A stretch of 64,000 bases of DNA from Saccostrea cucullata (lineage: Eukaryota). The notes under the pieces were generated by a model, which was given only the letters and a program-made list of their open reading frames with translations, did no database searches and was not told where the DNA came from. Shown here one piece after another: positions 1-64,000 of the stretch (the first letter of the stretch is position 1; every line of letters starts with the position of its first letter). The stretch lies in NCBI RefSeq assembly GCF_032062105.1, contig NW_026931135.1:248001-312000 (forward strand), read 5' to 3'. A program made the position numbers and the translations under genes.

Positions 1-829
1 GATACCAAGTAACATTTAGATATCTCACTGAGTTAAATAATACGCCAAAAAATTATGTATTCTGACATATTATTTTAACTCTTTACAACTTACTGAATTG
101 CTATGAAACATACACTTAATGTTCACGTAATAGAAATAGAAATTTACCATTTCCCCGCAAGCACCTTTTCGCATGGTACACTTTTCTCTAAAGTTTAGCG
201 TAAATAACATTATGACGCTTTATTTTAATACAAAAATAACTTTTCTTCTATAATGAAAGTGTTGCAAGTCTAAAATAGAAGGTAATTGGCATAAAATAAA
301 AGATTAAACACACTTTCTAAAGCGCGTGAAAATGCGTGATTGCGGGGAAAAGGTATATGCGTGATTTTGCGTTAGAAATAGGAAATGGTATATGCGTTAA
401 AATGCGTGAATGCGGGGAAGGGGGTTAAACGATAAGCTATGTAAACTGAGATGAATTTTTAATGGATTGAAAATAGAAACGAAGAAAGGCTAGGTAGATT
501 CCCTTCAGCAAAGCTAAACTGATACTGGGAATTATTTTCTTTAAAATGAATAACAAATCAAACCTGTTTAGAGATGTTTTATATAGTTCAGGAAGTTAAA
601 TATTGAGTCATTTAAGCCCATCATGAGACTTGATTTAATTGTGTTATAGCTTTTTTGTCAGACAATACACTTGATCTAAATGAATACGAACGAATGTTAA
701 TAAACTCCGTGCCAAAAATATGTTTTGTATTACGCTGATTTTCTAAAATCAGAAAAGGGAGTAAGCTATACACCTAGTGGTACATTTAATATTTGAATTT
801 CATGGCATTTAATACCTTCCTGATACATT

Positions 830-2009
830 AAATTCCATGACATGCACTGATTGAGAGATCTTGAAGATCTACCGTGAATAAAAATAAGACAGTTTAAAGA
901 ATATTAGCATGAGTTCAGTGTGTCCATTCATGGATTTTTCTTTGCTTTGGTCATTTATTCCATGTTTTTCAAAAGGACTATAAATATAAAACAATTGCTT
1001 ATTGAATTTTGTAAACATGCAGGATACTTTTCAATAGAACAAAAATGGTGGACATAAATTGCATCAAGCTGTCTTAAATGTATATTTTCAATCGATTGAG
1101 CTGTAGACACAGTCTACCAATCATAGATGACATGAAGATTTTAAAGGCTATGGAGCGTTAAAGTTCTCATCTCCTTTGTAACAGGTTCACAATAATTAAA
1201 ATCAATGAATTCAATATATTGAAATGGAATGATAAAGAAAATGGAAAGGATTTTTGTGCAAAGTAATGATTACCCATTTAATGCGTAAATGTCTGGGTTT
1301 AAATGATGTTCTTCCAAAATCATTGATTCAAATCAAACAGGTTTCGTTAAGCGTTGAATCATATAAGCGATGCCAACAAATCCAATTCAAGTTGTTATTG
1401 ATTTTGAAGTGCAATCAAAAATTCCATGACATGCACTGATTGAGAGATCTTGAAGATCTACCGTGAATAAAAATAAGACAGTTTAAAGAATATTAGCATG
1501 AGTTCAGTGTGTCCATTCATGGATTTTTCTTTGCTTTGGTCATTTATTCCATGTTTTTCAAAAGGATTATAAATATAAAACAATTGCTTATTGAATTTTG
1601 TAAACATGCAGGATACTTTTCAATAGAACAAAAATGGTGGACATAAATTGCATCAAGCTGTCTTAAATGTATATTTTCAATCGATTGAGCTGTAGACACA
1701 GTCTACCAATCATAGATGACATGAAGATTTTAAAGGCTATGGAGCGTTAAAGTTCTCATCTCCTTTGTAACAGGTTCACAATAATTAAAATCAATGAATT
1801 CAATATATTGAAATGGAATGATAAAGAAAATGGAAAGGATTTTTGTGCAAAGTAATGATTACTCATTTAATGCGTAAATGTCTGGGTTTAAATGATGTTC
1901 TTCCAAAATCATTGATTCAAATCAAACAGGTTTCGTTAAGCGTTGAATCATATAAGCGATGCCAACAAATCCAATTCAGGTTGTTATTGATTTTGAAGTG
2001 CAATCAAAA
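830..2009. repeat. Direct tandem duplication, 2 x 589 bp
   Basis: AATTCCATGACATGCAC at 831 and 1420 (offset 589); copies run to CAATCAAAA at 1420 and 2009; about 3 substitutions seen; explains twin ORFs 1254 and 1843. Confidence 0.95.
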
Positions 2010-2411
2010 AAGTTTTGGGGAAAAAAAGTGTGGATGTCTCGGTAAGAGGGTAAACAATTTCAATCACGCAAAAATTGTAAGACGTATTGATTTGTATTCT
2101 TTTCAATATCAAATTTTGTTCTTAAATAATTTTAAAATACATCTAGATTGAAATGATTTTGCTGAATTAGAAATACTTTCTTCCTGCTGAATATCTGAAG
2201 ATAGACCGGTAATTTTTTTCGTGTACTTTACGACCACTTTTTGGTTCTAATATGCAGATAAAGAACAGTAATCAATCTGAAAAATCCATTGAAAGTAGAA
2301 TCAAACCAAACCAGGATCTCTAAAAACATATGAGGTGAGACCAACTGTCATCGAGGAGTTCGAAATGAATCTGTTTATTCATGTGCTCTCTCGATCCAAG
2401 TCTCATGATTG

Positions 2412-3814
2412 ATTGATTGATTGTATGAGAGTTGTTAGAAAAGTTCGCGGACACATTGGATTACAGAAATCTACTGTGTACTGTGAAGTATGACTTATGT
2501 CTGAATGAATTCCTATATTTTCTTAATTGGTATGTAAAAAATAAGGTCCATACAATAAAATCTTGAAATTTTACAGCGATTTTTACCATGGGGTCATGGG
2601 ATTCACATAGTTATCACTTGACGTAAGTGACGTCACAACCAGATTTCAACCCGTTAGGCTTTGTCGCAGTTCTATAAATCTTTCATTTCTTAGATTTTTC
2701 TTATCTTTTTTTTACTTTGAAATTGAATATCTATATCAATACATGTTACTTTTCTGCTATAATATCTTTTGTAATGATTCGAATATTATTGAGATCTTTA
2801 AAAAAATTTTTAAAAAGTATAAGCAGTTAACCGGTCAGGTATGGAAACTATGCAAAACCATATAGGCGCAACATCCATGCGATAAGGGGGTATTGAAGTA
2901 TCGGTGAACTTAATCATTCAACATGTCACTCCTTCCATTCTTATGAAGTTATAACCATTTGAATACTTGCTCTTTGTATGTGTAGGAAATTCCCGGCAGC
3001 ATCTTGAACATCTTAATCTCTTTTAAGACATTTTCCTGTCTGCACACATAATTTTTACGTAGTGCAGTGCTCCATGACGCTCAATTAATGACGTTCCGAT
3101 TTTTGTTTTTACGCGTTGATCATTTATAAACGGCTATAAAACAGTCATATACCCTCCAATTTAGTTCAAAATTTCTCCCAGTGACGTTTCCTGCATACTT
3201 AAGCTGCAGATAAATGTAAAATATTATAAATCTCTTTGCATTATAATGGTGCAATTTTTAATTTTAATAAAGAGTCTTTGTGATGTAAACGTGCCAAAAT
3301 GTAGCATGCTCCGTGAAGCAAGTTTTATAAAATTAAAACTGTTGTATATTTTTCAATCATTACGGGAGCGCACCAAATTCTTATATATTTATTGGAGAAA
3401 AGGTTAAGATTTTATCTGGAAAGTTTGACCAGTTTCGTGGAAATAGCAAACTCACAATAGAACTTGTCCGCTAACTTTTCTAACACCCCTCGTTTATTGT
3501 TTAACGCCCCTCTCGAGAATTTTCCACTCATATAGAGACGTCACCGTATGCTGGTGAAGGGCTTCAAATTTTGACCTTTACTAGGCACTCAGGGCCATTG
3601 AGCAGTGAGGGATCTTTATCCTGCGGCTGACACGGGACCTCGGTTTTTAATGTATCATCCGAAGGGTCCACAACTTTCACTTCAAAGTGCCGAGCGCATG
3701 GCGAAGGAACAGTTGCTACCCATTTTACCGACTAGGTCAGTTGCGGCCGAGATACGAACTCACGACCTCCCGATCACAGAGCGAGCGCTCGACCAATTGA
3801 GCTACCGTGAACGG
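2412..3814 (-). mobile_element. tRNA-derived SINE, interrupted near its tail by a mariner-type MITE
   Basis: Minus-strand head with A box (TAGCTCAATTGG) and B box (GAGTTCGTATC) at ~3745-3815; (GATT)n tail at 2407-2423; flanking direct repeat TCCAAGTCTCATGATTG (2395-2411) / TCCAAGTTTCATGATTG (3815-3831). Confidence 0.85.
2426..3492. mobile_element. Tc1/mariner-type non-autonomous element (MITE), family A copy 1
   Basis: ~28-bp TIRs TGAGAGTTGTTAGAAAAGTTCGCGGACA / TGTCCGCTAACTTTTCTAACACCCCTCG; TA on left flank; reverse-complement homolog at 34787-35840. Confidence 0.9.
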
Positions 3815-4553
3815 TCCAAGTTTCATGATTGGATTAAATTGGTTATATATTAACAATGAAGGATATGGAGAAAACGAACAATCAATCTTATATTCCATAA
3901 AAACAATACAAAACAAGAGCAATATATTATATACAAATACACAATACAGTGTCCAAAAAAGATTTGGACATGTATTCCAACATTACAAGGATTGGATCAA
4001 GGATAGGAAATATGTTATTACTCAGAATATTCCTTGAAAAGGTGTGTCAAATATTTTAATTAGGACTGGCCACAATCCCCTTGTCAGGTACCCATGATTA
4101 TCATTTTTGCAGACTGAACTGCTAACATAGTTGTATGATCGAAATATAAGAAAGAATCCTTTCTTCTAACTATCCTTCTCTACGCCTACAGAAGCTTTCG
4201 CCACATTGTATGTTATTTCTGGTCCGTCCTTCTGTCAGCTTGACTGAAAGTCTGTCCGTATAACACTTTCTTTTTTCAGAATGTTTTTCTTCCTACACTT
4301 TTAGTTCAATTTCAATATGATTCAAGGAGACAAATTTAAAATACGTATTTTTCTATATCAAATGTCTGTAAAGATACATGCAAATGAATTGGTACACTTA
4401 AAACAATCTTGGGGGAGACAAGTTATATATCTACAACACGTTTTTTTTTTTCTTAAAAAAGCCCGTTGATGATGCAGGTTATACATGTATAGGTTTAGAC
4501 TTGCAGTAATTTAGATATTTCATGCTGATAAACAACACTGAATTATGTTATAG

Positions 4554-5400
4554 AGAGAAACTACAGGAAAGAAGACAATTAAAGAATGATTTTCTGCGGT
4601 AAAAGATGTCTAAACTAGTGAAGCAGAAGTCTGTCACAGTGACAGGTGTTCGTGGTGGTCATCATATTTCCAGCGTGAAATCAGACCGGGTCTGGATCAG
4701 CGATGGCAAACATCACATTCTGAAAAACACGGCAGGTGAGGAATTTTATCGGCTGACTGATATAAATTGTGTATGGGGAATACACACTGTGACGATTGAA
4801 TGAGATTTAATTTATATAGACAGTGAATATAACATCAATAAGCTGCCTACAGATTACGGAGTAAACACAACAATAACAGTACAGCACAGCTCCAATGGAG
4901 ACCTGCTGGTCGGGATGTTTAATAATGATACATATTCGGGCAAAGTAGTCAAGTATACCCCCAAAGGAGAAAACATTCATTTCAAAGAGTGCGAGAAAAT
5001 AAAGCAAGTGCTGTATAAATGGCCTCTTTACATCACAGAAAACCGTAATGGCGACATAATTGTGTCTGACTGGCACCGTTTAGTGGTGACAGAGAGTGGG
5101 GGAAGACACCGCTTCTCCTACATAGGACTTTCTTTAGAATCAGAACTCTCACCACGTGGAATCTCTACAGACGTCATGTCACACATCTTGGTGTGTGATC
5201 AATATACTTCCACAATTCAGATATTAGACCAGGACGGTAATTTTCTATCGCTGATTCCGATGATATCACAGAACTGCATCTACAAACCTTGGGGTCTGTG
5301 TTGTAATGAAAAATCTCACTCTGTTTGGGTTGGATCAGAGAAAAACCAGAGCGTGAATATATACCGATGTTTGTTTGTACGGAACATTTCAGATTGGTAA
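4554..5400 (+). pseudogene. Decayed terminal exon of a TRIM-like (B-box/NHL beta-propeller) gene
   Basis: NHL-type motifs PLYITENRNGDIIVSD, PRGISTD..SHILVCD, PWGLC, VWVG; upstream HIS..DRVWISD segment broken by stops (TAA ~4600, TGA 4801) and a frameshift before GDLLVGM; no upstream exons seen. Confidence 0.75.
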
Positions 5401-6320
5401 GAAAACAAAATCTAGTGTGTATGCATTTTGTTCATTCAAATTTAAATCGAGGCTGGAATAACATTAATACAAAGTTTTAATTGGAATAAGAGAAATAAAT
5501 AAGACCCTGGTGACTACATTATATGTTGAAAATTTGTATTCTTCGAGATGTATATTTTTTGCATTGGTTTTTAGATTTTTTGTAACACCGGCAAAAGTAC
5601 AATTTATGAGATATAAGACTATAAACTAACATGAGGTTATTTTTCGAGAATCTATTGAGCAAGATGAGATATTTTTTTGTGAATCTCAACAACAATGTAT
5701 AAAGTGTACTTTTTTATCAATATAGTATTAATACATGTACCAATAACAAAACTGATTGTAAAGCTTTCACTATACTAATGTTATCAATCTTTTGGTGTAG
5801 ATTTATACTTTTTTATATTTTATATTAATTCTCCTTCTTAGAATAATAAAAGTTGTGGATTTGATGAGCATGTAAATCATTCAAAGAAAATTCACACGTT
5901 TCATCATATACATTGTACAGTTATTGTAACCTTGAAATTGCTAAAAATTGGAAATGAATTAGCTTCCATTTCTATTTAAATAAAAATTCTTAAAAGATTC
6001 CCATACAGGAGCATGTGTGGAAAAAGAAGAGAGGAAGTGATTACACTGATGATTCTTTCGACCTCACTCCTTTCTTACTCGGGGGAAAACAGTATTCAGA
6101 ATACCTGGACTTTAAATCATTCGAACATTAGAAGAAATACAGAGAAGAAAACAGGGCTTAAAAGAACATAAAGAGATAAATAGCAGTATTCTTGTTCTTC
6201 AATTTATCAAAATTTTTAGCTAAAGATTAACTTCAACCAATTCTTACAGGTTCAACAATTTAAAAAAAAAATGTGGTTCTGTTCTACTTAAATATGTTGA
6301 GTAATACTAAGTATCATTAG

Positions 6321-6370
6321 GAAAAAGACTAAGTTTGTTAAGGTCTGTGAACCGGATGAAAAAAAAACAA
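6321..6370 (+). CDS. Candidate upstream exon of the NAL1-like protease gene
   Basis: AG..GT bounded, open (KKTKFVKVCEPDEKKT), phase 1 end joins exon 6465 in frame. Confidence 0.35.
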
Positions 6371-6464
6371 GTAAATATATAACCGATTAGCTGTCTGGAT
6401 TAGACAAAAGCAAATGATGGCAATATAAATATGGTACTGGCTAAATTCTGAACTTTTTGTATAG

Positions 6465-6602
6465 GACCTGTGGTAAGAGAAAAGTCTGGCAGTGATAGCG
6501 CAGATGACCTTAGTGATTTCTCTGATGATCTCTGTTCAAATTTAAGATCCAGCATCCATCAACAGGCAGCCAAAAGGGTTTTAATTGAAAGGGCTAGTGG
6601 AG
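6465..6602 (+). CDS. Exon of the NAL1-like protease gene (Ser/Asp-rich linker)
   Basis: ttttgtatAG|...GGAG|GTaatc; 138 nt phase 1-1, open (PVVREKSGSDSADDLSDF..ERASG), joins 8005 in frame. Confidence 0.6.
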
Positions 6603-7640
6603 GTAATCGTATATCTAAAACAGAAAATAGTTATGCATGGTAATGTATGCTTTTTTCTCTTTTGAAATATTCCTGCATGAAAAAAGTATTCTTTTTCTCT
6701 CTTTCGAAATATTCCTGCATGAAAAAATATTCTTTTTTTCTTCACATTTGTATTGTAGATAAAAAATGAAAAATATAAGAAGTATCTCATAGACATTGAC
6801 AATTTCTTAGGTAATCTGGAGGAAAAGGTTTCTAAGAATCTGTTGGAATACTCATAGAATATTAATGTTTTAAATTAAAGATTTTAATTTAAAAAATAAA
6901 AAATAAAAAAAATTGTTTCAAAGATCTAACATATATGGACATTTGGTGTTAATTTCGAGCCCCGAAAACTGACATCAAGCAGAGAGAGAGAGAGAGAGAG
7001 CCGCAAGAAATTGACTTGACCTTTTACTAGTTGTCAATATTAAAAAAATAAGCAAAGCTATATTTATGAGCTTCAAGAGAAAACAGTTCCCTTAAAAAAT
7101 AAACCCCTTACTTTTGAATTTGAAATCGTGACCGTCTTTAAAGCCAATCTACATCTTCAGTTTTTTTCCAATTTCACGTGTAGTTATTGTCAAATGTATT
7201 TTTGACTGTCTACTCTTAAACACATTTATAATTTTTTAAAAATTCACTTGAAAATGAAGAGTTTGAATCATGATAAAATTGCTACATGATTTGCAAAGTG
7301 GCCAAAACGCCCCATTTCCTATTGAATTGAAAACCGTGAAATCACAAATTTTCAAGGGGGGTTACTTCTTCTTTTCAAGATATTAAATGACCCAGAATTC
7401 ATGTCCACCATGAAATGTAAAATTTTTACATCCATAACTACTCCACAGTTCTTCACCCGAGAAAGCAAATCCCCACAAAATTAAAAAATTTTCTTTACTT
7501 TCGTATCTGTAGTCCTTTTGTGACGTCATTTTAGTGCGAGTTTTTCCAAGTTTATTTTTTCGCCTGAGTGCATGAAAATAGTATTCAAATCCATTGCAGA
7601 GTTGGCATATAATAAAAACGGAGAAAATGTAGGTATAAGA

Positions 7641-7915
7641 TTAGAGGTACCTTGAGGAATTAAGTCACTAAATGATACCCCCGCCTCCCATATGAATATA
7701 ATGGCAGTGTCCATGTTTTGCTCTGGGAAACTCCAAAATATCTGATCAAAAAGTAAAATTCGAGGTGCACGACGGCTATATATAATAAAGAGTCTTTGAA
7801 GATAAGAGATGGGCACCCAAAAGCGTATTAGATGGAAGGACTTACAGATTGTCAAAACGACGGACATTCCAATCTCTATATACCCTCCCGCTTTTCAAGC
7901 GGAGGGGGATATAAA
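7641..7915 (-). mobile_element. Helentron-associated non-autonomous element (HINE/DINE-1-like)
   Basis: Reverse-complement homolog of 54510-54668 + 56675-56828; subterminal IR ATACCCCCGC, palindrome CCCGCTTTTCAAGCGG, degenerate GACG microsatellite. Confidence 0.7.
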
Positions 7916-8004
7916 GCACATTTATAAGAACATTTTCGTCTTTAGAAAGTATTCAGTACAATAAAGTTCCATCAATTTATTTTAAAAACATTTCTTTATT
8001 ACAG

Positions 8005-9366
8005 ACAAATGGGTTCCTATTCGATTAACATCACGTCATAGAAGATCAAATAGTTCCGACCGAATTAATACATTAAAGAGAAATAAATCAGTGAGTGAAT
8101 CTCAGGTCATGCTCATTAGTATTGAGTATATAGATTGCAGCGGTATTTGTAGATCAACTTCTCATTGTTCTTCAGAAACAATAACAGCCTGCAAACAATC
8201 AAACATTCAGAATATCTCAAAATGGATTTATTATTGCAGCGATAAGATAGAAGAGGCACGGTCAAAGAAATGTAAATGTTTATTTAGTACTTTAAGCGTT
8301 CTAATTACCATTAAGACAAAAATGATTCTTGGAAAAGTTAAAGAAAATGAAGATCAGCTTGAAATCATTAAAGAATTTGTTAATTTTGCCATTGAAAACA
8401 GAAACTGGATACTAATAACAGAGCTCGTACGTTTGTATGGATATCATTTTGATTTCGGTTTGGATACAATATTTAGTAAGAATATAAACACAGTAAGTAC
8501 CCTGGCAGTAGACACAATTTTGCAGTCAGCGAAATATATGATATTAACAAAATATCCGAGTCTCCTGCGTAATTCAATTCAGTTGTACTTCTGCTATGAC
8601 TGCGGAAAGGGATGTCAAGTGACTATTGTAATATTGTATAAGGGGACTGTTGAGTTCGATATTACCCAGGAAACAGTCATGGGAAAGAAACCTCTCTTCT
8701 ATCATGAAACGAAACCTTCTGAGGAAGCAGCCAGTGTTTTGAGGTCTTTTCCAACAACATACGATAAGAAACCTTTACCAACAATCTCAGCAAAAGCCGC
8801 CAGAAAACTTTTTTGTGAACACTCAAATCTAACGATGATATCAGCTTCACCGTACAAGTCAATTGGATATTCAAAAGGAAAGCATAAAATTTCGAAAGGA
8901 CCTTGTGTTCTATTACTATGCCTACATAAAGGATATATTCCCTATGGTGAGGAAGAGTTTCCTAGAAAAATAGGAGGTTTTGAAGTAGATATTCAGGAGG
9001 GTAGCTGCATGCTTGGGATTGGAGGATCCCTTGAAATTGGAGGACATATTCGCCGTAAAGGAAGTAAAAGTGCAGGGTTCGTCAATAACAATGGCAAAAT
9101 TGGTTTAATCACTTGTGCTCATGGAGTTTTAGCACTCCACGAACTGAAAAACAGAACCATCGACCGGCACAATAACGCAGACGAGGTGGAAGCGTTTGTA
9201 CGAAAATCTCGTTCATTTAAGGTATGCGGAAAAATTGTCACCGCCGAATTCCCGAAAAACAACGAAGCAATTGAATGTAGTGTTGACGCAGCCTTTATAG
9301 AACTTGATTCATCATTCAGTGTTGCAGGCTTCCGTAATGTACCAGCAGAACAATTAATATCTGCAG
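8005..9366 (+). CDS. Main exon: NAL1/Ssy5-like trypsin-fold serine protease (pro/N-domain plus catalytic His and Asp)
   Basis: attacAG|AC AAA in frame with ORF 8091; LF.EHSNL..I..CVLLLC..KGYIPYGEEEFP..IGGFEVDIQEG N-domain; ITCAH (His), VDAAFIEL (Asp); donor GCAG|GTattt. Confidence 0.85.
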
Positions 9367-9510
9367 GTATTTTTTTTTCAAATATACACGTTTGCATAGT
9401 ACAATATGAATAAAATGAAGTATGTGGTGATAACCAACAGTATTTAATCAGCAAATTGTATTTGTGGACAAGGTCATTTTTTGTTCAAAATCATATTTAC
9501 AAGCTCTCGA

Positions 9511-9660
9511 TGAAGGATATGGAGATAACGAACAATATTCAATATCAAAGTCCATAAAACAATACAAAATAGGAGCAAAGCGAACACGGACCGCCGACAC
9601 ATCCGAGGTGAGATCAGGTGCGATGGTGGAGTGAGTTTCCCCTGCTGAACGCTCACATCC
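9511..9660 (-). mobile_element. Penelope-like element 3' end fragment
   Basis: Reverse complement of the 3' UTR at ~48030-48180. Confidence 0.8.
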
Positions 9661-9911
9661 TCAGTTTGTCGTGAAACGACAAGGTATTAATATAAAATTA
9701 CAATCATTGTTTGGTAGAAGGATTAGATAAATGTTGTTGAAGCGATACCTAACACAGTTCTCCTACATTAGCAATTAATTCTCTTATGCAAAGGATTATA
9801 TATATCTTAGTTGATTCGATACGCAATAGCATGCTATACTTATGAATAATTTCTAAAACGAGGTAAATTTTTGACAAACAATTTGATGACAAAAAAAAAA
9901 AAAGAATATCT

Positions 9912-10250
9912 GCAGTCTCGATTAAAGTCATCATTTCGTAAGTTCTATGGTCGATACAATGACCTTGGATTGCCTGAAATTACAATTTATGATTGAGTAA
10001 AATGCTGACTAACGTTTTTGTTTATACTAATTGTTAGTCCATTATTATACAATAACTTAACGACAGATTTTTCAGTTATTTCCCGATCATGACACACATG
10101 ATGGGTATGACCGGTCAGCATTGGATGCTCACTCTTCCATGACATATGATCCCACCTCTGATGTTTCGGGCATTGTGTTCGCTCTGCTCCTATTTTGTAT
10201 TGTTTTATGGAATTTGAGATTGAATACTGTTCATTATCTCCATATCCTTC
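9912..10250 (+). mobile_element. Penelope-like element 3' fragment (RT C-terminus plus 3' UTR)
   Basis: CAGTCTCGATTAAAGTCATCATTTCGTAAGTTCTATGGTCGATACAATGACC matches 47841-47893 and continues to the common end CCATATCCTTC. Confidence 0.85.
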
Positions 10251-10834
10251 TTTTAGAACCACTTTTCTTGCAATTCTTATATTCTCATAGTTAAAGACTT
10301 TGTACTCTCGACAAACTTTGCATTTTTATAGAACAAAAATTAAATGATATAAGGTTTCTATAATTTCAGAAAAGAGAACTTTTTAACAAAAACTCTTTAA
10401 CATCAGCATATCTTAGCAGAACTTTGTTTTATTCCTAAGGGCATATGCAACGTACCCTATTTACTGATAATTTATTTTTAGATATTCTTCAGTTTAAATT
10501 TAAGTGTCATAAGATAAAAAAAATAATAACATGAATAACCAGGGTTTTTTAAGGATACCAATGTTGAAAATTTTTGGATGACTCAATGAAAGATATATAT
10601 GAAAAAGTAAACATGTATTTTAGATGTTTCTTTTATCCAAAATAGTTTTGGAAGAAGTGTACAACATAATCTATAGACATTCAAATAAAGCACACCGTTT
10701 CTTCAAGAATTGGAGCTTTTCAACTCCATGAAAAATTACCGTGCATTGGTCCTTAAAGCATTTGAAATATATCAAATGTAAGAAAATTATGTGGATGATA
10801 CATATATACACAGTACATTTTGTTTTATTTTTAG

Positions 10835-11406
10835 GATTTGATGCACACAACCCAGTGGCATTTAGAGGCACCGTGATTCTAAATGAAAGGATAGGAGATA
10901 CCTCTGGTAGTGTCCTTAAATTTGGAGCTAGAACTGGCTTAACTTTAGGATCTTTGTTCAATGAAAATATGCATGTCCGAATAAAATACAAAGAGACTCT
11001 AAAGTTATATGATAGCATAGGATATACCGATATCCCATGTGACGTTAATGTATACAACCAAATGGAAATTGAAAGCTTAACACATGACAATTTTTTTGAA
11101 GTAGGTGACTCGGGTTCTCTTGTGTTTTATATACAAGACGACACTTTATGTTGTATTGGAATGGCAATTGGACTTACAACGCGAGGAACATGTCTGGTTA
11201 CACCGATAGAAAATATTTTGAAATCTCTTGGTCTACCTGTAAACAATTCCATTTTTATTCCAGCTGAAACAAAATTACAATCAAACATAGAGACAGACAG
11301 AATATTGGAGGCTATTGATAGACAGCAGAAGTATATTGACAGACGTTTCCAGGAGCAAAAAGAAGAAATCGAGAAATATTTTGAAAAGATAAAGAAAAAT
11401 GAATGA
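10835..11406 (+). CDS. Terminal exon of the NAL1-like protease (catalytic Ser, C-terminal coiled coil)
   Basis: tttttAG|GA phase 1 matches donor 9366; VLKFGARTGLTLG and FFEVGDSGSLV motifs; TPIENIL; E/K/Q-rich helical tail; TGA 11404-11406. Confidence 0.88.
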
Positions 11407-12480
11407 TAAATACTCTACAAATGTAGGAAAAAGGTTACATTCTAGAATTGTTTGCTGAAATATTCTTGATTGTAGCAACTAGTGTAACGCATATTTTGAA
11501 TGTAGTAAATTTTACCTCAACTGAGTTTTAGGCTCAGTTTGGCTCATTCATGTCGTTTTTCAATGTGTCAATATTTTGAATATGGATAATGAGTAAGAAA
11601 CACTTTGACAAATGTGCTTTATTTTATATTACAGGAATTTGCAAGGAAGTGTTAAATTTTTCACACTCCATTTACTCATATTTTACAATCCAACACTTGC
11701 CTATCATTTTTGTGACACTGTGTGATTCTAAACATAAAGGGAAAGAAATTGATTTTCATTAAAATCGTAGATATTTTGTTTTCTCCAATGTATTTCGATA
11801 TTTCTGTCAAACACGATCTCTGTGTATTTATCTGATTTATACTTTAATTAAATCATGTACAAGACAAGATGAATAGGTATGTTCTCGAAAAGTAGTGTTG
11901 ACAATATTTATTAGCATAAATTTTGTTATGTCTCAAGTATTATTAAACTTACTTTAAAGGTAAATTCATGCTTACTGTCTGTCTGAAAGCATTTGTTGTC
12001 AGCTAATTCATTATTTTCATTTTTTAACTTTTAAATCGAATTTTTTAATCGTCTGACTGGTAATATTGAAATTGTAATTCAAATGCACAAATATTAATGA
12101 TATCATGTTATTCTATTTCAATGAAATTTATTAGTAAAGAGCACATTTCAGGCCCCTATACGCGTTTCAAAATCATGCTCATAATATTAAAAGGAATAGA
12201 TCAATTTTCTATGAATTGAAACTATGAATATGAAGTAAATTTATATTTGATTTATATTCGATCCTTGAATTTTTAATGTGTGTATTAGATCATTTTCTTT
12301 CCAATTTCTTTTTAAGCTTTTCATTTACTATAGTATAGTTGCATGTTTTTATCAGGACGTTATATGCTAGTATTTCAACAAATGTTCACTCAAAATATAG
12401 CATGTAATCCGTAAATACAATTAATTATTTATTGAAAACATTTCCACAATTTATCCCCGGGATGGGCACAATTAAGGCTT

Positions 12481-12558
12481 AGAGAGAAATTCATATTACA
12501 TGTACATTTATAATCAATTCAGTTAAATTGATTATACATGTAATATGAATTTCTCTCT
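12481..12558. repeat. Near-perfect ~78-bp palindrome
   Basis: AGAGAGAAATTCATATTACATGTA ... TACATGTAATATGAATTTCTCTCT with inner arm TATAATCAATT/AATTGATTATA. Confidence 0.85.
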
Positions 12559-13349
12559 TTCTTTTTTTCCTGTGTCGTTATCCTTGTCAACCTGTTAATC
12601 ACAAATTAAAGCGCCACTAACAGTCACAACATTGAATTCGTTTTAAAAATTGGATTGATGGCTTGAAGATGCATGTGTAAAATTGTTTTAAAATTTTATT
12701 TTAAGCTTTAGTTTCAATCTAGTCTATTCCTGATGACATTTATCATCTTAATTAATAAATACTGCTTGATCGTGATGTTCCTCTATTATTGAAGACATTC
12801 ATCAGAAAAATACTTCCTTTTTCAATGAAAGATAATGTAACGTAATGATTACTACGTTTTCTAATTAGAAGTGTTTTGTTCAATTTGTTTGGTCAAAAAA
12901 CTGGTTACAAAAATATCCTTAATCATCTTTAAATATTTCAAAAAGATGTAATTGTAAATGAAAAGTAAAGGCAAGATTGAATTATTCATTATTGTATCCT
13001 CAATATACACCAATAGATTTGTTTATAAAAAATAAATTTAAAAATAGAATAGTTCATTGAAAATTGAGTTAATAAATCTTGATATAAAATCAAAGATAGA
13101 AATTTTATTATTTTATCCATTGTTTATCCATACAAAGTCCTCTCTTAGACGGAAAAAAATATTTCTCAATACAGTTTTCAAAAGCAAGGTGGCGTTAGAT
13201 TGTTACAATGTGATCATCAAAAACAAATTAGAAATAAAAGGTGAAAACAAAGAGCAACAACCTACAAAATCGAAATCAATCAGAATCTAACAGAGAAAAC
13301 CTAGGAGAAGGAGCAAGATAGTCAGATCCATCGTTTGCTTTTAGCAATG

Positions 13350-14065
13350 GGTAGACTTTACTTTGCCGGTCCCCAGATCCGCAAGATTCTAGCGCTCATT
13401 GGACTATGACGTAACATTAACGTCTCTCAACTGAAATGGGATAAATTTGCACACTATTCGACTGATAAGTGTTAGTATTGCACCCACCTGAGAGATTAGG
13501 GTTAGTCCTTACACTAGTTTTCGACTGATTAGGGTTAGTCTCGCATTCATCCGAGAGATTAGAGTAAGTCCTCGCACAATATCATGATTGTTCGACTGAT
13601 AAGGTTTAGTTTAGCATCTGTCCGAGAGATTTCGTCTTAACGTCTTAGTCCCTGGATACCATCCGATTGATAAGGGTAAGTAAATCTTTCTTTTACATTA
13701 ATTAAGAAATCCAGATGTTTCTGATTTTCCGAGACCATATAATTCAGTTTAAAAGACATTTCGTTCGTTTGTTTACACATGGAAAAATGGCTTAATCCGA
13801 AAGAAATGTCACTAAGTATGCACTGCAGTTCAGAATCATTCTTCGACGATTTTTTCCAAGAGAAATTTTTTTTCAGTAAATAAGGTTAAAAACTACGATT
13901 AAAACGAAATTTTAAACTAAACTTTTAACCGTTGAATTCGATTTTAAGGGTCAAAAGGCCAAAAAATCTCTCCTTTTCGATCGCTCATGCGATCTCAAAT
14001 ATAATGAAGTCGCCTTCGGTGACACTACATTTTAGCGCGTTATTCTGGGGACCGGTAAGGTCTTT
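13350..14065. mobile_element. Putative MITE with internal ~50-bp degenerate tandem repeats
   Basis: Inverted ends AGACTTTACTTTGCCGGTCCCCAGA / TCTGGGGACCGGTAAGGTCT; TTCGACTGAT..GAGAGATT repeated ~4 times at 13455-13680. Confidence 0.55.
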
Positions 14066-14490
14066 CCCCTGCAATCATATAAGGCAAATAAAGAATGAAT
14101 TAGATAGAAACCCAAGTTATATTACAATATAACTGTATAGTATGTTTTCAAAAAAAAGCGTGAACTGCTACAACTAAAATTATACCAGCGTAACTTTGAT
14201 TGCTATTTACTTCATTACTTATTATTTAATTTGCAGTCATTTGGTATAAGAAAGAAGGCAATCGTCTCTTAAAACGCCTTTTAACTATTCATATTTTAAA
14301 TGTAACATCAAGCGAATCAATACATTTTTACGTAAGTCATTGTTTTGAAGGCAACCCAAGTAAATAAAACATAAACTTATTTTCTTCCAATCAAATAAAG
14401 CGTTAAAACAAAAAAGGAAATGAATTTGAATTAACATATCTATGTTGAACGCTGAAACTTCATGAAATCAGTAAAGCAGAAACGTAGAAT

Positions 14491-14647
14491 TAAGGAATCA
14501 CTGTCTAGTTTTGAGGGTATGCCAGGGCATCAACAATAGTGGGAAACATGGGATAATTTGCTTCGCCCGTTTTGCTAAAATTATCCCATGTTTCCCACTA
14601 TAATTGATGTCCCTGGGATACCATCAAAAATAGACAGTGATTCCTTA
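14491..14647. mobile_element. Palindromic (foldback) MITE
   Basis: Arms TAAGGAATCACTGTCTA..GGGAAACATGGGATAATTT / AAATTATCCCATGTTTCCC..TAGACAGTGATTCCTTA. Confidence 0.8.
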
Positions 14648-14757
14648 TATTTCCATTTTTACTTGAAATAACCATCTTAAAATTAATCGAAATACCGTAT
14701 AATTGAGTAGATTTGAAATGCACAAGGCCCCATGATGTCAAATTTTACTATACAAAA

Positions 14758-14969
14758 TACTGTAGATCACTTAATTTTCGCGACACCTTATTTTCGCGAG
14801 ATAGTCATTGACTCTTGATAAGCGAGACAAAATTTTCACGAATTGTGGATATTGCTCTATATGATATTTAGGAATACTATTATACGCGAGAGTTAAATTT
14901 TCGCGAGCACTCTGTCTCGCGTAATTACGCGAAAATAGAGTTCTCGCGAATAAAAAGTGATTTACAGTA
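14758..14969. mobile_element. Short TA-flanked MITE with TCGCGA-rich interior
   Basis: TACTGTAGATCAC ... GTGATTTACAGTA; same end style as 54669-56674. Confidence 0.75.
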
Positions 14970-17890
14970 GTCCCAAAAACACGAAACAAATTTATTGACT
15001 ATTTATATTTACCGTAGTCAAACATCAACATTTATAAAATAAACAACAAAAGAATTTTAAATGATGATCAAAGTAATCTTGTTGACTTTAATTATATATG
15101 TGACCTAGATTTAGGTTGTCGGAAGCACAAACATATATAGGCACTATGTAATTTCTCTGCCGCCATATTGAATGCAATGTTGCAGTTGATGAAACGTGAG
15201 CTGGTCAGCATGGTCAAATAACCGATTTGTATGGATGTTATGATAACAGAAGAAGTTGAGTTGCTTAAGAAGTCGGATGGTAATGACTAAGGGACGATGT
15301 CTGTATCAGATGATGGAGTACGTGAAGATCCATGTGGCAATGTCAATTTCTCCACGTAGCTGTTACGGAAGTGGTGTTCTCGGACTCGCGAGGCCTCGGT
15401 CATAGTGGACAGTGTTGCACTAGTGACTTGCTTTCGAGCCTAAGATAATTTATTATTTATTTTGTTTGTTAAAAAGATATATCATATCAAATTACTTAGT
15501 AAACAATTAAAACATCTATTTTTTCTTGAGTATATTTATACGCCAGTGATATACATGCAGGTTGACACCTGACTTTTCAGTAGTAGAGAAACATACATAC
15601 CACAGGGTATTATCATGAAATTAACAAGATACACTTTTGTAGTGTATATCATAGAGAAAACAATTGGAAATGGAAATATTAGAAGATTACTGTTCAACAA
15701 TAAACAAAAATTAATGTAAATCAGATGTTGATACTAAAAAAACAATTCTATTGGTGGGTCATATTCTGGATGATGAATTTAAATAGATATTTGTTTTCAA
15801 AGGATTTAAAAACCGGTGTTTAAAATATCCATACGTTTTTGGCAATGAACAAAATTAAAAAGAATGTCTGCAACGGTGCTCCTTTGACCGCAATTGGGAA
15901 CTGAAGAGGAATACACGGTTAAGTAAAGGCCTCCTGTATTTTAAATGGTTTTCATGCGATCAAAGATATCGAAACAATAAGATAAGATAGATAGTCCTCC
16001 TGCACAAGACAAACGTACAAATAAAGATGTCTTTCAAACATTACTTGAGCGTGACGACAAATGACCATGTTAATCCTTATTACAGATCTGCTACTTCAAT
16101 TCATTCAGTGATAAAAACGTGCACTGAACTACATTTGAAATAACTCTTATTTCGGTAAGTGCTGATTTGTGCAAGGACTGAAGCAATGCATTTTCTTTCT
16201 TTTCCTTTGAAAACATAATCAAAGTCATTTATTGTTCTCATAAAATTGAACTATTTTAAATATAAACATATTTATTATTGTACTTTTTCTTTGATAAATT
16301 CTATAATTTCATCGTAATTATCCTAACAAATACCGTATTAAGATCCAAAGTATCGATACAGTCAATTTAATACACTTTATACAGTATATTTGTACAGTGT
16401 TTCTACAACATGTTTGATTTACATCCATACTGAAATATTAAACTATACTTCAGTGAGGACTATCTTGAAAAAAAATATACTTTATGTAAGTTTAAATAGA
16501 AGATCATTAAAATATTGTTCCAGTAGTAACGCAGTAATGTTAAGGTTTGTTGAAGCTTTAAACGCACTCAAATTGTAACACTGCGTTGCAAAATCGATTT
16601 TGAGATTTATTAGTTGGTTATGAACTCAAATATGGCCAAATCTTATAAGGAGTTCTTTTGGCTTTATGTGTATTTTAACTTTTGTTACGACATCACATGA
16701 CTCCATGATCACGTGACGGCCATTTATACTTTTTTTGCAAAGTTTTACATAATCGCATTGGCGCAGGTGATTAACACAATTATTCTTGTTTTCATGTTGA
16801 AAACGCAGGGTAACATATTATGCGAAGTATTTTACATCGCATGACCAAAGATTACAAAAATTGCCTAGACGGGAATCTTGGTAATTATACAACAATATCC
16901 GTGTTCAGAATTACTCCACCGTGAAACGTGAATTATGACGGCAGAAAAGTGACAAAAAGTATATTACACGAGCAATTTGATTACGACAAGTTTGTCATCC
17001 ATCTTTTTGTATAATTTGATGCACTTGATGCATTTAGTTTGATTTTCAGTATTTGTAAACGAAACGCATTTCTTGCAATCGTGTAAATATTGGCGAAATT
17101 TCCACGAAGTCTTACTTTTATGCTGATTAAGTAAGGACAGAGGCAACAGCAGCTTGCTCTGCACTCACTTCTAAATTTCCCTCTATAAACTGTCTCACAG
17201 TCTATAAAACATCGTCAGAGAGGGCCTTGAATGAACCGTGACGATGACGTTGACATGTAACAATGCTACGTCAAGATCGAGTTTTTCGTCCTGCTACTTG
17301 TTTAAACGCCACTGTACTACCACAAAAATGCCTTCAAAAGAGTAGGTTACATGTTTCGTAATCATTATATACAAGGTGTCCCAAAACATATGTTACACTT
17401 TTGATCACCTATAACTTTATCATATTAAAAGCATTCAGAAAGATATTTGTCAACTTCTAATGTATTAACATACATTTTATCTGACAAACTTTCGAGAATT
17501 TCTGTTCAAGAGTCAGGTTATTATGATGTCTTGATGACGTCATCATATTTTTACAATAAAACCTTCATGCAAAGAGCTGACAGAAAGTGAAAACTACTAT
17601 CGGTCAAAAATTGCCACTGTAGACATTAGTACCATGAGAAAACAACCTCATGCTACGAAAGTCCTAAACAGAATACTAATTTACGTTTGTGAAGGAGTTT
17701 GAAGTTAAAGGCACCATAAATGATACATGACTTAAATCTTGTATAGGAAGACCAAACCAAAAAAGCCCGATCCGAAGAGAACATTAATACCATTGATAGA
17801 GTTATTGCTGATACTTTACAAAAAATTTCTTGGACGAGTCCTGTATGAACAAGATACAATGTAGCACCTTTGGTAAATCTAGTAAGAAAA

Positions 17891-20800
17891 AGCTTTCTTT
17901 CAAACAGCTTGCCTGACGTAATCAATCAATATCTGTGAGAGAAGTTATAAACCTTTTGAGCAATACTTTTTGTGCTGTCTTTTTATTTGAGAACCTTGTA
18001 AAAATATCTAATTATTTAACTTGTAAAAGAACGATATCTTGGCTGCATCAGTGGCGTAGCATTGATTTTGAAAGTGTGGGTGGAGGGGGGGGGGGGCAGC
18101 TAGTGACAATTCTTTTTACTTACCTGAAAAAGTTGACAAGCAAAAAAAAAATTCAGATTTCCATTAGTATTAGTAAGGTTGGGAAAAAAAGGGGGCAGCC
18201 CCCCCTCTTTCTACGCCCCTGTGCATTCTGAAGAGTTGTAAGCAGAATGGTTAATGTATGTGGGTTTTCTGCCAATTGCAACTCCTTGATCCCACTCCTG
18301 GGGCCTTATCTAGGGAAGGATACCACAAATGTTTTGTTGATTTATACGCCATGACACCCCCCTTTTCACAAACTTTGAAATAAAAGCATGGATGATGTAT
18401 ATAGACCTTTTTTCTGTGGAATATGGAGTTACCTTTACTCAAAGTAATGATATTATCTAAAATATACTACATGTACTTCTAACTCAGTTTTTTTACTATG
18501 AACAGGAAACGTATAAATTTTTAACATCCGATGATGTCGATACTTTCGAGTATGTTTTTTGACCTCTGACGAAAAGACCCGAGATGATGCGATTGACTTT
18601 TCTGCAAGTAGATTGATCTACCCCTGGATCTAAATTTAAAACTACACCTTTTCTGAAATTTGTTGTCAAATCATTCATTGTGAACATTTTCGAGAATGGA
18701 TATAACTAAATACATATGTTGTAGGAAAGCATTTTCTCAAATGAAGTAAACAGTAGTAGTTTCTGTTCATTGATTTCGAAACGTGGGCACTATAATATCT
18801 TGAGGATGAAAAGGGTAAAACCATAATTTAGGCCTTTGTGGAAAAGAAATCCAAGATTTCGCACAGTAATTTCTTTCGTCAAATCGTCTGGAACCTGGTT
18901 GAACTGCGTCGGTCGTTTGTGGTGATTGGACTAGTCCATTTAAATATGGAATAAACCAACAGAGGGGAAACAAATTAGAGAAATCATTTCATTTGTTTTG
19001 CATGTCCATATTCTGATACATACGAGTCATATGTTGTTTTAAGGAATATATAAGATATAGGTTGTAGATAGAATTTCTGAAACATAGGAAGATGGAGGTT
19101 ACAATAACAAACTTTATTTAATTCTATGGAAGTTAGCATCCCCATTCATACAATAGAACAATCCCAAGAAAAGGCGCGAAGATCGCTTACTCGTGACATT
19201 TGGCGCGAAAAGAGCGATTCACCCCTTTTTTAGAACATAAATGGACTGACCAAGTAGTATAGAAATGCAGAAAAAAAGATACACGGACACGTTGAAACGG
19301 TAAAGCACATGGAATAATCTGTTTCATGCAAACAGAGTAAGACGTCGCGCACAATACTGGTGATACTTAACCTTACGTTTATAACGTCAGAAAAACGTCA
19401 AATAATGCAACAAGTGCAACGTTATATTTTTACAATGTAACCTTATGATTAATTTTTATTCTTTTAACAACAATTCATGTTTAATATCTTTTTTTAAAGT
19501 GGGAAGGGGGTAATGCATGTTCACATATACATGTATCATGTACACGTAAGTACATATTAACAATTGTATATAAAAGATTAAAAAAGAATAGTTTCAATTT
19601 TGTCTACATGATTCAAACAAATTGGGAAGGAATTTCAACACCTGTTTTCCGTACTTTTTGTGGTTTTGATATTTTTCATGCTAGGAAATCCAATAACAGA
19701 AAAAATATCTATAACATAAAAATGTAAAATATTAACATTACTTGTTATAAGTATCCTAGTTTGCTTGTAGCTCCGCGCTTACACAATTGTCATATTAGAC
19801 GAAAAGACATGCGCAGATTTAGCAGGGATCAATAACAACCCCTCCCCAATTCCCTAATACACACAATTATTTTTTCATGTATGATAAAGTAACCAATATG
19901 ACCGTGGAGTGCCACTAGAGAATTAGTTCACCATGTAAAATGGTAAGGAAAGTTCTATGACGGAAAGTTCTTTTTTCTTTGAACCTTATACCCCGCACTC
20001 AACAAAGTTATGTTTTTCTAATGCACATATAGAGAATTTTGTAACTTTAATAAAAAGTGTTTCTAATATATCTCACATGCCTGTATTGCTCAGGAATCCT
20101 GAAAGATTAAATGAGACTGTAAAAAAGGACCACGGATTTTGTTTCAATACGTTTTACAACATAGTACATGTAAATATTAATATCACCCTCATAATTATGG
20201 AGACATATGTACATGTATATAAACTGTTTGTTGAGAAACAAGTCAATCAGTGCTCGAAAAAGATGTGTAAAGCAACAAAATGTTTAATCACTACATGTAT
20301 TTCTGTATTCATTTTCTCTCAAACAAAAATATTTAAAACCTCCAAATGCTGGAATATTTAATAATAAATGCTTGAAGTTTTTAATTCGTGTTATAAACTT
20401 AAATTATGTGTATGTTCATCTTTCTATTTTCTTTTTTTTTTGGCGAATGGCGATTTACAATCACCTTATACTATACGTCTAAGTATATCTATATGACAAT
20501 CCAAGAGGTTACTATAAGAAAAAAAAATAAAGTTTGTCTTCGGCAAACATATTGTTTGAAATCAAGTCTCGCATATTTTGATTGATTATCCCCTCGCAAC
20601 GGTGTACGTAGGTGAGGGTGTGTATGTGTGTTTGTGAGTTAAGTCGCGCGAAACACAAGTGAAATAATTTGCATCGGGATCAATGACGATTCGAATGCAA
20701 CCTTCACTTATAATTATGCACTTTTCAAGGTGAGCTCTGTTTGCTGTTCTTGTGAACATTTTTTGTTCGCAAGGAATTCAGCCACGGAATAACCCAAACC

Positions 20801-21989
20801 CCAAAAAGTGATGCCAAACTGTACGATTTTAGCTGGTTACTATTAGCTCTCCAATCGAGCACACGATTATTCGGGTGAATTTTACATTTTAATATATACG
20901 TGTAGGTGGTAAAAAAAGTAAAGAAAAGATCGATGGCCTGTGTACGAAACAAGTGCCTGTGCTCTCAACTCCTGGATCACCCTTGCTTGTGAGAAATATG
21001 AAAAGTGATTTCTGTTTTACTTTATTTTCGCTTTTATCTTCCTTGCGGACTTATCCTATGTCTATATTTGTAGTCCAGTATTGATAACATGACCAGGTCA
21101 AGATAGTTTTTCAATGAAATATGTAGAACATGACATGGGGGTCCCCTTTGGCTTTCCATAATATTTTAAGGATTTCCATCCCTAATGGGACCTTATTCCC
21201 TACCCTTAAATGTCCGTCAAGAACATGATACACTAATATTATAATAAAACATTTTATAGTGAAAATGATTGCCCGCGAGAAAGTTTTAAAAATGTCATTA
21301 ATTAAGCAGTAATAATTAATTTAAAAAGGTTGCATTTAAGTCTATGGGGATAAGTGTTTTTCCAAAATAAAAATTCAAATAATTTGAATATCAATATATC
21401 CTGCGGTGGAAAGATGCATTTAAACATTAAAATAAGAATGACAATTAAAAAGAATATTTTTTACCAGCTAAATTTTTTTTAATTGATTTTTTTATTAATT
21501 AAAAAAGGGGAGATAACTCTTACCAGAACTCAAGGTCATAAATTAGGACACATCCCCCTATACCTACTAACAGTAATAAATGGGAAATATGTCTAAATAA
21601 ACTGAGTATTCAATGCCTCCATATCAGTTATGTACTAGTATTCAATTTCATTGAATTTGTTCTCATTAGGGATTGAATACCTTAATTTCTAGTCTTTCAC
21701 ATTCATATCATTGTACTGATATAGATTTAATAATACATGCACATCCACTATTAAAATATTCATTTAATAATTTTGATGAAATAATTTTTTTTCTAAAATG
21801 ACTCAAATGTGGGCAGTTTATATATCCTCCGGAAAAAAAATATTTAATAAAAAGCAAGGTTGTTAATATTATTTCATTTCACATATGTAAACTTCATTTA
21901 AAATTTACTAATTCTGCAGGGATTTGAAAACGGTTTTTCAATTAAATTATCTTTTAAAAGATTATGATGTCTAGGTGCCATCCAATCAC

Positions 21990-22021
<32 letters not shown>

Positions 22022-24472
22022 AACTAGATTAACTGTTAATTTAAAGTATGTATATTGATGTTTTGGGTTTCATCAAAAAATATTAATGTAATCTGCAATT
22101 TTAGCGAGATACAAATTTAAAATTTTCCCATAAAAAAAGACTGATTTGCCAATTTTAGCAAGCCCCCCTCCCCCCACCCCGACGCCTTTGTACTTTTAAA
22201 TGCTCGCACTACGACAACTCGAAAAAAGAAAAACAGGCAATTGATTGTTAGCAATATTCAATTTTCAGCGATCTCAACACCCTTGTTAATTATGCAAAAA
22301 TTAATTCGCTTAAAGATTCCACCCATACGGGTATATCCAAGATCCAAGTAGTGCTTTTGTGATACTCGCATCATTCAGCAAGTGTCTGTGCTGAAGAAAT
22401 AGCGGGGGGGGGGGTTCCAACTCTTATCTATAGAGAAATATTTGGATAACATAAAGGGGGAGGTTTGAATGTACTGCAATAAAAATTGCGGGAAGTGAGG
22501 GCAGCATGAATTGAAAAATATTCCAAACGGTATATATCAGAATATTATTGAATGAAAAGAGAGGGTCAGTCGTGTTTAAAGGTTGATACCGTTATACACG
22601 ATGAAAACGTCTTAAAAAAATTACAAGCATTAGTAAGTGTACAAAAAGACAAGATATGGGGTGGTACAAACATTGTAATTTATACTAAAATACAAAAGCA
22701 TAAAATATACCTTTAGGCACTAGTATTTACAAAAATATATGACAGTAGTTTGATTATAACTTCAAGATTTCTGACAGTGAAATGCAGATAAACTGATCAG
22801 AATGAGCCCTCGACTATCGCTCGACAAATGACCCGTTATTTGACTACTAGGCTATCCGAATAAAATTCAATTTAAAAATTGAAATATTTTAAATTAAATT
22901 AAAAATATCCGCAATATTTACTACAATATGTGAGCTTAATGCTAGTTTTATGATATTCTAAAATAACTACATGTAATGAAGGGGTATATACGGTATTTAT
23001 AGACGCTGGACAGACTGCATTATAGCTTTTCTCATTCACAAAAGTAGCGTCTATTTAAATTTTAAAAGACTCACCTTAAACAGTTAAACATATCCTCAGT
23101 TCTATGTTTAGATGTAAAATACTACATTTGTAAGTATAGAAATGTATTTTTCATTTGGTTCTTTTAAGTGCCTGCCCTTGTCAGATATGATATTTGTATC
23201 ATGACTCCGGATATATGTGACTATAGTGTCTAGTCTGCGCTACATGTACAGTACTTATATTTTATGTTGTTTGTCAGGTGTTCGAAACATACATGTGGGC
23301 CCTATATGTCTCTATTCTGGAGTTCGATTTCAATTTGAAATTATTTTTCTCAGAAAAGAATGTTAAAGGTTTAGGTTAAATTTGTTTTGGTGAGCTAGGG
23401 GACCAGGCAAATCTTGACGAGTAGCCTACTGCTCATGTATGTTACGTCACGTCACGTTACGGCGCGTCAAACGGACCTGGGACATTTCATTGGACATTAA
23501 ACTTCTCTTGCCTTGTAAAAGTTGATGCGAGATAACCTGAAATTTTGTATATTCTCTGTAGTAAATTTTATGTACTTTTTGTAGGTTATACGTTTTTAAG
23601 TATTCACGTTGGTATATTACTCGATATTACAAGATAAAATGACATAATTGCTAAAGAGGCGCGATATTTTTATAAATGGGACATTCCATTGGACACAGAA
23701 AAAATCCACCCGCTTAATGGATATTGCCGGAATTATATTATACTGGTAATTGCTGTGTTCTGCAATGCATGTACATTATAACTATACCAGAAATTATCAT
23801 CTAACACATAGGTTAGGCTTGGTACTTATGACTTTTAGTTTCATTCCACGAACGTCTACAAAAACGGGACACCTAGGTCTTCTACATTTACCGTGCCGAT
23901 ATATCATTTTCGTCCTCCAATCATTTAAATTACGTATCACATCCTTTTTGGATACATTTGATACAATCATATACCAATTTTTATAGTATTAGGCATAGGA
24001 TTTATTATTTTAACAACTTTTTAATAAAGCGCATAGACATTTTCTGTAACGCTGGGACATCATAAAAATGACGACATCGCCGTATATCTAGCTATTATTT
24101 TACGAATAAAAACGTCTTGAATATATTTTAAGTATGATATTGTCATTATTCATATATTTTCCTTGCCATTGATATATAATACTTGATATCTTCTAGCAAA
24201 ACCATCCTTGCACAGCCATAAAATGAATTTTCCTATGCATCATGTGAAAGTAACACCAGTATTGTGCGCGACGTTTAAACAAAGTAAATACTGCATTATT
24301 TTGCATAGTAAAATCATTGTTTCCCTGAAGAAAAGTTTCTTTTAAAAGGCAGGTAAAAGATTTCCAATGTAAATCAGCTTGCACAAAATCTAGCTCTCTG
24401 GGTATGATCTATTAGTTTCGGATCAAGCAATTATCAATCCTTATACAGCCTGACGCCGTGACGTCAGGCAAT
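17891..24472 (+). mobile_element. Non-autonomous element (Helentron-like ends) with ~5 kb of further inserts; homolog of 55401-56562
   Basis: Shared blocks 17891-18040, 18930-19330 and 24350-24472; TTGCCTGACGT / ACGTCAGGCAA inverted ends; terminal hairpin GCCTGACGCCGTGACGTCAGGC. Confidence 0.6.
18049..18221. mobile_element. Small MITE
   Basis: CAGTGGCGTAG ... CTACGCCCCTG inverted ends; TGCAT direct repeat on both flanks. Confidence 0.65.
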
Positions 24473-26030
24473 AAAATGCCTAGATTTGATTTTAAAATCG
24501 ATTTTTTACAAGATAAGTGTAATGCAACATTTGAAAGAGATAGAAATTAGAAGTCGTTTGAGTTTGCCCATTTAATTTTAATTAGACCTGACTTTGAAAA
24601 TTTGACAGCTGCATGATTTTTCGGTGAGGGCAACTTCCATTTAAACGATATTGTTAAAAGAGAAATCTTATTTATAGATTTCATTGTTTGGCGAAACCTA
24701 ATTTTAATGTGGAAAAACTTCCGAACTGATAGAAAGTTAAATTTAAACTGGGTAAATAAATTCAAGGGACATCATCTGAAACTTGCTGTAAAATGACGTG
24801 TGTTATTCTAAAGAAAAACAACTGATGACTAGTTAGGAAAATGTGACAAATGTATGCTTCACAAAAAATTATAACAATTTTATCATATATTTTAAATTTC
24901 ATCATTGTAACTTGAGGAATAGAATTTTTATAACAGTTTAAAAGTGTAACTCGTGTTTTGGGACACCCTGTACACCATAAAACTGAAAGAAATCGATTGT
25001 GCGATTTGCATCTTTGATCTGGTAAACTCTACGTAGGGATTCCTTTCACTGGCGCATGCACGCGCCATTTGACTAATTTTCGGTGTGCTTACTGCGGGCG
25101 AATTTATATATGTTGAATATATTTATTAAAGTTTTGCATTTTAAAACGTTTCATAATAATTTAACGATGTCTTTGAGAGTAAAGCTAGACTAGTTTGTGT
25201 GCGCAGGTGGATTGAGTTGGTGAACATTTTCTTTGAATTACTATTGGATACGACTTCTCATTTGCTGTTATCATAAAGAATCATCAAATCAGATCGATTT
25301 TTTTGTAGTATAAGCTAGCGAAATCTAAATTTAAACTACTGCAGATCCGGCGCCCTGTTTAGACACAAGTTATTTTATACGTGTATTTATAACTTTAAAA
25401 TACATTTTTTTTTCTAAGTAAATAAACGATTGAGATTGTCAATAATAAAGTTGATATGTATGTCATACGTAATGCATTACTATGTATAAAATGTATATAT
25501 TTACATGTACTTATATGTTTTGGTAGAATCACCTTATAGATTCCTGTAGGATGATTGTGAAATCAGACATTTGACTTGAGAATGAGCCTTAGTTATTTCA
25601 ACATTGATAATTTATCTTTTTTTTTTGTTATGATTTACGCAAAATTATTTAATTTGTTTATAAAGACGACCTTAATGTAACTTCAAGTCTGTCAGTCATA
25701 TAGATATTGGAAATTTTGTGTAAAATATCATTTAAAAATAAGAGTTCAATATTGACAGAATTGATAATTCACAGGCAACTATCTTTCACTTTAAGTTCTT
25801 TATAAGAAAACATTCTATTTAGTTTTTACAAAAAATCAACAGAATGATTCCAATAGGTTCTATAATGAAATGTTTAAAAAAAAATGAGACAGCGGTTTAA
25901 AATATCTTGGCGATTAAAATATTAAATGGTAAAATAATTTAATGATTTAGTAGATGAGGTAACAATATTTGACCTTTGACCTCATGATATGATCTTGATC
26001 TTTATTAGTTCTATTAGTGTATTATAATAT

Positions 26031-27213
26031 CAGCCCTGGAATGGTAATTTGATTAATTACTTTCCAAAAAGGCATGTAATTCACAATTACTTTTCAATTA
26101 CATTCAATTACACTGATTTTAAATAAATAAAAAATCCGCCACTCCCCCACCATCTCATAAACATTATTTAAGAAAGGTTAACTGATTATTTTGAGCAAAT
26201 ATTCTGATAGTAGAATTTCTTATAAAGAATGTTAACATAGTCTCATTTCCATTTAAAGTTAATTGCTAATTTAATATTGTCCTATTTTATTTTCTTAAAA
26301 ACTTTTAAATCAAATTAATCTTTGTAAAGTGAGAAATAAAATTTATATTTTCAATTTTTAATTAATCCACATCAAAATAAGTAGTCCAATGGCTTCTAAT
26401 CCTCTGGTTTGCAATATCCTCGGCTTGTGTTAGAATTTTTTATCAGGAGCTAATTAGTGTCCTGGGGTCAGGTACATATTCTTTAATTATAGATATTTTT
26501 CACACATTTTTGACCTTGTCACTTGTCACTTTATACACACACATATTTGACTTTAAATTGTAGTTTGGCACAGAATAAGTCAAATACCAACATTTTGAAT
26601 ATCTTAATACCAGTATGTTGTTGAAATGAGGATTATCCGAAGTATTAATGCAAAAGGCATCAATTGTACTTTCAACATAAATTTAATTGAATGTTTCATG
26701 ATTCCAAATTTTCAACATATAAATTAAGGTAAAACCATGAGTAAACTTTCTACTAGTCAGTATCTTTGTATTCCTGTCACAAATACCCCACTGAACAGAA
26801 TCCTCAGTGTGGCAGGATAATCTTCAAATCTAATAGACGAAGGTTAGGAGACACAGTAATTGAAAAATGTATGAACATCTTAAAAATAAATATGTTGTAA
26901 AATAATCTGATATACCGGTAAATATAAAGGATAAGGAATGTACATGGCTATTTCCGTTATAATTTCTAAATGTTTTCTTGAATGTAATGTGTAATTTAAT
27001 TAATTACATTTGGAAAGTAATTGTAATTTAATTAATTACATTTCAAAATTCATGTAATGGTAATGGTAATTTAATTGAATGTTTGGGAAAGTAATTGTAA
27101 TTTAATTAATTACATTTCAAAATTCATGTAATGGTAATGGTAATTTAATTGAATGTTTGGGAAAGTAATTGTAATTTAATTAATAACTTTCTTAAGTAAT
27201 TGACCCATCCCTG
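26031..27213. mobile_element. Probable DNA-transposon derivative with GTAATT/AATTAC subterminal repeats
   Basis: AATTAC cluster at 26045-26112, inverted GTAATT cluster at 26985-27200 including a ~79-bp tandem duplication; ends GTAATTGACCCATCCCTG. Confidence 0.5.
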
Positions 27214-29494
27214 ATTTAGTACACGAACTATACATTCATCACGTGACTGTCCATCGATGGGACTAAACTTCATACAGTAGAGAGTTGGTTATGCTATGCT
27301 ATTTATATAAGTATTCAAGTTCTGTGATAATTAAACAGCTTGATTAAAATTAATTCATTTTTTTTTTAAAAATCCCCATTTTTTGCACGTTCTTTTTCCG
27401 TTGATTTCTCATAGTAGGCCTTAACAGTGCTGCTTACTTGGTTTTTTTGCACTCAAATTACGCAATTACACTCTTAGAAGTAAGAAACAAAGTGACCAAT
27501 TTATAGGATTCTCTAATTTTTTCACAAAATATGACAAGACATGCCACAAACGTATTATATTTCTAACGAGTATCATTTATCAATGCCAATATAGTAATAT
27601 CATTTTTTTCTTCTGTTCTTTTAAGGAAATGAGTTAAAATAAAATCCATTAGTGTTTAGTATTACTTTAACAGCAATATTTTTTCAAAGCAAAAATTCAA
27701 AAATTCATATTGCTTTAACCCAGTATATGCTTTCACATGGCAAAGATTTAAAGCATTTCTAGACAACTTGATATCAAAATGTCAATGCATTTTTTGTTTA
27801 TTTCTTAGAAATTTTGTATTTACCAGTGTTTATATATTCTGAAAAGAGGTATTGTGTAGTTTCTGAAATTTTAATTTAAGTTGCCATGGCAACGGAGTAT
27901 AGAATCATCCTGAAATTTCCATTTAATCAAGATAAGGTTTAATTGTGTTTTTTTTCTTTGCTAAGTTAAATATAATTTTATGTAACAAATATTTCAATAT
28001 TGTTTCAAATTTATGACCATGTTGTTCATTTTTAAGAAGAAAACAATTTTAAGCCTTTTTTTTGGGGGGGGGGGGATTGGTGAGTTTTAGATGTTATCAC
28101 CAAAATTTAGCATTCAACATTTACATGTTTCCACTGCAATGAAATTGATAATGGCAAAATCGCTAGAATAGTCACAAGGTTTAACTCGAGCTAGCAAAAA
28201 AAAAATGCTCCAACAAATAAAAAAAATTCTGAGTATTATTTTTTTGTAATTATTTCCTTTTTCTCCCGATGCAAGAATTTTTCCGATGTTTGCAGTATTA
28301 ACCAAATTATGAATATTTGTTTACAGTATACTCTATTTTCAAATAAAGTGCGTAGAAATATGTATATGCCATGAAAGGGGCTTAGAATGCAGTTCATATT
28401 GCTTTTATAATAGAATTGTAGTACTGATAATTTCAAGAACACAATAGATTATTCATTACATTCGCACTTTTGTCAGTCTCAAATAACGTAACTTCAAGCT
28501 TTTCATAAGTGTCTTATTTTTTAATCTTCTCGAATAAATGTTAATATAAAAGAGAGATTTATTGTTATTAAATTTGTAAAAGTTTTATTTTATTTATTTC
28601 ATTTTTTTTATTTACGTTTCGTGTTTGCTCCTTTTCCGATTAATACTGTTTCGATAGACCTTTGAGTTTAATAACGGGTCCTTATCTCCATTAGTTTTTC
28701 AACACTGACAATGCAGATTTTTAAACCTGTTATGACCTTCAAAACAATTGACCTGAAAATGTGCCGCCTATATATTTACAGCAATAATTTAAAAGACATT
28801 CGTGTGACATAGAGGCTCGCAATAAACAAATACCCAATACAGATGACAAGGAAAACACCAGAAAGAATTACCAAAGATATACGGAAAGTAAGTTTGTGCT
28901 TTTTTAATGTTATTCAGCTATAAAAGTGTTAAGTTTGCCAAGGATCTATTATGGATTATCCAAAAGTCAAGATCTATATTTTATATATATTATAAACAAT
29001 AGCTTCAAAACTATGTGAGGTATAAAGTTGAAACTATAACAGTTTATAATGGTTTAATGAAATGATTAACGATAAAAGTATCACGTGAAATGAAATTTAT
29101 AAACAAAATAGAAAACAATAAAGAATAGTATATTTAAAAAAATTGCATAATACAGTACTTTTAGTGAAAAGCCATATAATTACAAAAATAATATTTTTTC
29201 CTCAATGAAGGGCAAGTTGAACCTAAATGGTCTTTGAAAGGCTGTTATTGAAAGTGCGACATGTATAAGGACAATAACCTTATATACCCGCATTTGCAAT
29301 GTACTTTCGGTTTCAAATCTTAACATTTGGATAAAATAATTTGGTTAAAACCTATTAAGACGCTAGTGAATTCAAGCTTGCCCTTTATTGATTAACATAT
29401 CTTGAATCTGCACTGATGGATATCACTAAAATTACGGAATTGATTAGATGTATTTTTTTATTATATGCATTTTTAAAAAGAGTTCTTCTTGATA

Positions 29495-30569
29495 CGAGGG
29501 TTGATCCAAAAGTAATGTCACAACTTTGATAAAATGGCTATAAATCGACGTAAAGCAACAAAATTACACTTGATGGAAGATTTATTTAATTCAAATCAGA
29601 TTTTAAAAATTCAAAGGAAAATGATAGAGACTTTTCAAATATTTGATTTTAAACAATGGGCGTTTATGGTAGTCGCTGCACCTAAATATAACGTCACATG
29701 ACGGATACACATCGTCATACTTTTAAGCGTTTCCACTTCGTTTCATTAAAAAATATTTGTGATTTGCAAACACTTTCACCAATTCCTCTTTCTTTAAGAA
29801 TTATTGGTACCATTACACACTTACTCTTTTTATAATTATCCCTCCGTCAAAATATTTTTTGATGATTAGTAGCATAAGACAAACTTATAAATTCACCTGT
29901 ATCTCTATACGTCTGTCTTTTTTGACAACGTCAGAACCATTAAACGTTTCCGTCCGATCTCCTATCTTTCTGTCTTCTTGTCCTCTGCTAATCATTCAGT
30001 GACAAATCACACGCGCAAAATTGCTGAAACCATCTATTAAGATTTCTCTTATTTACATTCTTTATTCTGTAAGTCTGATTAATTAACACAAATGTTGCTA
30101 GTGATGATTCCCATATTTTGATGCAAAATTGCATTACAATTCGTCGAGCCATTTTTCCCCATTTCGACAATTCTTTTGTTCAATTTAACAGCGTAAAACA
30201 ACAATGTTTATTATCACAAATACCAATGCCGTCATTTAATTTCAATTAAAGTCTAGAAAATGACGAGAACTGTTTCTTTAAAAAAATGGGGGGATAAGGT
30301 GCTTTTTTAGAATCTTTTTAATGTGTTTGTCTTCATCATTCTAAGAAAAAATACATTTTAAAACGTGACGTTCCGCTGTGACGCGGCGACACCCTCTATG
30401 CTCTTTGTTTTAAACATCTATGAAATAAATTCAAATAAACATTATTAAATTAAAATTTCAATGTTTATTAGATTTATATTTGTACATCTTTTGGTATATT
30501 GTATTTGGAAATATGACGCCAAATATAAAAAATATGGACACTGTGACATTACTTTTGAATCAACCCTCG
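29495..30569. mobile_element. Mariner-type MITE, family B
   Basis: TA|CGAGGGTTGATCCAAAAGTAATGTCACA ... TGTGACATTACTTTTGAATCAACCCTCG|TA: 28-bp TIR, 1 mismatch, TA TSD. Confidence 0.9.
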
Positions 30570-31296
30570 TAATTCTTTTTTTAGTATTTGTTATCAAATT
30601 TTCAAAATACCTTATGAATTCGTATTTCCAAGAATTCCAAAGATGTTTGTTTGAATCCCTCCTCAAATAGGTGTTGAGTTTATTTTAGGTAAATCACTTT
30701 TATCTACGAAATTTAACAAGTGTATTTGAAGTAAATTTAGTTTGTGATAAGAATGAATAATGTGAAGAAACATGTAAATTGAGACAATGGTAATAAAAAA
30801 AATTGAATAATGGACACGTAGATGTATGCTCTCACATATTCTTGTGTTGCATCCTGAGATAAGTAAATTATACAATTTGTCAAAGAGAAGTTTTTTTTTT
30901 TCTTTTTCGCATCTTTTATTTTACTAAAAATTGTAATGCCACTTATTATCTTCTTTTTTTTTCTTTTACGCATTGATCCAATTTATATTCATCAATTGAC
31001 TTTAAATACATGGAAAAGAACTATTTTAAAAAAGGTCAATAGTCATGTATCAATCTGCCTAGACAATTAATATATATAATTTATTAATTGCTTTAATAAA
31101 AAAAATTAAAAGAAAAGAAATGTTAATAAATATAAAATATTATTTCAATTATCATAATAGTTATTCACTGTACATTCACATACTTTGTTTTTTCCATTTT
31201 TTTTTTTTTTTTGCACACACTTTGTTTTATCCCAATGGACAGATCAATATGCTATTTTGAATGGTCGACGGGCTGATTGATTATTCCCTAATCCTG

Positions 31297-32995
31297 CAGG
31301 TATGTTTACGAAACTTTCCTAAGATTGTTCATAAGAAATTTCTTAAGATATCTTAAGAAAATCTTAGGATCATCGTAAGATTATCTTGAGGTGTTTTTCA
31401 AATCTATCTTATGATTATCCTAAGCTAACACGTCTTAAATCATAATGAAATAAAAAAAAATCAAAGCTTATAACCATTGTCAGGGATCAGAGAGTCGTAA
31501 TTTTTTGCTATAGATAATAATGCTACATGGTATGTCATCCAAATGAAAATATTTAAAAGAGTGAAATAAAATAAAAAGAATTTGAGATTTATTTTATTTA
31601 TAAATATAAATCATACAATTTTAATTATTAATCATCTAAATTCCACGATAAATTGTAGTATTGGTTACAATTAAAATAAAATAGAGTGCCATTTGATCAT
31701 TTAGAATTCTTGAACGATGAAAAGTGAGCCAATTTAATGAGTGAAACGGAATGAACCGCAAAATCGGGAGGAAGTAGGCAAAACTGGAGGACCCCCCTCC
31801 CCCCAAAGACTTAATCATTCGCAAGAAAAATCGTGGGAATAATTGATTATACTCCAATCTCTCTCATATTTAGTTTTATTTTGTAAACAGGTTACATCTT
31901 ACTATGTATGTTGTGCATCTGCGTGAGGCACTGAATGTCATAGGAACTCTAAGAAAAGAAGATGCATACAGGCGCGTGATTTTACATGGGGGAAGGGAAG
32001 TCCGAACATACTATTTAAATTGTACCATTGAAAATTTTCATTTTCGCCCCTTCCCCGGTTTTTTTTGTGTGTTGTATAGTAAAATAAGGGTTATGTAGTA
32101 GTTTATGAATAAAATTTGGCACTGAAAGAAGCTGGAACTAAGAAGTTTGCACAGGCACCTGACGTTACTTATATATTTCTTTGAATAAAAAAATATACCC
32201 CTACCTAAAAATAAATCAATTCATTATTAGGTAGTGGATATATTTTTTTCATTTAAAGAAAAATAAAGTAACGTCAGGTGCCTGTGGATTTTCAAGCTAC
32301 AAAGTCTTCGGGGTTCCTTTTCGCTTGTCAAGTTTTTTTTTTTGTAAGTTAGATTTTTTTATGTTAGTTGGATACTTAATCTACCCCCTTTCAAAATCGA
32401 TGCTACGTCCGTGTCATGTGTAAATGCAGTATATTTATAACTGTGTAATAATTTGACATCTTTAGAAACCACCTGATATATACGCAATACAAAAAATCCA
32501 TGATTTTTAAGATAGCGTTGAGGCTTCGGAGGGGGGGAGGCTTAGAGAAATGAATACTTCTTAAATGAATTAGTGCGCAATATCAGTAATCGGTCAAACT
32601 GTATTTTTTTATAAACACATCAACCAAAACTAATATAGTATTATCAAACATTTTATTTAAGGAAATCTATATATTACAGTGGTATATAATTTTACAGTTG
32701 TCGTTAACGGTCCCGACAGACTAGTAATCAGTGTTTCGAATTCTTCCTACATTTTTAAATACTCATTCAGGTCTGATACGACGATTTCGTCGAGACAGCA
32801 ACAGCATGGACCCAACTATTCTACTTACGATAGACTTAAGATAGGTCTAAAGCTGTCGTAACTTTAAGATCATTCTTAAGAACTTTCGTAAGTTACGATA
32901 CTTTCGAAAACCACACTTAGTCTTAAGAAATGTCGTAAGTACATGTATATCTTAAGACGTTTCTTAGTCCTAAGATAGCTTCGTAAACATGCCTG
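31297..32995. mobile_element. PIF/Harbinger-like non-autonomous element
   Basis: CTG|CAGGTATGTTTACGAA ... TTCGTAAACATGCCTG|CTG: 16-bp TIR with 1 mismatch, 3-bp CTG TSD; CTTAAG-rich subterminal repeats. Confidence 0.75.
32150..32286. mobile_element. Palindromic MITE nested in the Harbinger-like element
   Basis: CACAGGCACCTGACGTTACTT ... AAGTAACGTCAGGTGCCTGTG. Confidence 0.8.
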
Positions 32996-33730
32996 CTGAT
33001 TGACAACTCTTAAAGAAATTGCGAATGTGTGTTCGCTGTCTTGGACCGCTACTAAATTAAGAGTTCGCTCTCTGGGTCCGCTGCAGGTTAGCTCGGGGTC
33101 CCCTACGAATTTGCTCGGGGTCAATCCTAGCGCGAGGGGAGGGGGAAGGGGGAAGGGGGTGGGGGGGGGGGGGCGAAGCGGACTCAGAAAGCGAAACCGG
33201 GGTCCGCTCCGGGTTCGCTTTCAGTTAGGTTGTGTCTTTCGGTACTGTACGTACTTGTAATTCCACCTGTTCAATGTTATGACGTTGTCATGGTAACTGA
33301 TAAAATTCCTCTTCATACACTTATAGATGCGCTTTCAATCAGAACAAAATTCTCGAGAGGGCCGTTAAACAACATAAAAGCAATCAATCAATCAGAACTC
33401 AACAGACAAGACTATATAATCTGTAATTATTCTTTTTTCAAGAAAAGTTTAAAATATATTTTAATTTCATGAAACGTTTTCAATTACTAAACTTCCCTTT
33501 CTCTGCTCTAATATTCTGCTAGAATTATGTCAGAACAGTTTGTTATCAAAAAGAATACCTTTGTACCCCGCCTCCTCCAATACCCCACTAAAATGGACAA
33601 TTCTTTTAATGTGTAATTTCGCTAATGTGAATGTTTTTTAAAGTGTAAAACCAAAGCTTAATTTATTATTAGATTTATAAATTACTGCAAAATATGTTTC
33701 TTTACTCAAGTATTGTTTTTATTTTTGCAG

Positions 33731-34051
33731 ACACGAAAATTACTGATAAATCTCCAGCCAAAAAAATATTTGAAGAAGAATTAAGACAGCAAACCTTCAA
33801 CGTTATTAAAAATATGGAAGTCCCGATCAGTGAGCACAATACAGATGAAGAAGATGAAGATGAAGAAAATTTCTATGAGAGTATAGAAGACTTCATAAGG
33901 GATGAAACCAAGGATAGAAAATTCAACAATATCGGCCCTTTTGTAGAAAAACTGGAATCAATAATAATAACATATGCCAATCAACGAGCACAAAAGGCTC
34001 AAATTTTAGCAAGATTTCTGCGTTTTATTTTGCGTCTAAAGAAACATTATA
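33731..34051 (+). CDS. Roc-COR-protease gene, first supported coding exon (acidic N-terminal region)
   Basis: ttttgcAG| ... CAT TAT A|GTGAGT; phase 1 joins 36960; first in-frame ATG at 33814; true start unresolved. Confidence 0.7.
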
Positions 34052-34624
34052 GTGAGTAACAATCATTGTATGACATGTAAAATGATTTAACCACTGAGTA
34101 GTTAACGCGGAAATTAGACGCATTATTTTGCTGGGCTGTTAAACAACCCACTCACCAATTTAAGTCGATAATTATATACACATGTAGCTATATGGTTTCT
34201 AATGCTATGCTATTTTACTTACGTAGCCATTTGTCACGAGACATGTTAAAATTAGAGGAAAATAAAATATGTACGGTTTCAAAGTTCGTAGATATACGGA
34301 AATATTTTTTAAATTTTTTACTATGAAATTGATCGTATTTTAGGACTAAGTCACTAACCCGGAAAGTGCTGGGGGCAAATTCCTCGTGCACGATAATAAT
34401 ATAAAATCTAGCCATCTTTTAAAAAAAACTCGTACATTGACATTATACACATTGTAATAATGTAAAATCATAGAAAAGATCAATGGCGCACAATCGGCTC
34501 CCAGCATTTTCCAAAATAGTAGAGCTACATGTTTTTAAAAATCATAATTTATAAATTAGTCGATATCATTAAACTTTTTCAGATCTTCAAGGGTTTGTAC
34601 CTGTGATGGCAGGACATTTATGAG

Positions 34625-34770
34625 CAAACCGGTCAGCAGGGGATGCTTACTCCTCCATAGCACCTGATCCCACCTCTGATGTCTCGGGGGTCCGTGTTTG
34701 CTCTGCTCTCATTTTGTATTGTTTTATGGACTTTGATATTGAATACTGTTTGTTATCACCATATCCTTCC
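34625..34770 (+). mobile_element. Penelope-like element 3' end fragment
   Basis: ACCGGTCAGCAGGGGATGCTTACTCCTCC..CCATATCCTTC matches ~48037-48180. Confidence 0.8.
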
Positions 34771-34786
34771 ATTTATATAGTGCATA

Positions 34787-35840
34787 CGAGGGGTGTTAGA
34801 AAAGTTCGCGGACAAGTTCTATTGTGAGCGCGCTATTTCCACGAAACCGGTCAAACTTTTCAGATGAAATCATAACCTATTTTCCAATAAATATTCAAAA
34901 CTTTGGTGCTCTCCGGTGATCATTGAAAAATATATAGCTGTTTTATTTTGATAAAACTTGCTTCACGGAGCATGCTACATTTTGGCACGTTTACATCACA
35001 AAGACTCTTTATCAAAATTAAAAATTGCACAATTGTAGCGCAAAGAGATTTGTGATATTTTACCTGTCGCTAAAGTATTCATGAAACGTCACTTGGAGAA
35101 ATTTTGAATCAAATTGGAGGTTATATGACTGGTTTATAACCATTTATAAATGATCAACGCGTAAAAACACAGCCAAAAATCGGGACGTCATTGAGCGTCA
35201 TGGAGCACTGCACTACGTAAAAATTATGTGTGCAGACAGGAAAATGCCTATAAAGAGATTAAAATGTTCAAGATGCTGCCGGGAATTTCCTACACATACA
35301 AAGGACAAAAGTTTTCAAATGGTTTATAAGAATGTAAGGATTAAGATTTTGAATGATTAACTCCATCGATACTTCAATACCCCCTTATTGCATGGATGTT
35401 GTGCCTATATGGTTTTGTATAGTTTCCATACCTGACGGATTAACTGCATAGACTTTTTTTTAAAGATCTCAATATAATATCCGAATCAGCACAAAAGACA
35501 TTATAGTAGAGAAGTAGCATGTCTTGATATAGATATTCAATTTTAGAGTAGAAAAAAGATAAGAAAAACATGAAAAAATGAAAGATTTAATGAACTGCGA
35601 CAAAGCTTAACGGGTTGAAATCTGGTTGTCACGTCGCCTTACGTCATGTGATTGCTCCGTGAATCCCATGACCTCATAGTAAAAATCGTTGTAAATTTTC
35701 AAGATTTTAGTAAATGGACCGGATTTTTTATATACTAATAAACAAAATGTAGAAATCTATGCAGACATAGGTCATACTTCACAGTACACAATAGATTTTC
35801 CGTAATTCAATGTGTCCGCGAACTTTTCTAACAACCCTCG
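34787..35840. mobile_element. Mariner-type MITE, family A copy 2 (inverted relative to 2426-3492)
   Basis: TA|CGAGGGGTGTTAGAAAAGTTCGCGGACA ... TGTCCGCGAACTTTTCTAACAACCCTCG|TA. Confidence 0.92.
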
Positions 35841-36624
35841 TACATGTACATGCGGCTTTCTGTGGCTTTATATAAGGCTTCAACAATTTATTTATCAAGG
35901 CAGGAATTTGACTTAGCTTTAGTCAATTCAAGATTTTATTTTATTTTAAATTTTCAAAAGTATTCATATTGAAACAGCTTTTGTGCAAAATTTTATGTTT
36001 GATAAGAGCAAAACCGTTTAATCCCTTACTGTTCAGTGCATGTTGCTCCCTTTTCCCACTAGTTTTGACGTTTAGTGCTCTGGCTAGACAACCCTTTGTC
36101 TCATGATAAAATATCTTCGTAAAAGTTTCTCAGATTTAGCAAACCCTTAACTTGCATTATTTAAATGAAATGTACGTGTATTTGGGTTAGAGAATTTTTT
36201 CTAAAGAACTGAACAAGTTCCTTGTTTTGATTTTCTGACACTTCGCCTCGGTCAATTCGCCTCAGTCAATATGATTATTTTTTCTGGTGTATAACAAAGC
36301 ATATTCGACACCAAAAGAATCCATAATTGTATTGTATCTACATAAATAAATTTAGGGATGCAAGCGATATGCTTTTTTCTTATTTCTGAAAAATTAAAAT
36401 ATAATTAAATTCGTGTGTTTTAGATCTGTTTTTAAGGGAAACTCAGGTCACATCATTGGACTTAATATTTTTTTTTTATTTTCTGAACAATATGATGCTC
36501 TAGCATTTCTAATTAAATTATTTTGGATTATAATTTCATATTTTTGCTCAAAACTAATCCAGTTTTTATCATATACTTGTAAGCAATGATATAGCATTCA
36601 TTTATATAAGTCTTATTATTGTAC

Positions 36625-36846
36625 ATTATATTTATACACTGAAATGACGATGGATTTTTTTCCGTTATTCCCTGATTATGACAAGGAGCACACGGCGGGT
36701 GTGACCGGTCGGCAGGTGATGCTCACTCTTCAAAGGCACGTTATCCCACCTCTGGTGTTTCGGGGGTCCGTGTTTGCGCTTCTCTTATTTTGTATTGTTT
36801 TATTGACTTTGAGATTGAATACTGTTCTTTATCTCCATATCCTTCA
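36625..36846 (+). mobile_element. Penelope-like element 3' UTR fragment
   Basis: Matches 47960-48180. Confidence 0.85.
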
Positions 36847-36959
36847 TTGTACAAAAAAGACTTTAAAAATATTAACTGTGTCTGTGTCAAGCCCCCTTTG
36901 TTTATGAGGAAAAATCATTCTTTCTAGGTCTTTTTGACATAACTTTTTATTTCACATAG

Positions 36960-37196
36960 TTACAAGCCTCATGGATACAGATACAATTGTTATCGATGAG
37001 TTGAAGAAGTTTTTGAAGAAGAAGATAACTGTTTCCCATGCCAGAGGAATACTTGTTGGATGTGCTGATGCTGGAAAAACAACATTACTAAAGCGATTAA
37101 AAGGGCAGTTTCAAATAGGCAATGAGATTACAGAACCAACCAGGGGATTGGAGGTCCACCAGCATTTGTTTCTTGTCAGAAATGGAGTTTTGGAAG
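36960..37196 (+). CDS. Roc-COR-protease gene exon: Roc P-loop (G1) and G2
   Basis: catAG|TT ACA; ARGILVGCADAGKTTLLKRL; EPTRGLEV; GAA G|GTtaag. Confidence 0.9.
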
Positions 37197-38189
37197 GTTA
37201 AGAAGATTTTTCTGATAGTATGCATAACACATAGCACATGTATCGCAGTGTTCTATTCCACACCAAAAAAAATTACGAATAATCCTAAAATTACACCACT
37301 CTTTAATTTTTTATCTAAAAAAAGTTTTTTTTTAAATAATTAGTCACAATATAATAAAGAAATATGAAATAATGTTATGATAGAAAAAAAAATTTTTGGA
37401 ACTTAGATTTTGTTGTAGGATGGCGGATAGTTTAAGTGTCACGGACATATAACAGTTCTTTTCAAATTGGATTTTTTTAGAGTTTAATTGGGATATGAAA
37501 TTTAGTCAGTCACGTGATCAAATATCATAGTATATTTGATCACGCACCAACTTCATGTCACATACAATGAAACTCTAAAAATGATATCTTACTTCTTATA
37601 TTTATATTTTCTAATTTTATTCGTGTGACATGGAAAATTATTATATGATTGAATAATTTCCATCTCTCTGATTGGCTGCGATCCAACTATGTTAGAAAAA
37701 TACTACGTTGTATTGACCAGCACGTGATGTTCCAGGTCAATACAAAGATTTATTTCCTCTACATTGATCTATAAATAGATTGGGAAATTCCAAATTGATA
37801 CAAATTGTTTTGGAAAGCTATTTAAACGACTATGGTTTTTATTGTATGTGAACAAAACAAAAGCGAATATATATTTTAGGGTGAGGGTGGTAAGAGAGGA
37901 TGATGGGTCCTTTTACGTACTGAACAGCAATATTTTTTTTACTTTTTGGCAGTCAGTTTTCCCTGATTATACTCCTTCCTTTCAAAATCTATCCTATAAA
38001 AAAAGACTGACATTATAAATATTTTTCAGTGCAACTAAAATTTATTTAAAAAACATTTCAAATTGATACGACTGGTAATTTAAAGTTTATCTACATTTTA
38101 ATTCTGCTTCTCTCTTGTATTTGACTTGGACTTAATTAAATGCAAACAAGTAATGAGCTGTATCTTTTTATCAGTGAATCGTATGATAA

Positions 38190-38905
38190 ATCAATTATTG
38201 CTGTTTTTGAGGTCAATACTATACAATTATTGACTTTTGATGAGGTCTACTCGTGACTATACAGACCTGGTCAGGTATTGGTTGACCGAGGCTACTCGTG
38301 ACTATACAGACCAGGTCTGTATAGTCACGAGTAGACCGAATTCAAAAGTCAATAACTGTTTTATTAAACGATGAGGAGTTTTACAACACTGCTGACTCTT
38401 TCATTCTTGTCTCCATCAAATATAAACATCCATAATGTAAAGTGTAATTACACTTTTTACATGTTGATATACTTCAACAGCTAAACAAATATTAGTTAAA
38501 AAGTTAAAAACAATATTAATAAACAATAAATACTCAACCATTTACTTTCAAAAAGTTCTTAATCTCCTTGGTAATGGCGTCTGACATGTTTATATTCACA
38601 CCAGCACATGCTTTTAAACACGCAATCTGATTGGTCGAAAAAGCTGTAAGCAAATATATGGTTGGTCGAGAGGGAAAACCCGAATAAACCTCCCAGAACG
38701 TCATTTGAGGTGAACTCACTCTAAGGTACACACCAGTAAATGGCGTCTAGACCAATCAGAGAGCACCAAAATTCCTTATCATTTAATAAAATGATTTAAC
38801 CATCTTCGAAGTACAATATTCACCTCGCCCTTCGGGCTCGGTGAATATTGTACTCCTCAAATGGCTAAATCATTGTATTGACCTCAAAAACAGCAATAAT
38901 TGTAT
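38190..38905. mobile_element. Foldback-type element with nested palindromic MITE
   Basis: CAATTATTGCTGTTTTTGAGGTCAATAC / GTATTGACCTCAAAAACAGCAATAATTG; internal hairpins at 38240-38365 and 38786-38880. Confidence 0.6.
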
Positions 38906-39364
38906 AATAGTCACTATTTAGACATTGTTATGGAAATGCAACATAACGTAACTACGACGACATGTGACGTCACAATTCGAACTTTCAAAATGGCTCATGC
39001 AGTATTCTTTCAAATATGCAAGAAAATCTGATCTTATGACCAACTGAATGTCTAGAAAATTGAATTTCAATTTCATTAGAAGCAAATTGTAAATTGTTTA
39101 CATACAAAAAAACAAGTAAAGAATTCCCCCCTACAGCTTTCGGTATCTTTGTGGGTGAGATGTCATTTTTATGACATATTGTCTCAGATATGAACGCTCT
39201 ATCATATGTCATTTAGAAACTATCACCGAAGTAGGATTTTTTAAAAATAAGATCAATCGTGAAGGTTAAGGATATTGGGTCACAAATCATAGCATGCTTG
39301 GAAATATCTTATCACAGACCTGCACATGTCAAATATGAAAGCCATATCTCTTCTCAATAAAATG

Positions 39365-40152
39365 AACAATATGTGTTTGTGAAACACTGATGACCCCGTA
39401 TGGCAACATAGCGAAGATTAAACTTGTCTTGAATGCAAATTAAATATATTAATACCATAGGGTTTTTTTTTAATTAAAAGTAGGTCAGACTCTAAGGTCA
39501 ATATGATTCTTGATATCTTATGATAGATCCTGTCACACGGATTAAAAATGTGAAAAATAAAAGCCATAGCCCTAACTCTTTAAAAGTTTTGGCCAAGGTT
39601 CGCTTTGTAAAAGTAAGTTAAACTCCAAGGTCAAGGTTAAAGGTTCAAAGTTCTTTGTATCAAATTAAAGGTCTTCTCAAAAGGATTACATATGTGAAGT
39701 ATGAAAGCCCTATCCCTTACCGGTCAAAAGTTATGGCCAAAGATAAAGTTTTTTCACAAGCACAAAAATCTTCAAGGTCAAGGTCAATAGGTCACGGTTG
39801 TTTGTATCAATGAAAGGCCTTGCAACAGGGCATAGATATGTGAAATATAAAATTCCTAGTATCTACCATTCAAAAGTTATGTCCAAAGTAAAAGTTTGGA
39901 ATTTTGTGTAAAGGTTCGTCAAACTTCAAGGTCAAGGTCAAAAGGTCAAACTTGATGGTATATAAAGAAAGATCTTGTCACAAGAAATACACATGTGAAA
40001 TATGAAAGACATAGCCCCACTTCATTAAAAGTTATGGACAAGGTTAAAGTTTTTGTGACGGACGGACAGCTAGACAGACTGATCGACAGACGGTTATACG
40101 GACAGACAAATGAGATTTAATGTCCCCTCACTTTCGCCAAAGCGGGGGACAA
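39365..40152 (-). mobile_element. Helentron/HINE carrying ~166-bp satellite-like tandem monomers
   Basis: Terminal hairpin TGTGTTTGTGAAACAC, GACG/GACA microsatellite, palindrome near 40125-40150; AAGGTCAAGGTCA monomers ~150-165 bp apart; reverse homolog at 58640-59550. Confidence 0.8.
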
Positions 40153-40346
40153 TACTTTTTATTTATGTCAATAAGAATTATCTTTCTTATCAGCGTATCA
40201 ACGAATCTTAATGTGCAGCAGATTCCGGGCTGCTTAAACATGACCAACATTTTCTGAAACGCTTAAGAAGGGAGAAATAGACTTTTTATTGTTTTTTATT
40301 TCTAGTTTCAGAAATCCATATAAGAAATAGATCACTCTAGGTTACA

Positions 40347-40765
40347 TTTTCAGCTCACTTGAGCCGAAAGCTCAAGTGAGCTTTTCAGATCACATTTTGT
40401 CCGGTGTCCGTCTGTCTGTCCGTCTGACTGTCTGTACACATTTCACAAATGAAGAGCAACGCACTCATTCAAGGGGATATAATTGGGAATAAGTGAAAAT
40501 TTGGTGGCATGTTTTAAAAATCTTCTCAAGAACCACTGTGCCAGAAAAGCTGAAATTTATGTGGAAGCATCCTGGGGTAGCGTAGATTTAAGTTTGTTCA
40601 AATAATGACCACAAGGGAAAGGGGGGCACATGGCCGACCAAGGTTTTTACATAGAAATATATAGGAAACTTCTTTAAATATCATCTCAAGAATAGCAAAT
40701 ACAAGATTGGTCATGGGACTTATTTTGGATTTAAACCAATTTCTCCTTTTTCCTAGTCACAGTGT

Positions 40766-40798
<33 letters not shown>
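40347..40798 (+). mobile_element. HINE / pearl(CvA)-like element
   Basis: AGCTCACTTGAGC-CGAAA-GCTCAAGTGAGCT palindrome, GTCC/GTCT microsatellite, CAGGTGAGC subterminal IR, 3' hairpin GGCCCATGGGCC. Confidence 0.8.
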
Positions 40799-41083
40799 AT
40801 TTCTTGCTTTACATTCTCTCGACAACATACTTTGTTTTATGGTTCAAAGATATATAATTGCATTGTTATTATTTTTGCTAAGTGTAGATGTGTACATAAT
40901 AAATTTTTCATTATAAAAGTAACTTAGTCCAAACAGCTGTATCACGTCTCTCGTCGACAGACCTCAACCATCAGATCAATCTCGACGTTTTGCGTCGCTT
41001 TTGATCTCATGATCCGCTCCTGTCATCTCAGCGTAGTACGACTCTTTGGATCAAGTTACAGTTTTAATATTGTATATTAACAG

Positions 41084-41572
41084 TGACTAATGATGACTCA
41101 ACTTTGAAGACATTCATAAGGATTAACTCAGAAGATCTGAAACTAGACCCGAGCACTTCAGCGGATAACTCAAATATTAATGACAAGAAAGACAGCCAGG
41201 AACTGAAAAATGCAGATAAAGGCACTGAAGTAATTTATAGCAGGGAGGAAGAAAATTTAAAGACAAGAGGTACACCTGTGGAAGATACAGAAGAAGATAA
41301 TACAGTAGAAATAATGGCTAGTATTCTCTCCTCCAAAACAATGATTATGGGTGATTTTTTTCAAAAAATTTTGGCTGACAAAGAAACATTACCGACCGTA
41401 AGCATTGTAGATTTTGCTGGACAGTTTGCATATTATGCTTGTCATCAGATTTATATAACACCGAAGGCCTTCTTCATCCTTGTCTTAGACATGACTAAGA
41501 AGTTTTCAGATCCTGTCAGTAAAGACAAAGATAATCAAGAAGGATCTATTTTTTCCATGTGGACTTACAGAG
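41084..41572 (+). CDS. Roc-COR-protease gene exon: acidic insert plus Roc G3
   Basis: aacAG|TG ACT; IVDFAGQFAYYACHQIYITPKAFFILVLDM is a Roc signature; AGA G|GTaaaa. Confidence 0.9.
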
Positions 41573-41996
41573 GTAAAATTAATGTTCTCGTGATGTCAAA
41601 CATTCATGGCGTTAGAGAAATAGAGGTCATCTATCGTTGTACAATCTTTGATTATAAGTATTTTACCTTTTGATAATGAACTATCAGCTGGTCTTATAGA
41701 AAATTTAAATATAGGAATTTATTGAACATGTTACATGTATGCAAATTAGCTTCATGTATATACTGTTTCTAAAAAATCACTTCTGTTTGCATGATAGTTG
41801 TCAACTAGTGTTCTACCAAAACTGTGACGTAAAATTTAAATCGTCTATTTGCATCATCCGAAGTGGACATAACTTAATTACTAAAAGTCATATATAAATA
41901 ATCATTCTATGAGTTATTTATTTTTTTATAGAATACACAGCAACTAAAAGTTGAATTTTTTCATTGATTATTTGATCAGATGATGAAACTTTTTAA

Positions 41997-42240
41997 AAAC
42001 AAGATGTATGTATGAAATATTTTTGCCTCCGATTGGCAGCTTACGGCGACAGTTGAATTCTCTTAAATGTATGTCAAAGGCCAAAGATCAAGGTCAAAAG
42101 GTCACAATTGTGGATACCCAAAGGAGGGTTTTGTTACAAGGAATACATCGGTGATATAGATAAGGGCAAGGTAAAAGTTAACAGACTGACAGGGACAAAC
42201 AGAGATACAAAAATCAGACAGACAAAACAAAAACTTTATA
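41997..42240 (-). mobile_element. Truncated HINE of the 39365-40152 family
   Basis: AACAAGATGTATGTATGAAA end, one AAGGTCA monomer, ACAG microsatellite. Confidence 0.55.
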
Positions 42241-42397
42241 ATGTCGGGATCTTTTGATCCGAGGCATAAAGTTTCAGACTTATAGCATTTAAGTTCAATT
42301 TCGGGAAGGGGGGGGGGGTAGATAAATAGATAAAAAGGAGACTTATATTACAGCTTTGAAAACGCTTTTTACTCTTAGATAAGATTAATAGTCTCAT

Positions 42398-42640
42398 ATG
42401 CAACACACGGGGATGACGAACAGTATTCAAGATCAAAATCAATAAATTATTACAAAATAGGAGCAGAGCAAACACAGACCTCCAAAAAATCAGATGTGGC
42501 ACCAAGTGTCATAGAGGATTGAGCATCCCCTGCCGACCGGTCACACCCGCCAGTGCCCCTTGTCATGATCGGAAAATAACGGAAAAATCCGTTGTCACTT
42601 TGATATATAGATAATGGGCTAACAATTAGTATGAAAAACG
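42398..42640 (-). mobile_element. Penelope-like element 3' fragment
   Basis: Reverse complement of ~47935-48175 (GAGCATCCCCTGCCGACCGGTCACACCCGCC). Confidence 0.8.
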
Positions 42641-43679
42641 TAGACCCATCAGTTTTTGACTCAGTGATAAATTGTATTTGCTGAAAAGTATAGAAATTAT
42701 TAATCTGTTACAAATTTTAAATTCATCTTATTGACCGAACACTAATGCTAAGCCATTAATATACAAGTATCAACAATTTTGCTAAGAGTCAAAGTTTTGC
42801 AAATTCTTTAATCGATATAATGACCTTATTTGCAGATACGAATTATCGTTAGGGGGATGTTGAATGTTTTTTTTATACAAAGGGATATACTGTTATTTTA
42901 ACACTGAGTTGTTCAAGGATTTCACTGCTTACAAATTTCAATTCATGACCCGTGTGGGCAGGGTGAGGCCATAATGGCCAATATATTTTTTGCTTAGAAA
43001 TATATTGGAAATAATTTTTAAATCTTCTTCTCGAGAACAGCAAAGCCGTGATTCCAATTTTTAACCCGGGGATACATTGGGACTTAATGGTGGATCAAAG
43101 TTTCACATGAAAAGTAAAGAAAAACATCATTATCTTAAGAACATAGAAGCTATGTTTATTCATATTGACATGAAAGCATCCTCATTTTAACTGCAGTGAA
43201 GATTCGTATTTGTTCAAATCATGCCTCTTGGGGTATTTAGGGAGGGGCTCCGATTGGGTATCAAATTTATACAAAGTAATGTGTAGGGAAAACAATTTTA
43301 AAACCTTCTTAGCATAAAGAATTTAAATGTCAAGGCATGTTTGCACGATCTAACCCTTTAGTATACATGTTAAGTAAATTTCCAAAAAACAGATTTTAAT
43401 GTCAAGAAAAGGGTTACAAATAGTTATAGAAGATAAAAAATGTGAAAGATTCTCTTAAAACAATATTTCTCTCATAATTTCGAGTTTTATTAAATCAATA
43501 ATGTTTTAACTTTCCTATATTTCATAACTAACATAATTTTGTAATAATAAATTTGAAAAATGATGAAGTAAAACTTTTTCTAGACTTTTGTAATAATATT
43601 ACAAACCAGTAGATATCATATGTAATATGAACCCATTGTCTGTTTGTCCTATTAATATATATTTAAGTTTTTCTTTTAG

Positions 43680-43777
43680 ATTATTTGAAATTTTGGATTA
43701 CCTCAATCAAGACATTTGGCGGCAAAAAGGCACCAGTGTTTGTTATTGTCACTCATGCAGAGAACAAATCTACAAAT
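43680..43777 (+). CDS. Roc-COR-protease gene exon: Roc G4
   Basis: Not in the ORF track; ttttAG|AT..DYLKFWITSIKTFGGKKAPVFVIVTHAENKSTN|GTAAGT; phases 1 and 0 fit neighbours. Confidence 0.88.
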
Positions 43778-44201
43778 GTAAGTATCAAGCTTATAATTAT
43801 ACTTGAATTTCAATGAAAATTAATAGGACAAAATGGCGGTAAAAGATTTTGTTTTGAACGTAGATTAGAAAAAATAAAATCTAATCATTCTCAGAAAGTC
43901 GTGACTACTACACAGAGGCTAGACTTTAGGTTAAAAAATTCGTTCATTCGTTATTGAATAGAGAGAAGTGTAATTCTTTCCTGAAAAATTGTTCAAAGCA
44001 TCGTGGACTTGTGACCGTGGGACCTTTATCATGTTTGTTTACAGCAATGATTTCTATAGAAAAATATATGTCCTCTTTTTAAATTATTTTTTATACTTAA
44101 AAACATGAAATTCTCTATTCATTAAAATGTAATCATTACGTAGAGCATAACACATATCCGATCCGTAAATAAATGTTTCTTTACTTTTTTATTGTATCTA
44201 G

Positions 44202-45422
44202 GAAATAGAGAAATTCTTCACGGAACTTTGGGATACAGTTCCAGCTGAAGAAACAGACTGGTTAAGTGACTCTCTGAATGATAGAGAATATGCAGTAGGT
44301 CTGCTTGAACTAAATGACAATTCGAAACAAATGCTGAATTCTATAAAAGAGTCCATCGTAGAACTTTTTAAAAACGAAATCAATACCAAAATGGAATTGC
44401 CTTCTTCCTGGGCTCTAATGGAACAATTATTGTATGATGGAGATTGGAAGGTTTTGTCACTGGCTGATATTTGGAGGCTCAACTCATCTCTTCCCCATGA
44501 ATACAAAATTAAAAGTAATGGAGAAATGTCTGATTTTCTTAAGTGTTTCAATGATAATGGTCTTATTTTGTATTGTGAAGAGAAGAATTTGAGAGAACAT
44601 GCAATACTGGACATCCAATGGTTTGCCAATGCCTTTAGTAAGATTATTGCTGATGAAAACCATATCACTAAAGATTGTAGAAGGAGTTTAAGAAGGGAGT
44701 GGAAATCCTTCAACAAAACAGGGGAACTTAAAGAAAAAGTGGTAGATGCTCTGTGGAAAGATGAACCCTCATACCTGAAACACAAAAGTGAAATTATGTC
44801 TTATATGGAGAAACTTCAAATGCTGGTACCTTTGGAATCCTTTGGGGCTTTATCGGAAGGTGGTATGACATGGTATGTCCCTTGTATGAACAAAAAACAG
44901 TTTAAAGCTGATTTCTGTGAAGAAAAATGGGACCGCTCATCCATTTTGTGCTTTCGATTCACTTCTTTTGCCATATTTGAGTTCTACAGATTGGTGGCTT
45001 ATTGCATAGGTGTTCTAAGTTGGAAAGTTTCAACAGACGGAGATAATGAGGGAAATCTATGCCTTTATCAAACAGCAGCCGTGTTTGATTGCAAAGAACA
45101 CACAGTAGCTATCGGAATATGTAATGATGAAATTCAATTGCAAGTTTTGCGAATTAAACCATTGACTGTAGAAAAAGAAGTATCAAGTAAAATCGGACAC
45201 TCAATCGAAAATGCTGTAGAAATATTGACAAAAACCTTCACTGACACAAAAAAGTTCCAAAAAGGGATTAAATGCCAGAAAAATATTTTTTATGAGAATG
45301 ATACATCGTTCACCCTTGTAAGTGAACTCTCCAAAATCAAGACTGAAAAAACTCAGTGCGCATGTCGACTTCAAGAAAAACATATCATAACTTTGCAAAA
45401 GACTCTGGGTTTCTGGGAGAAG
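44202..45422 (+). CDS. Roc-COR-protease gene exon: end of Roc plus COR domain
   Basis: 407 codons open; ELPSSWALME, FLKCFNDNGLILY, ILDIQWFANAFSKII, WYVPCM, FYRLVAYC COR-type motifs; GAG AAG|GTaaat. Confidence 0.9.
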
Positions 45423-45715
45423 GTAAATATTAAATTATATTGGTATGAATTGAATAACCAATTAAAAAAATTTTCGACCTGTGTGGTAATTTTGGATTGT
45501 TTAATAAAGTACTTTATTAACCTGCAAGGAATTTAAGAAAGACTGGGATAAAAGCAATGTTTTAATTTTTTCTGTATTTTATTATATAGCATTTTGTTAA
45601 TTTTCTCTTGTCGACAGTCTGTTTGAGGACTGCCTGTCTAATTATCATTTGTAATTATTTTATCTCGTCAAAAAGCATTTGGTGTCTTATGTTAAAAAAA
45701 CTCACCGCTTTTAAG

Positions 45716-45923
45716 AAAAGAGAAGGATCACCAAGAAAAAGTTGTACCTATCCCTTCTCCAAAAGAGCCTCTCAGAAGGACGCACTGACAAGTCATTTAA
45801 AGGCCGAAGTCATCAGAAGTGTAGGACTTATTTATGTTGATGGACATCCGGCAGGAACAGGATTTAGGGTAGGAGAAAAGTACATCATGACCTGTCTACA
45901 TATCATCGAAAGGATTGTTCAAG
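45716..45923 (+). CDS. Roc-COR-protease gene exon: protease N-half with catalytic His
   Basis: ttttaAG|AAA phase 0; RSVGLIYVDGHPAGTGFRVGEKYIMTCLHII; CAA G|GTacgt. Confidence 0.85.
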
Positions 45924-46329
45924 GTACGTCGTTTTGAGCAGAAAAATTTTCTTTGATATAATCAAATAAAAAGAATACTCTATTAAAGACAACTATAAGA
46001 ATGTTTAAACTGCATTTAGTTTTTTTACCTCTCAATTTAGGTAAGATGTTTCAAGGATTCTGATTTAAAAAATGATAGTCGATTGGGTGTTTGTTTGAAG
46101 AGGGGATGTCCTACCCAAACGAAAAATTGCATACCAGTTCGATTATTTTCGAAACTTGTCATTTTGCTAAATGCATTACAATGTTAAATGAGTCGTAGCA
46201 AAAAAATCAACAAGTTCTAATTATGGGCAAAGATTTGTTTTCCCTTTTTCCTTCCCAAAATTCTCTTTTAATTAAAATAACCATCATTAAACTACTGGGG
46301 TAGTTATTTTCAAATTGGAAATGGATTAT

Positions 46330-48181
46330 TCTTAGATCACTTATTTTAAAAGGTCCTAAATATAGGGAACTCCGATCCTTCAACTGGCGTCGGAATTTCA
46401 TAAATATTATGGATTCTGTTGAAAATTACGCCAGACGATGGGCTAAATATGAAAAAGAAGACATTGACACCTTATCAGAATGGATTAAATGTATCAGGTC
46501 CATGTTAAAGTCACGTATTAAAAGATTGAGGGGCAAAATGAAAACCATCTATACTTCTGTGTTCAATAAACCAGAAGTGAAAAAAGAATTAGATAGATTA
46601 CACGATCAGTACGTACTGGTTCCTGCCGACATAGCAGGTAACAACATTGTCTTCGTTTGTAAGGCTCATTATATAAATTGCATTCTAGAAGAACTTGGAT
46701 TTAACTCTACAAGTGGTAATCCTACTTATACATATACTTCTCTTTCTACGGAATTCTTCAAAATCACCTGTCAGTTTTGAATACTTTTAATATTCCACAG
46801 AGCCAAAATGAATTTGAACTACCTTATATATATTGGATTCCGAAACTTCATAAGAATCCTTACAAACAAAGATACATTGCAGGTTCCAGTAAATGTTCAA
46901 CCAAGCCTCTTTCGTTACTTCTCACTAAAATATTGACAGTAGTGAAGGAAAAACCTTAAGAGTACTGTACAACTATATATTCAAGAAGTGGTGTAAATCA
47001 GATGTGGATATTAAAAAATTCTAAAGAACTTTTGGACAATTTGAAATCACAAGACTTTACAAAAATCAACAGCTTAAAAACTTACGACTTTTCAACTTTA
47101 TACACAACAATTCCCCACGACAAATTGAAATCCAGGCTTTTTGATATCATTGACAGCTGCTTCTTCAACAAAAATGGAACTTGTAAGTTTACTTACCTCG
47201 TCATTGGTCATTTGAAAAATTATTTTGTTAAAACAGATTCTGATTGCACACATAAGTACTCTGAAATTGACATCAAGAAGATGCTTGAGTTTCTGATTGA
47301 CAATATCTATGTGGTTTTTGGAGACAAGGTATTCCAACAATCTATTGGAATTCCCATAGGTACAAATTGTGCTCCGCTATTAGCAGACTTATTTTTATAT
47401 TCATATGAAGCAGAATTTATGGAGAATCTTTTACGTGAAAGAAGAAAACACTTGCTGTGGCCTTCAACTCGACATTTAGATATATCGACGACGTATTGTC
47501 AATTAATAATGATAATTTCCATTCCTACGTCGACACGATATATCCTGCTGAGCTTGAGATAAAAGATACCACAGAGTCCGACACTTCTGCTTCATACTTT
47601 GATATTTTACTTGAAAAAGACACTAATAGTAATCTAACAGCCAAGCTATATGATAAACATGATGACTTTAACTATTCTATCGTCAACTTCCCTTACTTAT
47701 GCAGCAATATACCTTCATCACCTGCATACGGAGTATTTATATCTCAGTTGATTCGATACGCAAGAGCATGCTCTACGTATGAACAATTTCTTAAACGAGG
47801 TAAATTATTGACAAGCAAGTTGATGAAACAAGAATATCAACAGTCTCGTTTAAAGTCATCATTTCGTAAATTCTATGGTCGATACAATGACCTTGTCAGC
47901 AAATACAATTTATCATTGAATGAAATGCTGACTGACGTTTTTCATACCAATTGTTAGTCCATTATTTATACACTGAATTGACCACGGATTTTTTCCGTTA
48001 TTTCCTGATTATAACAACGAGCACACGGCGGGTGTGACCGGTCGGCAGGGGATGCTCACTCCTCCATGGCACCTGATCCCATCTCTGATGTTTCGGAGGT
48101 CCGTGTTTGCTCTGCTCTTATTTTGTATATTTGTTTAATGGACGTTGAGATTGAATACTGTTCGTTATTTCCATATCCCTT
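46330..48181 (+). mobile_element. 5'-truncated Penelope-like retroelement (Naiad-like RT), pseudogenised, in the last intron of the Roc-COR-protease gene
   Basis: KGPKYRE, YWIPKLHK, YDFSTLYT, GIPIGTNCAPLLADLFL, FRYIDD, KLYDK.DDF motifs across 4 ORF pieces (2 frameshifts, stop at 46957); RT ends at 47957 with no C-terminal GIY-YIG. Confidence 0.9.
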
Positions 48182-49085
48182 TTTTTAATTAAAATTCTAC
48201 ATAAGAAACATAAAATTATATATGAATATGGGGCTTAATTATTCCCTGTTTATCTATTTATGAAAATGTGTACATTTCAGGAATAGGGTAATTTAAATTA
48301 ACAAATGTAATCTACTGTATTTAAAGACAAAACTAACTCCCACAGGCATTTACTTTTTTGTGACATACACATGTATTTGAAATTGATAACAAAAATCATT
48401 TCACAAAAAACATCCTATGTGGAAAAAAAATCAGTATACTAATAACGAAGCAAATATTTTTTCTAAGGGAATTCAAAAGTGATAAAATTGTTGCTCCTGA
48501 CCACAATCTGCATTATTTCAGTTTGTAAAATACAAAAATACTTTTGAAATAGGATAATGATAAGAGAACTAGGATCCATAGGCAAAAGTGATTCATATTA
48601 TAAAATTCACATGAGATGGGAATGAAACACAGGGCACGTGAAATTTATGTGAAACTTGCAAATTTGACAAAATTTTCATATGAATTTTACATAAAGAGTA
48701 TATTGCATAAATATCGTGCAAAGAAATTAAAAGGTCACATGAAAGTTCTAAAAAAAAGAATTATGTAAATATCGAACATACCAATTCACATGATTTTCGC
48801 ATGAAACTTATTTTACATTATTTTTGAAAACTTCAGATAAAGAGAAATTCACATTAAAATCATGTAAGCCACTTTTTCCTGTAAACATTTCATATTTATC
48901 TGATCTGCATTACTCGTTTTATTGATCTTCACATACATTGATTAGTAGGACTAATTTTATCTTGGAAAAAAATATGAAATGTAGTTTGCTTAGAGACTAA
49001 AATACATGTAAGAACAATATTGACGGAATAGACATAGATGATATGTAATCCAAAAAACAAATGCATGATTCTATTTGTTTAACAG

Positions 49086-49735
49086 GTCCCCTAGACTTTA
49101 TCCGATGTGAGAGGGTTTACATACAGTTCGAGAGGATGGTTCACCTCCAGAACACAGACCAGAGCAAAATATTCCTAATTGAGCCGACCCTTGTGTACAA
49201 ACATCAAGAATTTGATGTTGCTGTATTGGAATTAAAAAAACAGGGAATCCAGTTTCCTCAGCCTTTAACTTTGTTCAGTGCAAATTGCCTCCCTTCTGAA
49301 GAGGTTCACCTTATTGGCCATCCAGGCGGTGTTCAAATGAAGGAAGACAGTGAAGTATATCTTAGCGTTATTGAGCCAAACAATGATGTTGACAAATATA
49401 TCAAGGAGCTTAGTGAATGGAGCATGGAAAAGTTCATGAACAATGTAGATTATTACTCAAGGTTGCGTGAATTGCCAAGAAAAATTTTATTTCACACAAC
49501 GTTTGACCAAGGATCATCAGGGTCCCCTGGCATTTTGATCAGGAATCACAAACCCTGTGTTGCTCTTATTGTGGCTGGTGGGGTTCCCTCTTTTTATTAT
49601 GAAGATGGGGTATATGTGGAACCGGAGAAGCGGGTTGAGTTTGGATATGCCTTGAGAGATGTATTTGATGAAATGCAGACAAATGAAATAAACAAAAAAT
49701 TATCATCAGAAATTTTCAAAGAATGGATCTCTTAG
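49086..49735 (+). CDS. Roc-COR-protease gene terminal exon: FAM111-like trypsin-2 protease (Asp, Ser)
   Basis: aacAG|GT CCC phase 1; EFDVAVLEL (Asp), LIGHPGG, FHTTFDQGSSGSPG (Ser), VEFG; TAG 49733-49735. Confidence 0.9.
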
Positions 49736-51614
49736 AATGTACACATAGGTGTGTTTAAAGTTAAAATGAAATAATCATCAAATGTGCAATTATGTGTAAC
49801 AATATTTCCTTATTGAAAATAGTTGATTTTCTCTTTTTCCGAAAAGAATCTAAAGCATCCAACATTTTACAAAACTTGGACTCTATTTTACTTCAATCGC
49901 GGGAAAGTTTCAATGAATAATACCTTAAGATTGTTTAATATGGACTATGTATATTTCAATTAACGTTTGTGACATAAAAATAACAATCATACTTTTACTT
50001 GAAATTTGTACTTGTAATGTGTATTTTAATGTATTCCCAATTTTGCCAAGATTGTTGAAAGACCCTAGTTGTGGACGAATAATTTAAAGTTTGCTAATGA
50101 CTTAAATCCTTGCATATTCTTTTGATTTGTACATTTACCATTATATTGTAATCATTTTTACCATTATTTCAATGCCTATTCATTTTTTTTAAATATTCAT
50201 GTAGTTAGAATATCCTCATTTTTAACATTTGGTGCAGTGCTTTAAGATGTTTTATTTGATTTCCTCAATACGATATCAAAACTCATTTCTTTTATATAAC
50301 TTTAATCAATTTATGATATAATTCAGTAATTTCGTATTACTTTCAGTTTCATTAAAAGTGTCCGCATGCCGTAAAGATCACCGTACTCTCTGTTTTGCTA
50401 TTCAAAGCCCGATTATCGAAAAGAAATTCACGTCAACTTCACAAAAGTTCAATAATATTTTAAAGCATAATTTTTGGAAATAAAAAATGATATGAGAAAA
50501 TACTATATAAGGCTCTTAGACGTACGTAAATTTTTATCTTTCAAATATTATCATAACCAAAATGCTTAATAATTTTTATTACAGAATAATACATAAAACT
50601 ACTCTTTTAAAAAAGCAGTTACCAGGAAAGTGGTACATGTAATTAAAGGAATACTCTTAGTAGCTTACGGTCACAAACTCACCGTGTTATACCTTACAAA
50701 ATTCTATTGTAATAAAATTATGAAACTTATTATGCTTTCTATCATCAATGTTTGCATTCCATGATTATGTGTGGAAATAATCTTCTTTTGTAAGAATAAA
50801 TTTCATTTCTTGTACACATGCATGAAATAAAGTGTAAATTCTATTTTATGATATTCATTTTATGGTAAGTTACTAGTTAGTCATCTCTGCACGATATGAA
50901 TATTTGCAATAAACAGAGAGGAAAAATCTGTAAGAAACGTAATAAATATTTTCTTCAGGAATGGAATTTAAATGTTCTTTAGAATAAGAACATTAACATA
51001 TCACGAAATTATTTTAAAAAGTTCCTCTAAAAATGCAGCAGAAAGCATCTAGAATGAAACATAAACAACAAGACAGGAACATGATTTTACTAAAAAATAT
51101 CCTATAGAAAAGAAAAAAACATAAACACAGAATGAAATATGTCCATTCTAAAACAAGGGAATATAAATATTCTAGTAAATTGGCTTAAAAATCAAAATGC
51201 ATTTCCAATGAAGTATTTTTAATAACGTAAATATAACAGATGAACACTAATAAGTGATTTATTCATGCCAACATATTTATAACAAAATGCGACATCATTT
51301 TCAGTACACAGTGCACTGAAGTACTTTCAATCACGGCTAAGAAACTTTGAAAAATTGGCTTACAATGTTACATAGTCTTTAGAGAAAGGCCTTTTTTTCA
51401 ACAATTGATGTTAAAAATGAGTACTGCAGCTTTATGCAATAAACAAATGGCAATTCCCATTTGATAAATTTTATACTTATATTTTGCAAATATTTCAAAA
51501 AATACAAGCACAATAACTATGATTATGTTTAACAGAATGCTTAATAACGTTTTAATCATTCCATTGATTATCAATCTTTAGCCAGCATTTGATTGGAGCA
51601 CTACTTGATTGACA

Positions 51615-51677
51615 TTACTTGACCACGCCCTTAGATCCAGGTCCCCTCCTTTGTGTACTACAGATTGTACAACGCTC
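51615..51677 (-). CDS. VPS41: VPS41 last coding exon (ERCTICSTQRRGPGSKGVVK*)
   Basis: ctgtAG|GAG; TAA at 51615-51617. Confidence 0.88.
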   Translation of the reverse strand, partial: ERCTICSTQRRGPGSKGVVK

Positions 51678-51861
51678 CTACAGTGAAAGAAAATTCAATG
51701 ACTATAAGAGTAAGGCAAACAAATAGGACAAGAAAAAATACGTCTAACATAACACTCACTATGAAAATGTATATCAATTAATATACTTTTGTACCCAAGT
51801 GTATAAAAGGGTGAGACAAAACTTGGTCCTACTTCTGTTTTGAAATGAAGGAAAAAATTAC

Positions 51862-51941
51862 CATTGAGTTTGTGGGTAAACAATCTTCGTGGAATGCATG
51901 TTTACAGTGGAATAAAACAACATTGCTGGCATATCGCAAAT
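51862..51941 (-). CDS. VPS41: VPS41 RING-H2 exon (DLRYASNVVLFHCKHAFHEDCLPTNSM)
   Basis: Donor ATG|GTaatt; acceptor reads tAA; an in-frame AG lies 15 nt upstream. Confidence 0.8.
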
Positions 51942-52239
51942 TTACGAAACAGTATACTGATATTTACTTATTATTGGATATAGACTTGACCATTTTCCAA
52001 AATGGATTCAATGCAAAAAATTATTAAAACAGATCATACTTAGGAATAATTTTGAAAATAAAATTTAAATGAAATTCATTTGATAAAATTAATTTTATAT
52101 CCCATATTTGACAACTGACTTGATTTTAAAGATGTAAAATATAACACATGATTAATAATATAAATTAATTTATGACGATATCAATTTTATAACTTAAACT
52201 TAACATGATTCTAAAGATTAGCCAAAAATTATAACCCAC

Positions 52240-52284
52240 CTGTTACTATGATCCGCTGTTGACAAATAGGACAAGACTGACTAC
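52240..52284 (-). CDS. VPS41: VPS41 exon (SQSCPICQQRIIVT)
   Basis: ccAG|GT..ACA G|GTggg; 45 nt, phase 1-1. Confidence 0.85.
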
Positions 52285-52454
52285 CTGGTAAAAACAAATA
52301 TCATTTATATACATACCTGAAATAATAAAATTTTTATGCCTACAACAAAATATGAACTCCCTTGCATTTGAATCACTGCCTGACCATTGCATATTAATTA
52401 TTTCCAATACAATACTTCAAAATCCAAATATTAACCCCTCTTAAGAACCCAAGC

Positions 52455-53038
52455 CACTCATTAACCAAATCCCATATTGTCATACATATAATAATGTCCA
52501 CAGCTATCCCTCTTCTGTGTATTTAACCTGGCTGTCCAGTAAGTTAAAGCTGTCAAACATACTGTCGATAGATGCTCCTCTTCTCTGGGTTTTAACCAGT
52601 CTATCTAGTAAGTTAAAGCTGTCAGTCAATCATTAACCCCACCCCTGTTTATGGTCTAGAAAGTTAAAGCTGTCAGTCACTTGTTTACCCCATCCCATCG
52701 TATTGTCCAGTAAAAGTTACAGCTGTCAGTCACTCATTAACCCCGCCTCCATCATATTGTCATACATAATGTCGACAGCTACCCCTCTTCTCTGGGTTCT
52801 GACCAGTCTGTCTAGCAAGTTACAGCTGTCAGTCAGTCATTAACCCCGCCCCCATCATAATGTCATACATACTGTCCACAGCTACACCTCTTCTCTGTGT
52901 TTTGACCAGTCTGTCTAGTAAGTTAAAGCTGTCAATCACTCAATAACCCCACCCCCCATCATATTGTCATACATACTGTCCACAGCTACACCTCTTCTCT
53001 GGGTTTTGACCAGTCTGTCTAGTAAGTTAAAGCTGTCA
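52455..53038. repeat. Minisatellite of ~103-104-bp units built from a VPS41 exon end, donor and intron start
   Basis: AGTTA(A/C)AGCTGTCA at 53025, 52921, 52818, 52715, plus shorter rearranged units to ~52455. Confidence 0.9.
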
Positions 53039-53076
53039 GCTACCAGAATTCTTCTACAACCCTCTCTTAATGATAT
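52977..53076 (-). CDS. VPS41: VPS41 exon (ISLREGCRRILVADSFNLLDRLVKTQRRGVAVD)
   Basis: gacAG|ATA..GAC A|GTatgt. Confidence 0.9.
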
Positions 53077-53880
53077 CTGTCAACAAGAAAACAAGGTAAT
53101 TAAAATAATTATTTCTAATACTGTTTAACCTACCTGTTAAACATTTTTACACTTTTAGCATTGGTGGTATTAGATTTTTAATCTAGTTGTTTAGGATGAA
53201 ATATTATGTCTTTGTTATGTAGCAAGAACTTGCTGAATTTTGTAATAAAGAACTCAATACTACTTTTAAAGGGTCAGGAAAAATGACCAAAAGAAGGAGA
53301 GATATCATCTAATATATGTGAATGGGTGGAAGTACGTTTACAAACAAGAAGAAGAGGGGACAGACTGAAAAACAAGACAAGTGGACACCAACTACATTTC
53401 AAAACTCCGAATAGAGGATTCAAAAGCTCTGATATACCAGTGTGTAAACAAGATTAACACTCACCACTGGTGTAAGAAAAAGATTTTATGTTCTTAAAAT
53501 GTTACTTTCAAATTGAAAGAATAATTAGTTGAAAATATCCATCAAAGAAAGGTTTCAATAATAAGTGAATGCATAGACCTTAGGCTCAAAGGCATTAAAA
53601 TGACACAACCAAAAAGGAAGACGTAAAAACTAAAAGACTTCACCTAGCTCTCTTTACAATGACAAAGCTACAGTAATAGTTCAAGTGAATGCAAAAAAGG
53701 TGAAATGGAATATACATTGTATGGAAATAAGAATGCATAATACCTATATATCATTTTTTTTAAAATCCTATTATCAAAGTGGTGTTTTAAATATACCCTA
53801 TAGGCTAGTAGAATATCTGTTCTCTCCAATGATTGAAAATCACACCAGATTGTTTCTGAACCCTTCCAACATCTTCCTAC

Positions 53881-54017
53881 CTGAAGATTATAGTCCTGGA
53901 GGATTTTAACCAATGAGTCCCTTAATCCTGGGATTTCCATTCCGTTCTGAATTTGAGGGATCAGTCTGATGGGATCCACATGAGTCCCAATGTTGTGAAG
54001 TAATCCTTTGATAAAAG
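53881..54017 (-). CDS. VPS41: VPS41 exon (FIKGLLHNIGTHVDP..LQDYNLQ)
   Basis: gacAG|CT..CAG|GTagg. Confidence 0.92.
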
Positions 54018-54317
54018 CTGTCAACAAAAAGATTTCAGAGTTTGATTGTTTTGAGTCCTTTAACATCTTTAGTAAATGTATAGGCAACAGAAAAAACTTG
54101 ATATTTTGGGTTGGAATTATTAGGGTGGCATTTTTATTTGATGAATTCTGTCCATAGTTCAAATATTGAGATGCAGACATTTTCTTTAACTCTTTGCGGG
54201 TATTTATATGTAAATGATATACAGTTGGGTCTTGAACAGCATGCAGTAACTGAAAAGGACTACAGGTTCCTGAATTTTGGATTAAAGCTGTGGCTATAAT
54301 AAGGGGCGTAGTCTTAC

Positions 54318-54458
54318 ATGGTTTGTCTATGCTGAATTTAATGAGATCCGCCCACAGCTCCTCGTTATTCTTGTCCTTACAGAACTCAATAGCCTGGGTA
54401 ACGTCCTTCAACTTTGTTGTAATCAAGGTCAAGGCCTTCTTCAGATCTCCCATACGAC
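54318..54458 (-). CDS. VPS41: VPS41 exon (RMGDLKKAL..SIDKP)
   Basis: ttAG|GT CGT ATG..CCA T|GTaag. Confidence 0.92.
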
Positions 54459-54668
54459 CTAATTAAAGAAGAAAAGGAATATAATCTCAAAAGGGTTAAT
54501 TTCAGATGATTTTTATACCCCCCGCTTGAAAAGAGGGAGGGTATATAGTAATCGTTATTTCCGTCCGTCCGTCCGTCCGTCTGTTAAGCTTTGGGGTACC
54601 CATCTCTTATCCGCAACTCCTCTTAAACCACTGAGTGAAATTTCAAAAAAACTTTCACAGAATCTATA

Positions 54669-56674
54669 TACTGTAAACCAATTATTATACGCGTCATTTT
54701 GTATTCGCGACTGACCGCCAGGGAACTTATCCGCGACGATTTATTTCCGCGAACGAGTGGTCACATTTTTTTTTATTTCCACGAGTATTTTGAATCAAAT
54801 AAAAATTTTATATCCGCCCATAAACTACGTAAAATGGTAGCGTGAGGTCTGCTTACGCATTATTCAAGACATTGTTTGCATTGCGTCCATTTAAAATCTT
54901 ATATCCGCCCCTAAAGTAGATGAAATGTTTACCATGAGTATACTTCATTCGCATTTTCACAACGCTCAAACGAAAATTATCGGGGGAAAATCTTGGAGAT
55001 TAAAATTGATTTAAAACTGTCAATTGTAAAAGTGCCTCATACTAATTGGGTAATCGACGCTTTCTAAGATCTACACAGCCAAGGGGCAATTATTATAAAT
55101 GATTGGGACAGAGCAGGACTTGGCCATAATTAGATATAATGATTAACCAGGCTATCTCTGTCTCGTCTGTAACAATAAATGAACAATAATAACACAAGCT
55201 GAAATAATTATTGACATTTTAATCATTTTTAGACAAATGGTTTTAGATTTGTCATTCGTTTTTATTTTTTCTGAATGTTTGTAATTAAATTTCAGCTGCT
55301 TCTTGTACACTAACTGTAAAGTTCTTCCGTGATTACTCGTTGAACCGTCGGGATCGGTATTGTAAAAAGGGCAAATAACTCTAAATAAATCACAAGTAAC
55401 AGCTTTTTAAAAAGCTTGCCTGACTAAATCAATCAATATCTGCATGAGGAGTGAAAAACCTTTTGAGCAATTACTTTTGTTTTTGAGAAACTTGCATAAA
55501 AGAAATCTTGATTTAACTGTTAGAAGAATCATCTCTACACTGCATATACTAAAGAGTTTGTATTCTGTGGGGGTTTTCTGCAAATGAAGTGATCTGCCCT
55601 TGGACTTAATTGATTTCGAGCTACTTATATTGTAACACTTATAATAAAATATGTTACGAAATTATGCATTGTCAACATTCTAAAAATTGATATAATTAAA
55701 GACACATTTTGTTGGAGTGTATTTTCTCCACTGAAGTATACAGAAGTTATGTGTGTTAATCATTATTTTTTTCATAAAAGGGGGGGGGGGGTAGTCCCAC
55801 TATCATATAATGAGAATGAAATAAGTAAATTCGCTACTTAGACCTGTGTAGAAATATAAAGATTTTGCACTTGTTTCTTATTTATTGTGTGCATCAGAAC
55901 AGAGACATATAATTGTTCATGCATCTGGAGACCATGACTTTGTTGAAATGAGTTTATTATTATCGGACTAGTCCATTTATGGAATAAACCAACCGCGGGA
56001 TCGGGAAACAAATTCGAAAAATCATTTCTTTTTTAGTGTTGCATGTCTGTATACTGTTATATTATACGATATGCTGTTTAAAAGAATGAGATAAAACATT
56101 CATTTGTAGACAGAATTTCTGAAACATCAGAAGGAGGTTAAAAGAATAAATTCTAATTCCATGGAAGTTAAAACATCCATTCATACAATTGAACAATCCA
56201 AGGAAAAGGCGCGAAGAAAGCAGTGACATTTGGCGCGAAAAGAGCGATTACCCCTTTAGTAGAATATAAATGGACTGATCCAGTAGTATAGAAATGCAGA
56301 AAAAAGGATATACGGACATGTTGAAAAGGTGAATCACATCGAATAATCGTTCCATGCAAAAAGATTAAAGGAAGTAAAGGCTACAGTATGTTGCATCAGT
56401 AATGTCATTATTTTTTCTGAAAGTCGTTTCTTTTAAAATGCAGGTTAAGAATTTCAATGTAAATCAGCTTGCACAAAATCTAGCTCTCTAGGTATGATCT
56501 ATTAGTTTCGGATCTAGCAAATATCAATCCTTATACAGCCTGACGCCATGACGTCAGGCAATGATATGGGAATATAATGCACAACTGGTTCGCGACGATA
56601 AATATCCGCGAGCAGAGGTTACTCGCGGAACTCGCGGATATTTATCGCACGCGTATAATACTTGGTTTACAGTA
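54669..56674. mobile_element. TA-flanked TIR element nested in the HINE
   Basis: TACTGTAAACCAA ... TTGGTTTACAGTA; CGCG-rich subtermini. Confidence 0.8.
55401..56562 (+). mobile_element. Innermost nested element, homolog of 17891-24472
   Basis: Same start (AGCTTGCCTGAC) and same end (GCCTGACGCCATGACGTCAGGCAAT). Confidence 0.65.
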
Positions 56675-57180
56675 ACATAATGCCATTGTGCACCTCCTAT
56701 TTCATTTTTTGATCCGACAAATAGTTTGGAATTCCCGGCCACCGCAAAACATGGACTTATGCAATTATAATCATATGGGAGGCGGGGGGTATTATTTAGT
56801 GAGCTCATTGCTCACAGTACCTCTAGTTGTATTTGTTGTTATTGCATTTACAATTTAATTGTAGAAAGTGTGAATAGTTATTGAAATATATGCAGGACAT
56901 AAAGTTTGATGGACAAATTAGATAGTAGAAGATTGGAAGGACAGACGGAAATGGACAACACAAATACATATAGCTACTGACATGCATAAAACGTTCTTTC
57001 AGAGACCAAACCGGACCAAAATTGACTATGTAGGGTTAAGCGATGGCTAGACAGATAGACAAGATTATTGATAACTAGGTCACCCCCACCCCTCCAGCTT
57101 TGTGAAGGATAAAGTAAATTCAAGAATAAAGCTACAGACACAAACCTGGTCAGCCACCTGAATATTGTGTTTGAGAGGGG

Positions 57181-58355
57181 TATGATAAGACTTACCCAGT
57201 AGATAAACCTGTTCAGGAATTAGCTCTCGGACTTTGCACTCATCCATGGCTCTATGTAGTGAATTATCAAAAGACCTACCCAGTAAATAGACTTGTTCAG
57301 GAATAAGCCCTCGGATCTGCCACTCGTCCATGGCTCTTTGTAGTGAATTATCATTAGACTTACCCAGTAAATAGACTTGTTCAGGAATAAGCCCTCGGAC
57401 CTGCCACTCGTCCATGGCTCTATGTAGTGAATTATCATTAGACTTACCCAGTAAATAGACCTGCTCAGGAATTAGCTCTCGGACTTGGCACTCGTCCATG
57501 GCTCTATGTAGTGAATTATCATTAGACTTACCCAGTAAATAGACCTGCTCAGGAATAAGCCCTCAGACTTGGCACTCGTCCATGGCTCTCTGTAGTGAAT
57601 TATCATTAGACTTACCCAGTAAATTATACCTGCTCAGGAATGAGCCCTCGGACTTGAAACTCGTCCATGGCTCTCTGTAGTGAATTATCATTAGACTTAC
57701 CCAGTAAATAGACCTGCTCAGGAATGAGCCCTCGGAGTTGACACTCGTCCATGGCTCTCTGTAGTGAAGTATCATAAGACTTACCCAGTAAATAGACCTG
57801 TTCAGGAATGAGCCCTTGGACTTGGCACTTGTCCATGGCTCTCTGTAGTGAATTATCATAAGACTTACCCAGTAAATAGACCTGTTCAGGAATGAGCCCT
57901 CGGACTTGACACTCGTCCATGGCTCTCTGTAGTGAATTATCATAAGACTTACCCAGTAAATAGACCTGCTCAGGAATTAGCCCTCGGACTTGACACTCGT
58001 CCATGGCTCTCTGTAGTGAAGTATCATAAGACTTACCCAGTAAATTATACCTGCTCAGGAATTAGCCCTCGGACTTGACACTCGTCCATGGCTCTCTGTA
58101 GTGAAGTATCATAAGACTTACCCAGTAAATAGACCTGTTCAGGAATGAGCCCTCGGACTTGACACTCGTCCATGGCTCTCTGTAGTGAAGTATCATAAGA
58201 CTTACCCAGTAAATAGACCTGTTCAGGAATGAGCCCTTGGACTTGGCACTCGTCCATGGCTCTCTGTAGTGAAGTATCATAAGACTTACCCAGTAAATAG
58301 ACCTGTTCAGGAATGAGCCCTCGGACCTGGCACTCGTCCATGGCTCTCTGCAGTG
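57181..58355. repeat. 14 x 84-bp minisatellite made of VPS41 exon end plus splice donor
   Basis: GAC(T/C)TACCCAGT at 57189, 57273, 57357, 57441, 57525, 57609, 57694, 57778, 57862, 57946, 58030, 58115, 58199, 58283; two units are 85 bp. Confidence 0.97.
58290..58353 (-). CDS. VPS41: VPS41 split exon, 3' half (LQRAMDECQVRGLIPEQVYLL)
   Basis: Continues 60463-60591 in frame once the TE and one TG are removed; donor CTG G|GTAAGT. Confidence 0.75.
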
Positions 58356-60462
58356 CACTCTTAAAAAAGTTTTACTTAGTAGTCATTTTTTACTTGAAAT
58401 AACAAAGATAAGTAATAGATAATTACTAAGCATTTACTTAAAATTTTAAATCAATTACTGAAATATATGTCAATTACTAAATTCAAATGTTTTACTTGAT
58501 TTTTGTATTTTAACGAATTGTTTTACTTACATACTAAAAAGTTTTACTTAGTAATTTATATTTACTTAAATTTGTGTATATAAGTAATAACATTACTTGG
58601 TCTTTACTTACATTTTACCACTATTTACTATATAACATATTTTTTTGCCCCCGTAAACGAAGTTTCGGGGGTATATAGTTTTTGTAGTGTCCGTCTGTCT
58701 GTCTCTCTGTTTGTCTGTTTGTCCGCACAAACTTTAACCTTGCCCATAACTTTTGATTTACCGGAGCTATGACTTGTATATTTCATGTCTATTCCTTTTG
58801 ACAAGACCTTTCTTTGAGTATCACCAAATTTGACCTTTTGACCTTGACCTTGGAGTTTGACCCACTTTTACAAATTCCAAACTTTATCTTTAGCAGTAAA
58901 TACCAGGACATTAATACGTCACATATATATTCTTTGTTGAAAGACCTTTCATTGGATACCAACAACCATGACCATTTGACCTTGACTTTGGAGATTTCGA
59001 TCTATATGAAAAAACTTTAACCTTGGCCATTACTTTTGAACGATAAGGGATAGGGCTTTCACACTTACATATATGTAATTCCTGTGAGAAGACCATTCAT
59101 TGGATACCAAGAACTTTGACCCTTTGACATTAACCTTGGAGTTTGACCCACTTTTAAAAAGCAAACCTTGACTTTAACTTTAAAAAGGTTAGGGTTAGTG
59201 CATTCAAACTTTACATATTTCATTCTTGTGACAAGACCTATCTTTGGGTACCACCAAATCTGACCCTTTGTGAATTGTCCTTGACCTTGGAGTTTGATCT
59301 ACATTTCAAAATTGGAAACTTTGACCATAACTTCTGAAGGGTTGGGGCTAGTGCTTTCATATTTCAGATATGTATTTTTTGTGGCAGGACCTTTCATTAG
59401 ATACCAATAACATTGACCATTTGACCTTGACCTTTGAGATATCAAGAAATACCAATATATTGAATTTGCATATAAGAAAAGTTTAACCTTTGCTATCTTG
59501 CCATAATGGGGGGGGGGGGGGTATCAGTGTTTCACAAACACATCTTGTTTAAATTGTATTTAATTGATTTACTTAAAACAATAATTTATTTACTGAATCA
59601 AGGAGAATTCAGAGCAGTTGTAATACAAATAATTACTTAATATATAATTTTGGCTTCCATCTTAATTGTCTGTGGGGAGGAGTTGTTATCTTTCTTCTAA
59701 ATATTCCTTCATATGAAAAAAAAAATCATACTAATTAAAATGTTGTATTAGGTATTTGAAACTTTAAACCATTTTTAAAATGGTCCTTAAAAAGATACAA
59801 CGTATTTAATTTATAAGGCTTTTAATACTGGAATTAAATGTTTTATTGTTAAATATAATAAAACAATTACAAAGAAATTAGCAAAACAAATAGAAAGTAA
59901 TTGTTACCATACCATGTAGATCTCATCTAATTGATTACTCAGAAAGCTCAATTAGGAAACTGTGATCAAGAAAACTGTGATTAGTCTTACATTTTATACT
60001 TTCATAGTTACATGTATCTCCTTAATTCATCAGAGGGTTGATACCTTGCAGTTTTTCTAGTAAATAATGTCGATTTTAGTAAATATGATAAGTATTTCAT
60101 TTACTTAGTATTCTCTTAAGTAATAATATTCTAGATTTTAATTAATTTCAGAATTACATTTACTTTGTAATAATTCATAAAATCTAGTATATAGAAAGCA
60201 TATTATCTCTAAATTAAGTAATAAAAATTTACTAAAAATGAGTAGTTCATTTACTAAGTAATATAATTCCTATTACGTATTGATACTTAGTAAATCATTT
60301 TATAAGTAAATGAATTCATCCTTATTACTAATTATGCTTACAATTACTAACCATGATAGTCATTTACTTGCTATTCTGACTAAAAGGATTACTAATAATT
60401 ACTAGTTTTTCTTAATCTAATATCTTATTTTAAAAACAACAAGTAAAACTTTTTTTAGAGTG
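58356..60462. mobile_element. CMC/EnSpm(CACTA)-like non-autonomous transposon inside a VPS41 coding exon
   Basis: TG|CACTCTTAAAAAAGTTTTACTT ... AAGTAAAACTTTTTTTAGAGTG|TG: 22-bp TIR, 2-bp TSD; TTACT/AGTAA subterminal repeats. Confidence 0.88.
58640..59550 (+). mobile_element. Helentron/HINE with satellite-like monomers nested in the CMC element
   Basis: CCCCCGTAAACGAAGTTTCGGGGG palindrome, GTCT microsatellite, TGACCTTGACCTT monomers, end GTGTTTCACAAACACATCTTGTT. Confidence 0.8.
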
Positions 60463-60591
60463 TGGGTAGTGGATGCTGCTCTTTAGGAAAGGAAGTAACT
60501 TCCTTGGAGCGAATTCTGCATACAGCTTGACAAGTTGTCCGCGGTACGCCTGACAAACCTGTTGTTCTTTCTGACATACTCGATCCAGATA
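60463..60591 (-). CDS. VPS41: VPS41 split exon, 5' half (YLDRVCQ..LLPFLKSSIHYP)
   Basis: ctcAG|TAT CTG GAT; ends at the TE terminus. Confidence 0.8.
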
Positions 60592-60820
60592 CTGAGGAGA
60601 TCGTACTACTAAAAAAAGTCTTTACAACAATAATATTTAAATTTCAAAATGTCAGACAGTCTTAATTAAGAGATACATGTAATTGAAGCAAACGGTTAAC
60701 GTTATATCTCTTTGTTACATGCTCAAAAATATTTGTTTAAATGTTGTATAAAAAGGTGAAAATAAAAATTAATCTAAGTGTTTGACATTTCTTTAAGAAA
60801 TTTTGTAATTATCTGCATAC

Positions 60821-60871
60821 TGCCAACAAGAACTTCTTGTGGTACTCCAGCAGCTTGACAACTTGTTCAAT
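60821..60871 (-). CDS. VPS41: VPS41 51-nt exon (IEQVVKLLEYHKKFLLA)
   Basis: Donor GCA|GTatgc; expected acceptor reads cAAA, not AG. Confidence 0.7.
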
Positions 60872-61374
60872 TTTGAATTCAGAATATATAACTTGAAACA
60901 AACAATAAAAAATATATAGCTTTTATTAACCAATACTGAATATTTAGCTCTATGGACATACGCAAGGTAGTTAGAACTTTTTTGTCTTTTTCCACAGAGT
61001 TGAAGAGTTCCAATTCTTGTAGCTTAATGTACTGTTTGCTGTTTTTTAATGTCTATATGCGGCGTTGTACACTTCCTCTGAAATAATTTTGGATAAAAGA
61101 AACATCTAGATATATGTTTAGTATTTTTATATGTTTTGCTTTTAATTACTAAAGAATTCTCATCAATTGATATCTTTCAAAAACACCTGGTAATGCATAC
61201 TGATTTTCTGTCTTTGAACATCTGATGACACTATAATCTTAAATAAAGAATATCTTTGAACATTATTAGAACGTAAGGTACGTTGCCTATATTCTTAACA
61301 ACCCGCAGTGAAGCATAGGAATCCTAAGGTACAGAGGGCCTCTACACTACAGTTATACATTCGAGATGTTTTGT

Positions 61375-61800
61375 AAATCAGATGTGAATACTTCCAAGGA
61401 GTTTTAAGAAAATTTGAATTTTTTTAGCCAAAATCAACAAAATAAAAATTTATCAACTTTATATTCAACAATTCCCCATGATAGATTAAAATCCAGGCTT
61501 TTTTACATCATTGTGACAGCTGCTTTTTCAATGAAAATAAAACTAAAATCCAAGTACACTATTAATGGCCATTTGCATTTTTTGTTCAAAAAACTTATTC
61601 TTTAAACAATACTCTGAAATTGGTTTTAAAAAGATACAAGCGTTTCTGCTTTACAATATAGTATGTGATTTTTGGAGACTACTTCTTCAATCTATTAGAA
61701 TTTCTATGAGTACTAATGGAGCCCTGCATGTTATAAGCAAGCCTTTTTTGAATTCATATGAACCAGAAATATGTCAAAATCTTATATATTCGTATTCAGA
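61375..61800 (+). mobile_element. Old degenerate Penelope-like RT fragment
   Basis: STLYSTIPHDRLKSRLF and NSYEPE remnants parallel 47000-47430. Confidence 0.65.
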
Positions 61801-63376
61801 AGAAAATCCTTGTTACTAGATCAATACTTTTTACCGGAATACAAGTTATGAGGGAAATTTTTATTTTACTTTATTTTATTTAAAATAATAATTATGATTA
61901 CATATGCGTAGACGTTTTGAGGAAATCTTTCAAAATTAAAGTGGTTTGTTATTCAACCGAAAAATATCAAGATCACTCCAAGCGAAATCACCATAGAAAA
62001 AGGTAATAATTGTTCGATATAGCATTTTGGACTTGAATACATAAGAAGTTGAAATCTGCATGGCGACACTAGTCCTATCTTATAAAAGAAAAAGAAAGTT
62101 CAATGTACATTTTGCAAGTTATAACCCGTGTTTTCCTTTTGCTATGTGTAAGGTATCATACTGTTTGGAAAATAATCATACTTGTATATTTTTTTCCTGT
62201 TCAGATCTATCTGCGGCCTTTGTTACCATTGTTACAGTGTTTGAAATGTTGATTGTGGTGTCACGATGCCACTGCACGTACGCCGTCCCTCCAGTGAATA
62301 CTCGGTCGATCATTGAGTTTTTTCGGGATATATAAGAAATATGTCAGCGAAAATGTGTCTTTTAAACTTCTTCATAGTATGAATATGGTTAAAAATTCGA
62401 AAAAGCAAGATTCTTTTGTCACATCACATCTGGAGACAAAAAACTGCCTACTTTTTAGACAACTTGAACAACAACAAAAAATTAATTAGCAAAAAATGCC
62501 CTTATTCAATGTTTGAAAATTTACGTCGAAATGCAAGATTGGTGAAGCTGAGCTCAATATTGCACAGGGCATAGTTAAACAAGACATGATCATGAGAAAA
62601 CATGTCATGTTTACATTTCTCGAGTACGGGAAAACCCTACTGTGACGTAAGACATAACTACAAAATATGTCCGTCAACAACCATGTAAAAATATTTTTTG
62701 TGTTCTGTAATTCCTGTAAAATCTCACCATGTACTGATCATGACCCGTTTTTATGATATTCTACTACCTGTGTTTTACCTTGTATATAATCTTACTTTAC
62801 TAAGATCCACTATGACGTCAGCAACTCGTTGGACGCGCAGTGGACGCGCAGAAGAGAAGATCAACCTATTCCGTAATTTTAAAATATTTGCAAGAAAGTT
62901 TGAACGTTTTTAGATATTTTTATACAAAATGGTGAACTCAAACAAACAGTCATTTTTGTTTACAAATACTGTGGTTGTGAAAATTTCAATGATTTGACAA
63001 AAACCGCGCAAGTCTAGAAAACTATCTCACCTGTATGAAATGCAACAAAGACAGTCAAGATTCAGCTTTCCACTGAAATCCTGTCTATCCTGGCCGCTCA
63101 TTTTATACTAGATGTAGCTTTGTAGATTAACATCTCCATATTTGTGACTCCTTCGAAATTTGCAATAATTACTTCAAATCTTAATTTGAATTTATATACC
63201 ATTACTTCTGATTTTGAGTACGTTTTAAACTTTTAATGCACTTTTAAAATAATTTCCAATCTTTTGCATTATCTTTAAATATAATTTATTGTAGCTAATT
63301 TATCCAAATATCTGACCTCTGGTCACTTCAATACTATAGGTTTCTTCTTCACCCTAACCAAATACATCTTTTTGTA

Positions 63377-63658
63377 ATGTTATTCGGCATTCCCCCACCG
63401 ACCATAGACTGGACTAGTTCGAATTTGCCCGAAGCCTGGAAAAAAATTGAACAACATGTGAAGCTGATTTTCGCAGGTCCATTGAAAGAAAAGGACGAAG
63501 AAGAACAAGTTTCATTACCTATATTGGGGATTGGCGAGAAAGGTCGTGATATTTATAACACTTTCCCAGCATTTTCGAACGATGACATGAAGAAACTACA
63601 ACCACACTATGATAGATTTCTCAGGTACGTTCAACCCAAGTTAAACCCAATCTTTGCA
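63377..63658 (+). mobile_element. Ty3/Gypsy gag N-terminal fragment
   Basis: DW.S.NLPEAWKK..QH..LIF.GPLKEKDEEEQ...IGEKGRDIYNTF..F..YVQPK.N.IFAR pattern; cut off by a MITE. Confidence 0.7.
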
Positions 63659-64000
63659 AGGGCTAAGACGATACAACTTTTTCTATATCGAGCCACGATA
63701 CGATATGTTTAATTGCTTATTAAATCTGTTTTTGCATTGAAAATAAACAGATTATTTCTTTGCAAATAAGAATAATTTACTCAAAATAGTTGTTTATATG
63801 TTGTAAAACAAAAATATTAAACTCAACTGGTGTTAATTATCATTTATTTCATATTTCTATTTATCTTATTTACTTTATATATTAAACATTAAATCAGATT
63901 TTTTTGGGCGTTATTTCGATATTTCTCCATATGTATCGATATGCGTATCGTCCTCACATATATCACGATATATCGATATCTCGATATATCGACCCAGCCC
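63659..64000. mobile_element. hAT-like MITE truncating the gag fragment
   Basis: AGGGCTAAGACGATAC ... CGATATATCGACCCAGCCC, with CGATA subterminal repeats. Confidence 0.55.

Follow-up and report, generated by a model that had tools for sequence, protein, structure and literature searches.

A Roc-COR GTPase fused to a FAM111-like serine protease in the oyster Saccostrea cucullata, from a modular gene family with an interchangeable C-terminal slot

Joining a Roc-COR unit to a protease is not a new concept, as bacterial precedents exist. Bacterial LRR-Roc-COR-trypsin proteins have been predicted computationally (Kaur 2021, PMC8195603); in these AP-GTPase (Roc)-COR conflict proteins a sensor made of repeats precedes Roc-COR, the C-terminal position is occupied by many kinds of effector, trypsin among them, and several paralogs with differing tails are found per genome. 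In Runella, a Roc-COR-CHAT protease cleaves gasdermin, a cell-death effector (Johnson 2021, 10.1101/2021.06.07.447441); this enzyme is a caspase-like cysteine protease with its substrate encoded alongside, and the study text does not mention GTP. CtRoco, the bacterial Roco studied in most depth, becomes monomeric under GTP (PMC11052575). Substrate cleavage by FAM111A requires dimerisation via helix alpha1, whereas its autocleavage does not require the dimer (PMC10920703). Literature searches, which left subscription papers mostly uncovered, returned no report of an animal Roc-COR-protease or of an oyster FAM111, and the animal occurrence described here appears to be undescribed. An earlier note on this DNA had taken the architecture to be uncharacterised, which holds for animals but not for bacteria.

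In this study, a window (the whole analysed stretch of S. cucullata DNA, 64,000 nucleotides) was examined for a gene at 33731-49735 on the forward strand. Seven exons (33731..34051, 36960..37196, 41084..41572, 43680..43777, 44202..45422, 45716..45923 and 49086..49735) were found at the coordinates named in the earlier note, all with AG/GT ends and each free of stops in the frame dictated by its neighbours, with entry phases of 1, 1, 1, 1, 0, 0 and 1. The codons split by introns are all sense, and an exon-by-exon count gives about 1073 codons in total, confirming the proposed single stop-free frame of about 1050-1070 residues; the motifs on which the fusion had been recognised (G1, G2, G3, G4, TCLH, FDVAVL, LIGHP and GSSGSP) are all present in the exons. 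Full-length analyses used the database proteins P0156 and P0003, and the exons of this gene were searched singly.

Splice sites, frame, RefSeq and RNA contigs place the COR and protease exons in one gene. RefSeq (LOC134231541, uncharacterised) joins exons 3-7 identically, with its model starting inside exon 3, and the exon 6/7 splice (45923/49086) is present in an RNA contig. The junction between COR and protease (45422/45716) was deduced from RNA-contig depth tables, in which one contig spans both sides and skips intron 5 (45423..45715). Two adjacent genes would fit the COR-only read-through isoforms in RefSeq (P0126), a read-through stop in intron 5 at 45536 and the absence of the exon 5/6 joint among the RNA joints listed, but this arrangement is very improbable given an intron of 293 nt that is in phase and joined by RefSeq, the contig that skips it, about 14 loci that keep the COR-protease order, and Logan contigs in which single ORFs hold COR-like and protease parts. 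These data largely refute the separate-gene arrangement that would have undone the fusion.

The seven-exon model stood in its exon ends and frame but not at its 5' end. Exon 1 (phase 1-1, helical and acidic, with no known domain) enters in phase 1 and carries no start codon, and is therefore an internal exon rather than the gene start; its splice to exon 2 is unsupported and its membership of the gene, as a possible N-terminal exon, is uncertain. No Pfam or Atlas family was found for it, its sequence was absent from all family proteins retrieved, and none of its 33 other genome matches lies close to a COR exon among the matches listed. A start at the in-frame ATG 36971 in exon 2 would yield 963 aa. 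Farther upstream, no convincing coding exon emerged when 11400-37000 was scanned, and the nearest NHL exon (4606-5400) was rejected as first exon because of an in-frame stop and another gene in between. Since the 5' end is not fixed, with exon 1 internal and the RefSeq model starting in exon 3, the earlier reading that the protein has no N-terminal sensor is not established. It is unlikely that, in a functional family, this copy lacks part of its 5' end or is almost unexpressed, having arisen as a young chimera that lost its NHL sensor exon. The uncertain first exon, the RefSeq start, the very low read depth (COR exon below 1x in two raw RNA runs) and the frameshift in its closest paralog (C9402) speak for this reading, but the exons are all intact, the ATG is in frame, the paralog models P0003 and P0155 likewise begin at Roc, and spliced RNA at about 95% identity exists.

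Profile searches supported the Roc-COR part as genuine, in agreement with the earlier note. Pfam Roc was recovered in exons 2 and 3 (6e-5 in exon 3), under cut-off because the domain is split between exons, and COR-A in exon 5 scored 1e-10, over cut-off; on the exons and on full-length paralogs, the Roc G domain is directly followed by COR. Exon 2, with 175 genome matches, holds the start of Roc including the G1 P-loop (37058-37081) and G2 (37136-37147), exon 3 a variable acidic insertion and then G3 (DFAG, 41410-41421), exon 4 the G4 motif THAE (43751-43762), and exon 5, with more than 100 genome matches, the last part of Roc together with the complete COR, terminating in FWEK at phase 0. G1-G3 are intact and G1-G4 are kept in protease-tailed genes, and no G5 motif was identified. 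In the Saccostrea members checked G4 reads TH(A/T)E, with Glu instead of the Asp of most GTPases, so that specificity for GTP is not assured. In the model of paralog P0003, the Roc-COR fold matches the bacterial Roco and LRRK structures (6hlu, 3dpu, LRRK). The insertion in Roc is disordered in the paralog model. The dN/dS of the COR exon was 0.11-0.27. The tandem is that of Roco GTPases such as C. tepidum Roco, LRRK1/2 and DAPK1; unlike these, the oyster protein has no kinase or LRR, carries a large acidic G2-G3 insertion and ends its G4 in Glu, and its protease occupies the place where LRRK2 carries the kinase.

The protease is C-terminal to the GTPase domain. Exon 6 encodes the linker with a conserved Phe (45755-45757), a predicted FAM111A-like helix alpha1 (45779-45811) and the catalytic His (45899-45901), and exon 7 encodes the remainder of a FAM111-like S1 protease (Asp 49214-49216, Ser 49517-49519, Glu of EFG 49637-49639) and the stop codon. 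A repeat with RT-like ORFs (46331..48190) lies within intron 6, outside the protein; it is 94% identical to a copy in L011, and its very high read depth is that of a multi-copy element. Exon 7 matched Pfam Trypsin_2 (2e-4), and the best sequence match to the protease was FAM111A (E 1e-11, about 23% identity). The six best Foldseek matches to the predicted fold were all FAM111A, which reached Z 25.1 in structure comparison (VIA) against 20.1 for the next match, and the predicted model superposed on FAM111A (PDB 8s9k, 8s9l) with an rmsd of 3.0 over 240 residues, alpha1 included. The His-Asp-Ser triad aligns with that of FAM111A, with Asp invariant and Ser nearly invariant among 83 homologues, the EFG Glu aligns with E573, and dN/dS in exon 7 was 0.14-0.24. 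The earlier identification of a FAM111-like protease with a full triad is thus upheld. Human FAM111A also shares IGHP and an upstream Phe in register: the oyster residue, invariant in all 16 close homologues covering the position, is 21 residues upstream of the SVG motif, versus 22 for the autocleavage Phe334.

Unlike human FAM111A, the oyster protein is fused to Roc-COR, has Ser/Ala at the dimer positions V347/V351 of alpha1, and yielded no PIP box or UBL module in Pfam searches of the region before the protease, which is Roc-COR. A housekeeping role like that of FAM111A, clearing protein obstacles from replication forks, would suit a protease whose closest solved structure is FAM111A; it is improbable in view of the undetected modules and because the family is highly expanded, its tails are shuffled and some copies are broken, which is not the pattern of a repair gene. 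In a protease tree that lacked vertebrate sequences, the oyster domain grouped with mollusc-type homologues.

About 14 loci in the S. cucullata genome have the same Roc-COR-protease layout, which is also found in genes of S. echinata and Mercenaria. Members usually begin with an NHL propeller, with or without B-boxes, and their tails comprise two protease subfamilies, HEPN, Death and a second Roc. In the relatives closest by COR (70-75%), this junction is followed by a HEPN or a death domain, as read for the 70-73% copies from RefSeq proteins and not from genome DNA; the Roc-COR-HEPN_DZIP3 genes (uncharacterised RefSeq models) have the closest COR and the same exon layout up to FWEK, with a predicted RNase tail in place of the protease. 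In S. echinata P0162 a HEPN exon, and in P0153 linker and protease exons, follow an intron of the same position and phase as intron 5. The C-terminal tail is an interchangeable slot exchanged at one shared phase-0 intron. Neither this slot nor the family-typical NHL propeller had been recognised in the earlier note.

This gene is a recent chimera whose tail has recently been recombined. Compared with one paralog, identity reaches 87-91% in the protease cassette but just 48% in COR; DNA similarity to the C19130 cassette begins at 45488, within intron 5, and the recombination breakpoint lies at about 45423-45488. The probable 3' UTR (49736..50390; first polyA-like hexamer at 50351 in a hexamer scan) travelled with the cassette, with 91% identity to C19130 over 49076-50386. 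The COR tree, with tests on a careful 25-row subset, rejected a single origin of the genes with protease tails, and a protease tail has been recruited repeatedly. Immune gene families typically expand, accumulate pseudogenes and shuffle tails, and an immune-like expansion and turnover is supported here.

Compared with the bacterial AP-GTPase-COR systems, the oyster genes are animal and intron-containing, swap tails at a phase-0 intron, and have relatives with an NHL propeller instead of an N-terminal LRR, no sensor being identified for this copy. Since the oyster protease is FAM111-like and mollusc-grouped, we infer that the fusion more probably arose by convergence than by common descent. The Runella protein shares the fusion of Roc-COR to a protease, its cysteine enzyme contrasting with the S1 serine protease of the oyster.

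We consider it an evenly balanced proposition that the protein belongs to a modular Roco family of the oyster and acts in the cytosol as an effector of innate immunity or cell death, with the Roc-COR cycle setting protease activity. In such proteins the front end, in most cases an NHL propeller, would vary, Roc-COR would be the switch, and the effector at the C-terminus would be interchangeable. The Roc nucleotide cycle would shift COR between monomer and dimer, and the COR dimer would supply the pairing that orders a FAM111-type active site. Such pairing could occur because the protease starts only 14 residues after the COR end, and Ser/Ala at the alpha1 dimer positions fits dependence on an outside dimeriser. 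HEPN, death domain and second Roc, the other tails of this slot, belong to families that work as dimers or by homotypic contact. If the protein resembles CtRoco, its dimer would be the GDP or nucleotide-free state; since GTP monomerises CtRoco, the idea that GTP turns the protease on by dimerising it may be reversed, and the trigger may be GTP hydrolysis or GTP depletion rather than GTP binding. Whether a pathogen protein or a host substrate in cell death is cleaved would depend on the switch state, and self-cleavage at the linker Phe would free the protease or end the signal.

A less probable but credible alternative is an immune effector in which Roc-COR merely localises or scaffolds a nucleotide-independent protease, released by itself at the linker Phe or forming its own dimer. 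The conserved autocleavage-like Phe and a linker varying from 14 to 48 residues agree with it, while G1-G4 kept in protease-tailed genes, COR under purifying selection and repeated recruitment of the tail, which suggests a useful coupling, count against it. Three further observations count against gating: the same protease clade also follows front ends that lack a GTPase, Ig and HEPN-Ig among them, and can therefore probably work without Roc-COR; FAM111A autocleavage is dimer-independent; and the linker is disordered in the paralog model (pTM 0.64), which supports no fixed COR-protease packing. The interpretation in the earlier note is partly supported, through the single gene, the Roc-COR and protease assignments, purifying selection and immune-like turnover, while control of the protease by nucleotide or dimer state is a proposal; its claim of an undescribed architecture is narrowed to animals.

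In LRRK2 biology it is still debated how the Roc-COR cycle governs the enzyme joined to it, and a natural fusion of about 960 residues whose activity could be read by a simple fluorogenic assay would make such control directly testable. More tentatively, bivalves may have independently built an NLR-like Roco platform of sensor, Roc-COR switch and plug-in effector, with the protease form switched by COR dimerisation. If so, effectors (protease, RNase, death domain) would still be swapped between paralogs at one intron, and this would be the first nucleotide-gated protease of such kind in animals. The fusion would also carry into animals a defence design so far known from bacteria, place FAM111 proteases in an evolutionary context as immune effectors, and give oyster immunity a candidate effector family whose COR exon has over 100 matches.

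The seven exons proposed for the fusion gene, LOC134231541 (33731-34051, 36960-37196, 41084-41572, 43680-43777, 44202-45422, 45716-45923 and 49086-49735, + strand) were verified one at a time for splice ends, stops and phases, and the positions proposed in the earlier note were borne out, with AG/GT ends, no stops and agreeing phases. The fusion is a real, annotated and uncharacterised gene. The 752-aa RefSeq protein XP_062569486, itself uncharacterised, shows full identity to exons 4-7 and the end of exon 3 and shares their junctions, its model start lying inside exon 3. An RNA contig in run X3 omits 45924-49085 with GT-AG ends and carries the 45923/49086 splice. The joint between the COR and protease exons (5 and 6) was absent among the splice joints reported for RNA contigs. 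By depth arithmetic, a 266-nt RNA contig (depth 9.16) spans both, as its alignment stops at 45419, intron 5 gains no depth and about 62 letters fall in the exon 6 bin (counted at position 45769); at ~95% identity to the studied gene, it comes from an allele or a very close paralog. Raw-read cover of the COR exon was below 1x in two 2026 RNA runs. Two Logan contigs hold single ORFs in which the same protease type is combined with a COR-like region and a degenerate Roc. Read-through of the intron after COR yields a short, stop-terminated isoform without the effector (45423-45536), such as RefSeq models for the paralog P0126, and these COR-only isoforms could serve as decoys. Intron 6 contains a repeat with RT-like ORFs (46331-48190); the paralog locus L011 has a copy of it at 94% identity.

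The predicted Roc, COR and trypsin-type protease domains were recovered by per-exon Pfam analysis: exons 2 and 3 each gave part of Roc, exon 5 gave COR-A and exon 7 gave Trypsin_2. Roc motifs G1-G3 are canonical, and G4 ends in Glu among the Saccostrea members checked. A sequence search of solved structures matched the protease to FAM111A only (E 1e-11), and the top six Foldseek matches of its predicted model (pLDDT 93) were all FAM111A; structure comparison likewise placed FAM111A first (Z 25.1, alpha1 helix included, vs 20.1 for the next fold). In the full-length model of the S. echinata paralog P0003 (pLDDT 83.5, pTM 0.64), Roc-COR matches C. tepidum Roco and LRRK1/2, the tail matches FAM111A, and a disordered linker lies between them. 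By membership tests, the studied protein is a Roco protein with a FAM111-like protease; by its domains it does not qualify as a FAM111A orthologue, Roc-COR without a UBL hit preceding the protease. The COR and protease exons are under purifying selection (dN/dS 0.11-0.27).

The segment behind COR is exchangeable. Among the nearest COR relatives (70-75% identity) the tail is mostly HEPN_DZIP3, a predicted RNase, and other relatives carry a death domain, a second Roc or a second protease subfamily, ~25% identical to the studied protease. The latter, divergent subfamily follows a COR of the HEPN-rich clade in P0197 (LOC134277888, contig C10683), where pattern search did not find the usual GxSG motif, so that protease activity is uncertain. 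Tails start immediately past an FWEK-type motif, and in genes read at the DNA level the intron after COR has the same place and phase 0. In the COR tree, which is unrooted and does not distinguish tail gain from loss, neither the protease-tailed genes (p-AU 1e-123) nor the HEPN-tailed genes (p-AU 1e-104) form a clade. The studied gene is itself a chimera: with LOC134247029 it shares 87-91% identity in the protease exons and only 48% in COR. The two genes group in the protease tree, and a COR tree that joins them is rejected (p-AU 2e-23). At the DNA level, similarity to LOC134247029 starts at 45488, inside intron 5, and runs into the 3' UTR (82-91%), with the COR exon at 65%, which is direct evidence of a recent effector exchange.

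Searches of the 1.17-Gb assembly, in which the window sits in contig C13272, found over 100 matches to the COR exon (627 candidates), ~18 close protease exons and ~14 loci where exon 6 and/or exon 7 comes after COR on one strand; some of the ~14 are probably haplotigs, and three contain stops or frameshifts. Roc-COR-protease models are also present in S. echinata and the clam Mercenaria mercenaria (two genes). The Mercenaria gene examined points to an independent fusion, because its introns differ, its join after COR is phase 1 and its protease is distant. The studied protease clade is found with Ig and HEPN-Ig front ends as well: P0157, P0161, P0136 and P0159 (Logan) combine it with HEPN plus Ig repeats, Ig alone or an unannotated N-terminal domain.

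Two other genes were recognized in the window. A separate multi-exon serine protease gene (6468-11406, + strand; motifs TCAH, DAA and GDSGS), which we take to be of NAL1/Ssy5 type, has ~30 close copies in the genome, several of which adjoin FAM111-like protease genes (C9402, C20609, C12524, C17660); intracellular proteases may thus form mixed clusters. A Vps41-like gene (53668-58004, - strand) has an exon-like unit in a tandem repeat around 57080-58004. At the putative 5' end of the fusion, the candidate exon 1 begins in phase 1. Of its 33 other genome matches, none is close to any listed COR exon, and three contigs each have a copy 13-43 kb upstream of an exon for a NAL1-type protease. The exon 1 sequence was not found in any fetched family protein, nor was a known domain found in the exon-1 family. 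In most relatives the first exon is a lone NHL-propeller exon, spliced in phase 1 to exon 2, and some models start at Roc; translation from the in-frame ATG at 36971 would yield 963 aa. The nearest NHL exon (4606-5400, + strand), 31 kb upstream, is 42-53% identical to Roco paralog N-termini and contains an in-frame TGA as well as an apparent deletion. An exon-like segment at 28782-28887 (+ strand), with a good donor and stops in all three frames from its acceptor, is possibly a 5' UTR exon.

In FAM111A, dimerisation through alpha1 is required for substrate cutting, not for self-cutting, and autocleavage occurs at Phe334 (PMC10920703). The studied protease has a predicted alpha1, with Ser and Ala at the two key Val positions, and a linker Phe 14 residues past COR, invariant in 16/16 close homologues, is almost in register with Phe334. 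These features fit a protease to which COR would lend dimerisation and which may free itself by cutting at the linker Phe. GTP binding monomerises CtRoco (PMC11052575), so the active state could, by analogy, be a GDP-bound or nucleotide-free dimer rather than the GTP state. We consider nucleotide-dependent control of the protease an even call, and give a higher probability to some form of immune or cell-death role, judging from the behaviour of the family.

Expansions of HEPN_DZIP3 are known in oysters, and Roco-TIR and Roco-death proteins have been reported in the mollusc Aplysia (PMC9334734). The architecture had been thought not to be characterised; this stands for animals, since our literature search found no report of an animal Roc-COR-serine protease or of the tail-swapping family seen here, but not for bacteria, where trypsin-tailed Roc-COR proteins have been predicted. 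Kaur et al. 2021 described bacterial LRR-AP-GTPase-COR proteins as predicted systems against invaders, in which at least 24 different domains, trypsin and caspase among them, can occupy the C-terminus (PMC8195603). Cleavage of gasdermin was demonstrated for a Runella gasdermin-activating protease labelled Roc-COR-CHAT, in work that included no GTP test (10.1101/2021.06.07.447441). By analogy, the oyster fusion would operate like the bacterial LRR-Roc-COR systems, yet it is not a member of them. It is a new animal variant of a bacterial design, with recent effector exchange and a putative switch mechanism.
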